A DNA stretch of 60,096 nucleotides. Origin: a virus (taxonomy: Duplodnaviria > Caudoviricetes). The notes under the pieces are model-generated. The model made no database searches. It worked only from the letters and a program-made list of their open reading frames with translations, and was not told the DNA's origin. Where the stretch lies: the IMG/VR virus record IMGVR_UViG_3300047548_000544, positions 1 to 60,096 of that record. The stretch is one strand, 5' to 3'. This document shows, one piece after another, positions 1 through 60,096 of the stretch. The translations under genes were made by a program, and so were the position numbers. How positions within the stretch are numbered: position 1 is the stretch's first letter; every line of letters begins with the position of its first letter.

Positions 1-857
1 GCAAGAATGTCCATAGCAGTGTCTGAGAACTCATGGGCAATAATGATAACAGGAGAACCGTCGTAAGATTGGTTTCCAAATTCATCTTCTTGAAGAGCAC
101 TCTCTAAGTATCCTAATACTTTAGCATCATTAATACTACCATCATATAAGAACACATGACCGTTTTCCATCTTAGATTGTTGATTAGCTTTATCATTCAT
201 GAACATAGGTCCTAGTTGACCTAATTCTTTAAGACCAGCCGTGATGATATATCCAGAGATTGTTTCAACTCTCATCTCGTCGCCTTGAGCTTCTTCGATA
301 AGAACTGTACCATCGTCTCCAGCAGCCATTACTGCTTCAACTACAGCTTTAGCAATACGCTTATCACCGTTAGCTGAGATTGTAGCAACATCAATAAGTT
401 TTGCTTCAGTTGAAGCATCTTTAGCTTGTTTTCTAATGTAAGGAACAATAACTTCGTCATAGCAGTCCTCTAATTCATTAATGATTCGTTGTGGGTTATA
501 TTTCTTATTACCCTTAACAAATTCATGTCCATGTTTCGTAATTGCATCAGCAAGAACGATTGCTGTTGTTGTTCCATCTCCAGCATCCTTCGCTGTATTA
601 AGACAGATTTCTTTAGCAGCTTCAACAACGATGTTGTATTCAGCTTTATCAAGACCTAAGGACTTTGCAACAGTAACGCCATCTTTTGTAGCTAGTGGTG
701 CCATACCTTCTCTTTCAATAAGAACGGTACGTCCACCTGGACCCATTGTAGATCCGACGATCGCAGCCATCTTAGAAAGAGTTTCACCTACGATTTTTGA
801 AAGTTGTTCATCATCGTGGATAATATCTTTAGATTTACTTTTTTCGTATAGACTCAT
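1..857 (-). CDS. groEL: Chaperonin GroEL/Cpn60-like (5' part; runs off the window edge)
   Basis: Not in the ORF track. Manual translation from ATG at 857 gives MSLYEKSKSKDII...STMGPGGRTVLIE...TKDGVTVAKSL...AGDGTTTAIVLA...ATISANGD, the hallmark chaperonin ATP-binding motifs. Its start overlaps the upstream stop (TAATG). Confidence 0.95.
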   Translation of the reverse strand, partial: MSLYEKSKSKDIIHDDEQLSKIVGETLSKMAAIVGSTMGPGGRTVLIEREGMAPLATKDGVTVAKSLGLDKAEYNIVVEAAKEICLNTAKDAGDGTTTAIVLADAITKHGHEFVKGNKKYNPQRIINELEDCYDEVIVPYIRKQAKDASTEAKLIDVATISANGDKRIAKAVVEAVMAAGDDGTVLIEEAQGDEMRVETISGYIITAGLKELGQLGPMFMNDKANQQSKMENGHVFLYDGSINDAKVLGYLESALQEDEFGNQSYDGSPVIIIAHEFSDTAMDIL

Positions 858-1552
858 TATTCTTCCTTCTTATTATGTTCTTCTAATACTTTCTTATACC
901 TTTTCATTTTACTGATATTAGTCTCAAAGCCATAAAAGGTATGTCCTAGCCTTAGAGATGCCTGCAGTGAGGCTGAAGTCCCCATATACGGATCAAATAT
1001 CATCGAGCCGGGGAGAACATCCGTCATTCTAATTAATAATTCTGCCAAATCTAAAGGATACGCCTCTTCTAATGAACCAGTTTCTACCTTCCAAAGGTTT
1101 CCTGGACATGAGGTATCTTCTGATAATTTAAGGTATTCTTGTATAGGGAGTCTATCTAGTTTCCAGATTTTGCCATTACAAAAATGCAGGACATATTCAT
1201 GGGAGTTAACAAGATTAGATTCACTTCTTTTCCCAGGAAGCCAACTCTTCTCAATAATGATGTTATCAATATGAGTAAAGCCTTCTTCTGTGAAGGTCTT
1301 GGCAATTTCAAATGGACGAGCTTTGTCTTCATTGGGGGCATAACAAATGATAAAGACAACTCCATTTTTAACTGTATTTGTCTTAAGTTTCTTTGCTAGT
1401 TTTTGAACATGTTCAATTGAATAGCCGTCACGCTTGCGAATTGGAATGCGACAGATAGTGATCTCAATGTTTGCTGGCCAAACAGCCAGATCATCGAGAG
1501 CACTAAGGTTATTAATTCTAATGTTGGTCGAAAATAAGTTTTGTATGTCCAT
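857..1552 (-). CDS. DNA N4/N6 methyltransferase-like protein (beta class) with a degenerate catalytic motif
   Basis: The C-terminus has AYPLDLAELLIRM..PGSMIFDPYMGTSAS..FYGFE (SAM-binding motif I) and HEYVLHF. The usual DPPY/SPPY position reads ICRIP. Confidence 0.75.
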   Translation of the reverse strand: MDIQNLFSTNIRINNLSALDDLAVWPANIEITICRIPIRKRDGYSIEHVQKLAKKLKTNTVKNGVVFIICYAPNEDKARPFEIAKTFTEEGFTHIDNIIIEKSWLPGKRSESNLVNSHEYVLHFCNGKIWKLDRLPIQEYLKLSEDTSCPGNLWKVETGSLEEAYPLDLAELLIRMTDVLPGSMIFDPYMGTSASLQASLRLGHTFYGFETNISKMKRYKKVLEEHNKKEE

Positions 1553-1567
1553 AGGACATTATTATAC

Positions 1568-2047
1568 TTAAGTGTCTTTAGAGAGTTCTTCTGCGATTTG
1601 TTTGTCCATTTCTTCATTAAAACGCTTATATCTTAAAGGTTCTGTGTCTTTTTTCAACTTAACAATGAATTTATCTAGCTCATCTAGTCCATAAGCTCTA
1701 ATTACGAGTTGAAACCTAAAGTACTTTTCTTCTGCAAATACACTTTCAACTGGCTGTCCATCTGCTTGAAAGCATCCACCATACAAAGCATCTCTATTAA
1801 CTACAGGGTTCACTATAATCTCTTGAAGTTGAGCAAACTTAGAAACATAAATATATGCTTCTTCTTTACAGATACATTCAAAAGTAGATGTAACTACACC
1901 CTTAATATAATTAGTGGGCTGAGTAAAACTCATACTTGTACGCTCTTGATAATCATGTTGTTCATGATAACCGCTAACATTAATACCTATATAATTTAGA
2001 TAATCAGTTAAAGCTTGTGCGCCCATCTGTATGTGTTCCCTTTTCAT
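1568..2047 (-). CDS. Hypothetical protein
   Basis: 159-aa ORF translationally coupled (TAATG) to the dUTPase gene. Confidence 0.7.
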   Translation of the reverse strand: MKREHIQMGAQALTDYLNYIGINVSGYHEQHDYQERTSMSFTQPTNYIKGVVTSTFECICKEEAYIYVSKFAQLQEIIVNPVVNRDALYGGCFQADGQPVESVFAEEKYFRFQLVIRAYGLDELDKFIVKLKKDTEPLRYKRFNEEMDKQIAEELSKDT

Positions 2048-2484
2048 TAGTATCCTCTTGCTTGTCTATCAAAATTCTCTTTATTTTTAGAGATGTATAG
2101 TTTTTCAAAAGTTTCACCATCAATACCAAGAGCAAGTCCGATATTCATAAAGAAGTGGAACATGTCAATATATTCATAATAGGTCTCTAATTTATCAGCA
2201 TCATCTTTGAATCCAGCTAGAACTTCAGGAGAATATGTTTTCCATTCTTTAAAGGGAAGACGCTCTAATAGCTCAGCAAATTCTAAGGAGATGTTTCTCC
2301 ATTGTTTAGAGATATCATCTACTTTTTCTTTGTGAGTAGCATTATCATAATCTAATGCTCTACCTGTACTGGCAAGTCGTCTTTGTAAAGAAGCTTGCAT
2401 CTCAAACATATCAACCACGGGGTTTTCTAATTTTTTGAGAGATGGGTCAAAGAGATGAGCACATTTGTTTTCTGGGTTAATCAT
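2047..2484 (-). CDS. dut: Dimeric all-alpha dUTPase (dUTPase_2/MazG-like fold)
   Basis: EFAELLERLPFKEWK, EYIDMFHFFMNIGL and a C-terminal KNKENFDRQARGY are typical of dimeric dUTPases. Confidence 0.88.
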   Translation of the reverse strand: MINPENKCAHLFDPSLKKLENPVVDMFEMQASLQRRLASTGRALDYDNATHKEKVDDISKQWRNISLEFAELLERLPFKEWKTYSPEVLAGFKDDADKLETYYEYIDMFHFFMNIGLALGIDGETFEKLYISKNKENFDRQARGY

Positions 2485-3005
2485 AAAGTATCTCCATTTC
2501 TATATTTTACTAATCTTAATAGCCATTCTTCAAACTCTAAATCAGTTAAATTACTTTTTGCCATATTACAAATAGAGCAACATGATCTAGTATTAGTTAG
2601 AGAATATCCTTTACTAGAATCAATTCTATCTACCCCATTGGCATAAGCTGTAAATTTTCTTGTTCTTAATTGTGGTTCAATACCACAGTAATAGCAATTA
2701 CCTTGTGTTAAATTTTTAAATTCTTCAAAAGATAATTCAAATGTATGATCTCTATCTCTTGCTCCAGCTTTATAATCTGTAAATAATGTCTTTAACAAAG
2801 ATTCTTTTATGTCTTTTGTTTTTCTAGCACAACCACAAGAAACTATTTGACCAGTCTTAACTCTAGATGCTTCATGTATACTTTTATTACCACAAGAACA
2901 TTGAAAATACCATTTCACAGCACCAGTTTTACTTCTTTCTTTTACTTCAGAAAGTGCAATCAGTTTACCAAATTTTTTATTAGTTATATCAAGTTTCAGT
3001 CCCAC
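2481..3005 (-). CDS. HNH homing endonuclease
   Basis: N-terminal KKFGKL..WYFQCSCG..SCGC module, then CYYCG..NGVDRIDSSKGYSLTN..CCSICNMAK. Confidence 0.85.
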   Translation of the reverse strand: MGLKLDITNKKFGKLIALSEVKERSKTGAVKWYFQCSCGNKSIHEASRVKTGQIVSCGCARKTKDIKESLLKTLFTDYKAGARDRDHTFELSFEEFKNLTQGNCYYCGIEPQLRTRKFTAYANGVDRIDSSKGYSLTNTRSCCSICNMAKSNLTDLEFEEWLLRLVKYRNGDTL

Positions 3006-3450
3006 TATCTTCCTCTTTTTTATAGTCAGTAAAAATTATTCCGAAAAGATGATCTATCTCATGTTGAATAACAACAGCAGTTAAATCAGTAAACTCTTTC
3101 TCATTATACGTTTTATTTTTATCTTGCCATCTTACTTTAATTGTTTTAGCTCTAGTGTTAGTATTGTGGGTAACACCTTTCACAGAGAGACAACCTTCAG
3201 GGAAGGGTAAAGTTTCGGAGTTAGATTCTAAGATTTCAGGATTAAACATAATCCCAGAAAATTCTAGAGTATTAATACAAATAATTCGTAAACTTTTTCC
3301 GACCTGGTTCGCAGCGAGACCGACTGCTTTATGAGCATTCATAGTAGTTAACATACTCATTGCAAATGCTGTATGTTTAGAGGGTTCTTCCACTCTATTA
3401 CATACTCTTCTTAATGATGGGTGCTTGTCGTTTAAAATTTTTAGAATCAT
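2989..3450 (-). CDS. def: Peptide deformylase
   Basis: All three PDF motifs are present: GLAANQVG, EGCLSV, QHEIDHL. Confidence 0.96.
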   Translation of the reverse strand: MILKILNDKHPSLRRVCNRVEEPSKHTAFAMSMLTTMNAHKAVGLAANQVGKSLRIICINTLEFSGIMFNPEILESNSETLPFPEGCLSVKGVTHNTNTRAKTIKVRWQDKNKTYNEKEFTDLTAVVIQHEIDHLFGIIFTDYKKEEDSGTET

Positions 3451-3556
3451 GTTCTGATTCTACTAATATAATTATCTCTACTATTCTATTCTAGTACAGA
3501 TCTGTAAGGTTTTGGGGTGGTTGTATTTTACCTAGTTCGTCAGAAAAAGAAGTAGG

Positions 3557-3823
3557 TTATTTATCTAGTGAGTAAAGTGGGTTGCTACTTAGACTCAACA
3601 TCCTGTTAAAAGTCTGAAGTAAGCAAATTGTAAAGTAAACATCTGCCTCAATAAATTCTATTCCTACATGCCAAGTAAGCTCTTCAATATCATTTCTGAT
3701 CTTAATCATGTTTCCACGAATATCTTCTATGACATACTTTTTATTAGCTGTAATATTGGGGATGAGTTCGTAAGGGGTAATAACTATCATATGTATTTCT
3801 AGTCCTGGCAGTATGCCATTCAC
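3557..3823 (-). CDS. Hypothetical protein
   Basis: 88-aa ORF directly after the endolysin. C-terminal LLQTFNRML resembles the motif of the 54.8-56.8 kb small-protein family. Confidence 0.6.
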   Translation of the reverse strand: MNGILPGLEIHMIVITPYELIPNITANKKYVIEDIRGNMIKIRNDIEELTWHVGIEFIEADVYFTICLLQTFNRMLSLSSNPLYSLDK

Positions 3824-4258
3824 TTAAAGATCCTTATCGGAAATACTTACATCTGCAGGTTTAACTCCAGGTTTCTTCCTAAAGTCCCATCTAGCTTTAT
3901 ACCCTCTAGAGTCAATGTGAGTAAAAGTATCATATCTTCCTAAGCCATCAAAGCTTTCACAAGCATCTTGAACTTCTAAAGGAGTCATTCCTTTCACAAC
4001 GATATCCGTCGCATGACCTTTCATGTGCATAGAGTTCTTTTCTCCACCAACTGCAGCATTGTGAGCTGGACATCTGTAAGCAGAGTTAATAGTAATTGAG
4101 GCACCTAGGTCTTCACGTAATTTCTGTAGTTTAGCAACGTGATCTAGATTGATTAGAGTTTCTGGGCATTGACCGCATGAGCATTCAAACTCTGCGACTA
4201 AGAAGTTAGCTGAAAGTTTAGTTTTATCGCCACGGGGGAACTTTTTAATGTTAGCCAT
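3824..4258 (-). CDS. Peptidase M15A (D-Ala-D-Ala carboxypeptidase-type) endolysin
   Basis: LSANF..EFECSCG, SAYRCPAHNAAVGG..SMHMKGHATDI, FTHIDSRG (H/D/H Zn ligands). SD AGGAG and an upstream TGATATAAT at 4278-4286. Confidence 0.9.
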   Translation of the reverse strand: MANIKKFPRGDKTKLSANFLVAEFECSCGQCPETLINLDHVAKLQKLREDLGASITINSAYRCPAHNAAVGGEKNSMHMKGHATDIVVKGMTPLEVQDACESFDGLGRYDTFTHIDSRGYKARWDFRKKPGVKPADVSISDKDL

Positions 4259-4335
4259 AAGTATCTCCTATGGCTATATTATATCAAAGATTTAGGTTTC
4301 AAGTTAATAAGAGATCTATAGAGGAGGTGATTTGA

Positions 4336-4386
4336 ATGATTTATTTAGTATTGTTGATTGTAATTTTATATTTAGTTCGTAAGTAG
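4336..4386 (+). CDS. 16-aa hydrophobic peptide MIYLVLLIVILYLVRK (type I toxin-like)
   Basis: Very strong SD GAGGAGGTGA at 4321-4330. Uninterrupted hydrophobic run followed by RK. TAG stop. Converges on the tRNA 3' end. Confidence 0.6.
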   Translation: MIYLVLLIVILYLVRK

Positions 4387-4395
4387 TTGAAAAGA

Positions 4396-4472
4396 TGGTG
4401 CTCCATGAGGGATTCGAACCCTCTATGGCAGGTTTAGAAGCTGCTGTCTATAACCAATTAGACGTATGGAGC
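4396..4472 (-). tRNA. tRNA with CUA-centred anticodon loop (putative amber suppressor; alternative reading Arg-UCU)
   Basis: 77-nt cloverleaf: GCTCCAT AC GTCT AATTGGTTAT AGAC A GCAGC TTCTAAA CCTGC CATA GAGGG TTCGAAT CCCTC ATGGAGC A CCA. Acceptor, D and T stems are perfect and CCA is encoded. There is a C31-C39 mismatch, and A replaces U at position 8. Confidence 0.9.
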
Positions 4473-4483
4473 ATATCTTTATT

Positions 4484-4783
4484 TTACAACAATCTGAAAT
4501 CTTTAAAGTACTCAGAGCAATCTGGACCATAGGCTGCAAAAGCTGTAAGTTGACTTCCAATATCGGGTTCATAAAAAGAAGCAATATTTATATCAGCAAG
4601 GGGGAAGGTCTTTTGTGCCATCGTCAACATTTCAAAATTTGTTTTAAGATACACAATTGTATGATTGCCCCACTCTTGAGCTAGATCTGGATAACTCAAC
4701 ATAAAGGCAGCTAGGGCGTGACCGCCCTGAACTGCTTGTTGACTCTTAGATAGATCATCTCTTATTAAGATATACATTTTCAT
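4484..4783 (-). CDS. Peptidyl-tRNA hydrolase Pth2-like protein
   Basis: KMYILIRDDL..QAVQGGHA, IVYLK and FYEPDIGSQLTAFA follow the PTH2-family pattern in about 100 aa. The canonical GK reads SQ and DAGxT reads EPD..T. Confidence 0.8.
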   Translation of the reverse strand: MKMYILIRDDLSKSQQAVQGGHALAAFMLSYPDLAQEWGNHTIVYLKTNFEMLTMAQKTFPLADINIASFYEPDIGSQLTAFAAYGPDCSEYFKDFRLL

Positions 4784-5061
4784 TATATACCTTCAGCTAC
4801 AAGATTTGCAACAGTTGTTAAGATCTGATCCATCTTGTATTCAGATATCTTATTACAATCGTGGACTTTACCTTCTATTTGTTCATAAGTACGACCGCGA
4901 GCCATACAGTAAGCTATATGCTTATATCTGTATTCCAGTTGAGCCCAATGTAAACCATGTACGTAACCGGAGTTAGCTGCACAGCGTGAGGCTTTCATTG
5001 CTCTGATTTCAGATGCTTCTTGTTTTAATTCTTTCTTAAGTTCTAGTAATTTTTCGTTCAT
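4783..5061 (-). CDS. Unknown 92-aa protein translationally coupled to the Pth2-like gene
   Basis: The true start is probably ATG at 5061 (SD GGAG), not 5097. Motif YRYKHIAYCMARGRTYEQIE. TAATG overlap with the Pth2-like gene. Confidence 0.8.
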   Translation of the reverse strand: MNEKLLELKKELKQEASEIRAMKASRCAANSGYVHGLHWAQLEYRYKHIAYCMARGRTYEQIEGKVHDCNKISEYKMDQILTTVANLVAEGI

Positions 5062-5067
5062 TTGATA

Positions 5068-5114
5068 TTCTCCATAATAATTGTTTTGCGAAAGCATAAT
5101 TGAATTATGGTGAA
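5068..5114 (-). promoter_or_regulatory. Putative translational attenuator hairpin sequestering the SD of the 5061 gene
   Basis: mRNA TTC-A-CCATAAT-TC-AATT-A-TGC-TTTC-GCA-AAAC-AATT-ATTATGG-A-GAA. The pairings TTC/GAA, CCATAAT/ATTATGG, AATT/AATT and TGC/GCA cover the GGAG. Confidence 0.6.
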
Positions 5115-5115
5115 T

Positions 5116-5142
5116 TTATGGTGGCTTAGTCATCTATCTCAT
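5116..5142 (-). CDS. Leader minigene M-R-(TAG)-M-T-K-P-P-TAA
   Basis: SD AAGGAG (5148-5153) lies 5 nt before ATG AGA TAG ATG ACT AAG CCA CCA TAA. Confidence 0.65.
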
Positions 5143-5168
5143 AAGATCTCCTTTGGTTGATTGAATAT

Positions 5169-5177
5169 ATTATACCA
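5169..5177 (-). promoter_or_regulatory. Extended -10 promoter TGGTATAAT for the leader/Pth2/tRNA operon
   Basis: Overlaps the helicase stop codon and lies about 25 nt upstream of the leader ATG. The same motif occurs in most intergenic regions. Confidence 0.7.
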
Positions 5178-6552
5178 CGTCAACGTCTTTGGTTATGTCT
5201 AAGTACCAGTCTATTCTACTCTTTGCATGTCTTGTAAGCATAGTAGATCCCTGAGGAATATAGTCTATAATAATAGCATGAGTTTTAGTTCCCTGTTTTC
5301 TAAGTGCTCTTCCTAAAGATTGAACAACTATTCCTTTAGATCCTGGGAAATGAGCCATAATAAGAACATCTACATTCTTCGTATCACATCCTTCCCCGAT
5401 CTTACCACCAGTACCTATCAGACCGGTTATAGAACCTGCATTAAGCTGATCTACATAAGATTGTGACTGTTTGTCAGTGCCTTGTGCGAAAGGTAATCCT
5501 AACAGTTTAGAGAGCTCCTCTCCATGAACAACTTCTCCAACCAAACAAAGCACAGATTTACCAGCAGCAATGTAAGTTTGAATGTCTGCGACGATTTGTG
5601 CTTTCATAGCAGTGTCGTTTAGAACATGTTCTTTATATGCTTTCATTTTGTCGTTCTTATAATCGGTGCCTGAAGTCGCTACACTCTTCACTATAAATTT
5701 AGGTTGAGCTAAAAATCCATTAGCTATTCCCCATTTAATATCTCTTCTTAATAAAACATCCCCACATCCAGCATTGATCATAATGTCTTTGCCATCAGAT
5801 CTATAGTCAGTCGCTGTGAGTCCGTAAATTCTTCCAACATCTCCAAGGGCAACAGCAATATCAAAAAACGTATTTGCAGCAATATGATGTACTTCGTCGA
5901 AGATGATACAACCCAAATCTGCCTTAGCAAACTCTTCTGTCGCTTTAATAACACTAGCAGCAATACCTACAGTGATGTTCTTAATCTTCTTCTTGCCACC
6001 ACCGTAGAAGCCAACTTGATCTTCACCAAAGGCTTCACACAGTTCTTTATAGAATTGTTTAGCAATAGAATCAGAAGGAACTATGATAAGAGTTTTTCTT
6101 TTTAACTCTTTAATTAAATAGAGTGCAGTAAGCGTCTTACCCATTCCTGTAGCGAAGTTAACAACTCCTCTCCAGTTAGCAGAACATAAGTCTACAGCTT
6201 CTTGTTGATAAGGTCTTAGAGCAAAAGGTTTCTTTTTCCAAGGATAAGTTGTCTTAGAACCTGTATCTATTCTTTTATCTTCTATCTCTATATCTTTTAT
6301 ATTATTAAGTAAATAGGCTAAACCAGAATTAAAGGCAACATGTTTACCCATGGGTTTTAATAGATTGCCTTGAGCTTCTTTTTGTAACTTCTTATAGTAA
6401 CCTGAATTCTTTTGAAATGGGTTATGATCCATGCGACGCAATTGATATTTGATAGCTTTATCTTCATAACTTAACAGATCATTTAACGATTGTATAACGA
6501 TCGGTGTAGGATTTTGAACGATTGTAAATTTATTAGTTATGATTGCTCGCAT
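5170..6552 (-). CDS. Superfamily 2 DEXH helicase (UvsW-like)
   Basis: LRPYQQEA, ATGMGKT, DEVHH, GLTAT, GEGCD and QSLGRALR motifs. Confidence 0.93.
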   Translation of the reverse strand: MRAIITNKFTIVQNPTPIVIQSLNDLLSYEDKAIKYQLRRMDHNPFQKNSGYYKKLQKEAQGNLLKPMGKHVAFNSGLAYLLNNIKDIEIEDKRIDTGSKTTYPWKKKPFALRPYQQEAVDLCSANWRGVVNFATGMGKTLTALYLIKELKRKTLIIVPSDSIAKQFYKELCEAFGEDQVGFYGGGKKKIKNITVGIAASVIKATEEFAKADLGCIIFDEVHHIAANTFFDIAVALGDVGRIYGLTATDYRSDGKDIMINAGCGDVLLRRDIKWGIANGFLAQPKFIVKSVATSGTDYKNDKMKAYKEHVLNDTAMKAQIVADIQTYIAAGKSVLCLVGEVVHGEELSKLLGLPFAQGTDKQSQSYVDQLNAGSITGLIGTGGKIGEGCDTKNVDVLIMAHFPGSKGIVVQSLGRALRKQGTKTHAIIIDYIPQGSTMLTRHAKSRIDWYLDITKDVDVV

Positions 6553-6558
6553 CCTAGT

Positions 6559-6597
6559 ATTATACTTAAAGGGTCCGATATATTTGATCCGTATAAT
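6559..6597. promoter_or_regulatory. Divergent -10 promoters (GTATAAT on both strands)
   Basis: Minus-strand GTATAAT at 6559-6565, 6 nt before the helicase ATG. Plus-strand GTATAAT at 6591-6597 before the replication operon. Confidence 0.65.
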
Positions 6598-6640
6598 ATT
6601 AATAAGAATTTTGATCTTAAACGTTTTTTAGGAGAGTATT

Positions 6641-6841
6641 ATGGCAGAAGCCAATCCATCTTATGATGGTAAGTTAAAAGACAGTCTCACTTGGTGGTTA
6701 GGTAAAAAGAAGCCATTTATAGTGAATAACGAGTACGAAATACGCTTACTATTCATTGACAAAGAGAACAACTCAGCAAAAATTGAAATTACAAATCTGA
6801 AGACTAAAGCAGTCGATACCGTAGAGGTTCAAGATGAGTAA
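6641..6841 (+). CDS. Hypothetical protein
   Basis: SD AGGAG. First gene of the plus-strand replication operon. Confidence 0.7.
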   Translation: MAEANPSYDGKLKDSLTWWLGKKKPFIVNNEYEIRLLFIDKENNSAKIEITNLKTKAVDTVEVQDE

Positions 6842-7346
6842 TGATGAAAAGAAAGCTTCTTTAATATTTGATAAATGGAAAGCAGAATTAAAAGAGATGG
6901 ATCGCTCAAGAGCGAACGTTGATACTAATTTTGATAATCTATTTACAAGTCTTAAACAATCTAAAGTATCATTTGATACAGCACATGCAATCTTACCTAA
7001 AGCACTTGTAGCACATTATCCAAACCAATCGGTTATTGATAATGTGTATAAACGTGTAAAAATATCTGGTAAGCCAAAACAAGAATTTGCAGATGAGTGG
7101 AAAGAAAATATCGCAAGTAGCGGTAAACGAATCTTTTACAGTGTTTACCCTATTGATGGCGTTGAAGAGGAAGAAGGCGAAAAGAAATACGGAAGTATGT
7201 CTGCGAGAGAATATAGATTACAACGCAAACACGCAGATAGCTTTCCTCAGTTAGATTGGACTAAGATTAAAATTGAACCTATAAGTTTAGAGGATTTAAA
7301 AGAAATGGAAAACCTATCTGTAGATTTGGAGGATGACAATGAGTAA
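6834..7346 (+). CDS. Hypothetical protein (replication operon)
   Basis: 170-aa ORF overlapping both neighbours. Confidence 0.7.
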   Translation: MSNDEKKASLIFDKWKAELKEMDRSRANVDTNFDNLFTSLKQSKVSFDTAHAILPKALVAHYPNQSVIDNVYKRVKISGKPKQEFADEWKENIASSGKRIFYSVYPIDGVEEEEGEKKYGSMSAREYRLQRKHADSFPQLDWTKIKIEPISLEDLKEMENLSVDLEDDNE

Positions 7347-8415
7347 GCTCACCCCAGATCAAATTGCTAAAGCATTAAGTGCTACACCCAGTAATAAAAG
7401 ACAAACCAATGGTGTTATTGGACTTGATACTTCTGTTGTAGATGTCTCCGTCTCATTCGATGAAGTTGAGTCCTTCGGTAATAAAGAATCTATTACAGGA
7501 ATGTATGAAAGTATTGCAAACTATAATAGAATGTTACAAGAGAAAATTACATTCATTAATAAGGCATTAACAGCTGCGATTCCATTTACTAGAGAGAATC
7601 TATATCTAATCTGTGCATACACAGGTAATGGTAAGTCTACGATCGCTGCAAACATCTCTCATCCCCTTTGGAAAGAAGGGAAGAAGACGTTGGTTATTGC
7701 AAACGAAGAACCTGAACAAGACGTTCTCTATAGGATTGCGTGTTTAGAATTAGGACATAACTTCAATGATTACAAGAAAGGCACAATGCCTTTGGAACAT
7801 CAGAAGCAGTGTATTCTCCTATTTCCATCCATCTCTAAATTTGTAAAGGTATTAGATGTAAATTATAAAGGTGGTCTAACAACGAAACTTGAGGGTGTTA
7901 AAAATGCTCTTGAAGCGGTTAAGACGAAAGACTACTCAGCAGTAATGATCGATTACTTTCAACTTGTAAGATATTCGGCAGCTGATTCAACGAGAAGTAC
8001 GTATTCTGTTCTAGATGATTTCCGAATCTTTCTAGGTCAGTATATCAAAAGCTCTAATATTCCTGTTGTTCTGTTTGCTCAACTCCATTCAATTGGCAAG
8101 AGAAATAACGTTGAGCTTGACTCTCGTATTAAAGAGTGTCCAGGTATTCTAGAACCTTCAACTGTAGTATTAGAAGTTGTTCCAAACTTCGAAGATAAGA
8201 GTACAGATTTTAAAATCTGTAAGGATCGATTTGGATTTCAAGGTCAGAAGATTACTTGTGCGTTTGATAAAGGTAGATATGTTGAAGTTACCCCAGAACA
8301 TTTAGAAAATATTAATAAAGATAAAATCCAAAAACTAATGGATAAAGCAGGATTAGATGATGGCAAAAATAAAAGATTTACAGACAGCGATGAAATTAGC
8401 GAAGATAACGAATAG
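7339..8415 (+). CDS. DnaB/gp41-like replicative helicase (RecA-fold ATPase)
   Basis: Walker A AYTGNGKST, IDYFQL, VLFAQL and KDRFG. SD GGAGG supports a start at 7339. Confidence 0.88.
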   Translation: MSKLTPDQIAKALSATPSNKRQTNGVIGLDTSVVDVSVSFDEVESFGNKESITGMYESIANYNRMLQEKITFINKALTAAIPFTRENLYLICAYTGNGKSTIAANISHPLWKEGKKTLVIANEEPEQDVLYRIACLELGHNFNDYKKGTMPLEHQKQCILLFPSISKFVKVLDVNYKGGLTTKLEGVKNALEAVKTKDYSAVMIDYFQLVRYSAADSTRSTYSVLDDFRIFLGQYIKSSNIPVVLFAQLHSIGKRNNVELDSRIKECPGILEPSTVVLEVVPNFEDKSTDFKICKDRFGFQGQKITCAFDKGRYVEVTPEHLENINKDKIQKLMDKAGLDDGKNKRFTDSDEISEDNE

Positions 8416-8812
8416 ACCTTTAGAGGAGTTCTATGACGGACCACTTGAAGACGAAAGTAAGGAACAAGATATTGAAGAGACGGTGGAAGCTGAACAAGAT
8501 GAAAGCGACGATGAACTTATTGAAGACATTCAGCCGATTCGGACTTACCAAAAAGCAACCCCGGTTGAGAAGTTACTAAGAGACACTTCTAGAGATTCAG
8601 AGTTTATCTCTAAGTACGGCGGTAAAATGAGCGATAATGGTAAACTAATTTGTGAAACAAGACAAATGAGTAAGAAAGAATATCTTATCGAAACTAAGGG
8701 TATGGATGAACGAGATATTTTATCAAGTCCATTACTATACTTAATGTTTAGGTCAGAAGGGCAAGCTGAGGGACATTTCGTACAATGGTTATCAAGGTTT
8801 TCTAAGGAATAA
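8357..8812 (+). CDS. Hypothetical acidic protein
   Basis: 151-aa ORF between helicase and primase, with an acidic stretch. Confidence 0.65.
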   Translation: MMAKIKDLQTAMKLAKITNRPLEEFYDGPLEDESKEQDIEETVEAEQDESDDELIEDIQPIRTYQKATPVEKLLRDTSRDSEFISKYGGKMSDNGKLICETRQMSKKEYLIETKGMDERDILSSPLLYLMFRSEGQAEGHFVQWLSRFSKE

Positions 8813-8813
8813 T

Positions 8814-9674
8814 ATGAATACAAAGAAATGCTTGGTCTGTAAGAAATCAAATGATACTGTTCATTGGCATACAGATCCAGATACTAATGCCATTTGGTGT
8901 TGGTGTAATGGTCCATGTCAACGTGGATATTCTTTGATTGATTACTGTAAGTATGCTGGAGTAGAACTTAAAGATTTCTTACAAGGCGATTTTCAATTTA
9001 AAGAAGCTCAGAATAATGAAATTTCTAGACTTGAATGGCCAAAGACATATGTATCTCTATCTGATCCAAAGGCACAAGCTGGAGTAGATTATATTAAAGG
9101 TAGAGGATTAGACATTAAAGGTGATATGTATTTTGATACAGAACGTGAAGCAATAGTGTTTCCTTATTATTTTGGAAACACATTTGTTGGCGCTCAAACA
9201 AGACTTCTTAAGCCATGGATTCATGATGGTGAAGAAACAAAGATACTAACACTTCCAGGTACTAGACTTGGTCTTGTGTTCTATAATTGGAATCAAGATG
9301 CTTTCGTAACTAATATCAAAGCTATTATTGTTTGTGAAGGTGCATTCAATGCAATTAGTATTCAACAAGCATTAAATAATATGTATGGTGGAGTCTTAAA
9401 GAATCCATTTAAAGTTGTAGCAACTTCAGGTTGTGGCACTTCTAAGCATCAGATGGATAAACTTATTGAGATGAAAAATGCTGGTAAGAAGATTATCATT
9501 GCGTTTGATTCTGATGAACCAGGAATGAAAGGTTTATCTAAGATGATTAAGAATGAAGTAGCAACTCATTATTCTATTACTGAACATGATGATATTGATT
9601 GGAACGATATACTTGGTACACAATCTCACGAGGAATTAGCTAGGATATTTATGAAAAATATTAAACCCGTATGA
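8814..9674 (+). CDS. DNA primase (Zn finger plus TOPRIM)
   Basis: CLVC...WCWCNGPC Zn motif, YIKGRGL, IVCEGAFNA, IIAFDSDEPG, DWND. Confidence 0.88.
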   Translation: MNTKKCLVCKKSNDTVHWHTDPDTNAIWCWCNGPCQRGYSLIDYCKYAGVELKDFLQGDFQFKEAQNNEISRLEWPKTYVSLSDPKAQAGVDYIKGRGLDIKGDMYFDTEREAIVFPYYFGNTFVGAQTRLLKPWIHDGEETKILTLPGTRLGLVFYNWNQDAFVTNIKAIIVCEGAFNAISIQQALNNMYGGVLKNPFKVVATSGCGTSKHQMDKLIEMKNAGKKIIIAFDSDEPGMKGLSKMIKNEVATHYSITEHDDIDWNDILGTQSHEELARIFMKNIKPV

Positions 9675-10249
9675 AAACTTGTGGAAAATGTAAAGTAAAC
9701 AAAGAATTAATTGAATTTAGTAAACATCCAAAAGGTAAATTTGGAGTTCAATCTTATTGTAATTCTTGTTGTAAAACTTATAGACAAGATAATAAAGAAA
9801 AGCGTAAATTATTAAATAAAAAATGGCAAACAATCAATAGTGATCATTTTAAATTTTATAACAAACAATATAAAAAGACAAATGAAGTTAATGTTAAAAG
9901 TGGAAAGAAAATTTGGCAACAAATCAATGCTGGAAAGATGAGAAATCATGTTAACACTCGTAATGCATTAAAACTCAATGCAACACTTAATGGACCCAAT
10001 AATAAGTTTAAAAATCAAATTGAAGCAATATATAGACTAGTTGGAACCTTACAGAAAATAACTGGAATAAAATATGAAGTTCATCATATTTATCCACTGA
10101 AAGAATTTAGTTGTTTATTTTCTGGATTGCATGTACCTTGGAATTTGCGAGTATTGACAAAAGAACAACATAATGAAGCGCATAGAAAACTAAATGATTA
10201 TTTTTTATCTTCGCCATCAAGTTCAACTTTAGCTCCATCTTTTTTATAA
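9671..10249 (+). CDS. HNH homing endonuclease
   Basis: CGKC..CNSCC N-terminus. YEVHHIYPL..SGLHVPWNLRVLT..HN. Confidence 0.85.
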   Translation: MKTCGKCKVNKELIEFSKHPKGKFGVQSYCNSCCKTYRQDNKEKRKLLNKKWQTINSDHFKFYNKQYKKTNEVNVKSGKKIWQQINAGKMRNHVNTRNALKLNATLNGPNNKFKNQIEAIYRLVGTLQKITGIKYEVHHIYPLKEFSCLFSGLHVPWNLRVLTKEQHNEAHRKLNDYFLSSPSSSTLAPSFL

Positions 10250-10488
10250 GATCTACCGAAATATAAAGCTACACACATGCCGTGCCAATATAAAGCATTT
10301 GTGACGTCGATTCCTTTAAACATTAATGCGAATGAATTCAATAGAGCAAGTTGAACATAGATACTAGATAAGAATACTAATGTCAATGAGACACTACTAG
10401 CTCCAGTTTTTGGATCTCTTACCATTGGCATAGGAATACCCAGACTATTTAACTTCGCAATCCAAGCTCTTACTTCTTTTAAATCCAT
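10198..10488 (-). CDS. Small two-TM membrane protein (holin-like)
   Basis: Two hydrophobic segments and a charged C-terminus. Last gene of the late operon. Confidence 0.5.
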   Translation of the reverse strand: MDLKEVRAWIAKLNSLGIPMPMVRDPKTGASSVSLTLVFLSSIYVQLALLNSFALMFKGIDVTNALYWHGMCVALYFGRSYKKDGAKVELDGEDKK

Positions 10489-11147
10489 TAGAGCTCCTTA
10501 AATATTGGAAAGTCTACACTTTCAGCATTATGATAAATATGTAACATTATACTGAAATAATTAGGTCCATACTGTTTTATCATTTGTTTTTCAAACATTT
10601 TAAATAGAATCTTATTAATCCAAGTTTTTGGCATCACCATAAATTCCATAGCATCCATTATCTTAGAAGATGTTTCATTAGCATCTTTATGCATAGCAAT
10701 CATTAGATTACAAACATAAAGAGGTAAGAATAAGTAACTAAGCTTACTGTTCATTATCTGTCCCCACGAATAGTAATTAGCTGGATTGTAAGGGACGTAT
10801 TCTGAAAGTCTTCCAGTATTATTGTAAGTACCGAAATGAGTCTTTAAATGATTCCAAATCTTCTCACCATTTGGTGTGTTTAATAATTTAGAAGATATAA
10901 GAAAGCCTAAGATCTCATCTTGAGACATACTTCTAGTTGGTGCTGATTCTATGTTTCTACGGTTATATAAACCTCTTGCATTGATTTTTGTTTCCATGTT
11001 GGCAATGAAAAAATCTCTATCTTCATCTGTAAGACCACTTTTTAAATGCTTAAGAATATGATATTGAGCAAGAAATAGATTGCAATTTTCAGTTGTTGGA
11101 TCACGCTTTGTAACAAGTCCAAATCCCATTTTAAAATATTCAAACAT
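10488..11147 (-). CDS. Unknown protein, paralogue of 12147-12812
   Basis: Shared blocks ENCNLFxAQY, INxRGLYNRR, SxDEILGFL, THFGxYNNTGRL and SKLSYLFLP. Confidence 0.75.
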   Translation of the reverse strand: MFEYFKMGFGLVTKRDPTTENCNLFLAQYHILKHLKSGLTDEDRDFFIANMETKINARGLYNRRNIESAPTRSMSQDEILGFLISSKLLNTPNGEKIWNHLKTHFGTYNNTGRLSEYVPYNPANYYSWGQIMNSKLSYLFLPLYVCNLMIAMHKDANETSSKIMDAMEFMVMPKTWINKILFKMFEKQMIKQYGPNYFSIMLHIYHNAESVDFPIFKEL

Positions 11148-11149
11148 AA

Positions 11150-11491
11150 TTATCTCCTTGGTCTACTACTTATTTTATCACACCAAGACTTAGCATCTTC
11201 TTCAACATTCTTATTGAAAGATTTGTAGTCACCACAGTGACCAAAAAATAAATGGCAAGTTACGCCATTCTTCTTACTTTCACATAGTGTTATTAAATTA
11301 TCTGGATCAAGTTCTAATGTTGGATTAAGATGAAAAGGTAATTTATGATGAACTTCTAATACTTCTTTTCCACCACATACAGCACAAGCAGGATTTGCTT
11401 TTAAATGATATTTACGAACAGTAGGCCATTTTGGATTTCGTTTACCAGGGATACCCTGCATCTTATCTTTAATAGCCTTTATAATACTCAT
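11150..11491 (-). CDS. Small HNH endonuclease
   Basis: CAVCG..LEVHHKLP..DNLITLC..CH. Confidence 0.85.
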   Translation of the reverse strand: MSIIKAIKDKMQGIPGKRNPKWPTVRKYHLKANPACAVCGGKEVLEVHHKLPFHLNPTLELDPDNLITLCESKKNGVTCHLFFGHCGDYKSFNKNVEEDAKSWCDKISSRPRR

Positions 11492-11549
11492 AAATTATAA
11501 CCTTACTAAGAATATCAGTTTCCAACTATTATTAAATGAAGTTAGATAG

Positions 11550-11654
11550 TTAGTGCATTTCTTGCTTAAGCTTCATCATTTTTTGAGCGTGAGATCTTAA
11601 ATCTCCTAAAACCTTAGAACTCGCCTTCTTTTCCATGTCATTTAATTTTTTCAT
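11550..11654 (-). CDS. 34-aa peptide (…QKMMKLKQEMH)
   Basis: Manual ORF. Shares KMMKxKQEM with the 12815-12877 peptide. Confidence 0.4.
   Translation of the reverse strand: MKKLNDMEKKASSKVLGDLRSHAQKMMKLKQEMH
11554..11582. repeat. 29-bp direct repeat, copy 1 (copy 2 at 12840-12868)
   Basis: tgcatttcttgcttaagcttcatcatttt versus tgcatttcttgcttaaacttcatcatttt, one mismatch. Confidence 0.85.
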
Positions 11655-11727
11655 TATAAACCCTTGTAATTAAAAATGAGGCGAAATGTTCCTCATCTAT
11701 AGTTGTTAATATACTAGTAAGTATCTG

Positions 11728-12147
11728 TTATTTCAATCTTTGTTTCAATTTGTACATAAGTACTTCATTTTTATCAGCAATGTTACCAACCATCTGTATA
11801 AATCCTTGTGTAGATTTTGGATCTTTACAAAGCGGCTCGATTTTAGCGTTGATTTGAGTGATTAGATCTAAACAAACCTTCAGTAACTCTTTGTTTTCTT
11901 TAGTATCTTTCATTGGAAGAGCTTGAACTTTTTGACAAGCAACCATCAATACTTTGCTTTCATCGAGATTCTCATCTCCTTTCAACCCAATAAAACGTTC
12001 TATAACGTCGTCATAGTCGGTTTCAGCCTTTGTGTAGATTTCCGCAAGCATATCATGGTCTTGATTAAAAACGACCCTAGCCGCGATATGATGCGCGTGA
12101 TGAGCGTATAGTTGTAAAGTCCTTAAAAGCGCTGCTAAATCTAACAT
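11728..12147 (-). CDS. Dps/ferritin-like four-helix protein
   Basis: LQLYAHHAHH..FNQDHDMLAEIY..YDDVIERFIG matches the Dps pattern H..HW..F...H..L.E.Y......D...ER. Confidence 0.7.
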   Translation of the reverse strand: MLDLAALLRTLQLYAHHAHHIAARVVFNQDHDMLAEIYTKAETDYDDVIERFIGLKGDENLDESKVLMVACQKVQALPMKDTKENKELLKVCLDLITQINAKIEPLCKDPKSTQGFIQMVGNIADKNEVLMYKLKQRLK

Positions 12148-12812
12148 TACATATCTCCTACAAGTTTAAATAACGGAAATTCTGTCCGTGATTCTGAATT
12201 AAAGTATATTTCATAAAGCCCGCGGAGATAATTTTCACCATACTGAGCTTTCATTTTTCGTTCATAATAACTACACATAAAGTTGTTTAATTTACTTTTT
12301 GGCATTGTTTTAAAAATCAGCGAATATAATATCTTACTACTAGTGTTTTGTTTTTCTTTAGAACAAGCAATTAATAGGTTTGCCGCGAAAAATGGCAAAA
12401 ACAAGTAGCTTAATTTACTTTCCAGTAATTGACCCCAATTGTAATAATTACCAGGATTAAACGGTAAGTAATCTAGCAACCTTCCAGTATTATTATAACT
12501 ACCGAAATGTGTTAATAAGTGCCGCCAGATCTTATTTTTATGTTCAGTATGCAATATACTAGAAGCAGTTAAAAACCCCAGTATCTCGTCTTTTGAAACT
12601 GAACGTACTGGCAAAGGTTCAATTGATCGTCGATTATACAACCCGCGGTCGTTAATTTTCATGCGCATGTTTCTACGAAAAAATATCAAGTCCGTAACCA
12701 CTGGTTTTGAAAGCGCTAAATACTGAGCAAAGAACAAGTTGCAATTTTCAGTAGCTTGATCTGCTTCAGTAACAAGACCGAATCCATCGCGAAAATATAC
12801 AACTGGTTTCAT
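12147..12812 (-). CDS. Unknown protein, paralogue of 10488-11147
   Basis: Shares the conserved blocks listed for 10488-11147. Confidence 0.75.
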   Translation of the reverse strand: MKPVVYFRDGFGLVTEADQATENCNLFFAQYLALSKPVVTDLIFFRRNMRMKINDRGLYNRRSIEPLPVRSVSKDEILGFLTASSILHTEHKNKIWRHLLTHFGSYNNTGRLLDYLPFNPGNYYNWGQLLESKLSYLFLPFFAANLLIACSKEKQNTSSKILYSLIFKTMPKSKLNNFMCSYYERKMKAQYGENYLRGLYEIYFNSESRTEFPLFKLVGDM

Positions 12813-12814
12813 TC

Positions 12815-12877
12815 CTATTCCTTACGTAAACTTTCAATCTGCATTTCTTGCTTAAACTTCATCATTTTATCTTCCAT
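12815..12877 (-). CDS. 20-aa peptide MEDKMMKFKQEMQIESLRKE
   Basis: Manual ORF with SD AGGA. Contains copy 2 of the 29-bp repeat. Confidence 0.4.
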   Translation of the reverse strand: MEDKMMKFKQEMQIESLRKE

Positions 12878-12901
12878 ATTTCCTACGTTTGTAATCAAAT
12901 G

Positions 12902-15900
12902 TTACTTAATTTTTGTAATTTTAACTTGTGCAAATTTTTCATTCTCACCACCACCTACTGCCGTCCCTAAACCATTAGTAGCTACTGCTGCTCCAACGTA
13001 ATACTGAAGAGATATTGTTTTAGCTGAAGTTAAAGTTATTTCAGTTCTTAACAATGGAACACATGAGGTAGTAGTATTTGCATAGTGAGAATCACTAACA
13101 TCGAAAGTTGTAGAATCTGTAATGTTTCTCAATCTTAATTTACTAGTAGTAGTGCTGAAAAATGGAGCAGAAGCTTCTATAGAATAAACTCCAGCAGATA
13201 ATACAAATTGATTGGAAGCTAAGCTTGTTACAATGCCAGTATTATCTACAATTGTATTTAACTCTCTATTTGTCCAAGTCGCAGCAATACTTGCACCACC
13301 GTTTGTTGCGGTAGCCTTAACATCACTCAAGTAAGCCACTCGCATTTGCAAATTCGGCACAGTAGTTAACACTGGAGCTTTTGAAGCTGAAAATGCTACG
13401 TAACCATTTGTCTGAACAGTAGCATCTGAAAATTGAAGAGTGTGAGTAGTATTTGAAGCAGGATAAAGAACCAGACCAGCATCAATTTGTAAGATACCAG
13501 TAGTAGGATTATAATCCTTTATAGCTAATCCGTATGCATCTAGCTTACCATCGGCTTGTGAATAATCCAACATACCAGAATTTACTTTACTTGTAGATTT
13601 AAACAATCCTAAGTTTACAGACTGTAATCCTTTACCAATAAATATATCAACTCTACTTGGAGAAGCTGAAGTAGAAGTAGCGTTACCTGCTCTAGCAAAA
13701 ACTTGAATACCGTTTATATTCATACTAGAAGTAGTTTGAGTTGGAGCACTCGCTGCTATTGTTGCAGTATTCCCACCACTAGCGTAAGTGTAAGTATTAA
13801 ACGTCCCAATAGCGTCTGTAGCAGGGTCTATTGCAGTAGCTTTAAAAGCGAAAGACATTGTGTCTGAGGATACTTGCTGAGTTGGTGAAGCTGTGGCGTT
13901 GTTGTCTGCTGTTGCTGCGAGTGTTACACCACTAAAAGTAACAGTTGCACCACTCTTTTGAATTCTAAGGGTATCCCCAGCTACTAACTTAATGTTTGCA
14001 GAGATATCAGTATTTGTGGTTCCTGTTTGGTTTGTACCACTTCTTATTTGTCCATCTGGAGCAGTACTAGTAAGTATTGTTGCATTTCTTGTTATGTAAA
14101 CAGATGCAGATGTTGTAGCTACGGCTGAAAATGCTGTGCTAATTTTAACTTCGCAATCTTTTAAAGCAACAAAACTTGTACCATTTGCAGCGGAACTATC
14201 TACACGAATTACACCAAGATTTGTATTCTTCGTAATGCTTAAAACTGGAACACCTGTATTTGTTGATCCGAAAGTTGAAGTGGCAGTTAATGCTTCGATA
14301 GCTTCAGTATCAGTAGTTTTCATGTTAACAAAACTTGTAACATCTACGCTGCTGAGATTTGGCTTGCCGACTTTTGAGATTTGAAAATTAGAAAATTTAT
14401 TTTGTGTAGATGTCATTCCCTCAGAGTGAGGACGTATTACATCGCCTTTTAATAAGTAATTCGACCAAGCACAATTAGCAATTGTTCCAACTGGAACCAA
14501 TTGGTTAGCCAACATTTCTGGAGCAGTTAAGGAAGTTATATTAACAGACAGTGAGCTAGCATTTTTAGATATACCAAATGTCCCACCACCCGAATCAGCA
14601 ATGTCGGTATAAGTAATGCTATAAAGTCCGTCTTCGTTTATTGTAAAGCTTGCACCATTAGTAGCACTATCCACATAAGTAATAGCAGTTCCAATATTAT
14701 TAAAAGTATTGCTGAACCTTCTAATTTTAGTTCCAGTCGATCCGTATCCATTCGCTGTATTTAATTGAATCGCTGAATCACTCTGCGACCATTGCGGTAA
14801 CACATTTGAAAAGTTAGCAGGGATGCTGGTTTCTGTGAGTGAGAGTGTGATCATGTTTCCAACGTTAGCACTTGGAGCAGATTCAGCAGTTACTCTAATT
14901 GCATCTCCAACATTTACGTCAAAAGTGCTAGATGCGTGAGGTCTGGCAGCGATACCAATATATGAACTTGCCATTATTTCAGAAGCTACTGCACTGATAG
15001 CAGTTTTTGTTTGTTGGTTTTTTGTAATCTGAATACTAGAACCTGCACCAGATGGGATCAAATTAGTACTTACACTCAACTTCCCAGCTTTCAGCATCGT
15101 AATTACAGTACCGTTGGCAGCAGTATTTACAACACTCCAAGCATCACCCTGAGTAATTGCTTGCGTATCGAACTTTACAATAGCTGTATCTGTGCTACCG
15201 CGAGAACTTGCACCTTCAAAACGTAACTGGTGAGTTGGGATTGTTATTTTAGAATCTGTGGAGAAGTTGAGTTGTTTTAAAGCTCCATTGTAAGAGAAGC
15301 TGATACTTGTTGCATACCCAGCACTTATTCCAGTTGCGTTTACATTGTGTAATCTTAAAGTATCTCCGGTATTTAATTTACCAGACCAAGATATAACTGC
15401 AATGTCAGAGTTTGTTGATAACATCAATCTTTCAGATGCATTAGATAAGCTGTTATAAGCAGTGGTTAATTGAGTAGTATTTTTAGATAATCCAATTACT
15501 CCAGCAGCGGAGATAAAATCTCCAGACAAGTTAAACTTAAACTCTCCATCTCTTAGAGCTATAAACTTGTCACCGTTTACGCTATCAGAAACATACTGAA
15601 TAGCATCTCCAACGTTCGATACAATTGTATTCGAAGTGAGATACATAATTTGAGTGGCTGTAGAAGCTAAAGAAGCACCAAAACCATTCATCTGCAAGTA
15701 ACTATCAGGAGTCTGCACCAACTGAGCAGAAGTTAAATCGATTGTTTTGCTTTCTGTAGCAGTAAGTGGATTTACAAAGTCAACACCTTGTTTTGTAACG
15801 TGAATATTAAACGGAGCACTTACAGCAGACCCTCTTGGTACGGTGTCGTACAAAGTTATACTTACAGAACTTGCCGACTGAGCAGTAATTACTGGAGCAG

Positions 15901-17035
15901 TAGAAGCTGTAGATGCAATTGTTACGTTTATCGCAGGAGTTACTGAGAAATATCCCGAAACAAATGTAATTACATAGTTTCCAGCAGAAGGATTTGTTAT
16001 TGACTGAATAAAGTTAGCAGTAGTTGAAAGTAAAACACCAGCAGATGAAATATCAGCAGCATCTGTATTTAATACGGCTTTCGGAACGGTAACACTTGCA
16101 GTAGTTTTTGCAACTTCAGTAAGCTTTATACTGATATCGTCAAAATAAGATTCCGGTGAACCTGTTTCAGCTAATGCAGAAATTGTGTATGAAATACTTG
16201 CACAGTTATTTGGAATATCAAAAGTGAAAGCTTGTCTTGCTGGTAAGGCAGAAATCTTAGCTGTAATTGTAGCAGAAGCAGAAGCGCTCTGTGACATTGT
16301 AGCAGTAGACGTACTGATAGCTGAGATAATCGTTCCAGTAGGGATACCAGCACCTGTAATGGTCTGTCCTACTTTAAGTTTGTTAATGTCAGTGGTAGAA
16401 ATTGCAGACAACGTAGCTGAAGCTGAAGTTGTTGTTGCAGTAATTGTTGTTGAGCCTAAAGTAATAGCTTGAGAAGCTGCTAAGTTAGCTGCATTCGTTT
16501 CGTCGTAAATTAAAATTGTAACGTTACCCTGAGTAGCACTTGAACGTGTGTAAATACTGAGAGTATTATTCTTACCTCTAAATTCTGGGTCAACTGCTAA
16601 AACTTTTTTAAAGCTTTGAGTAACACCTGCGGAAATTAACTGTGCAGATTTTAAACCGCGAATAGGGTTAGCTGTAGAAATTGCAAGACCAGTTTGCGTG
16701 AAATCAGTTGTAAGTGCATAGTCGAAATTCTGACGTAATAGGATAGAATCTTCCAAAGATTGGGTTTTGTTTATCCATTTAGAAGTAGAAGTATCATATA
16801 CTATGTATTGTTCATTTATAGGAGAAGTTAAGGTAACATCTGTAAGTGATGATAGAGTAGTTGTTCCTCCAGATCCTATTTCAACCCAAGTTGAAGATAT
16901 TGTTGAATATTTTTTTAGTTTGTTGCTATCATTGATATCAATTGCTAACTCACCTTCTTGTGGCGAAGTTAGAGTTGTTAAATCTACTGGTTTAAGTACG
17001 ATTGATTTATCAATCTTAAAAGATTTTTTAGACAT
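12902..17035 (-). CDS. Large tail fibre / receptor-binding protein with tandem beta-sandwich repeats
   Basis: 1377 aa, S/T/A-rich. Four approximately 150-aa repeats (…SDSVNGDKFIALRDGEF, …TAANGTVITMLKAGKL, …SATNGASFTINEDGLY, …SAANGTSFVALKDCEV) and a C1q-like C-terminus. Confidence 0.8.
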   Translation of the reverse strand: MSKKSFKIDKSIVLKPVDLTTLTSPQEGELAIDINDSNKLKKYSTISSTWVEIGSGGTTTLSSLTDVTLTSPINEQYIVYDTSTSKWINKTQSLEDSILLRQNFDYALTTDFTQTGLAISTANPIRGLKSAQLISAGVTQSFKKVLAVDPEFRGKNNTLSIYTRSSATQGNVTILIYDETNAANLAASQAITLGSTTITATTTSASATLSAISTTDINKLKVGQTITGAGIPTGTIISAISTSTATMSQSASASATITAKISALPARQAFTFDIPNNCASISYTISALAETGSPESYFDDISIKLTEVAKTTASVTVPKAVLNTDAADISSAGVLLSTTANFIQSITNPSAGNYVITFVSGYFSVTPAINVTIASTASTAPVITAQSASSVSITLYDTVPRGSAVSAPFNIHVTKQGVDFVNPLTATESKTIDLTSAQLVQTPDSYLQMNGFGASLASTATQIMYLTSNTIVSNVGDAIQYVSDSVNGDKFIALRDGEFKFNLSGDFISAAGVIGLSKNTTQLTTAYNSLSNASERLMLSTNSDIAVISWSGKLNTGDTLRLHNVNATGISAGYATSISFSYNGALKQLNFSTDSKITIPTHQLRFEGASSRGSTDTAIVKFDTQAITQGDAWSVVNTAANGTVITMLKAGKLSVSTNLIPSGAGSSIQITKNQQTKTAISAVASEIMASSYIGIAARPHASSTFDVNVGDAIRVTAESAPSANVGNMITLSLTETSIPANFSNVLPQWSQSDSAIQLNTANGYGSTGTKIRRFSNTFNNIGTAITYVDSATNGASFTINEDGLYSITYTDIADSGGGTFGISKNASSLSVNITSLTAPEMLANQLVPVGTIANCAWSNYLLKGDVIRPHSEGMTSTQNKFSNFQISKVGKPNLSSVDVTSFVNMKTTDTEAIEALTATSTFGSTNTGVPVLSITKNTNLGVIRVDSSAANGTSFVALKDCEVKISTAFSAVATTSASVYITRNATILTSTAPDGQIRSGTNQTGTTNTDISANIKLVAGDTLRIQKSGATVTFSGVTLAATADNNATASPTQQVSSDTMSFAFKATAIDPATDAIGTFNTYTYASGGNTATIAASAPTQTTSSMNINGIQVFARAGNATSTSASPSRVDIFIGKGLQSVNLGLFKSTSKVNSGMLDYSQADGKLDAYGLAIKDYNPTTGILQIDAGLVLYPASNTTHTLQFSDATVQTNGYVAFSASKAPVLTTVPNLQMRVAYLSDVKATATNGGASIAATWTNRELNTIVDNTGIVTSLASNQFVLSAGVYSIEASAPFFSTTTSKLRLRNITDSTTFDVSDSHYANTTTSCVPLLRTEITLTSAKTISLQYYVGAAVATNGLGTAVGGGENEKFAQVKITKIK

Positions 17036-17085
17036 TTGTTCCTCTCGTCACTGTCGAAGTGGTTATATTAGTTCTATTGTATCAG

Positions 17086-17535
17086 CTAATTGATCTTAAT
17101 AAAGAAGTTGACTGTAATATTTTTAGGGCGTGTTTCTAAACCACCAGTATCTCCAGTGTTTGTAGCACCAGATTGAGTTAATACTCCTTGACCACCACCT
17201 GCTAAACCATTATTTAGAAATGACCCAGCCATAGAATGAAAATGAGATTTAAATTCATCTGTTTGTTGAGTACCAATGATTAAATCTCCAGCTGGATTTT
17301 CTTGCCCATCTCCTCTTCCGTTATTTTTACCACGAAGAAATTGCCCTCTACCATCCGGAATTACAGAAGTTCCAGTAATAGATGCATACTTAGAGCCGTT
17401 CACATTTCTGCCATCCATAAGGACCCACGTTCCATTTCTTTGTGCTTGAAATTGAGCTTCTGTTAAAGTTGATGTAATTACATCCCCTACAAAACCATCA
17501 TTCTGAGCTCCGCCAACTGCTATACTTTTACTCAT
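17086..17535 (-). CDS. Tail collar domain protein
   Basis: WVLMDGR..PDGRGQFLRG..QTDEFKSHFH..ETRPKNITVNFFIK. Confidence 0.85.
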   Translation of the reverse strand: MSKSIAVGGAQNDGFVGDVITSTLTEAQFQAQRNGTWVLMDGRNVNGSKYASITGTSVIPDGRGQFLRGKNNGRGDGQENPAGDLIIGTQQTDEFKSHFHSMAGSFLNNGLAGGGQGVLTQSGATNTGDTGGLETRPKNITVNFFIKIN

Positions 17536-17547
17536 GTTGTCTCCAAA

Positions 17548-17853
17548 TTACAATAAGTTAATAAGGATGCCAATCGCATCCTTTATGTTTTCTTTAGAAG
17601 GATTTTTTAGCAATTTTAATGCATCTTCTAAAGAGGAATCTATTTTTAACGGACTATGTTTTCTTATCTTTTTTATCCATTTTTGCTTTTCTATATTAAA
17701 TACGATAAATTCATTTTCTTGCAATTCAGGTGGCTTAATTTTTGTACTATTCGCTGGAAGTAAAGGAACATTTCTTTTGGGATCCCTTTGACATTCAACT
17801 TCACCAAGGTACTGAAAATTCAACACATCATATTGATAAGCTATAAAATCCAT
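17548..17853 (-). CDS. Tail fibre assembly chaperone (Tfa-like)
   Basis: YLGEVECQRDP..LLPANSTKIKPP..IVFN..KW. Directly follows a fibre gene. Confidence 0.7.
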   Translation of the reverse strand: MDFIAYQYDVLNFQYLGEVECQRDPKRNVPLLPANSTKIKPPELQENEFIVFNIEKQKWIKKIRKHSPLKIDSSLEDALKLLKNPSKENIKDAIGILINLL

Positions 17854-19887
17854 TTAATACCTAATAATGTAATTTACATATACGTTTTTAGGCCTTGTTT
17901 CATTTCCACCAGTTGCTCCAGTTATATCACCTTGCTGACCTGCTCCACCACCGGCACCAGCAGTTAAACTACCCGAAGTATGATGGGTGTGTGTGTGTGA
18001 TTCAAATTCATCATTTTGAAAAGAACCAACATTATTTCCGATGTTACCACCAGAATTTATTGCTATCCTAGATGCTGAATCTGGATCTCTTGCTGCCAAA
18101 CCATCAACACCCCTTAGAAATAATCCTCTTGTATCTGGTAAATTAAATGTTGTTCCAGTCGCAGTTCCCCAAGATGTTCCGATTGCTGCAAATAGATCTG
18201 TGTAATCATCTCTATTTATAGAAGATCCATCACACAATAGAAACCCATTAGGTATATTGATTGTTGGTCCGGCAAAAGTTAGCATTGTACCAACAGGAAG
18301 TGCTTCTCCCTTAATAGCGCCTTTAGCTGCGTATCTAATAAAGAATCCTACTGTAATGTTTTGTGGACGAGTTTCAGTGCCACCAGTAGGTTGTGTTGGT
18401 GTTGTTTGACTTGAGCCAGAGTATGGAGGGTTACCTGCGGCAAAACCATTTACAACTGTATAGACTCCACCTAAGTGTGTATGTGATTCAAATTCATCAT
18501 CTTGTGCTGCTCCAAAAGTAGCACCTGTATTACCACCATTTTGTAATGAATAGCGTGAAGCTGCATCTGGATCAAGATATTGTTGAATAGAGTTGGTTCC
18601 TACACCTACTGAAGTTAAATTTAACATAATATTAGATTTAGCGTTTGCTAGAGATGTAGCTATTTTAATTGTATTACTATCTACATAGATTACAAAATAG
18701 TTTGTTCCAGCAGCTAAAGGCGAAGGTAATCCTCCACCAGTAACAAATCTAATTTTAACACCAGTATGTTGAAATTTATGATTTGGTATTGAAATTGTAT
18801 CATTTATAATATCAACATCAGTAGTTGTAAATGAGTAGGTTTGAAATTCAACCCCACCTCTTAAAAACTGACCTCTTAAATCCGGTAAATTAAATGTTGT
18901 AGAATTATTACCATACCCGTACATAACTCCTATTTTATTAAACAACTCACCATATATTGTTCTAGAAACTTCTCTACCATCAGCATATAAAAACCCTACT
19001 GGCTCAATAGCTGAAGGAAAGGCAACGATGGCTCCGATTTCTGAATCTGAGACATTACCATCTCCAATTAAAGATGGTCTATGTGCCATAATATGAACTA
19101 TCTCTGTGTCTTGTACATAAATTACTGGATTAGAATATCCAAAAATTGGTTCTGTAATTGTTATATCACCGGCAACGTCTTTTGATACGTAGTAAAACTC
19201 TCCAGGTGTTAAACCATGAGAAGGTGCTTCAATAACTCCAAATTTTGTAGCGGTAAAAGCATTTGTTGAAAATTCTGTTACAACATATGTTGCTAATGTA
19301 TTAGCTGCATTTGCTTGCGCTTCTTGCCAGACTGTACCATCATGATATATAGGAGTAAAAAGAGTAAAACCATGTGAAGGTTGAACTTGATCAAATGATG
19401 TTCCACCAGATCCACCAGAGGCTTGAATAGCAATCCAATTACCTGCAGAATCATCAAAGAAAATAATAACTAAACTCTTCTTAGCAATACTCATATCAGT
19501 ACCTTTAGGAGTTGTTATTCTGTTTCCAGCAACCGGTTCTGTTATGGATTCATGTTTTATAACCATCTTTTGAGTTGTGTCATTATATATATGAATTATT
19601 TTAGCATTATTATTTCTTACAATACCATGTAAATTAAAAGCACTCACTGGAGAGCCAGTGATTTTAATAATAGCGTTTTCAGCTATAGACTCTGTAAAAT
19701 AAGCGGATGTGATATCAGCAATGTATGCAATATCTACTTTAGATTCCAAGAAAGACCAATAGTCTACCTTGTGAGCAAAGTTTCCTTTAATAGTATCGTA
19801 ATACATGTCACCAATAGTTGAATCAACTTGACGAGATGTTTCTGCAAGAGATAAAGTATTCTTGACTTTAAAAGCTTTTTTAGACAT
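17854..19887 (-). CDS. Tail fibre protein with two tail-collar domains
   Basis: Two copies of GFLxxDG..Y.xLF..IG..TTFNLPDxRGxFLRG..DEFESHTH..ETRPxN. Confidence 0.88.
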   Translation of the reverse strand: MSKKAFKVKNTLSLAETSRQVDSTIGDMYYDTIKGNFAHKVDYWSFLESKVDIAYIADITSAYFTESIAENAIIKITGSPVSAFNLHGIVRNNNAKIIHIYNDTTQKMVIKHESITEPVAGNRITTPKGTDMSIAKKSLVIIFFDDSAGNWIAIQASGGSGGTSFDQVQPSHGFTLFTPIYHDGTVWQEAQANAANTLATYVVTEFSTNAFTATKFGVIEAPSHGLTPGEFYYVSKDVAGDITITEPIFGYSNPVIYVQDTEIVHIMAHRPSLIGDGNVSDSEIGAIVAFPSAIEPVGFLYADGREVSRTIYGELFNKIGVMYGYGNNSTTFNLPDLRGQFLRGGVEFQTYSFTTTDVDIINDTISIPNHKFQHTGVKIRFVTGGGLPSPLAAGTNYFVIYVDSNTIKIATSLANAKSNIMLNLTSVGVGTNSIQQYLDPDAASRYSLQNGGNTGATFGAAQDDEFESHTHLGGVYTVVNGFAAGNPPYSGSSQTTPTQPTGGTETRPQNITVGFFIRYAAKGAIKGEALPVGTMLTFAGPTINIPNGFLLCDGSSINRDDYTDLFAAIGTSWGTATGTTFNLPDTRGLFLRGVDGLAARDPDSASRIAINSGGNIGNNVGSFQNDEFESHTHTHHTSGSLTAGAGGGAGQQGDITGATGGNETRPKNVYVNYIIRY

Positions 19888-19911
19888 TATTTACCTTCAT
19901 TTCCAGTAAAG

Positions 19912-19933
19912 AGCGAGGGAGTAAACCCTCGCT
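19912..19933 (-). terminator. Hairpin / probable intrinsic terminator
   Basis: AGCGAGGG-TTTACT-CCCTCGCT followed by CTTT, after the 19941 gene. Confidence 0.55.
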
Positions 19934-19940
19934 TAATTAA

Positions 19941-21629
19941 TTATATACCAACGATCAATTTCGAAGTAACTACTACAGTAGCTGAGTTCGCAGATGTTCC
20001 TCTAACTTGTAGAAGAACGTTTCCAGAACTAAAGACAACCTGAAACTCTATTCCGTTACCTATTACACCAGACTCTGTATAAGTATCGTTATACCCAATG
20101 CTTGAACCATCTGCTTTAACTGCAAATTGAACTTGTCCAGACCTATATTCACCTGTTACTGCTTCTACAACAGTGTAATCCAGAGTCCCTACTTTAGAAG
20201 TAGAAAGAGCAAATGAATATGCATCAATAAAAGATGCTGTTGCTGAAGGTACTGCAGCTTGAACTACTTCAGTGAGAGATAAAATTGTAGATGTTGCTGA
20301 TTTATGATAAGATTTTTCTAATCTTACGTCTTGAGCATGAGCTTCGGCAAATCTAAAAGATGCACTCCCTAAGTCAACTGAATTAGTCACACCAGGAAGA
20401 ATGTCTACGTTTACTGCAGTTGAAGCTAAATTAGATAGAGCTAAATTAGCTTTTCCACCTAATTGAGTTTGGATTCCAGAAGTAACACCATCAAGATATT
20501 GAAATTCAGTATTTGAAACTGAGCCATCTGCAATCTTAGTTGCGTCTATAGCAGCAGAAGCATTGATGTCCGCATTTACTAATGAACCAGCGATGATATC
20601 AGCTGTTAAAGATGGAGTTGCATCCACATATGTTAAAGATACTTTAGAACTGTTGGCAACCATTGCACCAGTAGCATTTTGAGCTCTTTCAACTTGGAAA
20701 TAAAGATTAGTTACACCTTCTGCAACATCATCAGTTCCAATGATTACAACACCTTGGTATCCATTAACTGAAACAACAGCATCTGTTCCATCAGATTTTT
20801 GCCAAATAGTACCTGAATAGATAACATAATCACCAGCATTAAATGAAATAGACCCCGAACCAAAATTAACAGAGCCAGAACCAGTAACACGGTAAACCAT
20901 ACCTGCATCACCAACACCATCAGCTAATGTCGGAGTATTTGTATCCGCTGCCCAAACACCTTCATAAGTCATTACAGCCGAAGGAAGTTGAGAGACTGGA
21001 ACTTTACCACCAGCATCAAGTGTTGCAACACCAAGTGCAGCACCTTTTTCTGTGGCAGGAATTTTAGAGTTTAATTGAGTTTGAATTGCAGAAGTAACAC
21101 CAGAAGAATATCCAAGTTCTGTACTTGTAACAGTAGAGTGAGTTGGGATTCCGTTAGCATCTGAGATTAAAGCTCTTGCAGCTGTAATTGCAGCAGCATC
21201 AGACATTACGCCACCAGCGTCGTTTACTACGACTCTGTTAGCTGTTCCAGAAGCAAGCTTAGATCTTTGGATGTTTGCACCCGAAGCAACTTCGCCGTCT
21301 GCAACTGCACCAGCTTTAATTGTAAGGCCGTTAGTTGAATCCGCAAGGATATCTCCTTCTATACTTGTATCAACAGCTGCTGATTCATCAGAAGGATCCC
21401 CGATAAGGACTTCATTTTCATTTAAGATTTGACCAACTAGAGAAACATCTCCAGTTGCAATGGCATCCCAAATTGTACCATCAAAATAACGGATTCTATT
21501 AGAAGCCGTGTTGTAGTACATATCACCAGCAACCATTCCTGATACTGGATCTGAAGCTAACCTAGGTAACGTCATTGCCTCAGCTGAGGTGATCGTTAAT
21601 TTACCATCAATATTAAACCGTTTAGACAT
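19941..21629 (-). CDS. Tail fibre / baseplate-attached structural protein
   Basis: GDMYYNT N-terminal anchor, GVATLDAGGKVPVSQLP, and repeated GVTSxIQTQL fibre motifs. Confidence 0.75.
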   Translation of the reverse strand: MSKRFNIDGKLTITSAEAMTLPRLASDPVSGMVAGDMYYNTASNRIRYFDGTIWDAIATGDVSLVGQILNENEVLIGDPSDESAAVDTSIEGDILADSTNGLTIKAGAVADGEVASGANIQRSKLASGTANRVVVNDAGGVMSDAAAITAARALISDANGIPTHSTVTSTELGYSSGVTSAIQTQLNSKIPATEKGAALGVATLDAGGKVPVSQLPSAVMTYEGVWAADTNTPTLADGVGDAGMVYRVTGSGSVNFGSGSISFNAGDYVIYSGTIWQKSDGTDAVVSVNGYQGVVIIGTDDVAEGVTNLYFQVERAQNATGAMVANSSKVSLTYVDATPSLTADIIAGSLVNADINASAAIDATKIADGSVSNTEFQYLDGVTSGIQTQLGGKANLALSNLASTAVNVDILPGVTNSVDLGSASFRFAEAHAQDVRLEKSYHKSATSTILSLTEVVQAAVPSATASFIDAYSFALSTSKVGTLDYTVVEAVTGEYRSGQVQFAVKADGSSIGYNDTYTESGVIGNGIEFQVVFSSGNVLLQVRGTSANSATVVVTSKLIVGI

Positions 21630-21641
21630 ATTCTCTCCTTA

Positions 21642-24600
21642 TTAAGCCCATCTTTTTATAGATAATTTCATTGTTGCATTAAAACCAGTTGACGTAGTTG
21701 TGTATTTCAATCTTATATTTGATCCACTTAGATCAGAATCGAAATATACCCCTAAATCCGTTGTCATACTTGAGTCATCCGACATGTTGGTAATCGTACC
21801 ATTATGTGTTATCATCAGTCTTCCAACTCGTCTTTCCCCGCTTCTTACAATTGAATATTCGATTATAGAAAACGGATATAAAGTACTATCATATGATACC
21901 AGAACTGCGCCCGTAGAATTGTCTAGCAAACTTACAGTTTGTAGAGAACCGATCTTTAAACCATTGAGATCTAAAGAAGACGTAGCTGTGTCAAATTTAA
22001 AATTAGCGTTACCAGTAATATCAGTAGAAGTTGTAAAGATAGCTACTTCACCGTTCATTGGAACACCAGAAGAAGTAACACTTCCTGTTCCAGCTCCACC
22101 TGTATAAGATGGGATACCACTTGGTCCACCGGCTGCATTAGACCATCTTCTCATTGAGAATTTGATGATCCCAGCTGAACCACTGTTATCAGATGTATAT
22201 CTAACTCTTAGAAGAGCACCAGAAATATCAGCAGATAGTTCGATACCAGCTGAAGATAGATTGGCCCCATATTGAGCGATAGCCACGTTAGTACCGTCAG
22301 TTGACATAATCAACATACCGGTCTCCCTAGCTGTTCCTCTAGATACTGAGTATTCCATAATAGAGTATTCAGAACCACTGTAATTAAAAGTAGTTACATC
22401 TTGAGGAGTTGGTTGGTTGTTTAATAGAGTTGATGAGTAAAGTGAACTTTGTTCAAAATAATCTGTACCATTGAAGTATCTTACTTTATCATTGAAGACA
22501 AACTCAGTCCCTGTAAACTTAGCAAGTTGCTCTCCAAAAAGAGTACCTTCAGTTACTATTACTAGGTCACCAGCAGAAGGATCTTGAAATCCTGCGAACT
22601 CATACTCTGGATTCCAACTAGTTACGCTACCTACATTAACAACAGCAGAGTAGATTCTATTAGGATTTGAAGTAAGACCTGTAAACAAGACCTTGTCCAT
22701 GTCTACGACAGTTACACCATCTACAATAACTACACCCGTTGGGAGAGTTGTAGAAAGAGGATCATGCATATTAACTTTAATAACTCCAGCACCGCTATTT
22801 AAAGGGTTACCACCGAGTTTAAGTTTCTTATTAGAATATAGGTAAACTTCTACGCCAGTAAGTCTGTATGCAAATACTAAGACGTTCTCATCTAGAGGAA
22901 GTTGATCTAATGTTGTAATTGCTATAGAGCCAAGGTTGGCATATGAAAAACCATTGTTTCTATCAATCTCAATATATGCAACTTCATTTTGTTCAAGAGA
23001 CAATGTTCCAGTTAAGGTCATTGTATTTTGAAAGTCAGTTGAACTAGGAAGGATGATATCTAAAGTTGGAGTACCAGCTGCAACGAATGTAATGTCCTGT
23101 GCCGAACCATTAGTTAGGTTATTGATTGAGTTAAAATTCTCAGCATACTTAATAGTCTTGTCTTGAGTCTTATCTGCCATCATTGCAGTAAGTTTAGAAG
23201 CTCTAGATGTTAAACTATCTGTAATAACAGAATTGTAATTTTCCTGACCAAATAAAGCATTGTAACCTGTTGGGTTATGGTACTGAGGATACGTTTGTGC
23301 ATCATTCTGCATACCAATGAAAGCCATTAGGTTTTCAGTAGTAAGATCGCCAATACCCTTAGATTCCCCTCTGTCAAGACGAGTAGGTCCAACATCAGTT
23401 CTTACATAGATATTGGCAGTAGTTGCTAAACCAGATGTCTCAGTAGCAATCATTCCAATTACTGGAATTGAAAAGCTAGTTGGAGAAAGAACGAATACTT
23501 GTTTATCAGCATTATAGTTAGTTGTATCAGAGATTATGATCTTCTGGTCAGTCTTGAATCCATGGTTAGCAGATTCTAAAACGATACCGTTAGCAGAACT
23601 TCTTGAAGTAGTTGTTATCACAGCATAAGAGCAGTGAACACCGATTTCATCTGCGAATGGACCAGCAGAGAATCTAATGTAGAATGTGTTAGCATCTTCA
23701 ACTTCTACAGTATATGTACCATTGAAGTTAACTGTATCTGCAAATGTAACTCTCTGGCCATCAGCTAAACCGTGAGCAGTAGAAAGAACTTTTGCTGTAA
23801 CTCCATCACTCTCTGTGATTGTACAAAGAAGTTGAGTAGTTACAATATTTGAGATTGCCATGATCGTATCTGATCGCATAGCAAGCCAATAGAAATTTCC
23901 ACCTAAAGCATCAATAGCAACAGAGCCTCTATCATCGACTTCTACGTCAGATGAAAGATAGATCCCTTTAGAATATACAGCTTGTTTAGATTCAGAAGAA
24001 CCAGCATAGTTTCCGCTTAGCTTTACTGATAAAGCATTAGAAGGAGAAGTTACGCCACCAGCAAGATTCAATCCTGCATATAGCTCTTCAACTCTATAAT
24101 ATAAACTATCTGGATCATCAGCTTTCTTAATCCAGTCACCTTTACTTAGGTTTTCAAAAGCACCAAGGCTACCATTAACATAGTTTACACCATTGATCCA
24201 TTGAACATCTACACTTCCAGAATTAACGGCTGCGCCTCTAACTCTATTGATGTACATTACTTCGTTATTTTCTAATTGCTCAGAGCCAGCTCTGATTATA
24301 GTATCTCTTGAATCGTTAGTTGATTGAATGATAAGATCTTCAGTCCAAACTAATAGACCTGGAGTCATATCACTTGCAGCCCATGAACCTTTAGATTTAA
24401 TAGAGGTTGCAAGAGCATCTTCGAATACATTGATTAAGTTGAATACTGAAGTATTCTCATACCAGTAAGTAGTACCACCAAGCTCAGCAAGCTTAGTCAT
24501 AATCGCGTCCATCCACTCCTTAAGAGATTGGATGTTCTTATCTCCACCTTTAAATGGGTTAGCATCTAAGGCACTTGACATAGTGACGTTTGGTTCTTTT

Positions 24601-25241
24601 CTAGCATAGACAGAAGATGGTTCTTCTCTCCAAGCATATCTGTTCAATGGGTTTGGATTAAGACCACCAGATCCCAATCTGAACATCATGTCTCTAGCAT
24701 CTGTAATAGATGTGATGAAGTTCGTTCCAACAACAACTTTACAAAGAGGGACTGTATTATCTGGGAACGAAGAAACTGATACGTTTACTGTAGCAGTAAG
24801 TACCGTCTGAGTGTTTACGTCTTGAGTGAACTCTCCACCGTTTCCAGCTTCTTTATCTGGGTCCCAGAAAGCTCTAGTATCTTTAGCTGCGTCGATAGTT
24901 GTAAGAGTTAGATATACGTAGTTTGTGGCGTTTTTACGAAGTTCTGGAACTAGTGGAGCTGAGAGTAGATTGCCTTCGCTAAGCCCATGAAAATAAGGAC
25001 CGGCTGAAGAACCAGGATAGTAAACTATTGAATCTGCTACTCTAATTGAAATGTTCTGAGTACCAACTGCGTTATTAGGGTTGATTACATCAAATCCCTT
25101 TAAAACAAAGGGCTTATCATCCCCAACGAATGATTTCATTAAGTACTTAAAATCACCTTGAGTATATGAATCTATAGACAGAAAGTCAGGAAGATCTAGA
25201 CGCTCCGCTGAACTAACTAATAAACGCCCAAGTACTGCCAT
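21642..25241 (-). CDS. Large baseplate/tail structural protein
   Basis: 1199 aa in the baseplate cluster. Has HGLxxG beta repeats and a duplicated C-terminal domain. Preceded by TGGTATAAT at 25271-25279. Confidence 0.7.
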   Translation of the reverse strand: MAVLGRLLVSSAERLDLPDFLSIDSYTQGDFKYLMKSFVGDDKPFVLKGFDVINPNNAVGTQNISIRVADSIVYYPGSSAGPYFHGLSEGNLLSAPLVPELRKNATNYVYLTLTTIDAAKDTRAFWDPDKEAGNGGEFTQDVNTQTVLTATVNVSVSSFPDNTVPLCKVVVGTNFITSITDARDMMFRLGSGGLNPNPLNRYAWREEPSSVYARKEPNVTMSSALDANPFKGGDKNIQSLKEWMDAIMTKLAELGGTTYWYENTSVFNLINVFEDALATSIKSKGSWAASDMTPGLLVWTEDLIIQSTNDSRDTIIRAGSEQLENNEVMYINRVRGAAVNSGSVDVQWINGVNYVNGSLGAFENLSKGDWIKKADDPDSLYYRVEELYAGLNLAGGVTSPSNALSVKLSGNYAGSSESKQAVYSKGIYLSSDVEVDDRGSVAIDALGGNFYWLAMRSDTIMAISNIVTTQLLCTITESDGVTAKVLSTAHGLADGQRVTFADTVNFNGTYTVEVEDANTFYIRFSAGPFADEIGVHCSYAVITTTSRSSANGIVLESANHGFKTDQKIIISDTTNYNADKQVFVLSPTSFSIPVIGMIATETSGLATTANIYVRTDVGPTRLDRGESKGIGDLTTENLMAFIGMQNDAQTYPQYHNPTGYNALFGQENYNSVITDSLTSRASKLTAMMADKTQDKTIKYAENFNSINNLTNGSAQDITFVAAGTPTLDIILPSSTDFQNTMTLTGTLSLEQNEVAYIEIDRNNGFSYANLGSIAITTLDQLPLDENVLVFAYRLTGVEVYLYSNKKLKLGGNPLNSGAGVIKVNMHDPLSTTLPTGVVIVDGVTVVDMDKVLFTGLTSNPNRIYSAVVNVGSVTSWNPEYEFAGFQDPSAGDLVIVTEGTLFGEQLAKFTGTEFVFNDKVRYFNGTDYFEQSSLYSSTLLNNQPTPQDVTTFNYSGSEYSIMEYSVSRGTARETGMLIMSTDGTNVAIAQYGANLSSAGIELSADISGALLRVRYTSDNSGSAGIIKFSMRRWSNAAGGPSGIPSYTGGAGTGSVTSSGVPMNGEVAIFTTSTDITGNANFKFDTATSSLDLNGLKIGSLQTVSLLDNSTGAVLVSYDSTLYPFSIIEYSIVRSGERRVGRLMITHNGTITNMSDDSSMTTDLGVYFDSDLSGSNIRLKYTTTSTGFNATMKLSIKRWA

Positions 25242-25304
25242 ACCTTTTCCTTGTTGAAATGCACTTCTAAATTATACCAGTTACGAGCTTATTCGCTTGA
25301 AGTA

Positions 25305-27440
25305 TTACTGATTTACTTCATCGGGATCGGTGCCACTTCTGTACACATCGATTGTCCCGTAGTATATTTTAGGATATCTAATAAGGAAGTTTATGAAAAT
25401 CCCAACGGACTTAACTTCCTGCATAAGCTCTTGTAATACTTCTCTTGCTGCTGCTGGATCTGTGATGTATCCCGCATATTCAGCTCCAACTCCACCAAAT
25501 ACAATACCACCACGTCTTCTAATCATAGTAACACTGCTTCCGACATCATGAGTAAATTTAAACACATATGATGGGTCGATAGCTAAAGCATTAGAATTGG
25601 GTTTATAGAAGCATCTAACTGGACCTTCTTGCTTCTCAGTTCCGAAGTCAAATATGATTCTGCAGTCAGCATTTGGAATATCGTTAGTTGTAACCTCTAC
25701 GTTTCTCTTAGTAGATCCAGCCTTTATCTCAACTGTTAAATCAGCTGTTAAAGATGAGAGAACGAAATCAGCATTCTCATCCCATAGATATGGTCCAAGT
25801 CTGTCTGGTTGTAGAACAGCAGTACTCAGAACAACGATCGAGCCAGAGTTAGCTAAACCCGGTCTTTCTGTTCTCAGAGTTCCACCGGTTGAAGTCTTAG
25901 CTCCAAGTGGACCAGAGAATGAATAAGCTGTAAATACAGTTGCACTCACAACAGATAACACTTTCCAACTTCCATTAGTTGAAGCACCAGTTCCAGGTCC
26001 CTGCGTAGCTCCAGCTATAATAGCAGAGTTTCCAACTTCAAGACCATGTGGTATTGCTGTTGTTACTGTGAGTATATTACTAGAGTTTCTGTTTGCAGAA
26101 ACAAGGTTAGTCTGGTTAATACCAGCTAATATTGGAAGAAGAGGGGTTATCCCTTGTAGAGTGTTTCCACTCTTGCTTGTGTAAGTGTATGTTGGTAGAT
26201 CAGAACTAAGTCTACTCTTATATTGAAAAGAAGTAGTATCTCCCTCATTTGGGAAGTACGTCTGTATCTCATTATTAGGAATAAAGAAGATCTTACCACT
26301 ATCTGGGAAAGTAGAAGCATCATTTAATTCTAATGTACTTCTATCTGGAGTATTAATAACAATAGCATCAGATCCAGAGATGTGGGCAGAACCTACTCTC
26401 TTTCTTCTAACAACTGGTGGAGATGGAGGTATCTCAACAATAATTTCTCCTGGTCTTACTTCCCAGACAGCAGCCTTTCTATCTTTTAAATAGATATTAG
26501 CTTTGAATGGAGTAAAGAACTTTACATCATTGTTTGCATCACTTACGAAGGTTTCAACAGTAGAGAATAAGTTAGTATATCTAATTGTATCTGTAACTGA
26601 GTCTACATTAGTAATAATGAATGAACCTTCATTTCCAGGTCTCGTTATAATTACAACGTCACCGATCTGAAGTTTATCAATAGCAGGCGAACCACCGTTT
26701 CCAGTGAATCTTAGAGATGTTGTATCTCCGATCTTAGTTACTTGCCATTCAGTGTTTACACCTTGGCCAGCTTCTGTGTTGAAACCTTCGAATTGAAATC
26801 CAATGTCTGCACGACCACCAGTAATTTCAATAGAACCTTTAGAACCGATCGTCTTACTGAAGATCTTAATATTTGTTTGTTTTGTGAGTGAGTTTTCAAA
26901 TGCAATAGCATAAGAATGAACAGACTGTCTATTGATTGCTGCTACGATTTCATTAGCAGTAGCTGCCCCAATGTTAGTAAAGTCATCGGCTTTGAAAGAG
27001 ATTCTTTCGTCATAGACAGAATCAACGTCATACTCTAGTTCCCAACCATCTTGTAGAACGAACGGTTGGTTCTTTCCACTAGAAATAAAAGAAGTAGTAC
27101 TTTCCTTAAAGAAGAACAAGTCTAATAGATCATCTAAGATAAGCTTTACTTGTTTAGGTTGATATGACATAATAGGAATGAATTTTCTGAAGTTAGTATC
27201 TTCCATACCAACGAATCTAGGTCTTTGAACTAAGTTCGCAGTACCAAGTCTGTCGATATATGGTCTTGATGCTGTCTTAATAAAGAACTGCTCACGAACA
27301 CTTTCAATGAGTTCAATAGTTTCTTGATCAGCTTCACCGATAGCCTCAATAAGGGCTTTCCAGTTGTCATTCTCTCTTGTATTAAAGAGAGCTGGCATCT
27401 GTTGATGTAAGTTGTCTACTCTACTTTTATTGTCAGCCAT
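25305..27440 (-). CDS. Baseplate wedge subunit (gpI/gp7-like by position)
   Basis: Follows the baseplate-J gene. N-terminal TASRPYIDRLG..D..FRKFI and C-terminal EVKSVGI resemble wedge proteins. Confidence 0.6.
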   Translation of the reverse strand: MADNKSRVDNLHQQMPALFNTRENDNWKALIEAIGEADQETIELIESVREQFFIKTASRPYIDRLGTANLVQRPRFVGMEDTNFRKFIPIMSYQPKQVKLILDDLLDLFFFKESTTSFISSGKNQPFVLQDGWELEYDVDSVYDERISFKADDFTNIGAATANEIVAAINRQSVHSYAIAFENSLTKQTNIKIFSKTIGSKGSIEITGGRADIGFQFEGFNTEAGQGVNTEWQVTKIGDTTSLRFTGNGGSPAIDKLQIGDVVIITRPGNEGSFIITNVDSVTDTIRYTNLFSTVETFVSDANNDVKFFTPFKANIYLKDRKAAVWEVRPGEIIVEIPPSPPVVRRKRVGSAHISGSDAIVINTPDRSTLELNDASTFPDSGKIFFIPNNEIQTYFPNEGDTTSFQYKSRLSSDLPTYTYTSKSGNTLQGITPLLPILAGINQTNLVSANRNSSNILTVTTAIPHGLEVGNSAIIAGATQGPGTGASTNGSWKVLSVVSATVFTAYSFSGPLGAKTSTGGTLRTERPGLANSGSIVVLSTAVLQPDRLGPYLWDENADFVLSSLTADLTVEIKAGSTKRNVEVTTNDIPNADCRIIFDFGTEKQEGPVRCFYKPNSNALAIDPSYVFKFTHDVGSSVTMIRRRGGIVFGGVGAEYAGYITDPAAAREVLQELMQEVKSVGIFINFLIRYPKIYYGTIDVYRSGTDPDEVNQ

Positions 27441-27448
27441 TTTACACC

Positions 27449-30400
27449 TTATGCTATTGAGATATCACTATTTTCAATAAACGCTTTTTCATTACTAGAA
27501 ACAGGAATTCTTTCTTCAGATGGAACTGGAGTAATAAACGTTACTGCGGCAACACCATCGATGTTCTTAACTCTTACAATGATATCAGAAAGGATAACAT
27601 CTTGACCAACACCTAAGCTATCAACATAGTTAATGATCGCAGAAGTAATCTCATCGCTGATCTCACTTAAGTTAACACCATCTTGAGTTGTAACATCAAT
27701 CGCTACTTCAACTCTTCTTGGTAGAGGAGGAAGAACTTCAATTAAGCTACCAACAGCTTTTCTACCTGGGAAGTTAACTGCATCTGGTTCGAAACCATCA
27801 ATGATATGTTGAACTTTACGAAGTAGACCAGTGTAGTACAAGTACCCATCGACACCAGTAACAACATCTTTATTATAGTTCATTTTACCTAGAGCTTTAA
27901 TAGAAGAGACGTTTGACTGTCCCCACTTGTAAGCTCTGTTACCTGGACTTAAGTAGATGATACGTCTATTAGGATTAAACTCATCGATTGCGATGTGGTG
28001 AATCTGCTTAATAGTTGTGAATCTGTTTTCAAAGTCTTCAGTTATAGAGAATTTAGTGTTTGCAACACCTTGGATAACATTTGTCTCAGCAATACCGTTA
28101 GCGTTCTTAACTCTCAAGAATACTTTACCATCAGATGCATTAGTTCCCCAAGCATCGATAGTGAATGTTCCAGAGTTAACAACTTCAAACCAGTTAGCAT
28201 TTGTGCTTTCAGTAATGAAGATAATATCATTAGTCTTAACAGAGTCACCTTCGTAAAACTTGATATCTGCTTCATTTTCTAAGTACATACCTGTACCAAT
28301 TGCAGAGTTCTGATCTAGAGAGATACCTTCAGAAACTGAAGTTACACCATCATAGTTTCCACCAAGAGTTACGATTGTGGCTGCACTAGCTGCAGCGTTT
28401 AAAGCTATAACTTGTCTATACTTAGTATCATCATCTGTTAACTTCTTAACCCATGTTCCAACCGCAAGATTAGAGAATGAACCAGCTGCACCAGTGATCT
28501 GGTCAGAGTTAGATATCCAAGTAACTGGAATCTGGAAGTTATTGAAAGCAACAAGAGTATTAAGCTCTTCTTGAGCATTAGAATTCTTGTAGATAACTGA
28601 AGTATCATCAACACCAAGAACAATAAATTCTCCTGAGTTGATAGCGCCAAAAGTTGTACCACTTATAGAAAGAACGTCATCAACAGCAACACCACATGAT
28701 TTAAACAGAGGACTATCTCCATCATATACTGAAAGCCTATTCAATCCGTTATATCCAAGAGCTTCGATCTTATATCTAGTTCTTGTATTTCCAGTTTTAA
28801 GTAAGAATCCAGCTGGTTGTAGTCCAACAGAGTTGGCGGCAGCAGTTGCATATGTAAATTGATTTAATCCTAAGACTGCAATTACAGTACCAGTTCCAGA
28901 ACCAGGCACACTTGGTGCTGCTCCAGTAATAATATCAATAACAGAGAATGTATCTCCAACATTAAGCTTATGTGGTCCATTAGTTGTTGCTGTAGCTACG
29001 TTAGAAGTTACAGACACAGAAGTAATCTCTACTCTTGAAGAGTGACCTAGTTTCCACTCAATTATAGGAGTAGAAGATATTAAGATTTGAGATGCAGCGC
29101 TGATTGCAGTAGATGCCATTGCTATACCACTTGGGTTAACAACATCAAACCACTTAGAAGCAGCATTTACTTTTACGATTGGATATCCACCAACGATAGA
29201 ATCACCAGCATTAAGAGATTTATTAGAGTTAGACCATCCAGTTAAAGTTCCAATTGGATTAACAAGGTTACCTTCTCTAACAGAGGCTAAACTAGCAGCA
29301 GGGCTAATATCAGTGTTGAAATCACTTGCAATACCAAAAGTCAATAGAGCAGAAACGATCTTGCCCATGATCATGTTTGGAGTATCAGTACTTAAGATAT
29401 TTATCTCAACTTTATTAGTGGCAGATAAGTATGTAGCTCCAGATGGTAATGTGCCAGCATTGTTGATATCAAAGTTGATAGCATATGTATCACCAGCAGA
29501 GTTTCTGAAAGTAATATAATCAGCTTGAACTGGTTGACCAATCATTGTAATTCTAAAAGACAATGGAGTAGAAACCGTACCAGGATTAATTACACTGATA
29601 ACTGTATTAGTAGCTGAACCCAAAGAACCAGCAGCATTGTATGCACCAGGTTGAGCACCAACTGTACCAACAGCAACATCAGTTAAAGAAACAGAACTTC
29701 CACCATCAGAGTGAGTCCATCTCCAAACGATTCCTGGAGTTGGATAACTTGTAGGATCTATTCCGTTAGCATCAGCAATAGTGATATTAACATATTGATC
29801 AAAGTTAGTTGCCTTAGCGTTGTATCTGTACTCAAATGTATTATCATTGATTTTCACTACGTTCATACTATCTGTCCCAATCTGACGATTGAGTCTTTCG
29901 ACACCGTGCTCGTTTTCTAGAACAACGTGTTGTCCTGGAGAAAGAGTGTTAGGAGAAGCAGGAATCTTTACTTCTAGATAGTTATCTCCACCATCAGTGC
30001 TGATTTGTGCATCGCCAATCAATTTGAAAGAAGCATCATTAGCTCTACCGCCGACAATCTCGATAGCTCCGTTAGATCCAAGAAGTTGAGACTTCAATTG
30101 GATTTTCTTTCCAGAGTTAGAGATATCAACATCAGAAACAATATCTAATTGAGATAGAGCTCTCTGAGTAAGTTGGTGCTCAATGTTATCAATAGTAATT
30201 GGAACAAGTTTAAACTTCTCACCAACAGAACCATCAACGTTAGTTGTTGTATCCATTGCATAAGCGGGTGAAGCTCCACTTAATAAAAGAGGAATCTTTA
30301 ATTGGAAGTTAGGGTTAGGGTTTTGGAAAGTTAATACATAACTTATAGAGTCATATAAACCAACATCTTCATTAAGTCCACTTCCAGGGTTTGGATTGTG

Positions 30401-33400
30401 TCCGTAAGCAAGTTGATCTACAACTACTGAATTCTCTTCTCTTGTGGCTTTATTAAATGTACCAGCAGTAACTACTACAGCTTCAAGAATCTCTCCTTCA
30501 TTGATTTTAGCAACGATAGCACTTGTAGCAGTGCCAGTTAATGGGTAGGCATAGATATTAGAAACAATGTTAACTGTTTCGAAAATATCGGCAATACCAG
30601 GAGTAATTAGGGTGAAAGTAAAACCAGGAGTTGGCGATCCGTTGAATCCTTGTGCACTTGGTCCATTGTCAGTATTTGTTACAGTAATTAAACTTAATGT
30701 ACCACCGCCATTAGTTGCGGTAGCAAAAGCAGGATCGTTTAAGATTGCAGCTGCAGTAAGTGTTGCCATGTTAACAGCAGAAGCACCTGTTGCAGGATTG
30801 ATTTCCCAAGATCTTGTTGTGAGTCCAATTGCTGGCTCAATAGTTCCACCGTTGTTCATGTCATACCAGAACTTAACTGTATCTCCGTTTGGAGCGTTAA
30901 GAACGAAGTACGTTCCGTCTTTGTTGTTGGCAACATCGGCAGTACATTGAACTGAATGAATAGCTGGGTTACCAACGATAGTTGCAACTCCATTTGGATT
31001 GTAAATATCGATGGTTCTATTGACATCACTCTTTGCGTTAATTCTAAATGTTCCAGAGTTAGCAGCAGAGAAACCAGAAGCTTCTAAGATAGTGATTGTA
31101 TCACCAACGTTGATGTTGTTTACTGTGGCAGTAACTGGGAATGTAATTCTATAGTTATAACCACCTAAGCTAGTTACAGTGAATTGATCACCTGGAGCGA
31201 TATTAGTAATAACAGCTGGACCAGAACCAAATGTATAAGTAACAAGAGTTTCATTGGCAGAGTTAGTGTGAGATATAGTACTTGCTAGGTTTACAGAACC
31301 AGGATAGTCTATATTGAATCTTACTTTATCACCAATTGGTCCGTATTCTTTAGCTCTTAGAACGATACTTGCACCGTTAGATACGTAGTAGTTTCTAGCT
31401 TTAAACCAAACAGCATAATCATTGAAGTTAGCATTAGATTGAGTAGGTAAAGTTCCCCATACGCTCAATGTCCCAAAATCTATTCCTACTTCATTATCTG
31501 CATCATTAGCAGAGAAGGCATAATTCGTTGGGTTGAAAATTGACATCTGAGAACCAGTATTGATTTGACCAGTTCTAGAGAATGAAATATCGATTGTCTT
31601 AGCAACTGCATCATTGTCAATAATAGCAACTAAGCTATCTTCAGCTGAGAACTCAAGATTCTTAACAACTTGATATTCATCAGAGACATTGTAATCCATA
31701 AGAGTTCTAGGAATCGCATTACGTGTTCCTACGTTGTTATTGTCAATGATTGCTTTAATTTCTCTAGTTTGTTGCTTGTTCTGTCCAGATGTAATTGCAA
31801 GAGCATCATCATAAGATAGATCAGCATTGAAGCTTGCATTAGTATCTGTAAGAGTTTCAGAGTATGTACCAGAACCATCTTTACTTGGCTCAACAGCAGA
31901 AGTTAAAGATCCTCTTGTATCCGTGTAAGTATATCTATCTAACCAAACTGTGTCGTTTTCTGGAGCTGTTCTTTTGAACATAGTGAAAACGTCAGAGTCT
32001 TCTACTTTGTTAGCAATATGAGAAGTAGTTCCAGTCTTCTGGATTCCACCTGTTTCAAATAATTGAGTAGACGCACTACCTACAGCAACTGGCACAGCGA
32101 TTGATCCACCCTCTTCAGTTATTGATGTCATCTTAATGAAGTTAGTTCTAAATACGGAAGCCGAAGCACCGCGAATATTATCAATGATAGAGTTAACAAC
32201 ACTTTGAATAGAAGCAGCAGCTGGATTGGCAGTCATAGTGCCTTTCCAAAGTTGAGGATATTTATCAGAATAGAATGCTTGCACATCTAAACTATCTTGT
32301 ACAGAGTAAGGTCCACCAACAACCATATCGACGTTTACAACTTCAATATAAGTATCAGTTCCATCAGTTGTGTGTTCACCTTTAGAAGTTACTTTGAATA
32401 GACCACATGATTTGATGTCTACCCAATTACCAGTACCAGAGTTGTCGATATCTCCACGATTAGTAATATAAACATAATCGTTAGGTTGAATTTCTCTAAG
32501 AGCACTAGCACTAGATGCCATAACTCTCATAATGTTAGAACCTTGATTAGAGATAGTAATTGTAGAACCAACAGCAAGGTTGATCGTTCTAGGATCTACT
32601 CTTGTTGCATCTACTACTATAACCATTTCAGAAGGTCTATTGTTCCCGTCAGTTGATAAGTTAAAATTACCACCAGAAGCAGAACCAGAGACAACATTTC
32701 CTTTAGTATCAGAAGAACCAGCAGAGATTACATCTCCAGCAGCAGTAGCTTCTTGAAGTTGGATGTTACCATTTTGTCTATTTAATGCGAAGTCAGAATC
32801 TTGTCCGATAGATGAAAGTTCAGCTCCGCCGAACATCTTTTCTAGATAAGTACCACCAGCAATTTCAATTGCAGAAGCAGAACCTTCTCTGTTAGAAGTA
32901 AGGATAAGTCTTCCTGTTGTAGAAGCTGTAGCTGTAATACCAGCAAATTTATTATTGAAAGCTGTTACCCAATCAGTGATGTTAATTGCATTGAAGTTCT
33001 TTCCACCGAAGTCAGAAACATCAAAACTTCTATCTTGATCAGGTGTTCCATCAACAGAGATGATAATGTTTCCAGTAGAAACAATATTCCAAGTTGAGAA
33101 TGGGTTAGAAATTACAGCAGCAGACTTTTGAACTTCTCTAAGTCTTACATTATTCTTGTAAAGAGCGATATAAGAGAATTCGTTCACTGGGAACTTGAAT
33201 TGAGTGTTAGCATCCAATAGACTGCTGTCAGAAACTACTTGAATAGTCTCGGCTTTATAGTCAACAGGATATATTAGGATCCTTGTTGAGTCAGCTGTTA
33301 GTCTTGCTTTGAAAAGTATTGCTTTATCATTGATAGCAACAACCACTTCAGAAATAGTAGCAGTACTAAGACTTCTAAAATCTTCTGCAGAGAATACAAC

Positions 33401-34582
33401 CGCTTCTTCAACGTCATCAACAAGCACTTTGAATTCCATTCCGTCCAATAGTAAGAAAGGAGCTTCAGCATTGTTTACCACCTGTGGTCTAGGAAGAGGA
33501 TAGTTTGCAAGTTGTAGAAACTCTTCGTTTCCACTAGCACTTGCCACTAGTAAGTCAACTGATTGACCAGAATAAGAAGGTTCAAATCCATTCCCATCAT
33601 CAACGTAGACGATAGAAGGTTGACCAATCTCAGCTGGTTCTGTAATTACGGCAGATGCTACCTGTTTCCCTTCTGTCTCATCAGAAACGCCGTCTATTGA
33701 TGCCAAGATCGATCTCTTAGTTCCTCTCGCTAATGTAGAAGAATATGCTTTGATTCTGTTTCTAAACACATCATCAGATTCAGTATCGTTACCGTTAGTG
33801 AATGAATTAGTGTTAGTAATCAACGCTCCATTGAATGGAGGAGTATTAAAGATTGTGATTGTATTGATACCGGCATTACCAGCAGAACCAGCATTAATAG
33901 CTGTAACTGGAACTTGAGTAACTGTATCTTCACCAGCTGGGATTACAGCATCTCTTAAAGTTAAATACTTAACTTCAGGTGAAATATTGTTAGCGGCGAT
34001 CTTAACAGTTGTTCCCGCAGAAACTAAACGATCGCTTGTTCCTTGACCATCAACAACTAGATCAGAAAGAAGATGATCTTTTTCTAAAGCAGAAGTAAGT
34101 TGAATAGTAAAGAATGTTCCATTGTTTACAATAGAAGTATAAGCTAGTGGACCTTCGAAGTTAGGAGTTCCTCTTCCAAGATAAAGTGTACCAGTTTGAG
34201 ACCATTCAGATGCATCGTTAACATATAGTAAAGAAGTACCAACGATTGGAGCTGGCTTTACTGGATATAGTGTTGTACTTCTTTTAGTGATAGTACTGTC
34301 TGTAATTTTTACGAAACCAGAAGCTTTAACTGCAGTTCTTCTTACTAGTCCATAGTTAGAAGCGTAGGCATCAAGGTCATTATTTCTAAGAGCATCAATG
34401 TTTAATAGTTCAAGAACGTTTAGGATAGCAGTGTTATTTTCAAAGTCGTTAGCTGCAGCAGCTTCTAACAATGTTAGGATAACAGAACCTTTGTTCAAGT
34501 CGTTAGCTGGAGTATCAGCGATGATCTTACGAATCATAGCTCCTAAGATTTCATTATAGCTATTGATATTGATGTTTGCCAT
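27449..34582 (-). CDS. Giant baseplate J-like (gp6) wedge protein
   Basis: N-terminal LDAYASNYGLVRRTAVKASG..AINAGSAGN..ESDDVFRNRI..ARGT. C-terminal AIINYVDSLGVGQDVILSDIIVRVKNIDGV. About 1900 aa lie between the two. Confidence 0.85.
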   Translation of the reverse strand: MANININSYNEILGAMIRKIIADTPANDLNKGSVILTLLEAAAANDFENNTAILNVLELLNIDALRNNDLDAYASNYGLVRRTAVKASGFVKITDSTITKRSTTLYPVKPAPIVGTSLLYVNDASEWSQTGTLYLGRGTPNFEGPLAYTSIVNNGTFFTIQLTSALEKDHLLSDLVVDGQGTSDRLVSAGTTVKIAANNISPEVKYLTLRDAVIPAGEDTVTQVPVTAINAGSAGNAGINTITIFNTPPFNGALITNTNSFTNGNDTESDDVFRNRIKAYSSTLARGTKRSILASIDGVSDETEGKQVASAVITEPAEIGQPSIVYVDDGNGFEPSYSGQSVDLLVASASGNEEFLQLANYPLPRPQVVNNAEAPFLLLDGMEFKVLVDDVEEAVVFSAEDFRSLSTATISEVVVAINDKAILFKARLTADSTRILIYPVDYKAETIQVVSDSSLLDANTQFKFPVNEFSYIALYKNNVRLREVQKSAAVISNPFSTWNIVSTGNIIISVDGTPDQDRSFDVSDFGGKNFNAINITDWVTAFNNKFAGITATASTTGRLILTSNREGSASAIEIAGGTYLEKMFGGAELSSIGQDSDFALNRQNGNIQLQEATAAGDVISAGSSDTKGNVVSGSASGGNFNLSTDGNNRPSEMVIVVDATRVDPRTINLAVGSTITISNQGSNIMRVMASSASALREIQPNDYVYITNRGDIDNSGTGNWVDIKSCGLFKVTSKGEHTTDGTDTYIEVVNVDMVVGGPYSVQDSLDVQAFYSDKYPQLWKGTMTANPAAASIQSVVNSIIDNIRGASASVFRTNFIKMTSITEEGGSIAVPVAVGSASTQLFETGGIQKTGTTSHIANKVEDSDVFTMFKRTAPENDTVWLDRYTYTDTRGSLTSAVEPSKDGSGTYSETLTDTNASFNADLSYDDALAITSGQNKQQTREIKAIIDNNNVGTRNAIPRTLMDYNVSDEYQVVKNLEFSAEDSLVAIIDNDAVAKTIDISFSRTGQINTGSQMSIFNPTNYAFSANDADNEVGIDFGTLSVWGTLPTQSNANFNDYAVWFKARNYYVSNGASIVLRAKEYGPIGDKVRFNIDYPGSVNLASTISHTNSANETLVTYTFGSGPAVITNIAPGDQFTVTSLGGYNYRITFPVTATVNNINVGDTITILEASGFSAANSGTFRINAKSDVNRTIDIYNPNGVATIVGNPAIHSVQCTADVANNKDGTYFVLNAPNGDTVKFWYDMNNGGTIEPAIGLTTRSWEINPATGASAVNMATLTAAAILNDPAFATATNGGGTLSLITVTNTDNGPSAQGFNGSPTPGFTFTLITPGIADIFETVNIVSNIYAYPLTGTATSAIVAKINEGEILEAVVVTAGTFNKATREENSVVVDQLAYGHNPNPGSGLNEDVGLYDSISYVLTFQNPNPNFQLKIPLLLSGASPAYAMDTTTNVDGSVGEKFKLVPITIDNIEHQLTQRALSQLDIVSDVDISNSGKKIQLKSQLLGSNGAIEIVGGRANDASFKLIGDAQISTDGGDNYLEVKIPASPNTLSPGQHVVLENEHGVERLNRQIGTDSMNVVKINDNTFEYRYNAKATNFDQYVNITIADANGIDPTSYPTPGIVWRWTHSDGGSSVSLTDVAVGTVGAQPGAYNAAGSLGSATNTVISVINPGTVSTPLSFRITMIGQPVQADYITFRNSAGDTYAINFDINNAGTLPSGATYLSATNKVEINILSTDTPNMIMGKIVSALLTFGIASDFNTDISPAASLASVREGNLVNPIGTLTGWSNSNKSLNAGDSIVGGYPIVKVNAASKWFDVVNPSGIAMASTAISAASQILISSTPIIEWKLGHSSRVEITSVSVTSNVATATTNGPHKLNVGDTFSVIDIITGAAPSVPGSGTGTVIAVLGLNQFTYATAAANSVGLQPAGFLLKTGNTRTRYKIEALGYNGLNRLSVYDGDSPLFKSCGVAVDDVLSISGTTFGAINSGEFIVLGVDDTSVIYKNSNAQEELNTLVAFNNFQIPVTWISNSDQITGAAGSFSNLAVGTWVKKLTDDDTKYRQVIALNAAASAATIVTLGGNYDGVTSVSEGISLDQNSAIGTGMYLENEADIKFYEGDSVKTNDIIFITESTNANWFEVVNSGTFTIDAWGTNASDGKVFLRVKNANGIAETNVIQGVANTKFSITEDFENRFTTIKQIHHIAIDEFNPNRRIIYLSPGNRAYKWGQSNVSSIKALGKMNYNKDVVTGVDGYLYYTGLLRKVQHIIDGFEPDAVNFPGRKAVGSLIEVLPPLPRRVEVAIDVTTQDGVNLSEISDEITSAIINYVDSLGVGQDVILSDIIVRVKNIDGVAAVTFITPVPSEERIPVSSNEKAFIENSDISIA

Positions 34583-34584
34583 AT

Positions 34585-36189
34585 TTAGCCCTTATTTATA
34601 CTGAAGGTAACAGGTAACAATTGACCTGATCCCGCTAATTTTACTATTAAGTTAATGTTAATTACAGTTGGAAAATTGCTGTCTACACCTGTTCCATATG
34701 TAATATCTAAAGTATCTATGCTAGCAAATCTTTCATCTGCTTGTATCATCTTGCTTATTGAGTTTGTAAGTATTTGTCTAGTTAATGCAATGTTAGCATT
34801 TGTAAGTCCAACTACTGGATTCAATCCAAACTCTGGGTGTCTTCTAAGTTCACCAGCTTCTACCATCATCTTAAGTTTAATAGCTTGAACAGCATTTGTC
34901 ATAGCATAACTAAGTTGAAGGTCACCAGTTGAATTAAAATTAAGATCACCATTCTCATCAATATTCAAATCTACTTTCTGTCTCTTGTCCGTCCCATCAC
35001 TTCCCTGCAGAAACCATGGAGTATCACTTTTAGATGTATCATCTAGAGGTAAAGTAGATGGAATCATTATATAGAAACTAGAGTTAATAGTGTTAGGTTT
35101 AAATACTCTAACATAAGCACTCTCACTTAGTTTATACCTATCGAGATTGCTTTCCCCTGCCAGTTCTATAATAATTTCACCAGATATAGGCACTTGAGTT
35201 ATGTTCTGTATAGTGCGTTGCTCTGGGAATGTCTGAGTTGTCGATTGAAGTAAAACAACTTGACCAATTGAAAGTTTATCAATGTTTAGGTTGTTATTAA
35301 TATCTGTCTCTGCAATGTTAATCTGGTTACCACTAGCATTAGAGATTAAGAATAGTCTTTCTCCAACCTCATCAATATACGGAGCTTTAAGTCCGTTAGT
35401 AATAGCGATATCAATCCACTTATCTGGAGAGTCTAGAGTTCTAGCTGCAAGAGCTTGAAGATCCTCACCATAGTTCAACTTAGTTAAGTAACCAGATGAA
35501 TAACTCTGAATATCGATAGCTGGATTATTAGCATTAGACTTAGCTAATGCGAATGGATCAATAGTTGCTGTGCTCAATGAGAAAGAGTTAGCCAATATAA
35601 AGTCTGTAGACTTAATAGCTTCTTGAAGCTGATACATCTTATTGATATCTTTATTATTGATATCAACTCTTGCCTCTAAAGGACTTCTATTGAATACTCT
35701 ATTGTAATCAGGATCAGTTGTTCCATCTCTGTCAGCAATCTGGTCTCTTTCCTTAGCAAGTTGATCTCTGATCGCTAGGAAGTCTCCACGTGTGTATGCA
35801 TTAACTTCTCTTTTCTTATTCTCAACAATCTGTCTCTCTTCATAAGTTAAACTTACAGAGTTGATAGTCGTAGAGTCAAATATAGAATAGAACCTAGGAA
35901 TAATATCTGAGTTCTCAAATGGATTCTTATTGGTCTTGCTATTTCTTTGTGACTCAACAAACTCAGAGAAGTTATTGATCTGAGTCTGTAGCAACTTAGG
36001 ATCAGAGTAGGTCTTCATAAGTCCAAGATATTTATCCTTAAGGAATTCCCAGTTGTCTCTGAAGTATGGCCATCTTAAACGAATGATCTCAGTGATGTCA
36101 GAAAGATATAACTCTTCGTTCCCAGTAACTTTGTACCAGAGATCAAGTCTTGATAAACCACTCAGTGATCCTTCAAAATCTAATGCCAT
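34585..36189 (-). CDS. Baseplate protein with a LysM-like segment and C-terminal gp25/gpW-like domain
   Basis: GEDLQALAARTLDSPDKWIDIAITNGL (LysM/gp53-like) and NAVQAIKLKM..GEL.RHPEFG..ADERF (gp25-like). Confidence 0.7.
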   Translation of the reverse strand: MALDFEGSLSGLSRLDLWYKVTGNEELYLSDITEIIRLRWPYFRDNWEFLKDKYLGLMKTYSDPKLLQTQINNFSEFVESQRNSKTNKNPFENSDIIPRFYSIFDSTTINSVSLTYEERQIVENKKREVNAYTRGDFLAIRDQLAKERDQIADRDGTTDPDYNRVFNRSPLEARVDINNKDINKMYQLQEAIKSTDFILANSFSLSTATIDPFALAKSNANNPAIDIQSYSSGYLTKLNYGEDLQALAARTLDSPDKWIDIAITNGLKAPYIDEVGERLFLISNASGNQINIAETDINNNLNIDKLSIGQVVLLQSTTQTFPEQRTIQNITQVPISGEIIIELAGESNLDRYKLSESAYVRVFKPNTINSSFYIMIPSTLPLDDTSKSDTPWFLQGSDGTDKRQKVDLNIDENGDLNFNSTGDLQLSYAMTNAVQAIKLKMMVEAGELRRHPEFGLNPVVGLTNANIALTRQILTNSISKMIQADERFASIDTLDITYGTGVDSNFPTVININLIVKLAGSGQLLPVTFSINKG

Positions 36190-37130
36190 TATGAACCAAA
36201 TCCTTTAGCTGCAGCTACTGCTGAGTATGCTGCGTTCTTAGCTTGTCTAGCTTTGTTTGCAAGTTTAGCTGCAATAGAAGTAGTCTCAAGACCATCAAGT
36301 CCAAGTTCTGCAAGTCTATTACTTACATCTAATTCTATGTCTTTACTATCAGCCGTAGTTAAGTTATACGCTCTCATAGTGATGTTGTAGTTATACAACA
36401 TAGGGTTAGCTGCATCTCTAACCAATTGAAACGATTGAATTGCTACGTTATATTGGTTGTTATCTTTGTAGTTAATAAATACTAGGTTCTTAGAACCACT
36501 ACCAATATTAGACTTACCAGTTGCTACTCTCTTGTGTAATAACAAGAACTTATAGAAATTATGGAAAGCTGCGTAACCAGTTCTTTGTAAGTCGATACCT
36601 GTAGAACCATTGTCATCCCCAAGAAGGTCAGATGCTTGGTTCAATGTATTCTCAATTAAGCTTTGAGTTCTCTTAAAGAAGCCACCCAATGGTCCACTTA
36701 CTCTATTTTTAATAGGAGTACTAGCTCTACCAATTGCCTTAGTTGAGATTGAGTCATTTACTTGATCTTCAACGTTCTTGTAATATCTTGGAGACATACC
36801 AGTCGTACCAGAGATTTGGATGTCGTAGTACCTTTGCTCACTGTGCTCCTCAATTGTACCGTACATAGTTGAAATTACGTTAGTACCAAAATGAGTAGTA
36901 ATATTAAGGTTTGAAGGAGAGATTGGGAGATAGAAGGTTAGACCTCTAAATCTAAAACCATATGGCTTTTGCTTGTACCAGTTCTCTAGAGCCGTACCAT
37001 TAGAGAATTCACTTACTCTATATTCAGCGGTCTCATAGATCTTTAGTGTTTCATTGTCGATCGGTTGACCGTTTCCACTAGTAGAGTTAGTGGTTTGTGT
37101 TGTTCCGAAATAGTTGTCAAATAAACCCAT
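36189..37130 (-). CDS. Baseplate / tube-initiator-like protein
   Basis: FYLPISPSNLNIT..IQISGTTG..FQLVRDAANPMLYNYNITM, plus position in the baseplate cluster. Confidence 0.55.
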   Translation of the reverse strand: MGLFDNYFGTTQTTNSTSGNGQPIDNETLKIYETAEYRVSEFSNGTALENWYKQKPYGFRFRGLTFYLPISPSNLNITTHFGTNVISTMYGTIEEHSEQRYYDIQISGTTGMSPRYYKNVEDQVNDSISTKAIGRASTPIKNRVSGPLGGFFKRTQSLIENTLNQASDLLGDDNGSTGIDLQRTGYAAFHNFYKFLLLHKRVATGKSNIGSGSKNLVFINYKDNNQYNVAIQSFQLVRDAANPMLYNYNITMRAYNLTTADSKDIELDVSNRLAELGLDGLETTSIAAKLANKARQAKNAAYSAVAAAKGFGS

Positions 37131-37166
37131 AATAACTCCCTGCTATACATTATATAACATTTGGGG

Positions 37167-38264
37167 TTATGAGGCTTTAACTTTCAATAGATTGAGTGAA
37201 CTAATGGCGGCATTATTATCGTCAATAAGTGATCTAGTTGTAACTAGTTGACTCTTAGCTGCTTGCAATTTTGCAAAGGATCCGTTGGCTTGATGGAGTC
37301 TTAATTTAATGATACCAAAGAAAACCTCTTCCTCAGTGGATGCTTCTTTATCTAAGAAGGCTTGTCTTGTTGTGACGTGCGCTGGAACACCAGTTGTTGC
37401 TGCAGCTTCTAAAGCAGCTCGCGCTGTTTCCGTAGCTCCAGTAAATGGTTGTGTTTGTCCCCAAGCTGCTGGGTCAGGATTTCCAGTTGCTCTAATAAAT
37501 ACAGCATCAGTTGCAACAGCAGCTAATACAATATTGATGTTAGCAAGAATACCATTCCAATAAGCAAGTTCGGCTGCATCATTTAAATAGATATCAGAGA
37601 CAATAATTAGTATATCTGATTTCCAAGCATTCAATGCAGTTCTTAATAATGCAGGTGCAGTATCTGGTCCATTCCAAACTGGGTCAGCAGCTGTTCCAGC
37701 CGGAGTCCATGTTCCACCAATGATAGCACATTGAGCTTCAGTATTTGGTGTAGCAGCTGGAGTACAGAATGCAGCAGTAGGTAAAGCAGCTCCAGGCCAT
37801 CCACCAGGAAGTGGTTCTCCACTTAGATCTGGGAATGCTTGTAATGCTGTTGCTGCAGGAATTCTTGCAACCGATTCGAGAGGAGAGTAGTTTGCATCTC
37901 TAGCGTAAGCACCAGTCTTAGTTGGTGGAGCTGGAAATGGACTTAATCCATCAAAAGTCTTATCTTGTACTTTAGTTATAGGAAAGTATGGATTGCCACT
38001 AGAATCAAGTGGACCTTGAAAGAATGGATATATCTCTGTTTGAGCAGAAGAATAAACTAATGGTTGCTTACCTGTGAAATGTCTATTCTCTTTATAAGCA
38101 CCTTCTAAAGCAAGCCTAGCATCCTTCTCATCTGAACGATACATTTCATCTAGCTTATTAAATTGTTCTATACTAGCTAATAGATCAGGAATAGCGAGGT
38201 TGAATGCAGCTGTTGCATTCTCTCTTCTAGTTATTTCCATGTCAATCATTTCTAATTTAGACAT
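37167..38264 (-). CDS. Putative structural protein
   Basis: 365 aa, Ala/Pro-rich, coupled to the spike gene. Confidence 0.55.
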   Translation of the reverse strand: MSKLEMIDMEITRRENATAAFNLAIPDLLASIEQFNKLDEMYRSDEKDARLALEGAYKENRHFTGKQPLVYSSAQTEIYPFFQGPLDSSGNPYFPITKVQDKTFDGLSPFPAPPTKTGAYARDANYSPLESVARIPAATALQAFPDLSGEPLPGGWPGAALPTAAFCTPAATPNTEAQCAIIGGTWTPAGTAADPVWNGPDTAPALLRTALNAWKSDILIIVSDIYLNDAAELAYWNGILANINIVLAAVATDAVFIRATGNPDPAAWGQTQPFTGATETARAALEAAATTGVPAHVTTRQAFLDKEASTEEEVFFGIIKLRLHQANGSFAKLQAAKSQLVTTRSLIDDNNAAISSLNLLKVKAS

Positions 38265-39319
38265 TAGGTTGCCTTTGTTTTTACAGTTTTCAAGTAGGTA
38301 TTAAAGCTAAGAACTGGTGCACCTAAGTTACCGATACCGATAGTTAAAACGATATCATAAATAAGAGGATGCTCTCCTCCACCTAGCAGTGCCATACCCA
38401 TGTTTTTAAAATCACCAGATAGTTCTATATTACCCGTTTGCTTTGTATTTCCAGTTATCTCTACATTGCCTTTCTGATTCCATTTACCTTCAGTATTGAT
38501 AGTCTTAGCTTTGGCATTGATTACATCTGTAGACATTATGTTGGTAGCTTTAGTATTTAAGTTAAATACATCAGTGGTATCGAAAGTTACAGACTTGTTA
38601 GTGATAGAGTAAGACTCTGCAGCCTTATCTATAACAAGTGAAGTCTTACCACTAGTGATTTGAATCTTACCGCTAGCTTTATCTATCTTAATTGACTGAG
38701 GCAGATCATCATTGGCATTATCACTAACTAAATAAGAACCAGTCTTGTCGAACTCATAATAGCTGAATCCAACGTCATTGTCATACTCAGGTAGTGGGTA
38801 TGCAGTTCCATTAGGTGGTTCACTTAGTTTAGATAGGTTTGTAGGTTGACCCTTGAAAGTTCTTCTGTATTCACCTTGATAGTTAATCATGGTTTGAACA
38901 CCATTGAATTCATTGATGAAAGCTACATTATCAGTTGCAGGAAGAATTTCATCTCTTCCACCGTGACTAATACAACTTAGAATAATCCCTTCTTTATTGT
39001 CACCAGCTACTGCAGCAACAACTACCATATCTCCAGGGACAACAGTAAAGTTACCCTTTCCAGAGTCACTATCTCCAGCATTAAAGCCTCTGTAGTTAAA
39101 TTCTTCATAGTTGTAGAGTCCACCAAATCTAGCAGCTCTAATACAAGTCATAGGGAACGACTTACCATTCCTCCATACTTCTACAATGTATCTTGTTTGT
39201 TGAGTAGTTTCTAAGTACACATGCTCTCTAACTACACCAATACGAATAGAAAAGTCTTTACCTATTAAAGATTTAGGATTGGAGTGTAACGAACTATCGT
39301 CAATAATATACTCTTCCAT
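38264..39319 (-). CDS. Baseplate central spike (gpV/gp5-like)
   Basis: OB-fold-like N-terminus (VPGDMVVVA..GIILSCI) and beta-helix-like C-terminal repeats (GNVEITGNTKQTGNIELSG). Confidence 0.7.
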   Translation of the reverse strand: MEEYIIDDSSLHSNPKSLIGKDFSIRIGVVREHVYLETTQQTRYIVEVWRNGKSFPMTCIRAARFGGLYNYEEFNYRGFNAGDSDSGKGNFTVVPGDMVVVAAVAGDNKEGIILSCISHGGRDEILPATDNVAFINEFNGVQTMINYQGEYRRTFKGQPTNLSKLSEPPNGTAYPLPEYDNDVGFSYYEFDKTGSYLVSDNANDDLPQSIKIDKASGKIQITSGKTSLVIDKAAESYSITNKSVTFDTTDVFNLNTKATNIMSTDVINAKAKTINTEGKWNQKGNVEITGNTKQTGNIELSGDFKNMGMALLGGGEHPLIYDIVLTIGIGNLGAPVLSFNTYLKTVKTKAT

Positions 39320-41397
39320 TATTCCTCGTTAAAATCCTTATCACCCTTTTTAAGAGGGTATTGCTGTCTATCTGGATCCATAGGTCCAGAGGTAGAGATA
39401 GTCTCGTAGTTTCTTTCTACAGATGGAGTTACTAAAGAAGTATCTTGATCTAGTGCACCCACATGGTTACCACTAACAATTATGTCGCCTTCTACATCAG
39501 TAATGATCCCTCTTACGAAGTTAATACTTGTTGTAAAGATTCTACTTCCATTTCCATCTACTTGGGTCTGATGAGTAATCGACTCAACATGAGCCATCAT
39601 AAAGGTCTTATTCTTATTAGTATTAGTTTTTAGAGTTGTGTTGATGTTCCAATTCTTATTCAAGACTTTAGATTCAACCATGATGTTGTCACCAACTTGA
39701 ATGTACTGATCTTGACCAACTAAATTAAGAGTTCCATTGAACATCTTGTGAGTATTGAAATACCATTCTTTAAGAGCATATTTGTAAGCAGAAGTTCCAA
39801 GTGGATTAGCAGCACGTTTTACAGCCGGAACATAAGTTGTTCCTCTGATCATTGGAAGTAGACCATCTCTACCAATAGAGTCTTCATCTATGAACTGAGA
39901 TTGTAATTTAACTTCTTGTGCCCAAGCTTCTTGAAATATAGTTCTAGAGATATTAACCTCAACGAAGTTAACTCTGTCTCTCCAGTTAGTTCCATAGCTG
40001 CACATAATTACAGATGATGAAGCTATTCTTTTCTTCTTAACAAACTTATAGGGAGAAATATACGGATCAACTAGACCCTTCTGACCTTCTCCACCATTCC
40101 CATTGTCACCAACAGCATTAGTATCTTTCTTAAGAACATCAAGCGGATTAATACCGAATGGTCTAACTCTAGTATATAAAGTAAGCGCTGGTTTACCTTT
40201 CTCAAATCTTATTTCAGGAATTAGTTCGTTGATTAGTTCATTTGAATTGTTAGTTATAACTTGCCAGATAGTATGCTCACCTAAGATCGTACCAAAGTCA
40301 ATAATTCCTGCAGAGTTATCTTCGTTCTCATATGTGTCTAGCGCAGTTAGTTTTCCGCCAACTTGTTTTAATACTTGAGATATTACTCCAGATGGGCTTC
40401 CGCTACCATCTACAAATCCCATGTATCTAACTAGTTCATCTGGCATTCTAAATACTTGTTGAGATTTAACTACAATCCCTGTCTTCTCGTTAATTGCAGA
40501 AGTAGGTGCGTCAGCTCTACCCCATAGACTCAATATGAATCCAATATTATCTAATGCACTAGGAAGTTTAGGTTGTTGGTCTTTAGTTACTTGTCTAGTT
40601 GATTGATCTTCTGTGTCACCAGCTACTGGTTGTGGTGGAACTGGTGCTCCAGTTGAACCATTCTTTAAGAAATCAACCTGATTAACTACAGAACCTTTGC
40701 TTGCATCATTTTTTGCTTTCTTTAATGCTCCGCTGTTTACTCCAGCATTAGCATCTTTACCAAGAGTCGAAACGTCATATCCTACAGCTCTTCGCAAGTA
40801 GTCGATGTAGCCAAATCTCTCAGCCATACCGATTGGAGCTTTCTGATCACCTGGTGTTCTACTTATTGGATCAACATAGAAGATACTATTAAAAACTGTA
40901 CCCCAATCAGAGCCAGTTACTATATATTCAGTTTCAGTTGCTCCTGTGGTTTGATTAACATTAGCTACAGCTCTTACAGACTCTATTCTTCCAAGCATCT
41001 TAAATGATTTCTCATCTACAGTTGGTGCAGTCTTAGCTGGAGCAATAGCATCTCCATTTGAGTCGAACTCTTGTTGAAATTGATAACTTACGTCATCAGC
41101 ACTTCCGTACTTAGCAGCGTCATTTAATATGCCATTAGACATTAAGATTACACACCAACTACCAGGAGTAATTGCTGTAACCCAATTTTTAAGTGGAGCT
41201 AGTCTGAATTCGAAAGATCCAGCTGGATTTGATTTTGTTTTTTGAGTACTTACACTCTTAAGAGAAAGTGAGTTTAATATAATCTGATCAATTTCAAAAG
41301 CACTGTTTTCACTTGTACTTAATTTGAAATCCCCAAGTCTATCTCTGTAGTTGTAAACAACTACCATAGCATTTGGTTTTAACAGTATAGGTTTCAC
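39319..41397 (-). CDS. Baseplate hub (gpD/gp27-like)
   Basis: KTKSNPAGSFEFRL..GRIESVR N-terminus, FNGTLNLVG..IQVGDNI..HVESITH C-terminus. Lies between tape measure and spike. Confidence 0.7.
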   Translation of the reverse strand: MKPILLKPNAMVVVYNYRDRLGDFKLSTSENSAFEIDQIILNSLSLKSVSTQKTKSNPAGSFEFRLAPLKNWVTAITPGSWCVILMSNGILNDAAKYGSADDVSYQFQQEFDSNGDAIAPAKTAPTVDEKSFKMLGRIESVRAVANVNQTTGATETEYIVTGSDWGTVFNSIFYVDPISRTPGDQKAPIGMAERFGYIDYLRRAVGYDVSTLGKDANAGVNSGALKKAKNDASKGSVVNQVDFLKNGSTGAPVPPQPVAGDTEDQSTRQVTKDQQPKLPSALDNIGFILSLWGRADAPTSAINEKTGIVVKSQQVFRMPDELVRYMGFVDGSGSPSGVISQVLKQVGGKLTALDTYENEDNSAGIIDFGTILGEHTIWQVITNNSNELINELIPEIRFEKGKPALTLYTRVRPFGINPLDVLKKDTNAVGDNGNGGEGQKGLVDPYISPYKFVKKKRIASSSVIMCSYGTNWRDRVNFVEVNISRTIFQEAWAQEVKLQSQFIDEDSIGRDGLLPMIRGTTYVPAVKRAANPLGTSAYKYALKEWYFNTHKMFNGTLNLVGQDQYIQVGDNIMVESKVLNKNWNINTTLKTNTNKNKTFMMAHVESITHQTQVDGNGSRIFTTSINFVRGIITDVEGDIIVSGNHVGALDQDTSLVTPSVERNYETISTSGPMDPDRQQYPLKKGDKDFNEE

Positions 41398-41558
41398 TTT
41401 TTCATACCCTCTATGGCTTGCATTTCTTGTAAGTATCTAATTCTAGCAACATCATCTATTGGCGCAGTTTTATCTAACTTAGCTAACTTATATGTAAAGT
41501 AAATTCCTGGACTAATTAAAAGTAAAAGTACACCACAAGTAATTAAAAATATATTCAT
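41394..41558 (-). CDS. 54-aa single-TM membrane protein
   Basis: Manual ORF MNIFLITCGVLLLLISPGIYFTYKLAK… with SD GAGGAG and a GTATAAT promoter at 41575-41581. GTGA overlap with the hub gene. Confidence 0.65.
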   Translation of the reverse strand: MNIFLITCGVLLLLISPGIYFTYKLAKLDKTAPIDDVARIRYLQEMQAIEGMKK

Positions 41559-41582
41559 AGATTCTCCTCATGATATTATACT

Positions 41583-44345
41583 TTAATTTTTTGTCTTAGA
41601 TGGTATTACGCCTCTTAGTTCACCCATTGCTTTTAACATAGCATTTTGGTGAGATATTAATTTCTGTACCGTTCCATCTAGTTGTCCAGTTGCTGATAAG
41701 AAGTTTGCTGCAGGAATAGAAAATCCATCTGCTGCCTTTCTAACTTCGTCTCCCCACTTAGCTGGGTCTACTGCTTTACCAACTTCTTCCATTGCTTTCT
41801 CTAGGTTTGCGAATCCACCAGATTCTCTTTCACCTTGAGCAACATAATCAGCACCACGATCAGCTCCCATGATTTCTGTCTTAGAACCTACTCTAGTTAT
41901 GTTAGCATTTGTTCTAACATTCTTATTAACACCACCAGCCATTCTAAAAGTAGATTCTCCACCTAAATCATTAAGTGCAGCTTTAGCTACTTGAGATAGA
42001 TCGCCGTTAGTTCCAAATTTCTCATATAGTTCTTTACCTTGAGCTGTACCTAGTAAACCTTTGTTTGCTAATGCACCACCGAAAGCTTCTTTACCAATTC
42101 CACTTATCAAAGAAGTATTCATCTTGCCATCTTTACTGATTAGATCTTTAATCCCTAACCTGTCAGCAAGTAACATAGCTTCTTGTCCGCCACCTTGAAG
42201 AACACCGATTTGCTCAAGACTCATTCCTGCGATGTTGTTCATCTGTTCAGTTGAAGCACCACGAAGACCTTTCATGTTTCTTAGTCCACCTCTTTCAAGG
42301 ATGTTACCTAAATTGAAACCAGTATCTGTAATGTTCTTATTGTAGTCTTGCATACCTTGAGCAGCAGCACCGACTGATAAATTCTTATTAACACCTTGAT
42401 CTACTAGAAATTGACTAGCTCCACCAAGCATACTAGATACAGCAGATGTTCCACCCACACCAATAGAAGCGAGACCACTTGACATTCCTAAGGTTGCATC
42501 AACCATCTGTGAAATGTTCTTAGAGTTGTCCATACCTTTAGTAGTTGCTGAAGCAATGATATCTTCTAGATCACTATTAGCTCCACCGGCAGCAACTAAT
42601 CTAGATGCAGCACCGATATATTCTTCACGACCCATTTGTCCAAGTTGACCAGCACGTCCAGCACCGCGAATCATATCGATTCCGCCAACTTCAGACATTG
42701 AACCAGCTTGACCTAACATTCCAGAAAGAGCAACTGACATTTCAGGAGAAATACCATTGGCTGCTAGACCTTTAAGCATGTCTCCACTCATTAGTTGAGA
42801 CTGAACTTGTGAGCCACTTCCAAGACCCATAGTCGATTGAAATGTTCCTAAACCTTGATTATAGAAAGCTTGCATCTGTTGTGCACGGATATGTCTTTCT
42901 TCTGCTGATAATTGTTTTGAAGCAGTATATGAATTAATTGAACTTGCAGCACCTTCGTTTCCGTATGCTACGTTAGTAACAGCAGTTGATGAGTTTGCTA
43001 AAGCAGTTACACCACCTATTACTGCTCCACCAATTGCACCAGGAACAGCTCCGATACCTGCAACAGCAAGACCAGCAGCTCCACCAATTGCAGCACCTTT
43101 TCCGATACCACCAAGAACACTTGCGCCAACGTTAGATCCAGCTTCGATACCTTTAGCTACGTTAGTAAATCCTTTATTAGCATCACCATATTGTTTAGTG
43201 AATGAATCACCAAGAACGTCAAGCATTGCATCAACAGAGTGACCTCTTACTGCTGCATCAGCTTTATCATATATAGCATTACCCATCTTCGCGAATTGAC
43301 CGCGATTGTTCATTTGAGTAATATCTTGTTCAACTGCAATAGTATTAGCTGCACCAGCAACTGCACCTATAGCTTGAAATCCCATTTGAGCGAATTGAGC
43401 AACACCAGCATACTTGCCGAAGATTCCTCCTCCGCCTCCACCTTTATCTGACATTCCTTTGACAACTCTAGTTTGTTCATCTAAGGCTTCATTTGCTTTA
43501 TGTAATTTCTCTGCGAAGTCTTCAATACCGGAAGCACCAGTTTCAATTGCTTTTTCATAATCAGCCTGAGCTGAACTTCTAGCTTCCCTCTTAGCGTTAA
43601 GGGATCCCATCTCTTCATCATAAGACTTTACTTCACCTTTATTGATTTTAGTTTCAATCTTCTTTCTTTTGAGGAATTCACCAACGTCCCTATCTAAGTC
43701 CTCGCCACGATTAGTAAGCTTTTCAGTTGAAAGACCTTCTCTACCTTGGATTTTTAAGAGTGCTTTGTTTTGTGCGATACGAGCTTCGATCTGTGAAAGT
43801 CCACCAGCTCTTTCTCTAATACTATCAGTTCCAGCACCAGGTTGTAATGCTCTAGCTTCATCAGCTAGTCCAGTACCTAATGCGGATGCCGCTTCAATAT
43901 CAGATTGAATATCAGCTTCAATAGAGTTAGTTGGTCTGAAAAGTCCACCACTGTTCTTTGCAGCGCTTCTATAAGCTTGCTGACCAGACATTGTAGTTGT
44001 TCTTCTATTGATGTTACTTGATTTAGAATAAGTATCTAAACCACGAGCTAATACTTTATTTGATTTTGCTGTTAAGGACTGATCTACAGAGAGTGAGTAC
44101 TTATGTGCTTCATCTTCTGCGAAACCTAATTGTTCAGCTATCATCTGTTGATGAGCGGTACCTGGAGATGCAGAGTTAAACTTTTCTTCGAGCTCAGCTG
44201 CCTTATTAACTAGACGTTGTAGTTTTTCGTCATTTAGCGATGCTTCATATTCAGTACTTTTATCGTACTGTCTAGCCATCTCTTGAACGGCTTTAGGGGC
44301 AACACCGTTGACCTTGCCACCCTTCTTATTTACGTCATCAGCCAT
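41583..44345 (-). CDS. Tape measure protein
   Basis: 920 aa, helical and A/G/M-rich with a Gly-rich hydrophobic segment. Directly follows the chaperone pair. Confidence 0.8.
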   Translation of the reverse strand: MADDVNKKGGKVNGVAPKAVQEMARQYDKSTEYEASLNDEKLQRLVNKAAELEEKFNSASPGTAHQQMIAEQLGFAEDEAHKYSLSVDQSLTAKSNKVLARGLDTYSKSSNINRRTTTMSGQQAYRSAAKNSGGLFRPTNSIEADIQSDIEAASALGTGLADEARALQPGAGTDSIRERAGGLSQIEARIAQNKALLKIQGREGLSTEKLTNRGEDLDRDVGEFLKRKKIETKINKGEVKSYDEEMGSLNAKREARSSAQADYEKAIETGASGIEDFAEKLHKANEALDEQTRVVKGMSDKGGGGGGIFGKYAGVAQFAQMGFQAIGAVAGAANTIAVEQDITQMNNRGQFAKMGNAIYDKADAAVRGHSVDAMLDVLGDSFTKQYGDANKGFTNVAKGIEAGSNVGASVLGGIGKGAAIGGAAGLAVAGIGAVPGAIGGAVIGGVTALANSSTAVTNVAYGNEGAASSINSYTASKQLSAEERHIRAQQMQAFYNQGLGTFQSTMGLGSGSQVQSQLMSGDMLKGLAANGISPEMSVALSGMLGQAGSMSEVGGIDMIRGAGRAGQLGQMGREEYIGAASRLVAAGGANSDLEDIIASATTKGMDNSKNISQMVDATLGMSSGLASIGVGGTSAVSSMLGGASQFLVDQGVNKNLSVGAAAQGMQDYNKNITDTGFNLGNILERGGLRNMKGLRGASTEQMNNIAGMSLEQIGVLQGGGQEAMLLADRLGIKDLISKDGKMNTSLISGIGKEAFGGALANKGLLGTAQGKELYEKFGTNGDLSQVAKAALNDLGGESTFRMAGGVNKNVRTNANITRVGSKTEIMGADRGADYVAQGERESGGFANLEKAMEEVGKAVDPAKWGDEVRKAADGFSIPAANFLSATGQLDGTVQKLISHQNAMLKAMGELRGVIPSKTKN

Positions 44346-44348
44346 TCA

Positions 44349-44780
44349 TTACTCCGAGAAGTCCATATTTAAGTCGTCGCCAAAAGTAGGATCTTGTTTC
44401 TTAAGCTGCTCAACCATCCAAAGTTCTTCAGCTTTCTTTTTGGCCTCTTCGGCTTCACGCTCTTTGCGCTCTTCCTCTTCGATCCAAGATTCAGTCTCTT
44501 CTACTATTGCTTCTTCTATTTTATCAGCTTCTTCCTCAAGTACAGCGATAGATGCGTTTTTACGTTCTTCTTTATCGTGATATTCATACAATAGGTCATA
44601 AGTCGTATACTCTGCGAGCAAAGGATCCTTTAAAGGTCTATTGTAAGTTCTACACCACCATGAACGTAAGAATAGGTCCATGCCCTCTTCTGATCCAGTG
44701 TTGCGAGAGTGATATTTTGCAATGTTTTCAATAGCTTCGAACGCAGATAGCTGGCTTAGCTCTGCTTCTGTTCGTTTCCC
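44349..44780 (-). CDS. Tail assembly chaperone, -1 frameshift extension (gpT-like)
   Basis: The frame is open from the slippery site at 44774-44780 through the ATG at 44681 to the stop at 44349. Confidence 0.75.
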   Translation of the reverse strand, partial: GKRTEAELSQLSAFEAIENIAKYHSRNTGSEEGMDLFLRSWWCRTYNRPLKDPLLAEYTTYDLLYEYHDKEERKNASIAVLEEEADKIEEAIVEETESWIEEEERKEREAEEAKKKAEELWMVEQLKKQDPTFGDDLNMDFSE

Positions 44781-45139
44781 ACTGGATCTGACTTCTTTTT
44801 TAGTTCGTCATGCCAGTTTTGAGAAGCTTGTAAGCATTCGCTCCAAACATCAAATAGGATATTGTCGTCTAGAGTTTCAAGGTCACCAATCATCTGGTCA
44901 AACCAATCTGGTGCTTTAAGTACTCTAATTCTTAGGTTCGCCACTACTCTTGAGATAGCGATTAGATTGCTTGTTGGGTTTTTTAAGTCAACCATTAGAC
45001 GAGACTGTTCAATTTCAAGAACTCTCTTATCTGCTGCAGTTAACACACATTTAACTGAGAATTGACCTTCATACTTAAATCCAGTTACTTCCCCTTCTTT
45101 AGAGAACATAAATGATTTTTCATTCTTAGGTAAGTTCAT
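44756..45139 (-). CDS. Tail assembly chaperone (gpG-like)
   Basis: Lies between the tube genes and the tape measure. Has a G GGA AAC slippery heptamer a few codons before its stop. Confidence 0.8.
   Translation of the reverse strand: MNLPKNEKSFMFSKEGEVTGFKYEGQFSVKCVLTAADKRVLEIEQSRLMVDLKNPTSNLIAISRVVANLRIRVLKAPDWFDQMIGDLETLDDNILFDVWSECLQASQNWHDELKKKSDPVGNEQKQS
44774..44780 (-). other. Programmed -1 ribosomal frameshift site GGGAAAC
   Basis: X XXY YYZ heptamer. The -1 frame reads K-R-T-E-A-E-L-S-Q…E-E-G-M-D-L-F with no stop into the next ORF. Confidence 0.8.
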
Positions 45140-45186
45140 AGTTACTCCTTTAGTATCTTATAATAATAGATTATACCCGCTTCAAA

Positions 45187-45783
45187 TTAGAATAGGTTTT
45201 TGACTTTATCTGTGAGCTTGCCTAAAGAGCTAGTTCCGTCAACATCTACTGGATCACCAATGCCATCAACTTCTTTTGGAGCTCTTTCATCTGCCCAACC
45301 AATTGCTTTAAATGATAGAGTCATATCAGCAAGTTGATCGATCTTAATGTTTTCTGTTCTATTGGTTATCATAGCTTTGTTAGCTAAGAATATTAGGTTA
45401 TCAGTCTGACTATCTCTTACTTCGATGTCGATGTATCTTTGGTGCATGAATGAAGCAATATCAGTTTGAATAAGAGTCAAAGAAGGTCCAGACCCAGGAA
45501 TTCTAAATCCTGAGATAGCACCAGTAACTTCAATCCTAGAAGGAGCTAGTTCATATGGAAGATAGTCATCTATAGTATTGATTTCAGTAACAGCTGTCTT
45601 GATTTCCCAAGAGATAGCAAATGCAAACCCAATGATCTTTCCATTTACTCTAAGAACACAGCGTGCACCACTGAGATACTTAGCCATTGGCTTAGCGGAG
45701 AATATACCTTCAACGTTTGAAACTAGATTACTAGCTAAGCCTTGAAGAAGTGAATTGCCATTATCTAATCTATTCTCTGCCAT
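45187..45783 (-). CDS. Tail tube-like protein (paralogue 3)
   Basis: YLSGARCVLRVNGKIIGFA..ISW..EINTID.Y.P.EL.P aligns with the other two tube genes. Confidence 0.7.
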   Translation of the reverse strand: MAENRLDNGNSLLQGLASNLVSNVEGIFSAKPMAKYLSGARCVLRVNGKIIGFAFAISWEIKTAVTEINTIDDYLPYELAPSRIEVTGAISGFRIPGSGPSLTLIQTDIASFMHQRYIDIEVRDSQTDNLIFLANKAMITNRTENIKIDQLADMTLSFKAIGWADERAPKEVDGIGDPVDVDGTSSLGKLTDKVKNLF

Positions 45784-45786
45784 AAA

Positions 45787-46374
45787 TTACGCCCACTGTT
45801 GTCCTCTGCCAGAGAAGTCAGCTAAGAAGCTATCTTCATCGACATATAAAGCGGTAAATTGAAATGTTTGAGTTGCTACACTACCTTTTGCTAGGCTAAA
45901 GTCAGCTCTTGTAATTCTGGCTTCTCTAATTCTAGCGACAGACTGTAGTCTACCATCTGATAACTTTTGAAACACGTCTATCTCAAATCCAGTTGCTTTT
46001 TCTAGTTTACCAGGATTTAAATTATCATAAGCACGACCATCTGTTGCACTTAGATTGAAGCCAGCTGCTAATCTTTTACCGAGACCATCTGGTCCCCAGT
46101 TTCCGATACCGTTACCACCTTCGTCAACTCCATGAGGTAGTTTGCCACCCACATTTCCAGCAACGTCAGCAACATATCTCACAACAGTGAAAGTTCCAGT
46201 AACTGAATAGCCAATAGGCTCAATAGATGTAGGTTCGTACATTCCTAATACTTTAGGAGATGCGTGGTTGACAGTAACTGAATATGATAGATTTGTACAG
46301 TAAGCTAAAGTAAGGTTGTTCACCTTAATCTTTGCATTAGCACCTGTTAAAAAGAAGGGTCTCATTCCGGCCAT
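45787..46374 (-). CDS. Tail tube-like protein (paralogue 2)
   Basis: MAGMRPFFLTGANAKIKVNNLTLAY..EP..Y.V.GT..VVRY..FEIDVFQKL, strongly similar to 46456-46992. Confidence 0.75.
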   Translation of the reverse strand: MAGMRPFFLTGANAKIKVNNLTLAYCTNLSYSVTVNHASPKVLGMYEPTSIEPIGYSVTGTFTVVRYVADVAGNVGGKLPHGVDEGGNGIGNWGPDGLGKRLAAGFNLSATDGRAYDNLNPGKLEKATGFEIDVFQKLSDGRLQSVARIREARITRADFSLAKGSVATQTFQFTALYVDEDSFLADFSGRGQQWA

Positions 46375-46421
46375 AAAGTTACTCCTATAGGGTATTATAA
46401 CTTATTTTAGCTTAATGAGTG

Positions 46422-46446
46422 AAAAGAAGGGCTTCCGAAGAAGCCC
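46422..46446 (-). terminator. Intrinsic terminator after the major tube gene
   Basis: GGGCTTC-TTCG-GAAGCCC (cUUCGg loop) followed by TTCTTTT. Confidence 0.85.
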
Positions 46447-46455
46447 CTGATTTGA

Positions 46456-46992
46456 TTACGGTTGAAGGTCAAGATCACCTGAGTTACCGACTTCTACTGC
46501 ACTATCGTTATCCATTAAGATAGCGTTGAATGCGAATTGCTCAACAAGGATTCCTCTCTTATTAATAGATCCACCCTTACGAGTAAATCTACAGTCTCTT
46601 AGTTTACCTACTGATTCAGTTCCACCAGAAGCTAGCTTTTGGAAGATTTCTAGGTCAAAAGTTTCAGAAGCGATCATTCTTGCAGGGTCAAATCCAGAAC
46701 CAGCGTTTCCACCAGATCCAGCAGCGTTGATCATCTGCTCAACTGAGTTACCGTTAGCTGCAGCTCCGTTCATAGCAGAAGCTTCTTTAGTGTATCTGAT
46801 GATACTTAAAGTTCCGTCTACGAAATAAGCAACAGGTTCGTTAGAGACCACTTCATATCTTCCCATTGTTTCAATAGGGATAGTTGTTACAGTTGTGTTG
46901 TATGAAACATCTTGAGCGTATGCAAGAGTAAGATTTGATAACTTTATTTTTGCAGTAGCGCCCGTAATAAACGACGGTGTTTTGCCAGCCAT
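46456..46992 (-). CDS. Major tail tube protein
   Basis: Start MAGKTPSFITGATAKIK at 46992 (SD AAGGAG). Has its own promoter TGTTATAAT at 47058-47066 and a terminator. Lies near the sheath gene. Confidence 0.75.
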   Translation of the reverse strand: MAGKTPSFITGATAKIKLSNLTLAYAQDVSYNTTVTTIPIETMGRYEVVSNEPVAYFVDGTLSIIRYTKEASAMNGAAANGNSVEQMINAAGSGGNAGSGFDPARMIASETFDLEIFQKLASGGTESVGKLRDCRFTRKGGSINKRGILVEQFAFNAILMDNDSAVEVGNSGDLDLQP

Positions 46993-47115
46993 ATTGACTC
47001 CTTTGTGGTATGGTTCCACTTACCTAAAATTTGTAAGTCTTAATTGACTACTTTTTAATTATAACATGAGTTCACTTAAACATAGTGCAAATATCAAATT
47101 TGGTATAATAAAAAC

Positions 47116-47778
47116 ATGGATAAAATAAAGATTTATAGAAAATGTGGAAAGAAGTATGATTATTACTATAGATTCTTTTGTGAAGAATGCAAAAAAGATC
47201 GTGGATATTTGCCAAATAAAAAATCATCTAGTTTATGTAAGAGTTGTGCCGGTAAAATAAGTCATGCTAATATTTCAGAAGAAACTAAAGAAAAAATGTC
47301 AAAAGCAAAGAAAGGTATTCAAACCTGGAATAAGGGGTTGACTAATATCTATTCAGAAGAAACTAAGAAAAACATGGGTGTTAAAAACATAGGTTCTATC
47401 CCCTACAATAAAGGTGTAGAAATGTCTCTTGAACAAAAGATAAAATTAAGCTGTACAAATAGAGATATTAATTTAGAAGATTTCGATGATTTTACTATGC
47501 CAGAAAGTAAAAGAGAAAGATGCAAATTTAAAACTTCTGGCCTTAGAGAACAATGTTTTGAAAAAGCTGATTATACATGCGACATAACTGGAAAGAAAGG
47601 CTGTGAATTAAATGCTCATCATTTAGAGTCGTGGCATTCAAATGAAGAATTAAGATACGATATTGATAATCTGGTCTGCATCTCTAAAGAGATGCACGAC
47701 GAGTTTCATAGAGTTTATGGGAGAAAGAATAATACGAAAGAGCAATATGAAAAGTTTAAGAGATCTTATTTTTTGTAA
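47116..47778 (+). CDS. NUMOD3-HNH homing endonuclease inserted antisense in the tail operon
   Basis: SEETKEKMS / WNKG / SEETKKNM repeats and LNAHHLESW..YDIDNLVCISKEMHDEFH. Own promoter TGGTATAAT at 47101-47109. Confidence 0.85.
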   Translation: MDKIKIYRKCGKKYDYYYRFFCEECKKDRGYLPNKKSSSLCKSCAGKISHANISEETKEKMSKAKKGIQTWNKGLTNIYSEETKKNMGVKNIGSIPYNKGVEMSLEQKIKLSCTNRDINLEDFDDFTMPESKRERCKFKTSGLREQCFEKADYTCDITGKKGCELNAHHLESWHSNEELRYDIDNLVCISKEMHDEFHRVYGRKNNTKEQYEKFKRSYFL

Positions 47779-48287
47779 GAGGCTCTTCTAGCTGCTGCTT
47801 CAGCTTCGGCCTTAGCTTTAGCTTCTGATGCTTTATTAGCTTTAACGTTCTTAATATCTGCGACTTGTTCTTTAGGAGAAACCATTTTAGTTTCACCAGC
47901 TGCATTAGTAACTTTAGCTGGTTGACGAATAGATCCTAGTGCTTGTGATACTTTAGCTTTATGTTCAGCATTATCAAGTTTAGACCCTAAACCTTTATCT
48001 AAAGACCATTGACCGTTCTTAGCGAAAGATACTTCTTCCATCTTAATTACGTCGCCTTCTTCTTTTTTGATATGCATATCTTTATATGCTGAGTTTTTGT
48101 CTTTATCTTCGTCGTGTTTCTTTTCATTGTGAGTATCAATAGCTTCAGCCATTAATCTTTTGTCTTCTTTCTCGTCAGGGTGTTTTTCAGAACACTCAAG
48201 ACTTCCATTAACATCGTCGCCCATACCTTTTTCTAGGTCAGCTTTATATTCTCTAAGTTTCTTTTCTAGTTCTAGTAACTTTTCCAT
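47766..48287 (-). CDS. Highly charged hypothetical (possible virion) protein
   Basis: 173 aa, with LEKG / FAKNGQWSLDKG motifs. Downstream of the sheath gene. Confidence 0.6.
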   Translation of the reverse strand: MEKLLELEKKLREYKADLEKGMGDDVNGSLECSEKHPDEKEDKRLMAEAIDTHNEKKHDEDKDKNSAYKDMHIKKEEGDVIKMEEVSFAKNGQWSLDKGLGSKLDNAEHKAKVSQALGSIRQPAKVTNAAGETKMVSPKEQVADIKNVKANKASEAKAKAEAEAAARRASYKK

Positions 48288-48301
48288 GATGTACTTCCTA
48301 T

Positions 48302-48327
48302 AAAAATTAAGGCAGCCGTAGCTGCCC
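48302..48327 (-). terminator. Hairpin / terminator after the sheath gene
   Basis: GGCAGC-TACG-GCTGCC (cUACGg loop) followed by TTAATTTTT. Confidence 0.7.
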
Positions 48328-48346
48328 TAATCTTATTATACTGTAA

Positions 48347-50518
48347 TTAAGCTTCTGACTGAACTCTAGTAAGAGTGATGTCAGCAAGGATGAAGTCGAT
48401 ACCTTCAACTAATACTACGATACAAGCGATCTTAACAACGTTTCCTTCAATTGAAACGTCAAGTTTCTTATATCCGTTTTTAGCTTCTGGTGTAGAAACT
48501 GTAATACCTTGAGCTAAGAAAGTAGCTAAGATAGAAGCAGCAACTGATTTGATTTCGCTAGCTTGAATGTTGTTCTTCTGACCGATGAAGATGTTTTCCA
48601 ATTGATTTCTGAAATCAAAAGCAAGAACGTCAGCAGCGTAAAGAACGTTAGCACGGTTGTAAACCCAGTTACCATCTTTGCTATAAGTAGTGTTATCAAC
48701 AACAACACGGATACCACCTGATTGAGGAGCTTCCATGAAAGTGATTCCACCTTTAATAGCTTGAGTAGCCATTGAATTTGGGTTAAAGTCAACAATGATA
48801 TCTTCTTCTGGAGTTGACATAGGTTGTGCCGTTTGTCTAATACCAGAACAGTTCATATACTTGAAAGTAAGCGGAGTTCCTACTGGCGCACCAGCTCTAG
48901 CTCCAGCAAGTAAACAAGACATAGCCCATGGTTGGAACCACTTAATGTTTCCTTGAGCATCGTTGTTTCTTGTATCTTGAATTGCTAATTGCAATCTAGC
49001 ATCAGCTAAAAGGGCAGCAGTGTCAAGACATGTATCGAACGAAGCTTTTTGAGAAAGGTAACCTTGTCTCTCACTTCTATTAACAGTTGTGCTCATTAAT
49101 GAACAGTGTGTCTTAATAGCTTGGTGGATACCAGCGATAGTATATGCAGAAGCTGCATCAGTAAGGTTATCAGCGATATCAGCAGAAGCATCTCTTGAGA
49201 AAAGAGGAACTACTGAGTTAACTCTAATTTGCTCGAAAGCAGAAAGAGCAGCAGTAATTGCAGCAGTACTTGTTGCACCAAGAGAACCACCAGAAAGAGC
49301 AACTTCAGCTTGAGCATCCATTAAACCAGTTTTTTCTTGAGAAGCAATACTTACGATAGAAGAGTCAGCCATGAAGTCAGCAACTTCTTGAGCGTCTTTC
49401 TTAATTCTTGCCGGCTTGATTGTAGCGTTGTTTGAAGACTTAGCTCCAACAGTTACTAAATCAAGAACAGAAGCAGGAAGTGAATTATAAAGTGTAGAAG
49501 CTAGAGCAACACTCCATCCAACAGTAAGGTTCATCGCGTTTACTAATTGAAGTAAAGTTGAGTAAGCAGACTTATCGAAAGTAGCGACTGAAGCACCAGC
49601 AGTTAAAATAACTTGAGTAGCAGAAACTTCAACAGTAGCAGAAGTCTCAGCGCCAGTGTAACCAGCTTGAAGAACAACGTTACCACCAACAGATTCTTGT
49701 TCCTGTAAAAGGTCTCTAGTTTGTTTCACAGTGATTGTCATAGCAGCTTCTGTAGCAGAAAGTGTTTGACCTGCAGAAATCATCATTGCAGTAAGCGGAG
49801 TAGAAGTTGCGTTAGCAAGTTCCATCGATTTACCAAAACCTTTTTGGTTAGCAAGAGCATCAGCAGCTACAGCGATTGTCAATGTAGAAGCGATACCAGA
49901 ACCACCAACAGTAAATGTTACACCTGATACAGACCAAGTTGCAACGTCAGCTACGAAAGCAGCATGGTTAGCATAAGCACCAGCAACAGTAACAGTAGAG
50001 ATTGCTCCCCCGTTAACTCTTACAGTGAATGTACCAGCTGGAACAGCTGAACTATCAAATGGAGCAGAAGAAGCTTTACTTGGAGCAACTTCAGGAGTTT
50101 GAACTGCAGAGTAAGTAATAGTGTTACCACCGATACCGTATTCTAAAGATCTAACAGTTCCATATGCACTAGCTAGAGTTAAAGTAGCTCTAGTTGAAGC
50201 GTTTGTTTTATATACGTAAACAGCTTGTGCACCGCCAGCAATTGCACCGTCCGAAGCTGGGGCAAATAAGAAGTTCATAGCATCGACTAGCGGTCCGCTA
50301 CCGTACTTGTTTCTTACGTCTGTTAGTTGGTTAGCTGAATATACGTTTCTTGAAATATCAGATTCTTCAGCCCCTGATCTTCCGCGTGTCGACTCGCCAA
50401 AAATAGCGATTAAACCCACAGGTCCTAAAGCAAATCCACCACTTAGGTCAATACTTGTTTTAGAATATGCTCCGGGCTTATAAATGGTCGCCCCATTGAA
50501 TGATACGTTAATAGCCAT
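48347..50518 (-). CDS. Tail sheath protein
   Basis: FNGATIYKPGAYS N-terminal arm, AIFGESTRG, LSGGSLG, GTPLTFKY, GIRVVVDNTTY and GIDFIL. Promoter TGTTATAAT at 50547-50555. Confidence 0.92.
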   Translation of the reverse strand: MAINVSFNGATIYKPGAYSKTSIDLSGGFALGPVGLIAIFGESTRGRSGAEESDISRNVYSANQLTDVRNKYGSGPLVDAMNFLFAPASDGAIAGGAQAVYVYKTNASTRATLTLASAYGTVRSLEYGIGGNTITYSAVQTPEVAPSKASSAPFDSSAVPAGTFTVRVNGGAISTVTVAGAYANHAAFVADVATWSVSGVTFTVGGSGIASTLTIAVAADALANQKGFGKSMELANATSTPLTAMMISAGQTLSATEAAMTITVKQTRDLLQEQESVGGNVVLQAGYTGAETSATVEVSATQVILTAGASVATFDKSAYSTLLQLVNAMNLTVGWSVALASTLYNSLPASVLDLVTVGAKSSNNATIKPARIKKDAQEVADFMADSSIVSIASQEKTGLMDAQAEVALSGGSLGATSTAAITAALSAFEQIRVNSVVPLFSRDASADIADNLTDAASAYTIAGIHQAIKTHCSLMSTTVNRSERQGYLSQKASFDTCLDTAALLADARLQLAIQDTRNNDAQGNIKWFQPWAMSCLLAGARAGAPVGTPLTFKYMNCSGIRQTAQPMSTPEEDIIVDFNPNSMATQAIKGGITFMEAPQSGGIRVVVDNTTYSKDGNWVYNRANVLYAADVLAFDFRNQLENIFIGQKNNIQASEIKSVAASILATFLAQGITVSTPEAKNGYKKLDVSIEGNVVKIACIVVLVEGIDFILADITLTRVQSEA

Positions 50519-50582
50519 AATTCTCTCCTATGATAATACTCTTTTTATTATAACACACCGATACTCTTAAGATCTGCTTCTA

Positions 50583-50828
50583 TTATAGCTTGACACCATA
50601 AAGTGCAAGAGCTTTATCGTACTCTTCCATTGCAGCTTCTTTTCCTAATCCCCTAGCTTTAAAGTCCGCCATAATGATTTCTTTATGGTGACACTTAGGG
50701 ATCTTGTCTTTCTTCTGGTGATACCAAGAATCAAAAGATACCATCTCGTCAGGCATTACCTTAGGAGCAGATTCTTCTCTATTCTTGTTTTCCATTTCTT
50801 TAATTTGTTCTTTTAAATTCTTAGCCAT
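50583..50828 (-). CDS. Hypothetical protein
   Basis: 81-aa ORF with SD AAGGAG, between neck and sheath genes. Confidence 0.7.
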   Translation of the reverse strand: MAKNLKEQIKEMENKNREESAPKVMPDEMVSFDSWYHQKKDKIPKCHHKEIIMADFKARGLGKEAAMEEYDKALALYGVKL

Positions 50829-50837
50829 ATAAACTCC

Positions 50838-51509
50838 TTATTCGTCGTCTTCTAATGTTATTGTAGTTATATCTACTATTGGCTCTTCTCCATTAGAAGA
50901 AGCAGCATCTACATCTAATTCTATAATTGGCTCGATATAATCTTGTCCATCCACATAGTGTTGAACTGTACATCTAAACCTTATCCATCTTGACCAAACA
51001 TTGTCAGCCATATACTTACTTTCTTTATTATATTCATTAGCTCTGAAAGTATAAAGTTGTAAGCCAAGTCCTCTACCAGTCATCTTTTCTTTATAGAGAA
51101 TATATACTATCATATAGTACATCCAAAGAACTACGTCTTTAGCTTTATCAGCATGGATCCCAATATCTAAGGAAACACTAGCTGGTCCTGTTAGTATCTC
51201 AGCATCTTCGCCCATACCCCAATAATCACTCATTGAAGCTTTAGATTCATCTTCAGCTTCATCAGCTAAGTGAATACTAATAGCCGGAACTTTAGTTGGG
51301 TCAAAAGACCATGCCTGTTGAACAGGTAATTTAGTCTTATCGAACCAAGCTTGGATCTGATCAATATACTTATCGCCGTACGATGCTTGCATTGCAGGAG
51401 TATTATATTGAGCAAACACCTCTCTAAAAGCGGCCGGATTATTTCTTAGGTTTGCTAAACCTATTTGAATTAGTCGTTGCAGCGCAACTTCTGTTAATAC
51501 CATTGCCAT
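50838..51509 (-). CDS. Tail terminator / neck protein (putative)
   Basis: KVPAISIHLADEAE motif and position upstream of the sheath. Confidence 0.55.
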   Translation of the reverse strand: MAMVLTEVALQRLIQIGLANLRNNPAAFREVFAQYNTPAMQASYGDKYIDQIQAWFDKTKLPVQQAWSFDPTKVPAISIHLADEAEDESKASMSDYWGMGEDAEILTGPASVSLDIGIHADKAKDVVLWMYYMIVYILYKEKMTGRGLGLQLYTFRANEYNKESKYMADNVWSRWIRFRCTVQHYVDGQDYIEPIIELDVDAASSNGEEPIVDITTITLEDDE

Positions 51510-52240
51510 TAGAATTGTCCTTCATATTTACTGATAATCTGCAGAATGATATTGTCTATCGAATCATGCAAGTTAGCATTTATGTTTTGTAACTCTCTAG
51601 TCATATCAGCTTCTCTTCCAGGGTGAACCCATTGTGTAGATGGATCTTGCTTACTTGAGGCTGTTCTAAAATCCACTGTTTGACTATTTGTTCCAGTTGG
51701 ATATTTTTCTACTTTTTGTCTACTTTTAGAAATAGCTTGCATAGCTGATAATGTATCCATACCTCTCATAGCATCTGGACTACTTGAACCTCTATTTTGG
51801 TTCGTTCTATCTACTTTACTTGCAATTCTAGCTCGTTCTATTTCTCCTAAAGCGGCTTCAGTTGTTACTGCAGTTCTAGATGGCATTGAGCCTTTTCTTT
51901 TAACTGGGATAACCTTATATAGAGAACCGTCTTTAGCGATTTTAGCATTTTGTAACATTTTAGGAAGCATTGGGAACGGTGCTTCAGTAAAGTTTGTTTT
52001 CCCTGAGTCAGTTGAAACACTAAACGTTCCACCATCTCTTGTTGATCTAACTTCTTGAATGAACTCAGCACTCTTACCTGACTGAACTGCTTCACTCATC
52101 GCTTGAGCTAATAGATCAGAAGTCAAATCACTTATTTCTCTAGCAACATCATCACAGATACTATCTATAACTTCGTTAGAAAGATTTTTGAACTTAAGCG
52201 ATTGTCTAAGTCTATTTATCTCATTGTTAGCATCAATCAT
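51509..52240 (-). CDS. Neck / tail completion protein (putative)
   Basis: PFPMLPKML..YKVIP..FRTASSKQDPSTQWVHPG and position. Confidence 0.5.
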   Translation of the reverse strand: MIDANNEINRLRQSLKFKNLSNEVIDSICDDVAREISDLTSDLLAQAMSEAVQSGKSAEFIQEVRSTRDGGTFSVSTDSGKTNFTEAPFPMLPKMLQNAKIAKDGSLYKVIPVKRKGSMPSRTAVTTEAALGEIERARIASKVDRTNQNRGSSSPDAMRGMDTLSAMQAISKSRQKVEKYPTGTNSQTVDFRTASSKQDPSTQWVHPGREADMTRELQNINANLHDSIDNIILQIISKYEGQF

Positions 52241-53730
52241 TAGCTTCTCCTAACGATATTTGCTTTCATATCTTGTAGGAAATTAGACTTCTCCATATCT
52301 GTCCACTCTTTATTAAAAGTGATCTTGATCTTTCCACTTGGGTCGATCTCGATTGAAGGTCTAGGTAAATACATATACTGAGAATCGTAAACCTTATCTG
52401 GGTTTACTGGTCTACTTTGGTAGCCTTCTACAGTTTCTGGCTTCTTAGTTAGCTCATCAACCTTTGCTGATAGTTCTCTAAGTTTAGCTTCTAAAGTTTC
52501 TATTTCATTTCCAGCATCTTGTGATAACTTATTGTGTTGAGCTACTACATGATGAGTTGTTGCTTCTAGTTTATCGAACAGCTTCATGATCTTCTCTTCA
52601 ATTTGCTGAAGATCTACTGCGTTACCTTGTCTAATCTCTTCTCTGATATTTTCCATCTCAGTGTAGATGTTAGCTAGGTTATGTTTCTTATAGTTATCTG
52701 TTAAAGCATCTAGTCCACCATGAATAGCGTCATCAGATAAGTTTGCTTCATCTAAGATATCAAACATGTGTTCATCTTCATCTGAGTACCACTCGAATAC
52801 AGACATAATATCTGCACAGAGTTGAGGAAGTGATTTGTTTGTGAATTGGTGAATGACCTTATGTCCATCGCTAATTCTTCCTGAGTATACGTCGCTTAAA
52901 TGTTTTCTAATAGAGATAGTGTGATTATCTAAATGAACCTCTTTGAAGTCCTCATCACCCATATCACTTACTTCACCCTTTAACCATCTGAAACATCCGT
53001 TCCCAACTAGTTTAAGAGCATCACCATGACTAACATCAAATACTACGTCGCTTCTAGCTCCGCCTCTCATAATGTTCTTTTCTAGTTTCTCAACTGCCAT
53101 CATATCTGTAAGTTTATTACTTTTCTTAAGTGAAGACATAACATAGTCTTCAACACCTTTACGAGAACAATCTCTCATGTCCCAATCAAGGACATTATGT
53201 ACATCTACAAATTGTAAGTTTTTTAGTTCAGCAGAATCTTTAGGTGTACCTGAATATGAACTAGCTACGAAAGTCTTACTGTCATTGCCATTCATTTTAA
53301 AATGGCCAATCTCAGTCATCTCACCAGCTACGATACCAGCTTCTTCTCTTAGTTCTCTATGTGCCGCTTCATCGAAGTCTTCACCTGATTCAACGTGTCC
53401 ACCGGGAGTTTGCCATTTGCCATCGTCGCCTTGTCCAACTAAGATCTTGCCTTCGTCATTAACAACAATAACTCCAGCACCTTTACCAGCATAGAACTCT
53501 TCAAAAGCTTTTTTAAGTTTCTTCTTCTTTTTCTTGTGGTCTTCTTTGTGTCCACCTTCGTGGGCATTCCAATTTCCACCGCGATCGTTGTTTTTACTCT
53601 CTGCGGCTTCTTTGTCAGGTTTTGAATATTTCTCAGCAATACTTTTAGGTGGTTGTCTACCGTTTTTAGGTCCACCATGAGCGATTGCCATCATCATTCT
53701 ATATTGTCGTTTTGAAACGGCTTGTGGCAT
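52240..53730 (-). CDS. Multi-domain protein with an internal NUDIX hydrolase domain
   Basis: Perfect Nudix box GGHVESGEDFDEAAHRELREEAGI, followed by a unique region and a coiled coil. Lies inside the neck operon. Confidence 0.85.
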   Translation of the reverse strand: MPQAVSKRQYRMMMAIAHGGPKNGRQPPKSIAEKYSKPDKEAAESKNNDRGGNWNAHEGGHKEDHKKKKKKLKKAFEEFYAGKGAGVIVVNDEGKILVGQGDDGKWQTPGGHVESGEDFDEAAHRELREEAGIVAGEMTEIGHFKMNGNDSKTFVASSYSGTPKDSAELKNLQFVDVHNVLDWDMRDCSRKGVEDYVMSSLKKSNKLTDMMAVEKLEKNIMRGGARSDVVFDVSHGDALKLVGNGCFRWLKGEVSDMGDEDFKEVHLDNHTISIRKHLSDVYSGRISDGHKVIHQFTNKSLPQLCADIMSVFEWYSDEDEHMFDILDEANLSDDAIHGGLDALTDNYKKHNLANIYTEMENIREEIRQGNAVDLQQIEEKIMKLFDKLEATTHHVVAQHNKLSQDAGNEIETLEAKLRELSAKVDELTKKPETVEGYQSRPVNPDKVYDSQYMYLPRPSIEIDPSGKIKITFNKEWTDMEKSNFLQDMKANIVRRS

Positions 53731-53785
53731 AATTTGACCCTTCTTAATTAACTATCTAACTATTATATCTTAATTTGGTGCTTAA

Positions 53786-54571
53786 TTACTTTTCTCCACC
53801 AGATCTAAATAAAAAGTCTCTCTTTACAAGAACTTGCTGTGGTAAACGCTTAGCTGTCTTTACACCATTTATCAATTCTTGAGTAACTCTTAATTCATGC
53901 AGTGATTGGAGAACATTATACACAGGATTAGCGTTGTATGTTATTGACAATACTTCGCCTATATCTTCTACTTGATTATACGGAGGTTCCTCTCCCGCTA
54001 TCCAACTTATACTACCATCTACTATTGTAAAATCAGTACCTTGAGCATAAACAGTCTTTACACCATTGCTGATACCAGTAATATTTACTATATTAGCAAT
54101 TGGATATCTTAAACTAGTAACGTCAGATCCATCATATTCTTTAAGATCGCTTAACCTTACTTGAAAGTCAGGACAAACTAGTTGATCGAACACATTGAAG
54201 TCAGCTTGAACACCATCTGGATATTCAGTTGGAAATGTAATAACAGCAGTTCCTACTTCCCAAACACCTTGGATCTCAAATAGCTTCTCAAGTGTGTTTC
54301 CAGCGTGAACTCCCCAGATCTCTTTCTCTTCAATATATAAGATTTGAGACTGATCACAGAACGGACATTCTGGATCATGGTTGTTATCTAATAGTGAAAC
54401 CATATTAGGACATGGAGCAGCAATTCTATGGATGAAGCGAATACCACGATTTTGAAGAAGCTGATCAAAAGCAGCACCTTGGATGCTTGGATCTGGCAAT
54501 ATCAATGGCATCATCGACTGAAAGCTTCCAGGCGAATTAGGGTATTGTTGACTTGGTTTATTTACGGCCAT
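53786..54571 (-). CDS. Head closure / neck protein (putative)
   Basis: FDQLLQNRG..APCP..CPFC, LRYPI, YNANPVY and LPQQVLVKRD. Promoter TGGTAAAAT at 54591-54599. Confidence 0.55.
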   Translation of the reverse strand: MAVNKPSQQYPNSPGSFQSMMPLILPDPSIQGAAFDQLLQNRGIRFIHRIAAPCPNMVSLLDNNHDPECPFCDQSQILYIEEKEIWGVHAGNTLEKLFEIQGVWEVGTAVITFPTEYPDGVQADFNVFDQLVCPDFQVRLSDLKEYDGSDVTSLRYPIANIVNITGISNGVKTVYAQGTDFTIVDGSISWIAGEEPPYNQVEDIGEVLSITYNANPVYNVLQSLHELRVTQELINGVKTAKRLPQQVLVKRDFLFRSGGEK

Positions 54572-54644
54572 TTGAACTCCTTACTCACCTATTTTACCAG
54601 AGAATCAGCCCTCGTAAATATTTGATTTCGTATAATATAATAAT

Positions 54645-54866
54645 ATGAAAGGATATTTCAAAACAGAAGAAGCATTATTACAAGCTATTATAGATATAGA
54701 TGGCGATTGTATTAAAACTGATTGGTGTATAATGTGTCCTTTTGCTGATAAGTGCATTGGTAGAGCAATAACTGAAGCAAGATTGCTTCCAAAAGACGAT
54801 AGAGCGAGACTAGCGTATGAAAAGTTGTTCGATAAACTTATGGAGAAAGAACTTGAAGACAGATAA
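54645..54866 (+). CDS. Small Cys-rich protein
   Basis: C-x4-C-x2-CP-x4-C pattern. GTATAAT at 54630-54636. Confidence 0.6.
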   Translation: MKGYFKTEEALLQAIIDIDGDCIKTDWCIMCPFADKCIGRAITEARLLPKDDRARLAYEKLFDKLMEKELEDR

Positions 54867-54984
54867 TAAAGGTTTTTTGAGGACTCATGCTGATAAAGCA
54901 GTTCTTGATACAGTTACTATGAATTTATATATGACATTCGTCAGAATCTTGGGTGATAAACTCGCAAAACGCCTAATCGGCTAA
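54853..54984 (+). CDS. 43-aa peptide (TTG start) with an LYMTFVRIL motif
   Basis: Manual ORF with SD GGAG. Overlaps the sigma stop codon convergently. Confidence 0.45.
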
Positions 54985-55671
54985 TCCAAATTTACTTCTA
55001 ATGATTTTTTCTTCTCTAGGACTTAACGCTTTAAGAGAGGAGCGAAGCTTATTAGCAAAATCCAAGGCGTCCACTTTATCATTATTGCAAGTGCTAGTAG
55101 TATCAGTAAGTAAATCACCCAGCCTACTATCTTCATTGTCTGCATTCACCTTAGTTTCGATCGATATTGGTATTTTTGCTGCCGCTATGGCTTCTTTAAC
55201 TTTTTCTGCTGGCATCTTCATCTGTTTAATAAGCTCTTTCAAGTCTGGTTCTCTTCCATGCTCATTAATAAATGCCTTAATCTCACTGTACATCTTATTA
55301 ACTGTTTCCACCATGTGGACAGGAAGTCTAATTGTTCTTCCCGTATCTGCTATTGCTCTGGTGATCCCCTGTCTTATCCACCATGTCGCGTATGTACTAA
55401 ATTTATGTCCTCTCTTATATTCAAACTTCTCTGCTGCTTTCATCAAACCCATATTACCTTCCTGAATTAAGTCCAGAAGATCTAGGTTTGCATTAGTATA
55501 CTTTTTGGCGATACTAACAACCAAACGTAAGTTGGCGTTGATGAGCTTCTCTCTAGCATCCATATCACCAGATTCAACCAACTTAGCCAATCGCAACTCA
55601 TCCTCGCGCGTCAACATCGGAATTGCGCCCATCTGTTTCAAGTAAGTCTTTAATAAGTTGTTCTCTTCCAT
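54973..55671 (-). CDS. RpoD-like (sigma70) RNA polymerase sigma factor lacking regions 1.1 and 4.2
   Basis: Regions 1.2 (YLKQMG), 2 ([33 protein letters not shown]) and 3 ([14 protein letters not shown]) are present. It ends at [20 protein letters not shown]. Confidence 0.93.
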
Positions 55672-55768
55672 TATCTAGTTATACTCTTCTTGTATAATAT
55701 AAATATATAAAAGCGCGCTCGCGCTGAAGGGCCCCCTAGCCATGCGAGCGTAAACAAAAGAAGCGTAA

Positions 55769-55954
55769 ATGGAAGCTCACTTACAGTTCACAACCTTCAG
55801 ACAGCGCAAATCGATTGTGGTCGGTCGACTGTTTAAAACTCTCAAACGCTTTGGTCTTATGTCCGACATGGAAAATCTCACAGATCCACTGTACGCTTAC
55901 CGAATTTGGATGTTCGCCGATAAATATGGGTTAAAAAAGTATGACGATGAATAA
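55769..55954 (+). CDS. Small protein of the LFxTLxRF family
   Basis: GRLFKTLKRFGLM. Confidence 0.6.
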   Translation: MEAHLQFTTFRQRKSIVVGRLFKTLKRFGLMSDMENLTDPLYAYRIWMFADKYGLKKYDDE

Positions 55955-56186
55955 ACTCCCTGAGGCCCACGACTACGCTTACGGTGTTGCCTTCGCTGAG
56001 CTCAACCAAGCTTGCTCTGCCATGCGGGCTTTACTTGTCACACTGAAGCGACTTAAAATCATCAAGCCCGACGAAGTACAACCACTCTTCAAAGCACTAC
56101 GACAAAAGTATTTCTTCGCTCATATGAATCGGCATAAATGGGGCGAGACGCCCTTGTACCTGCCGTCTAAAAAGAGCGGGGTCTAA
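55941..56186 (+). CDS. Small protein of the LFxTLxRF family
   Basis: ALLVTLKRLKII. Confidence 0.6.
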   Translation: MTMNKLPEAHDYAYGVAFAELNQACSAMRALLVTLKRLKIIKPDEVQPLFKALRQKYFFAHMNRHKWGETPLYLPSKKSGV

Positions 56187-56187
56187 C

Positions 56188-56367
56188 ATGTACGGAAGCC
56201 CATGGCATTGGATGCATAAATCACAACACACTGAGTCGGCGTTGGCGCTGTTTAAAACGTTGGTGCGCTTCAGGATAGTGGAGAATATAGTGCATCCGGG
56301 TGAATGGGCTATCTGGTATGGCAATGTTAAGCGGTTTTCCCATAAGTATGAGGGACGAGATGGATAG
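56188..56367 (+). CDS. Small protein of the LFxTLxRF family (59 aa, below the track cutoff)
   Basis: Manual ORF MYGSPWHWMHKSQHTESALALFKTLVRFRIVEN…. Confidence 0.6.
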   Translation: MYGSPWHWMHKSQHTESALALFKTLVRFRIVENIVHPGEWAIWYGNVKRFSHKYEGRDG

Positions 56368-56587
56368 AGTGATGACCATGGACGAAGTGAGACTGCTGGA
56401 GAACCTGTTGAGGACTTGTGATAGGTTTGGGTTGATGCCGAAATACTTATTGATGATTGAGTGGTGGACGAAGAATATTGGGCACTGGAGTTATATAGAT
56501 ACGAACAAGCGTGAGTTGGGAGTTACTATTATGATGGAAGGGAAGATGTTTAAGATAAGGATAGTGGAGGACGAAAATGGCTATTAA
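56360..56587 (+). CDS. Small protein of the LFxTLxRF family
   Basis: Likely start 56360 (SD GAGGG). Motif ENLLRTCDRFGLM. Confidence 0.6.
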   Translation: MDRVMTMDEVRLLENLLRTCDRFGLMPKYLLMIEWWTKNIGHWSYIDTNKRELGVTIMMEGKMFKIRIVEDENGY

Positions 56588-56819
56588 TAAGTTGTTTTGT
56601 GGAGCTACAATTTATAAGCCAGGTAATTGGGGTGGACCGCGTGTTTGGAGTTTGAACGATGAGGAAAGAAGTGTTCATGGGTTGTTTAAGACATTAGAGA
56701 GATTTGGGATAGTGAAGAGAGTCGTAATGATTAAGTACGATGTGAATATATTGTTCTGTGTGGACGAAGAGTCCGTCAATGAAAGCCATGAGGAATTTAT
56801 GGCTCGTTTTAAGAAATAA
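56577..56819 (+). CDS. Small protein of the LFxTLxRF family with a sheath-like N-terminus
   Basis: MAINKLFCGATIYKPG followed by HGLFKTLERFGIV. SD GGAGG. Confidence 0.7.
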   Translation: MAINKLFCGATIYKPGNWGGPRVWSLNDEERSVHGLFKTLERFGIVKRVVMIKYDVNILFCVDEESVNESHEEFMARFKK

Positions 56820-57091
56820 AATATTATATAAAAATAGAAAGTGTAAGTGGTTAACTCTATTAGGGGATTTAGGCCATGGGCCCCTTTTTATAGAAAACTG
56901 TGAAATCAGAGTTCACAGGGTACCTGTACCGAACCGACTCGAAGGGACCCTATGAAATCAAGTGGTTACCGGGTCCTGCTCTAGAAACCGACACCGAAAG
57001 CGAACCGACCCGATAAGACTGCATGATAACAACGACTTAAACAAAACGTTAACAGATACGAATGACTGTTAACAAAAACAAAGGAGTTACC

Positions 57092-57577
57092 ATGAATCAA
57101 CGTCAAGCAACTGTCAACACTATCCTATCTGTATTGAATGACCGTGGTGTTGAGTATGAACTGAATGGTCCTATCTCTATGGCTGAAACACTGAACGCTG
57201 ATGACAAGACTAAGATCCGTTCTATCATGTTCACTCTGTTCCGTGCTGGCAAGGTTGATTACAGAGCTGACTTTCAAGCGAAGGTTGATGATGACAAGGC
57301 ACTGAAAGAGTATGTGAGTGGATTAGTGAACAACTGGATTCGTAAGGCGCCTGAGTTCAACAGCGATACGACTTACAAAGCTAAAAACCCTGGAAGTCGT
57401 CAAGGGTCACAAGATGAACAGATCAAGGCAATGAAAGGACTACTAGCGATCACGACAGATCCTGAAGCGAAAGAAGCAATTGAGCAAGCGATTAGTGACA
57501 GACAAGAAGCATTGAAGCCAAGCGTAACTATAAACATCGATGCACTGCCAGAATCGCTTAGACACTTAGTGAAGTAA
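57092..57577 (+). CDS. Hypothetical (probable early) protein
   Basis: SD AAGGAG before ATG 57092. Followed by a terminator. Confidence 0.8.
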   Translation: MNQRQATVNTILSVLNDRGVEYELNGPISMAETLNADDKTKIRSIMFTLFRAGKVDYRADFQAKVDDDKALKEYVSGLVNNWIRKAPEFNSDTTYKAKNPGSRQGSQDEQIKAMKGLLAITTDPEAKEAIEQAISDRQEALKPSVTINIDALPESLRHLVK

Positions 57578-57585
57578 TAAAACCA

Positions 57586-57612
57586 AGCGGGTCATGGACG
57601 ATCCGCTCTTTT
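57586..57612 (+). terminator. Probable intrinsic terminator
   Basis: AGCGGGTC-ATGGAC-GATCCGCT followed by CTTTT. Confidence 0.6.
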
Positions 57613-57624
57613 AAAGGAGTGAGT

Positions 57625-57783
57625 ATGAGTCTTTTATTAATAAGAATGCTAGAAGTAAGAGACAGATACGAATTACCTCTAACTAATGAAGATGTAAATA
57701 GAATTCGTAAACTTATATTTGACGAAGATGAACAATATGATGATGACAGAATACTAGCTAAAATGGTATCAACACTGGAGTAA
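57625..57783 (+). CDS. 52-aa hypothetical protein
   Basis: Manual ORF MSLLLIRMLEVRDRYELP… with SD AAGGAG. Confidence 0.6.
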   Translation: MSLLLIRMLEVRDRYELPLTNEDVNRIRKLIFDEDEQYDDDRILAKMVSTLE

Positions 57784-57786
57784 GAT

Positions 57787-57936
57787 ATGTGGTTACTAAC
57801 AACGACTTTCCTTATCCCTTTCCTAATAGGTATATCATTAGGGTTCTGTTTCAAAGGGTATCTGAACAGATATGAGAAGAGAAGAGCATTTGATAAGCAT
57901 ATGGATGAGCTATATAAGGAGAGTAACAATGAGTAA
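57787..57936 (+). CDS. 49-aa single-TM protein
   Basis: Manual ORF MWLLTTTFLIPFLIGISLGFCFKG… with SD GGAG. Confidence 0.55.
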   Translation: MWLLTTTFLIPFLIGISLGFCFKGYLNRYEKRRAFDKHMDELYKESNNE

Positions 57937-58069
57937 ACTACTAGCTATTACCTGGATCGTTGTTCTTAGTCATGTATGTATATTGGGTGTGGTGAGCAAG
58001 CAATCTAGCACATTGAAATCCAATATCCAATCGTATTTAAATACCAATGCAAGTCTAGCTATTAAGTAG
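57929..58069 (+). CDS. 46-aa single-TM protein
   Basis: MSKLLAITWIVVLSHVCILGVV… with SD AAGGAG. Confidence 0.55.
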   Translation: MSKLLAITWIVVLSHVCILGVVSKQSSTLKSNIQSYLNTNASLAIK

Positions 58070-58077
58070 ATACGGTG

Positions 58078-58118
58078 CGCAGGCCATATGGCTTGTGACA
58101 CTGCTACGCACGGAGCTC
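58078..58118 (+). repeat. Hairpin plus TGTGACACTGCTACGC-N3-GAGCT element, copy 1 (others at about 58296-58343 and 60049-60094)
   Basis: Identical 16-mer at 58094, 58313 and 60065. Each is preceded by a different-sequence stem ending in the TG(T). Confidence 0.85.
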
Positions 58119-58498
58119 TAACAGACCCGATATATAACTATCATCTTAATGATGTGAATACAAACTAGCACCGCTAATATAGCAACAGCTAGTCTTATCT
58201 AGAGTAGATCAGGGTTGGGTAAGCCAAGCATATAGAAGAATGATTACATCCGGAGTGGGCGATCCTCCTAAAATGCGCATCTGTTATCACTGTCGCAGCA
58301 GGCTAGTACTGTTGTGACACTGCTACGCCAGGAGCTAGTAGCCCAGGTCGGCTAACAGACTCGACCTAATGAGGAAAACACTCTGGTTCTCTAGCCCATA
58401 ATGAGGAAATTGTCTGCTAACTAGCTGTTAATAGGTCGGTCCAAGCTGTTGATATGCAGCAGATCTAGCCGATTAGACAGTGGAAACAGGCATAACAG

Positions 58499-58556
58499 AT
58501 GTGAGCGAAGCTTGTGAGCGTTGGAGCTCACGGCTAGGCCCCAGCCTCGCTCACAT
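58499..58556. other. Structured inverted-repeat element (three-way junction) with multiple GTGAGC/GCTCAC sites
   Basis: A 10-bp outer stem ATGTGAGCGA/TCGCTCACAT encloses TGTGAGC/GCTCACG and GGC/GCC hairpins. Confidence 0.6.
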
Positions 58557-58815
58557 TTTATGCTCACAATATTAACTACTTAAGAACAGTTTCGTCCTCA
58601 ACTAATGCTCAACTCCGGTATTCAGAGGGTTACAGGCTTAGTGATGTATTAGATAGGTGTTAGGTATGTATATGGGATGTGGTTGAGTTTATTAGGTAAG
58701 CTATAGAAGTGTTACTAGAATGTCCTGTATTAGCTTAGGAATGATTAGTGTTTGTCTTATGAGAGTTGGAACAGACACGATAGATAGTTATAAGAAATGT
58801 GATTGTGGAGGTTTT

Positions 58816-59199
58816 ATGGTTAAGCTAGAAAAGGGGTTCTATGGTAGTAATTGTGCGACTCTTGGAGCTTACAACTATAGAGGCTTTGATATCGTAGTTG
58901 ATGATGATATGAGTATGCCAAATGAAGGCGGAGAGTTCGCTGTTGGAGTCTATACAGCTAGTAATGGAGCTGATGGTTATATGGAAGACTTGATAGACAT
59001 TGAATACGATAGTGGCTTTAGCTTGAGTAAGGCATGCAAGATAGTCGATAAGATTATTGACTGGCATTTAGCTAGCAAGCAAAGATGTCAGAGTGTTGTT
59101 AATAGTGGCTTAGAAATGGAAGCGATTAATAAGTGTACTTGTGGAGCTAAGCATACGAGCAATCCTGAGTTTCACATGAGTTGGTGTGATAAGAAGTAG
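58816..59199 (+). CDS. Hypothetical protein with a C-terminal CxC..H..WC motif
   Basis: Likely start 58816 (SD GGAGG). Ends KCTCGAKHTSNPEFHMSWCDKK. Confidence 0.7.
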   Translation: MVKLEKGFYGSNCATLGAYNYRGFDIVVDDDMSMPNEGGEFAVGVYTASNGADGYMEDLIDIEYDSGFSLSKACKIVDKIIDWHLASKQRCQSVVNSGLEMEAINKCTCGAKHTSNPEFHMSWCDKK

Positions 59200-59205
59200 G
59201 AGTTT

Positions 59206-59421
59206 ATGGAAGTAATTGAGCGACTATATACCGACAAGATAAGAGTTTGGGATGTCTATGTGGACATTAGTGTACATATTGGTGTAGTGAAGTTTAATAA
59301 AGAAAGTGAGAATATGAGTTTTAAGATGCGACCAAATGAGTCGCACATGGTTAAGCATATAGTTAGAGCAATGGATGTAATTAAGAGTAGATTAGCAGAT
59401 GAAGTGTTATTAGAGGAGTAA
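59206..59421 (+). CDS. Hypothetical protein
   Basis: SD AGGAG, 71 aa. Confidence 0.65.
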   Translation: MEVIERLYTDKIRVWDVYVDISVHIGVVKFNKESENMSFKMRPNESHMVKHIVRAMDVIKSRLADEVLLEE

Positions 59422-59463
59422 GCTCTAACAGACTCGATATTAATACATAACAAAGAGGTATGT

Positions 59464-59682
59464 ATGATTACTAAACAACTTGCTAAATTATGTCTAGTGA
59501 AGAATTGCTTCTTATATAAAGGTAGAGTTTATGAACTTCTATATAAGAATAGCAAAGAAAAGAAGTTGAATGCTAAAGCAGGTCAGAAGCATAAGTATCG
59601 AGTAATGATAAGTGATGATGATTATGACTACGTAGATACTAAAACAACTAAGCAATTAAATAAGTTTTTGAGGTCTGTATGA
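59464..59682 (+). CDS. Hypothetical basic protein
   Basis: SD GAGGT, preceded by an AACAGACTCGATA motif. Confidence 0.65.
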   Translation: MITKQLAKLCLVKNCFLYKGRVYELLYKNSKEKKLNAKAGQKHKYRVMISDDDYDYVDTKTTKQLNKFLRSV

Positions 59683-60035
59683 AGAAGTTTGTTAAATACA
59701 AAGATAGATGCAGAACCAATCATGCTGGAAGTTCTACTTGTCCAGGATGTGATCCTGATTGTTGGCTTGATGATGAGCTGATGAAGGTTGAGTTATTTGA
59801 AATCAAGGACTTACCAGAGTTAGACTATGCAGGGTGGGAAACAGTCGACTTCGATAAGATGGAGCATTACTTCGATGATGGAGTAAATCCTAAGAATACA
59901 AGAGCACTTCAAAGAAGAAGTGAACATGATTGGGTATACATGGATGATTGGGGGAATTGGGTTAACTTTGATATGGGGTGTGGGGAGACAACTGTATTAG
60001 AAGAGTACTATCAACTATGGCTGAAGAAGAAGTAG
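59679..60035 (+). CDS. Hypothetical protein with an N-terminal Cys cluster
   Basis: ATGA overlap with the previous gene. C..H....CPGC...C motif. Confidence 0.65.
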   Translation: MKKFVKYKDRCRTNHAGSSTCPGCDPDCWLDDELMKVELFEIKDLPELDYAGWETVDFDKMEHYFDDGVNPKNTRALQRRSEHDWVYMDDWGNWVNFDMGCGETTVLEEYYQLWLKKK

Positions 60036-60096
60036 AAGCAGGTTGTTGCACGCGCCCTAACGCGTGTGACACTGCTACGCATAGAGCTCGTAGTCC

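Follow-up and report, generated by a model that had tools for sequence, protein, structure and literature searches.

Organization of the locus

The DNA analyzed here, referred to as the window, is the 60,096-nt stretch of the virus record IMGVR_UViG_3300047548_000544. Between positions 4,396 and 5,177, it carries a module that consists of a leader ORF with an in-frame amber codon, a hairpin, a gene for a 92-aa protein (P92), a gene for a Pth2-like protein, and a tRNA(CUA), all on the minus strand (Table 1).

Table 1. Features of the module, in order of transcription
Feature	Coordinates	Strand	Basis and remarks
Promoter-like extended -10 element TGGTATAAT	5177..5169	-	Read from sequence; putative function
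Leader Shine-Dalgarno (SD) AAGGAG	5153..5148	-	5 nt before leader ATG
Leader ORF ATGAGATAGATGACTAAGCCACCATAA, 8 sense positions then TAA	5142..5116	-	Read from sequence
SD-sequestering hairpin	5115..5067	-	RNAfold; 5' arm 5115..5104, 3' arm 5078..5067
P92 ORF, 92 aa	5061..4783	-	ORF call
Pth2-fold protein, 99 aa	4783..4484	-	ORF call, fold
tRNA(CUA), CCA encoded	4472..4396	-	ARAGORN, Rfam RF00005; 11 nt past Pth2-like stop codon

The leader reads ATG, AGA, TAG (5136..5134), ATG, ACT, AAG, CCA, CCA, TAA, with the two proline codons at 5124..5119 and the TAA at 5118..5116. Downstream of the hairpin, the TAA of the P92 gene overlaps the ATG of the Pth2-like gene (TAATG at 4783), an arrangement of translational coupling. 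A preliminary description of this DNA had listed the SD, minigene, hairpin, 92-aa gene, TAATG-coupled Pth2-like gene, and tRNA, and each was found where it had been placed; the hairpin, drawn there at 5114-5068, is one nucleotide longer at each end in the RNAfold model. The candidate promoter element overlaps the TAA (5172..5170) of the upstream helicase gene (6552..5170), and a scan for consensus promoters, in which a -35 box was required, did not list the site and returned 5 sites against 5.1 expected. TATAAT boxes resembling that of the window are visible 5' of the leaders in several relatives. No terminator was found within 4200-5400. The neighboring genes encode a helicase, an M15 peptidase, and a deformylase; among the neighbors examined in the window, no aminoacyl-tRNA synthetase or release factor gene adjoins the suppressor tRNA, and no release factor gene or gene for a protein targeting release factors was identified next to the module.

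In the window, the 3' arm of the hairpin takes up the three G residues of the P92 SD (GGAG, 5073..5070), and the predicted free energy is -10.8 kcal/mol (z -3.9; 0/200 shuffles as good by RNAfold). It is a modest structure, and in a 121-nt context it is unremarkable, with a z score of only -1.1 and 22/200 shuffles that fold as well. The case against a chance arrangement is drawn from conservation among relatives and not from the window locus alone.

The P92 and Pth2-like proteins and the suppressor tRNA

P92 is a basic, all-helical protein with the conserved core R-H-K-H-I-A-Y-C...R-G-R...E-Q-I-E. It matched nothing in Pfam, NCBIfam, PDB, or Atlas, and its AlphaFold model (four helices, pLDDT 90.7) has no structural neighbor in the PDB (best E value, 2.5). 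P92 thus belongs to no described family; at a threshold of E ≤ 0.001, its own family takes in 2,124 representative clusters. The modeled protein is likely to bind RNA.

The preliminary description had called the next gene Pth2-like, and this assignment stands on the fold of the product despite a Pfam score below the cut-off. The window protein scores 20.1 bits (E 7.6e-4) against PF01981 (PTH2), under the 23-bit cut-off, and 16.9 against a cut-off of 82 for the NCBIfam model arch_pth2; the homologue from phage Xoo-sp13 passes PF01981 (29.5 versus 23). A precomputed PF01981 hit also appears on some database relatives. The family profile matched the Pth2 structure 2zv3_A with an E value of 4e-6, and the 10 top Foldseek matches of the predicted structure (pLDDT 97.2) in the PDB were all Pth2/Bit1 proteins (TMq 0.69-0.84, E values down to 7e-7), with 2zv3, 1q7s, 1wn2, 3erj, and 1xty among the structural neighbors. 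Modeling thus confirmed that the window protein has the Pth2 alpha/beta fold, and its hydrolase activity is putative. IMG/VR holds 374 confirmed relatives, and Lak-type megaphages also carry members of the family. Residues R8, D10, Q16, Q19, G21, H22, E72, P73, T80, and A81 are invariant, and K13 and D74 are kept in at least 90% of members. In the Sulfolobus enzyme, Pth2 catalysis depends on a Lys of the N-terminal block and on an Asp of the C-terminal one. The HMM alignment with 2zv3 has E72 facing an Asp where it ends, and a residue-by-residue match to this catalytic pair is tentative.

P92 and the Pth2-like protein are fused in a single ORF on five independent occasions (L091, P0103, P0145, P0178, and P0209, the last four found among 149 representatives), fusions that speak for joint action of the two proteins.

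The tRNA of the window matches Rfam RF00005 over its full length (1-71) and scores 48.3 bits where the gathering score is 29. Its anticodon lies in the 7-nt loop UUCUAAA, which has U33, CUA, and a purine at position 37, and there is a C31-C39 mismatch at the end of the stem. Among 88 unique suppressor tRNAs linked to the module, the loop is CTCTAAA in 60 and TTCTAAA in 13, and the tRNAs of near relatives differ by paired, compensatory changes in the acceptor stem. When the suppressor was compared with other tRNAs by BLAST, only stretches of T-arm length matched. A same-strand suppressor tRNA lies within 2.5 kb in 114 of 132 Pth2-like loci and within 50 nt of the Pth2-like gene in 37 of 86 non-redundant loci; where a non-redundant locus has any tRNA, the one nearest the Pth2-like gene is the suppressor in 65 of 75 cases. 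No suppressor tRNA was found in the fetched stretch at 16/86 non-redundant loci, 11 of which have at least 500 nt of room downstream.

An active suppressor should be costly to the window phage because TAG ends 6 of its 61 genes (TGA ends 5). We found no phage gene needing suppression in the window, and none convincingly in phage RAS14. The authors of the XacN1 study likewise report seeking target genes for its CUA tRNAs and finding none (PMC5852040). Large phages without gene recoding commonly carry suppressor tRNAs, which is puzzling.

Conservation of the amber leader and hairpin

The relatives compared have P92 proteins that are 29–60% identical and give 79 non-redundant P92 loci. A strict leader (ATG, an in-frame TAG, and CCN-CCN-stop) was found in 60 of the 79, a count that measures purifying selection and not independent origins because the loci share common descent; an SD precedes 55 of the 60 (55/79 loci). 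In controls, the strict leader occurred in 0/79 reverse complements, in a mean of 0.01/79 over 100 shuffles, and in 1/400 regions upstream of other ORFs. It was absent from 19 loci, at least 12 of which have an SD-ATG...TAG leader that translates through the CCTCC arm instead. There are also loci at which the leader is conserved though the flanks no longer align.

The internal stop of the leader was TAG in 60 of the 79 P92 loci and TAA or TGA in none, yet TAA triplets outnumber TAG 735 to 328 in the leader regions. No leader without an internal stop was seen among the loci examined. In 44 of the 60 leaders, TAG stands at codon 3. ATG and TAG share a frame in 64 of 73 cases, and TAG and Pro-Pro-stop do so in 69 of 73. 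Directly after TAG comes AT or GT in 77 of 88 cases, which is a suppression-friendly context (A or G, then T). At two to three independent loci with a tRNA(UUA), in AT-rich DNA, the leader instead has TAA as its internal stop, with GT next; this joint switch matches the reading of the leader as a sensor but is suggestive only.

The first proline codon is CCT in 27 leaders, CCA in 16, CCG in 10, and CCC in 7, and the Pro-Pro bases of CCA and CCG leaders are mostly unpaired (0.20-0.24). Because all four codons are used and these bases are mostly free, Pro-Pro looks like a coding constraint. No conserved arrest peptide beyond Lys/Arg-Pro-Pro was seen in the leaders compared.

The relatives fold with a mean minimum free energy of -16.4 kcal/mol, versus -8.4 kcal/mol in shuffles. 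The P92 SD is predicted to pair within the expected ribosome footprint, which runs from the Pro-Pro codons to 12 nt past the leader stop, with a mean probability of 0.75, versus 0.24 in shuffled sequences (Wilcoxon p 3e-10); this probability exceeds 0.5 in 47 of 55 loci, and the predicted pairing was not seen in the other 8. The start of the helix lies close to the leader stop (median distance, 2 nt) and farther from TAG (median, 22 nt); it begins within 12 nt of the stop in 50/55 loci and at least 14 nt from the last TAG in 50/55. The preliminary description had asked for a test of whether the leader motif, an anti-SD hairpin, and a linked CUA tRNA recur with homologues of the two proteins, and all three were borne out, the hairpin with the predicted geometry.

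Other forms of the proposed amber gating

At 16 of 86 non-redundant loci, the TAG instead lies in the Pth2-like ORF itself, at codons 2-5 of its N terminus, and no alternative start follows it in any of the 16. This form accounts for 10 of the 19 Pth2-like loci without P92 and was seen in 10 of 13 loci of an independent genome collection; as a control, frames opened by reading TAG were found in 13 of 754 other genes of the same loci. At three uncoupled loci (L042, L073, and L082), the P92 and Pth2-like genes would each be gated separately.

In the cultured jumbo phages RAS14 and Xoo-sp13, an HD-Pth2-like fusion has its TAG at codon 3-4, in frame within SD-ATG-AAG-(AAG)-TAG, and both genomes contain a tRNA(CUA). 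Since protein conservation continues upstream of the annotated starts, these genes probably begin farther upstream, at an ATG followed by the in-frame TAG. Myrna is a possible further cultured carrier of the module. As cultured phages carry it (RAS14, Xoo-sp13, and possibly Myrna), the module is directly testable.

Proposed mechanism and alternative explanations

We consider it probable that production of P92 and the Pth2-like protein is gated by amber read-through through the module's own tRNA(CUA). If release factor 1 (RF1) terminates translation at TAG, the ribosome would depart while still about 22 nt from the hairpin, leaving the SD paired, and the two proteins would not be made. If the tRNA decodes TAG, the ribosome would reach Pro-Pro-stop, where termination is expected to be slow; the slowing of termination by Pro-Pro before a stop codon is described in a review (PMC3985003). 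A ribosome parked there would cover the 5' arm and free the SD, so that P92 and the Pth2-like protein could be translated. As decoding versus termination at TAG would decide between ON and OFF, output of the two proteins would report the ratio of suppressor to RF1 activity. The preliminary description had proposed this scheme in outline (termination at TAG as OFF, read-through to Pro-Pro-stop as ON, and feedback from the tRNA), and conservation of the leader, the hairpin, and the tRNA supports it; by comparison of sequences, the core interpretation of the module is strongly supported.

Since read-through depends on the tRNA:RF1 ratio, the same architecture could respond to either partner. The leader might gauge host RF1 activity or termination stress, with the tRNA as a constant competitor and RF1 depletion, whether by a host defense or by the phage, as the event sensed. 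The tRNA lies in the same operon and, with no terminator in 4200-5400, should be produced along with every transcript of the leader, which agrees with a constant competitor. This is a variant of the main reading, from which nothing separates it; the window shows no gene for a release factor, or for a protein that targets one, beside the module, and we think it improbable that RF1 is the input sensed.

A start-stop mini-ORF would dispense with the tRNA altogether: RF1 would terminate at ATG-NNN-TAG, and the ribosome would restart at the next codon. The window leader does have ATG after its TAG, and TAG at codon 3, the prevalent position, resembles minimal start-stop elements. Across the relatives, however, the codon after TAG is ATT, GTT, GTA, or ATA in 70 of 88 cases and ATG or GTG in 4, and in 28 of the 60 leaders the first TAG is followed, several codons on, by another in the same frame. 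Reinitiation also leaves the exclusive use of TAG, over the commoner TAA and over TGA, unexplained, and it does not fit the tight linkage of the CUA tRNA or the use of TAA in the leaders of tRNA(UUA) loci. The preliminary description had offered reinitiation beside read-through as a route to Pro-Pro-stop; given the 4/88, we disfavor it and consider it very unlikely.

The TAG might also be an ordinary sense codon in phages that read it so throughout (code 15), the leader then being an ordinary small ORF. Lak-type megaphages, in which Pth2-like relatives occur, are reported to be TAG recoded (bioRxiv 10.1101/2021.08.26.457843). In the window, by contrast, coding under code 11 is already dense, TAG as sense adds almost nothing, and TAG ends about as many genes as TGA. 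The codon is moreover position specific, in the leaders and at codons 2-5 of the Pth2-like ORF alike, and few of the other genes at these loci have frames opened by TAG. Recoding is a highly improbable explanation, and even in a recoded phage, a TAG here would tie expression to the suppressor.

We give equally little credence to a minigene like that of lambda bar, at which dipeptidyl-tRNA would drop off, the operon would supply the hydrolase, and the leader would sense hydrolase demand. Minigenes of the bar type poison pth-deficient cells, the product of the downstream gene folds like a peptidyl-tRNA hydrolase, and codon 2 of the window leader is AGA, the analogy drawn in the preliminary description. 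It did not hold among relatives, where the 60 leaders use 28 different codons at this position and AGA twice; nor does drop-off explain the in-frame run to Pro-Pro-stop, the exclusive TAG, or the in-ORF TAG forms, which have no minigene.

Finally, one SD-ATG with an early stop and an AT-rich inverted repeat could arise among the many intergenic regions scanned, and the window hairpin is insignificant in its 121-nt context, but a chance arrangement without function is refuted by the leader conservation over the controls and its replication in the independent collection, the hairpin pairing, the in-ORF TAG forms, and the TAG-only stop, and we regard its probability as negligible.

Possible functions and significance

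Under gating by read-through, what P92 and the Pth2-like protein do can be proposed with less confidence. It is quite possible, if short of probable, that P92 and the Pth2-fold esterase act jointly on the ester that links an amino acid or peptide to the suppressor tRNA, a negative feedback that would hold read-through at a set level; we favor it solely because of the fold, the charge, and the logic of the circuit. Damage control, in which peptidyl-tRNA would be released from ribosomes stranded after read-through, seems rather unlikely, some other role for the two proteins a little more so, and a positive feedback acting as a switch is doubtful indeed. More specifically, we tentatively suggest a portable, closed-loop "governed suppressor," in which P92 would be the RNA-binding specificity subunit and the Pth2-fold protein the esterase, together removing the amino acid or peptide specifically from the suppressor tRNA and giving read-through a set point in any host that the phage enters. 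If true, genetic-code ambiguity would for the first time have a natural feedback controller, the Pth2-fold protein would be the first Pth2 relative with specificity for a tRNA species, and such control could explain how phages with the standard code put up with suppressor tRNAs as they evolve toward recoding.

The module is found repeatedly, in many phages that are uncultured and in some that are cultured. Phage suppressors would have at least one conserved "client," a regulatory leader or N-terminal TAG controlling a Pth2-fold protein and a widespread, uncharacterized partner, which would tie the peptidyl-tRNA hydrolase fold to the control of stop-codon decoding. The leader, hairpin, and tRNA are compact parts that could serve as reporters or governors for genetic code expansion.

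Comparison with known systems

The module resembles ermC, cat, secM-secA, and mifM-yidC2 in having an SD-preceded short ORF and an SD-masking hairpin, the SD being unmasked when a ribosome parks over the 5' arm. The ermC and cat genes follow the same leader-peptide attenuation pattern. In these systems, all ribosomes get as far as the arrest site, and stalling there depends on a signal (drug, secretion, or membrane insertion); in the module, parking at Pro-Pro-stop would be constitutive, the reading of the amber codon would decide whether the ribosome arrives, and no ligand- or force-induced arrest would be involved. Unmasking of an SD by a parked ribosome is described for secM-secA and mifM-yidC (PMC3985003). 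Our literature search did not find a natural leader attenuator with amber reading as its input.

Like prfB, which encodes RF2, the module has an early in-frame stop that would gauge termination efficiency, with expression rising when termination fails. The in-frame UGA of prfB is bypassed by a +1 frameshift, and the product is the factor that reads that stop. The module, in contrast, stays in frame 0 (69/73), its escape would be by a dedicated suppressor tRNA, and its products are a Pth2-fold protein and P92 rather than a release factor. With lambda bar it shares a very short ORF (start, one codon, and stop) and a conceptual tie to peptidyl-tRNA hydrolase; unlike in bar, codon 2 is unconserved, the stop is always TAG, and the frame is open to Pro-Pro-stop.

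The Pth2-like protein resembles archaeal and eukaryotic Pth2 in its fold (TM up to 0.84) and in its sequence profile (E 4e-6), and the phage form is shorter, at about 95-100 aa versus 115-120. PTH2 has been noted in jumbo phages by Iyer et al.; in that paper, the word "suppressor" does not occur, and a linkage to tRNA(CUA), amber gating, and a P92 partner are not mentioned. A phage "code change module" of suppressor tRNA, aminoacyl-tRNA synthetase, and release factor has been proposed to alter stop reading during infection (bioRxiv 10.1101/2021.08.26.457843), in a preprint whose text contains neither "hydrolase" nor "leader." Unlike that module, the window tRNA has no synthetase or release factor gene beside it, and the window phage shows no recoding.

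A description of the module as a natural feedback sensor was not found in our literature search. To our knowledge, the design of a nonsense-suppression sensor is known only from synthetic biology. In synthetic amber-codon leader-peptide switches, a TAG in the leader makes downstream expression depend on suppression by tRNA(CUA) (PMC6412442). These switches, as presented there, are engineered and transcriptional (trp/tna leaders, rut site) and answer to an unnatural amino acid, whereas the module is natural, based on an SD hairpin, and wired to the tRNA of its own operon.

Anatomy of the module in the window

The module lies on the minus strand and consists of an amber-containing leader, a hairpin that sequesters the Shine-Dalgarno (SD) sequence of the gene for a 92-residue helical protein (P92), a gene for a Pth2-like protein, and a tRNA with a CUA anticodon. 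Taken by itself, the window locus is not compelling: the z score of the hairpin is only -1.1 when it is folded in its 121-nt context, and a consensus promoter scan returned 5 promoter-like sites versus 5.1 expected, which is no signal above chance. The promoter/terminator scan of the module region contained 0 terminators, and region 3800-6600 had no DNA similarity match among 50,697 phage records. All of the support for the module is comparative.

Features of the module in the window and of the HD-Pth2-like genes in two cultured phages
Feature	Record	Coordinates	Strand	Evidence or remark
ResIII/DEAD-type helicase gene	Window	6552..5170	-	Pfam 4.2e-22; PHROG DNA helicase 8.7e-67; TAA stop
Perfect extended -10 box TGGTATAAT	Window	5177..5169	-	Contains the helicase TAA stop
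Leader SD AAGGAG	Window	5153..5148	-	Sequence
Leader ORF ATGAGATAGATGACTAAGCCACCATAA	Window	5142..5116	-	Sequence
Hairpin	Window	5115..5067	-	-10.8 kcal/mol, z -3.9; 3/4 GGAG bases of the P92 SD paired
P92 ORF, 92 aa	Window	5061..4783	-	ORF call
Pth2-like ORF, 99 aa	Window	4783..4484	-	TAATG overlap with the P92 ORF
tRNA, anticodon CUA	Window	4472..4396	-	Starts 11 nt past the Pth2-like ORF
HD-Pth2-like CDS	RAS14 (L148, OP752703.1)	940..1800		Annotated start GTG at 1015; SD-preceded ATG 25 codons upstream
HD-Pth2-like CDS	Xoo-sp13 (L149, MN047793.1)	937..1803		Annotated start ATG at 961; SD-preceded ATG 8 codons upstream

At window positions 5154..5164, just 5' of the leader SD, a close relative (a 36,095-base contig from run X5) has 72 other bases replacing 9; the promoter-proximal part is thus variable while the module is retained. 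The next gene after the tRNA encodes an M15 peptidase (3824..4258, minus strand; Pfam 3.4e-22) and has its own promoter-like site (4307..4278, TTAACT-18-TATAAT with TG), so the tRNA is probably the end of the module's transcription unit. About 1 kb downstream of the module, on the same strand, lies a further translation-related gene, for peptide deformylase (2989..3450; Pfam Pep_deformylase 1.2e-38).

The amber-containing leader is conserved among P92 homologues

We collected up to 200 nt upstream of each P92 homologue for which at least 150 nt were available (94 loci, 79 non-redundant) and assigned start codons and SD positions by rule; P92 in this set is 29-60% identical to that of the window, and the flanks are no longer alignable. 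A strict leader, meaning an ATG frame with an in-frame TAG, no internal TAA or TGA, and a CCN-CCN-stop ending, was present in 60 of the 79 non-redundant loci, which share ancestry and are not independent counts, and an SD was present in 55 of these. The same classifier recovered 0/79 from the reverse complements, averaged 0.01 of 79 over 100 shuffles (never more than 1), and recovered 1/400 from sequence 5' of other ORFs in these loci. When the roles of the codons were swapped in the 79 loci, no leader with an internal TAA, none with an internal TGA, and no plain Pro-Pro-stop ORF was found; as triplets, TAA occurs 735 times in the leader regions versus 328 for TAG.

In 44 of the 60 leaders the TAG occupies codon 3, a second TAG occurs in 28 of the 60, and the frame from TAG to Pro-Pro-stop is intact in 69/73. 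The leader ends in TAA in 45 cases, TGA in 10, and TAG in 5, and in the latter five the frame runs on to another stop. AT or GT follows the TAG in 77/88 cases and a canonical start (ATG or GTG) in just 4/88; a purine after UAG favours suppression. A Lys or Arg codon (AAA, AAG, or AGA) precedes Pro-Pro in 40/60. Nineteen loci fall short of the strict definition; at least 12 of them show SD-ATG...TAG frames containing Pro-Pro, which cross the anti-SD arm and stop 18-77 nt upstream of P92.

The hairpin structure is conserved and lies at the Pro-Pro-stop

In 55 loci, the stretch that begins with the Pro-Pro codons and ends at the P92 start folded at a mean of -16.4 kcal/mol versus -8.4 kcal/mol with all sequence 5' of the SD shuffled. 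Across the same 55 loci, the mean probability that the P92 SD pairs with the segment from Pro-Pro to 12 nt past the leader stop was 0.75 versus 0.24 for shuffled sequence, with values above 0.5 in 47/55 (Wilcoxon p 3e-10), and in many loci the anti-SD is CCTCC itself. Measured from the first base of the leader stop, the helix begins at a median distance of 2 nt (12 nt or less in 50/55); measured from the last TAG, the median is 22 nt (14 nt or more in 50/55), so that a ribosome released at the TAG would be beyond reach of the arm and one waiting at Pro-Pro-stop would cover it. With CCA or CCG as the first Pro codon, the six bases of Pro-Pro are for the most part unpaired (0.20-0.24), and all four Pro codons occur at this first position, which argues that Pro-Pro is also selected as coding sequence. 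Slow termination at Pro-Pro before a stop is known, as stated in the available text of PMC3985003.

The Pth2-like family is linked to suppressor tRNAs

Relatives of the Pth2-like protein numbered 70 in a 5.8-billion-protein set. The search of IMG/VR confirmed 374 loci, and the best 80 of them, which are the closest ones, were retrieved; the family also has members in Lak megaphages, Stenotrophomonas and Xanthomonas jumbo phages, and Mycobacterium phage Myrna. A genome set with one genome for each of 185,579 prokaryotic species yielded 13 loci, all in metagenomic bins and several on 400-500 kb contigs; the family is essentially phage-borne. P92 was at first a near-orphan with 3 matches, and a single-sequence scan of IMG/VR gave 83 pattern matches with 0 confirmed; an alignment-based scan then gave 16 IMG/VR loci and 48 metagenome loci, and an exhaustive profile search gave 2,124 representative clusters (E <= 0.001). 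The closest P92 relative, the profile-search representative P0002 (85%), is absent from the IMG/VR and metagenome locus-scan results.

Applied to 147 loci, the two profiles found the Pth2-like gene in 132, P92 in 98, and both in 84. ARAGORN placed a same-strand suppressor tRNA within 2.5 kb of the Pth2-like gene in 114 of the 132 loci; among 86 non-redundant loci, it lay within 50 nt in 37, at 51-500 nt in 16, and further away in 17, and it was absent from the stretch in 16. The suppressor is the closest tRNA to the Pth2-like gene in 65 of 75 tRNA-bearing loci, where suppressors make up just 72 of 192 tRNAs. Near relatives from other studies (contigs from public runs) have paired acceptor-stem changes in the module tRNA, which indicates structural selection on it. 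BLAST of the module tRNAs against the other tRNAs of the loci returned 15-21-nt T-arm matches only, which carry no information on tRNA identity.

Several fetched loci (L-numbers) carry further RNA genes. Two separate CUA tRNAs lie within 2 kb downstream of a single Pth2-like gene in L023/L087 and in L081. Near the module in L024 (4863..4936) and L096 (1462..1535), ARAGORN reported tRNAs whose anticodons have four bases (ttag, cttg); these could be frameshift-type tRNAs or miscalls. In L090 (4036..4421), L092 (617..948), and L097 (304..630), a phage tmRNA gene is found no more than about 2 kb from the module, which may be relevant to a ribosome-rescue role. In Myrna (L150, NC_011273.1), gene 86 (1963..2034), 130 nt past the Pth2-like gp84 and annotated as tRNA-Ser, is a CUA tRNA according to ARAGORN, which gives no call for the annotated tRNA at 1848..1927; neither P92 nor a leader was seen at this locus.

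Other forms of the proposed amber gating

A TAG also occurs within the Pth2-like ORF: 16 of 86 non-redundant loci have a Pth2-like ORF that opens with ATG, 0-3 codons, and TAG, leads straight into the conserved domain, and offers no alternative start past the TAG. This in-ORF TAG occurs in 10 of 19 loci without a P92 match and in 13/754 other frames used as a control; in an independent genome collection, it was found in 10 of 13 loci and the leader-plus-P92 form in one. Three loci in which P92 and the Pth2-like gene are not adjacent (L042, L073, and L082) have both forms: P92 has its own TAG...Pro-Pro-stop leader, and the Pth2-like gene has an in-ORF TAG.

The cultured phages RAS14 (Stenotrophomonas) and Xoo-sp13 (Xanthomonas) encode a larger protein, of about 285 aa, in which a weak HD-like domain at the N terminus is followed by the Pth2-like domain at the C terminus. 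Ahead of the annotated start, and in its frame, stands an SD-preceded ATG-AAG-TAG in RAS14 and ATG-AAG-AAG-TAG in Xoo-sp13. The two proteins are conserved as far as the TAG, and no start codon intervenes in RAS14. The annotated starts in both phages are probably wrong, judging from the upstream ATG with its in-frame TAG and the conservation that reaches it. The tRNA array of each phage includes a tRNA(CUA).

In Lak-like contigs (L025-L027, L033, and L036-L038), the Pth2-like gene is linked to an upstream UUA (ochre) tRNA, in the order UUA tRNA, a leader whose internal stop is TAA with GT after it, a 127-aa gene, and the Pth2-like gene. This ochre variant, in which the internal leader stop matches the linked tRNA, is suggestive only and comes from two or three independent AT-rich loci. 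The 127-aa gene of L025 was considered as a P92 and rejected (hhalign probability against the P92 profile, 0.8%).

The proposed gating is confined to the module

The window record is linear, with an estimated completeness of 35% and a GC content of 37%; it has genes for tail fibre and baseplate, and some of its ORFs are very large. Two of the latter, both on the minus strand, encode 2,377 aa (27449..34582) and 1,377 aa (12902..17035); a PHROG search with the 1,377-aa protein gave no match. Under code 11 the window is densely coding, reading TAG as sense gives almost no gain, and the 61 called genes end in TAA (50), TAG (6), or TGA (5); the phage is therefore one without TAG recoding, yet it has an amber suppressor. 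A search for an amber-gated regulon found no further amber-gated ORF in the window, and among the candidates in RAS14 (6 with TAG versus 0 with TAA and 3 with TGA), the HD-Pth2-like gene alone is convincing; the proposed gating belongs to the module and not to a regulon.

Two of the window ORFs that end in TAG stay open in frame beyond it. In a sigma-70-like ORF (54973..55671, minus strand), region 2-3 motifs are visible in the translation, and the TAG comes right past '...SKFGLAD', the expected place of region 4.2; read-through gains only 15 codons. The sole sizeable candidate for a read-through extension is a 159-aa ORF (58720..59421, plus strand), whose frame stays open for 73 codons more, to a TAA; an ATG lies three codons past its TAG, and a separate gene start is equally possible.

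The two proteins

The model of the 99-aa Pth2-like protein has a pLDDT of 97.2, and every one of its ten closest PDB neighbours is a Pth2/Bit1 structure (TM up to 0.84); the family profile matches the Pth2 structure 2zv3 (E 4e-6), and the window protein itself scores under the Pfam cut-off. P92 is modelled as four helices (pLDDT 90.7) and is without a structural or sequence relative of known function, as no usable match was found in Pfam, PDB sequences, PDB folds, the ESM Atlas, or NCBIfam. Its invariant residues are the basic K9, K13, R45, and H48 together with E63, with a core of R-H-K-H-I-A-Y-C...R-G-R, and the basic ones suggest nucleic-acid binding.

Profile searches recovered P92-Pth2-like fusions of 181-200 aa. 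Five mutually diverged single-ORF fusions, always with P92 first (L091 and, from 149 representatives, P0103, P0145, P0178, and P0209), indicate that the two proteins act together. No P92 form of 229 aa or more was found, which is weak as evidence, and prediction of a complex between the two proteins (alignments A1 and A3) scored 0.00, giving no verdict either way.

Proposed mechanism and function

Sequence comparison shows the parts of the module, their order, the frame, the codon identity, the geometry, and co-inheritance. We propose that RF1 termination at the TAG would leave the P92 SD paired, whereas decoding of the TAG by tRNA(CUA) would carry the ribosome to Pro-Pro-stop and unmask the SD; output of P92 and the Pth2-like protein would then be proportional to suppressor activity relative to RF1.

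What the two proteins do is a more speculative matter than the gating. Translation factors that, like RF2, gauge their own reaction usually serve homeostasis, and what this module produces is a protein with an ester hydrolase fold plus a basic partner; for these reasons we favour negative feedback on charged or peptidyl suppressor tRNA, to which we give slightly less than an even chance. Rescue of read-through casualties ranks second and appears unlikely; it comes near the jumbo-phage proposal in the available text of Iyer et al. That the pair acts as a positive switch is improbable.

PTH2 genes in phages are known, and so, separately, are phage suppressor tRNAs. Our literature search, supplementary tables excepted, returned no paper linking a phage PTH2 with a suppressor tRNA, describing P92, or describing an amber-containing leader, and the whole module has no described counterpart in the literature so covered. 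The words 'hydrolase' and 'leader' have 0 occurrences in the available text of a recoding preprint (10.1101/2021.08.26.457843), as does 'suppressor' in that of the jumbo-phage survey. The closest device to the amber-containing leader, going by the accessible part of PMC6412442, is a synthetic one, and the regulatory principle of the module is a variant both of SD unmasking by leader peptides and of in-frame-stop sensing.
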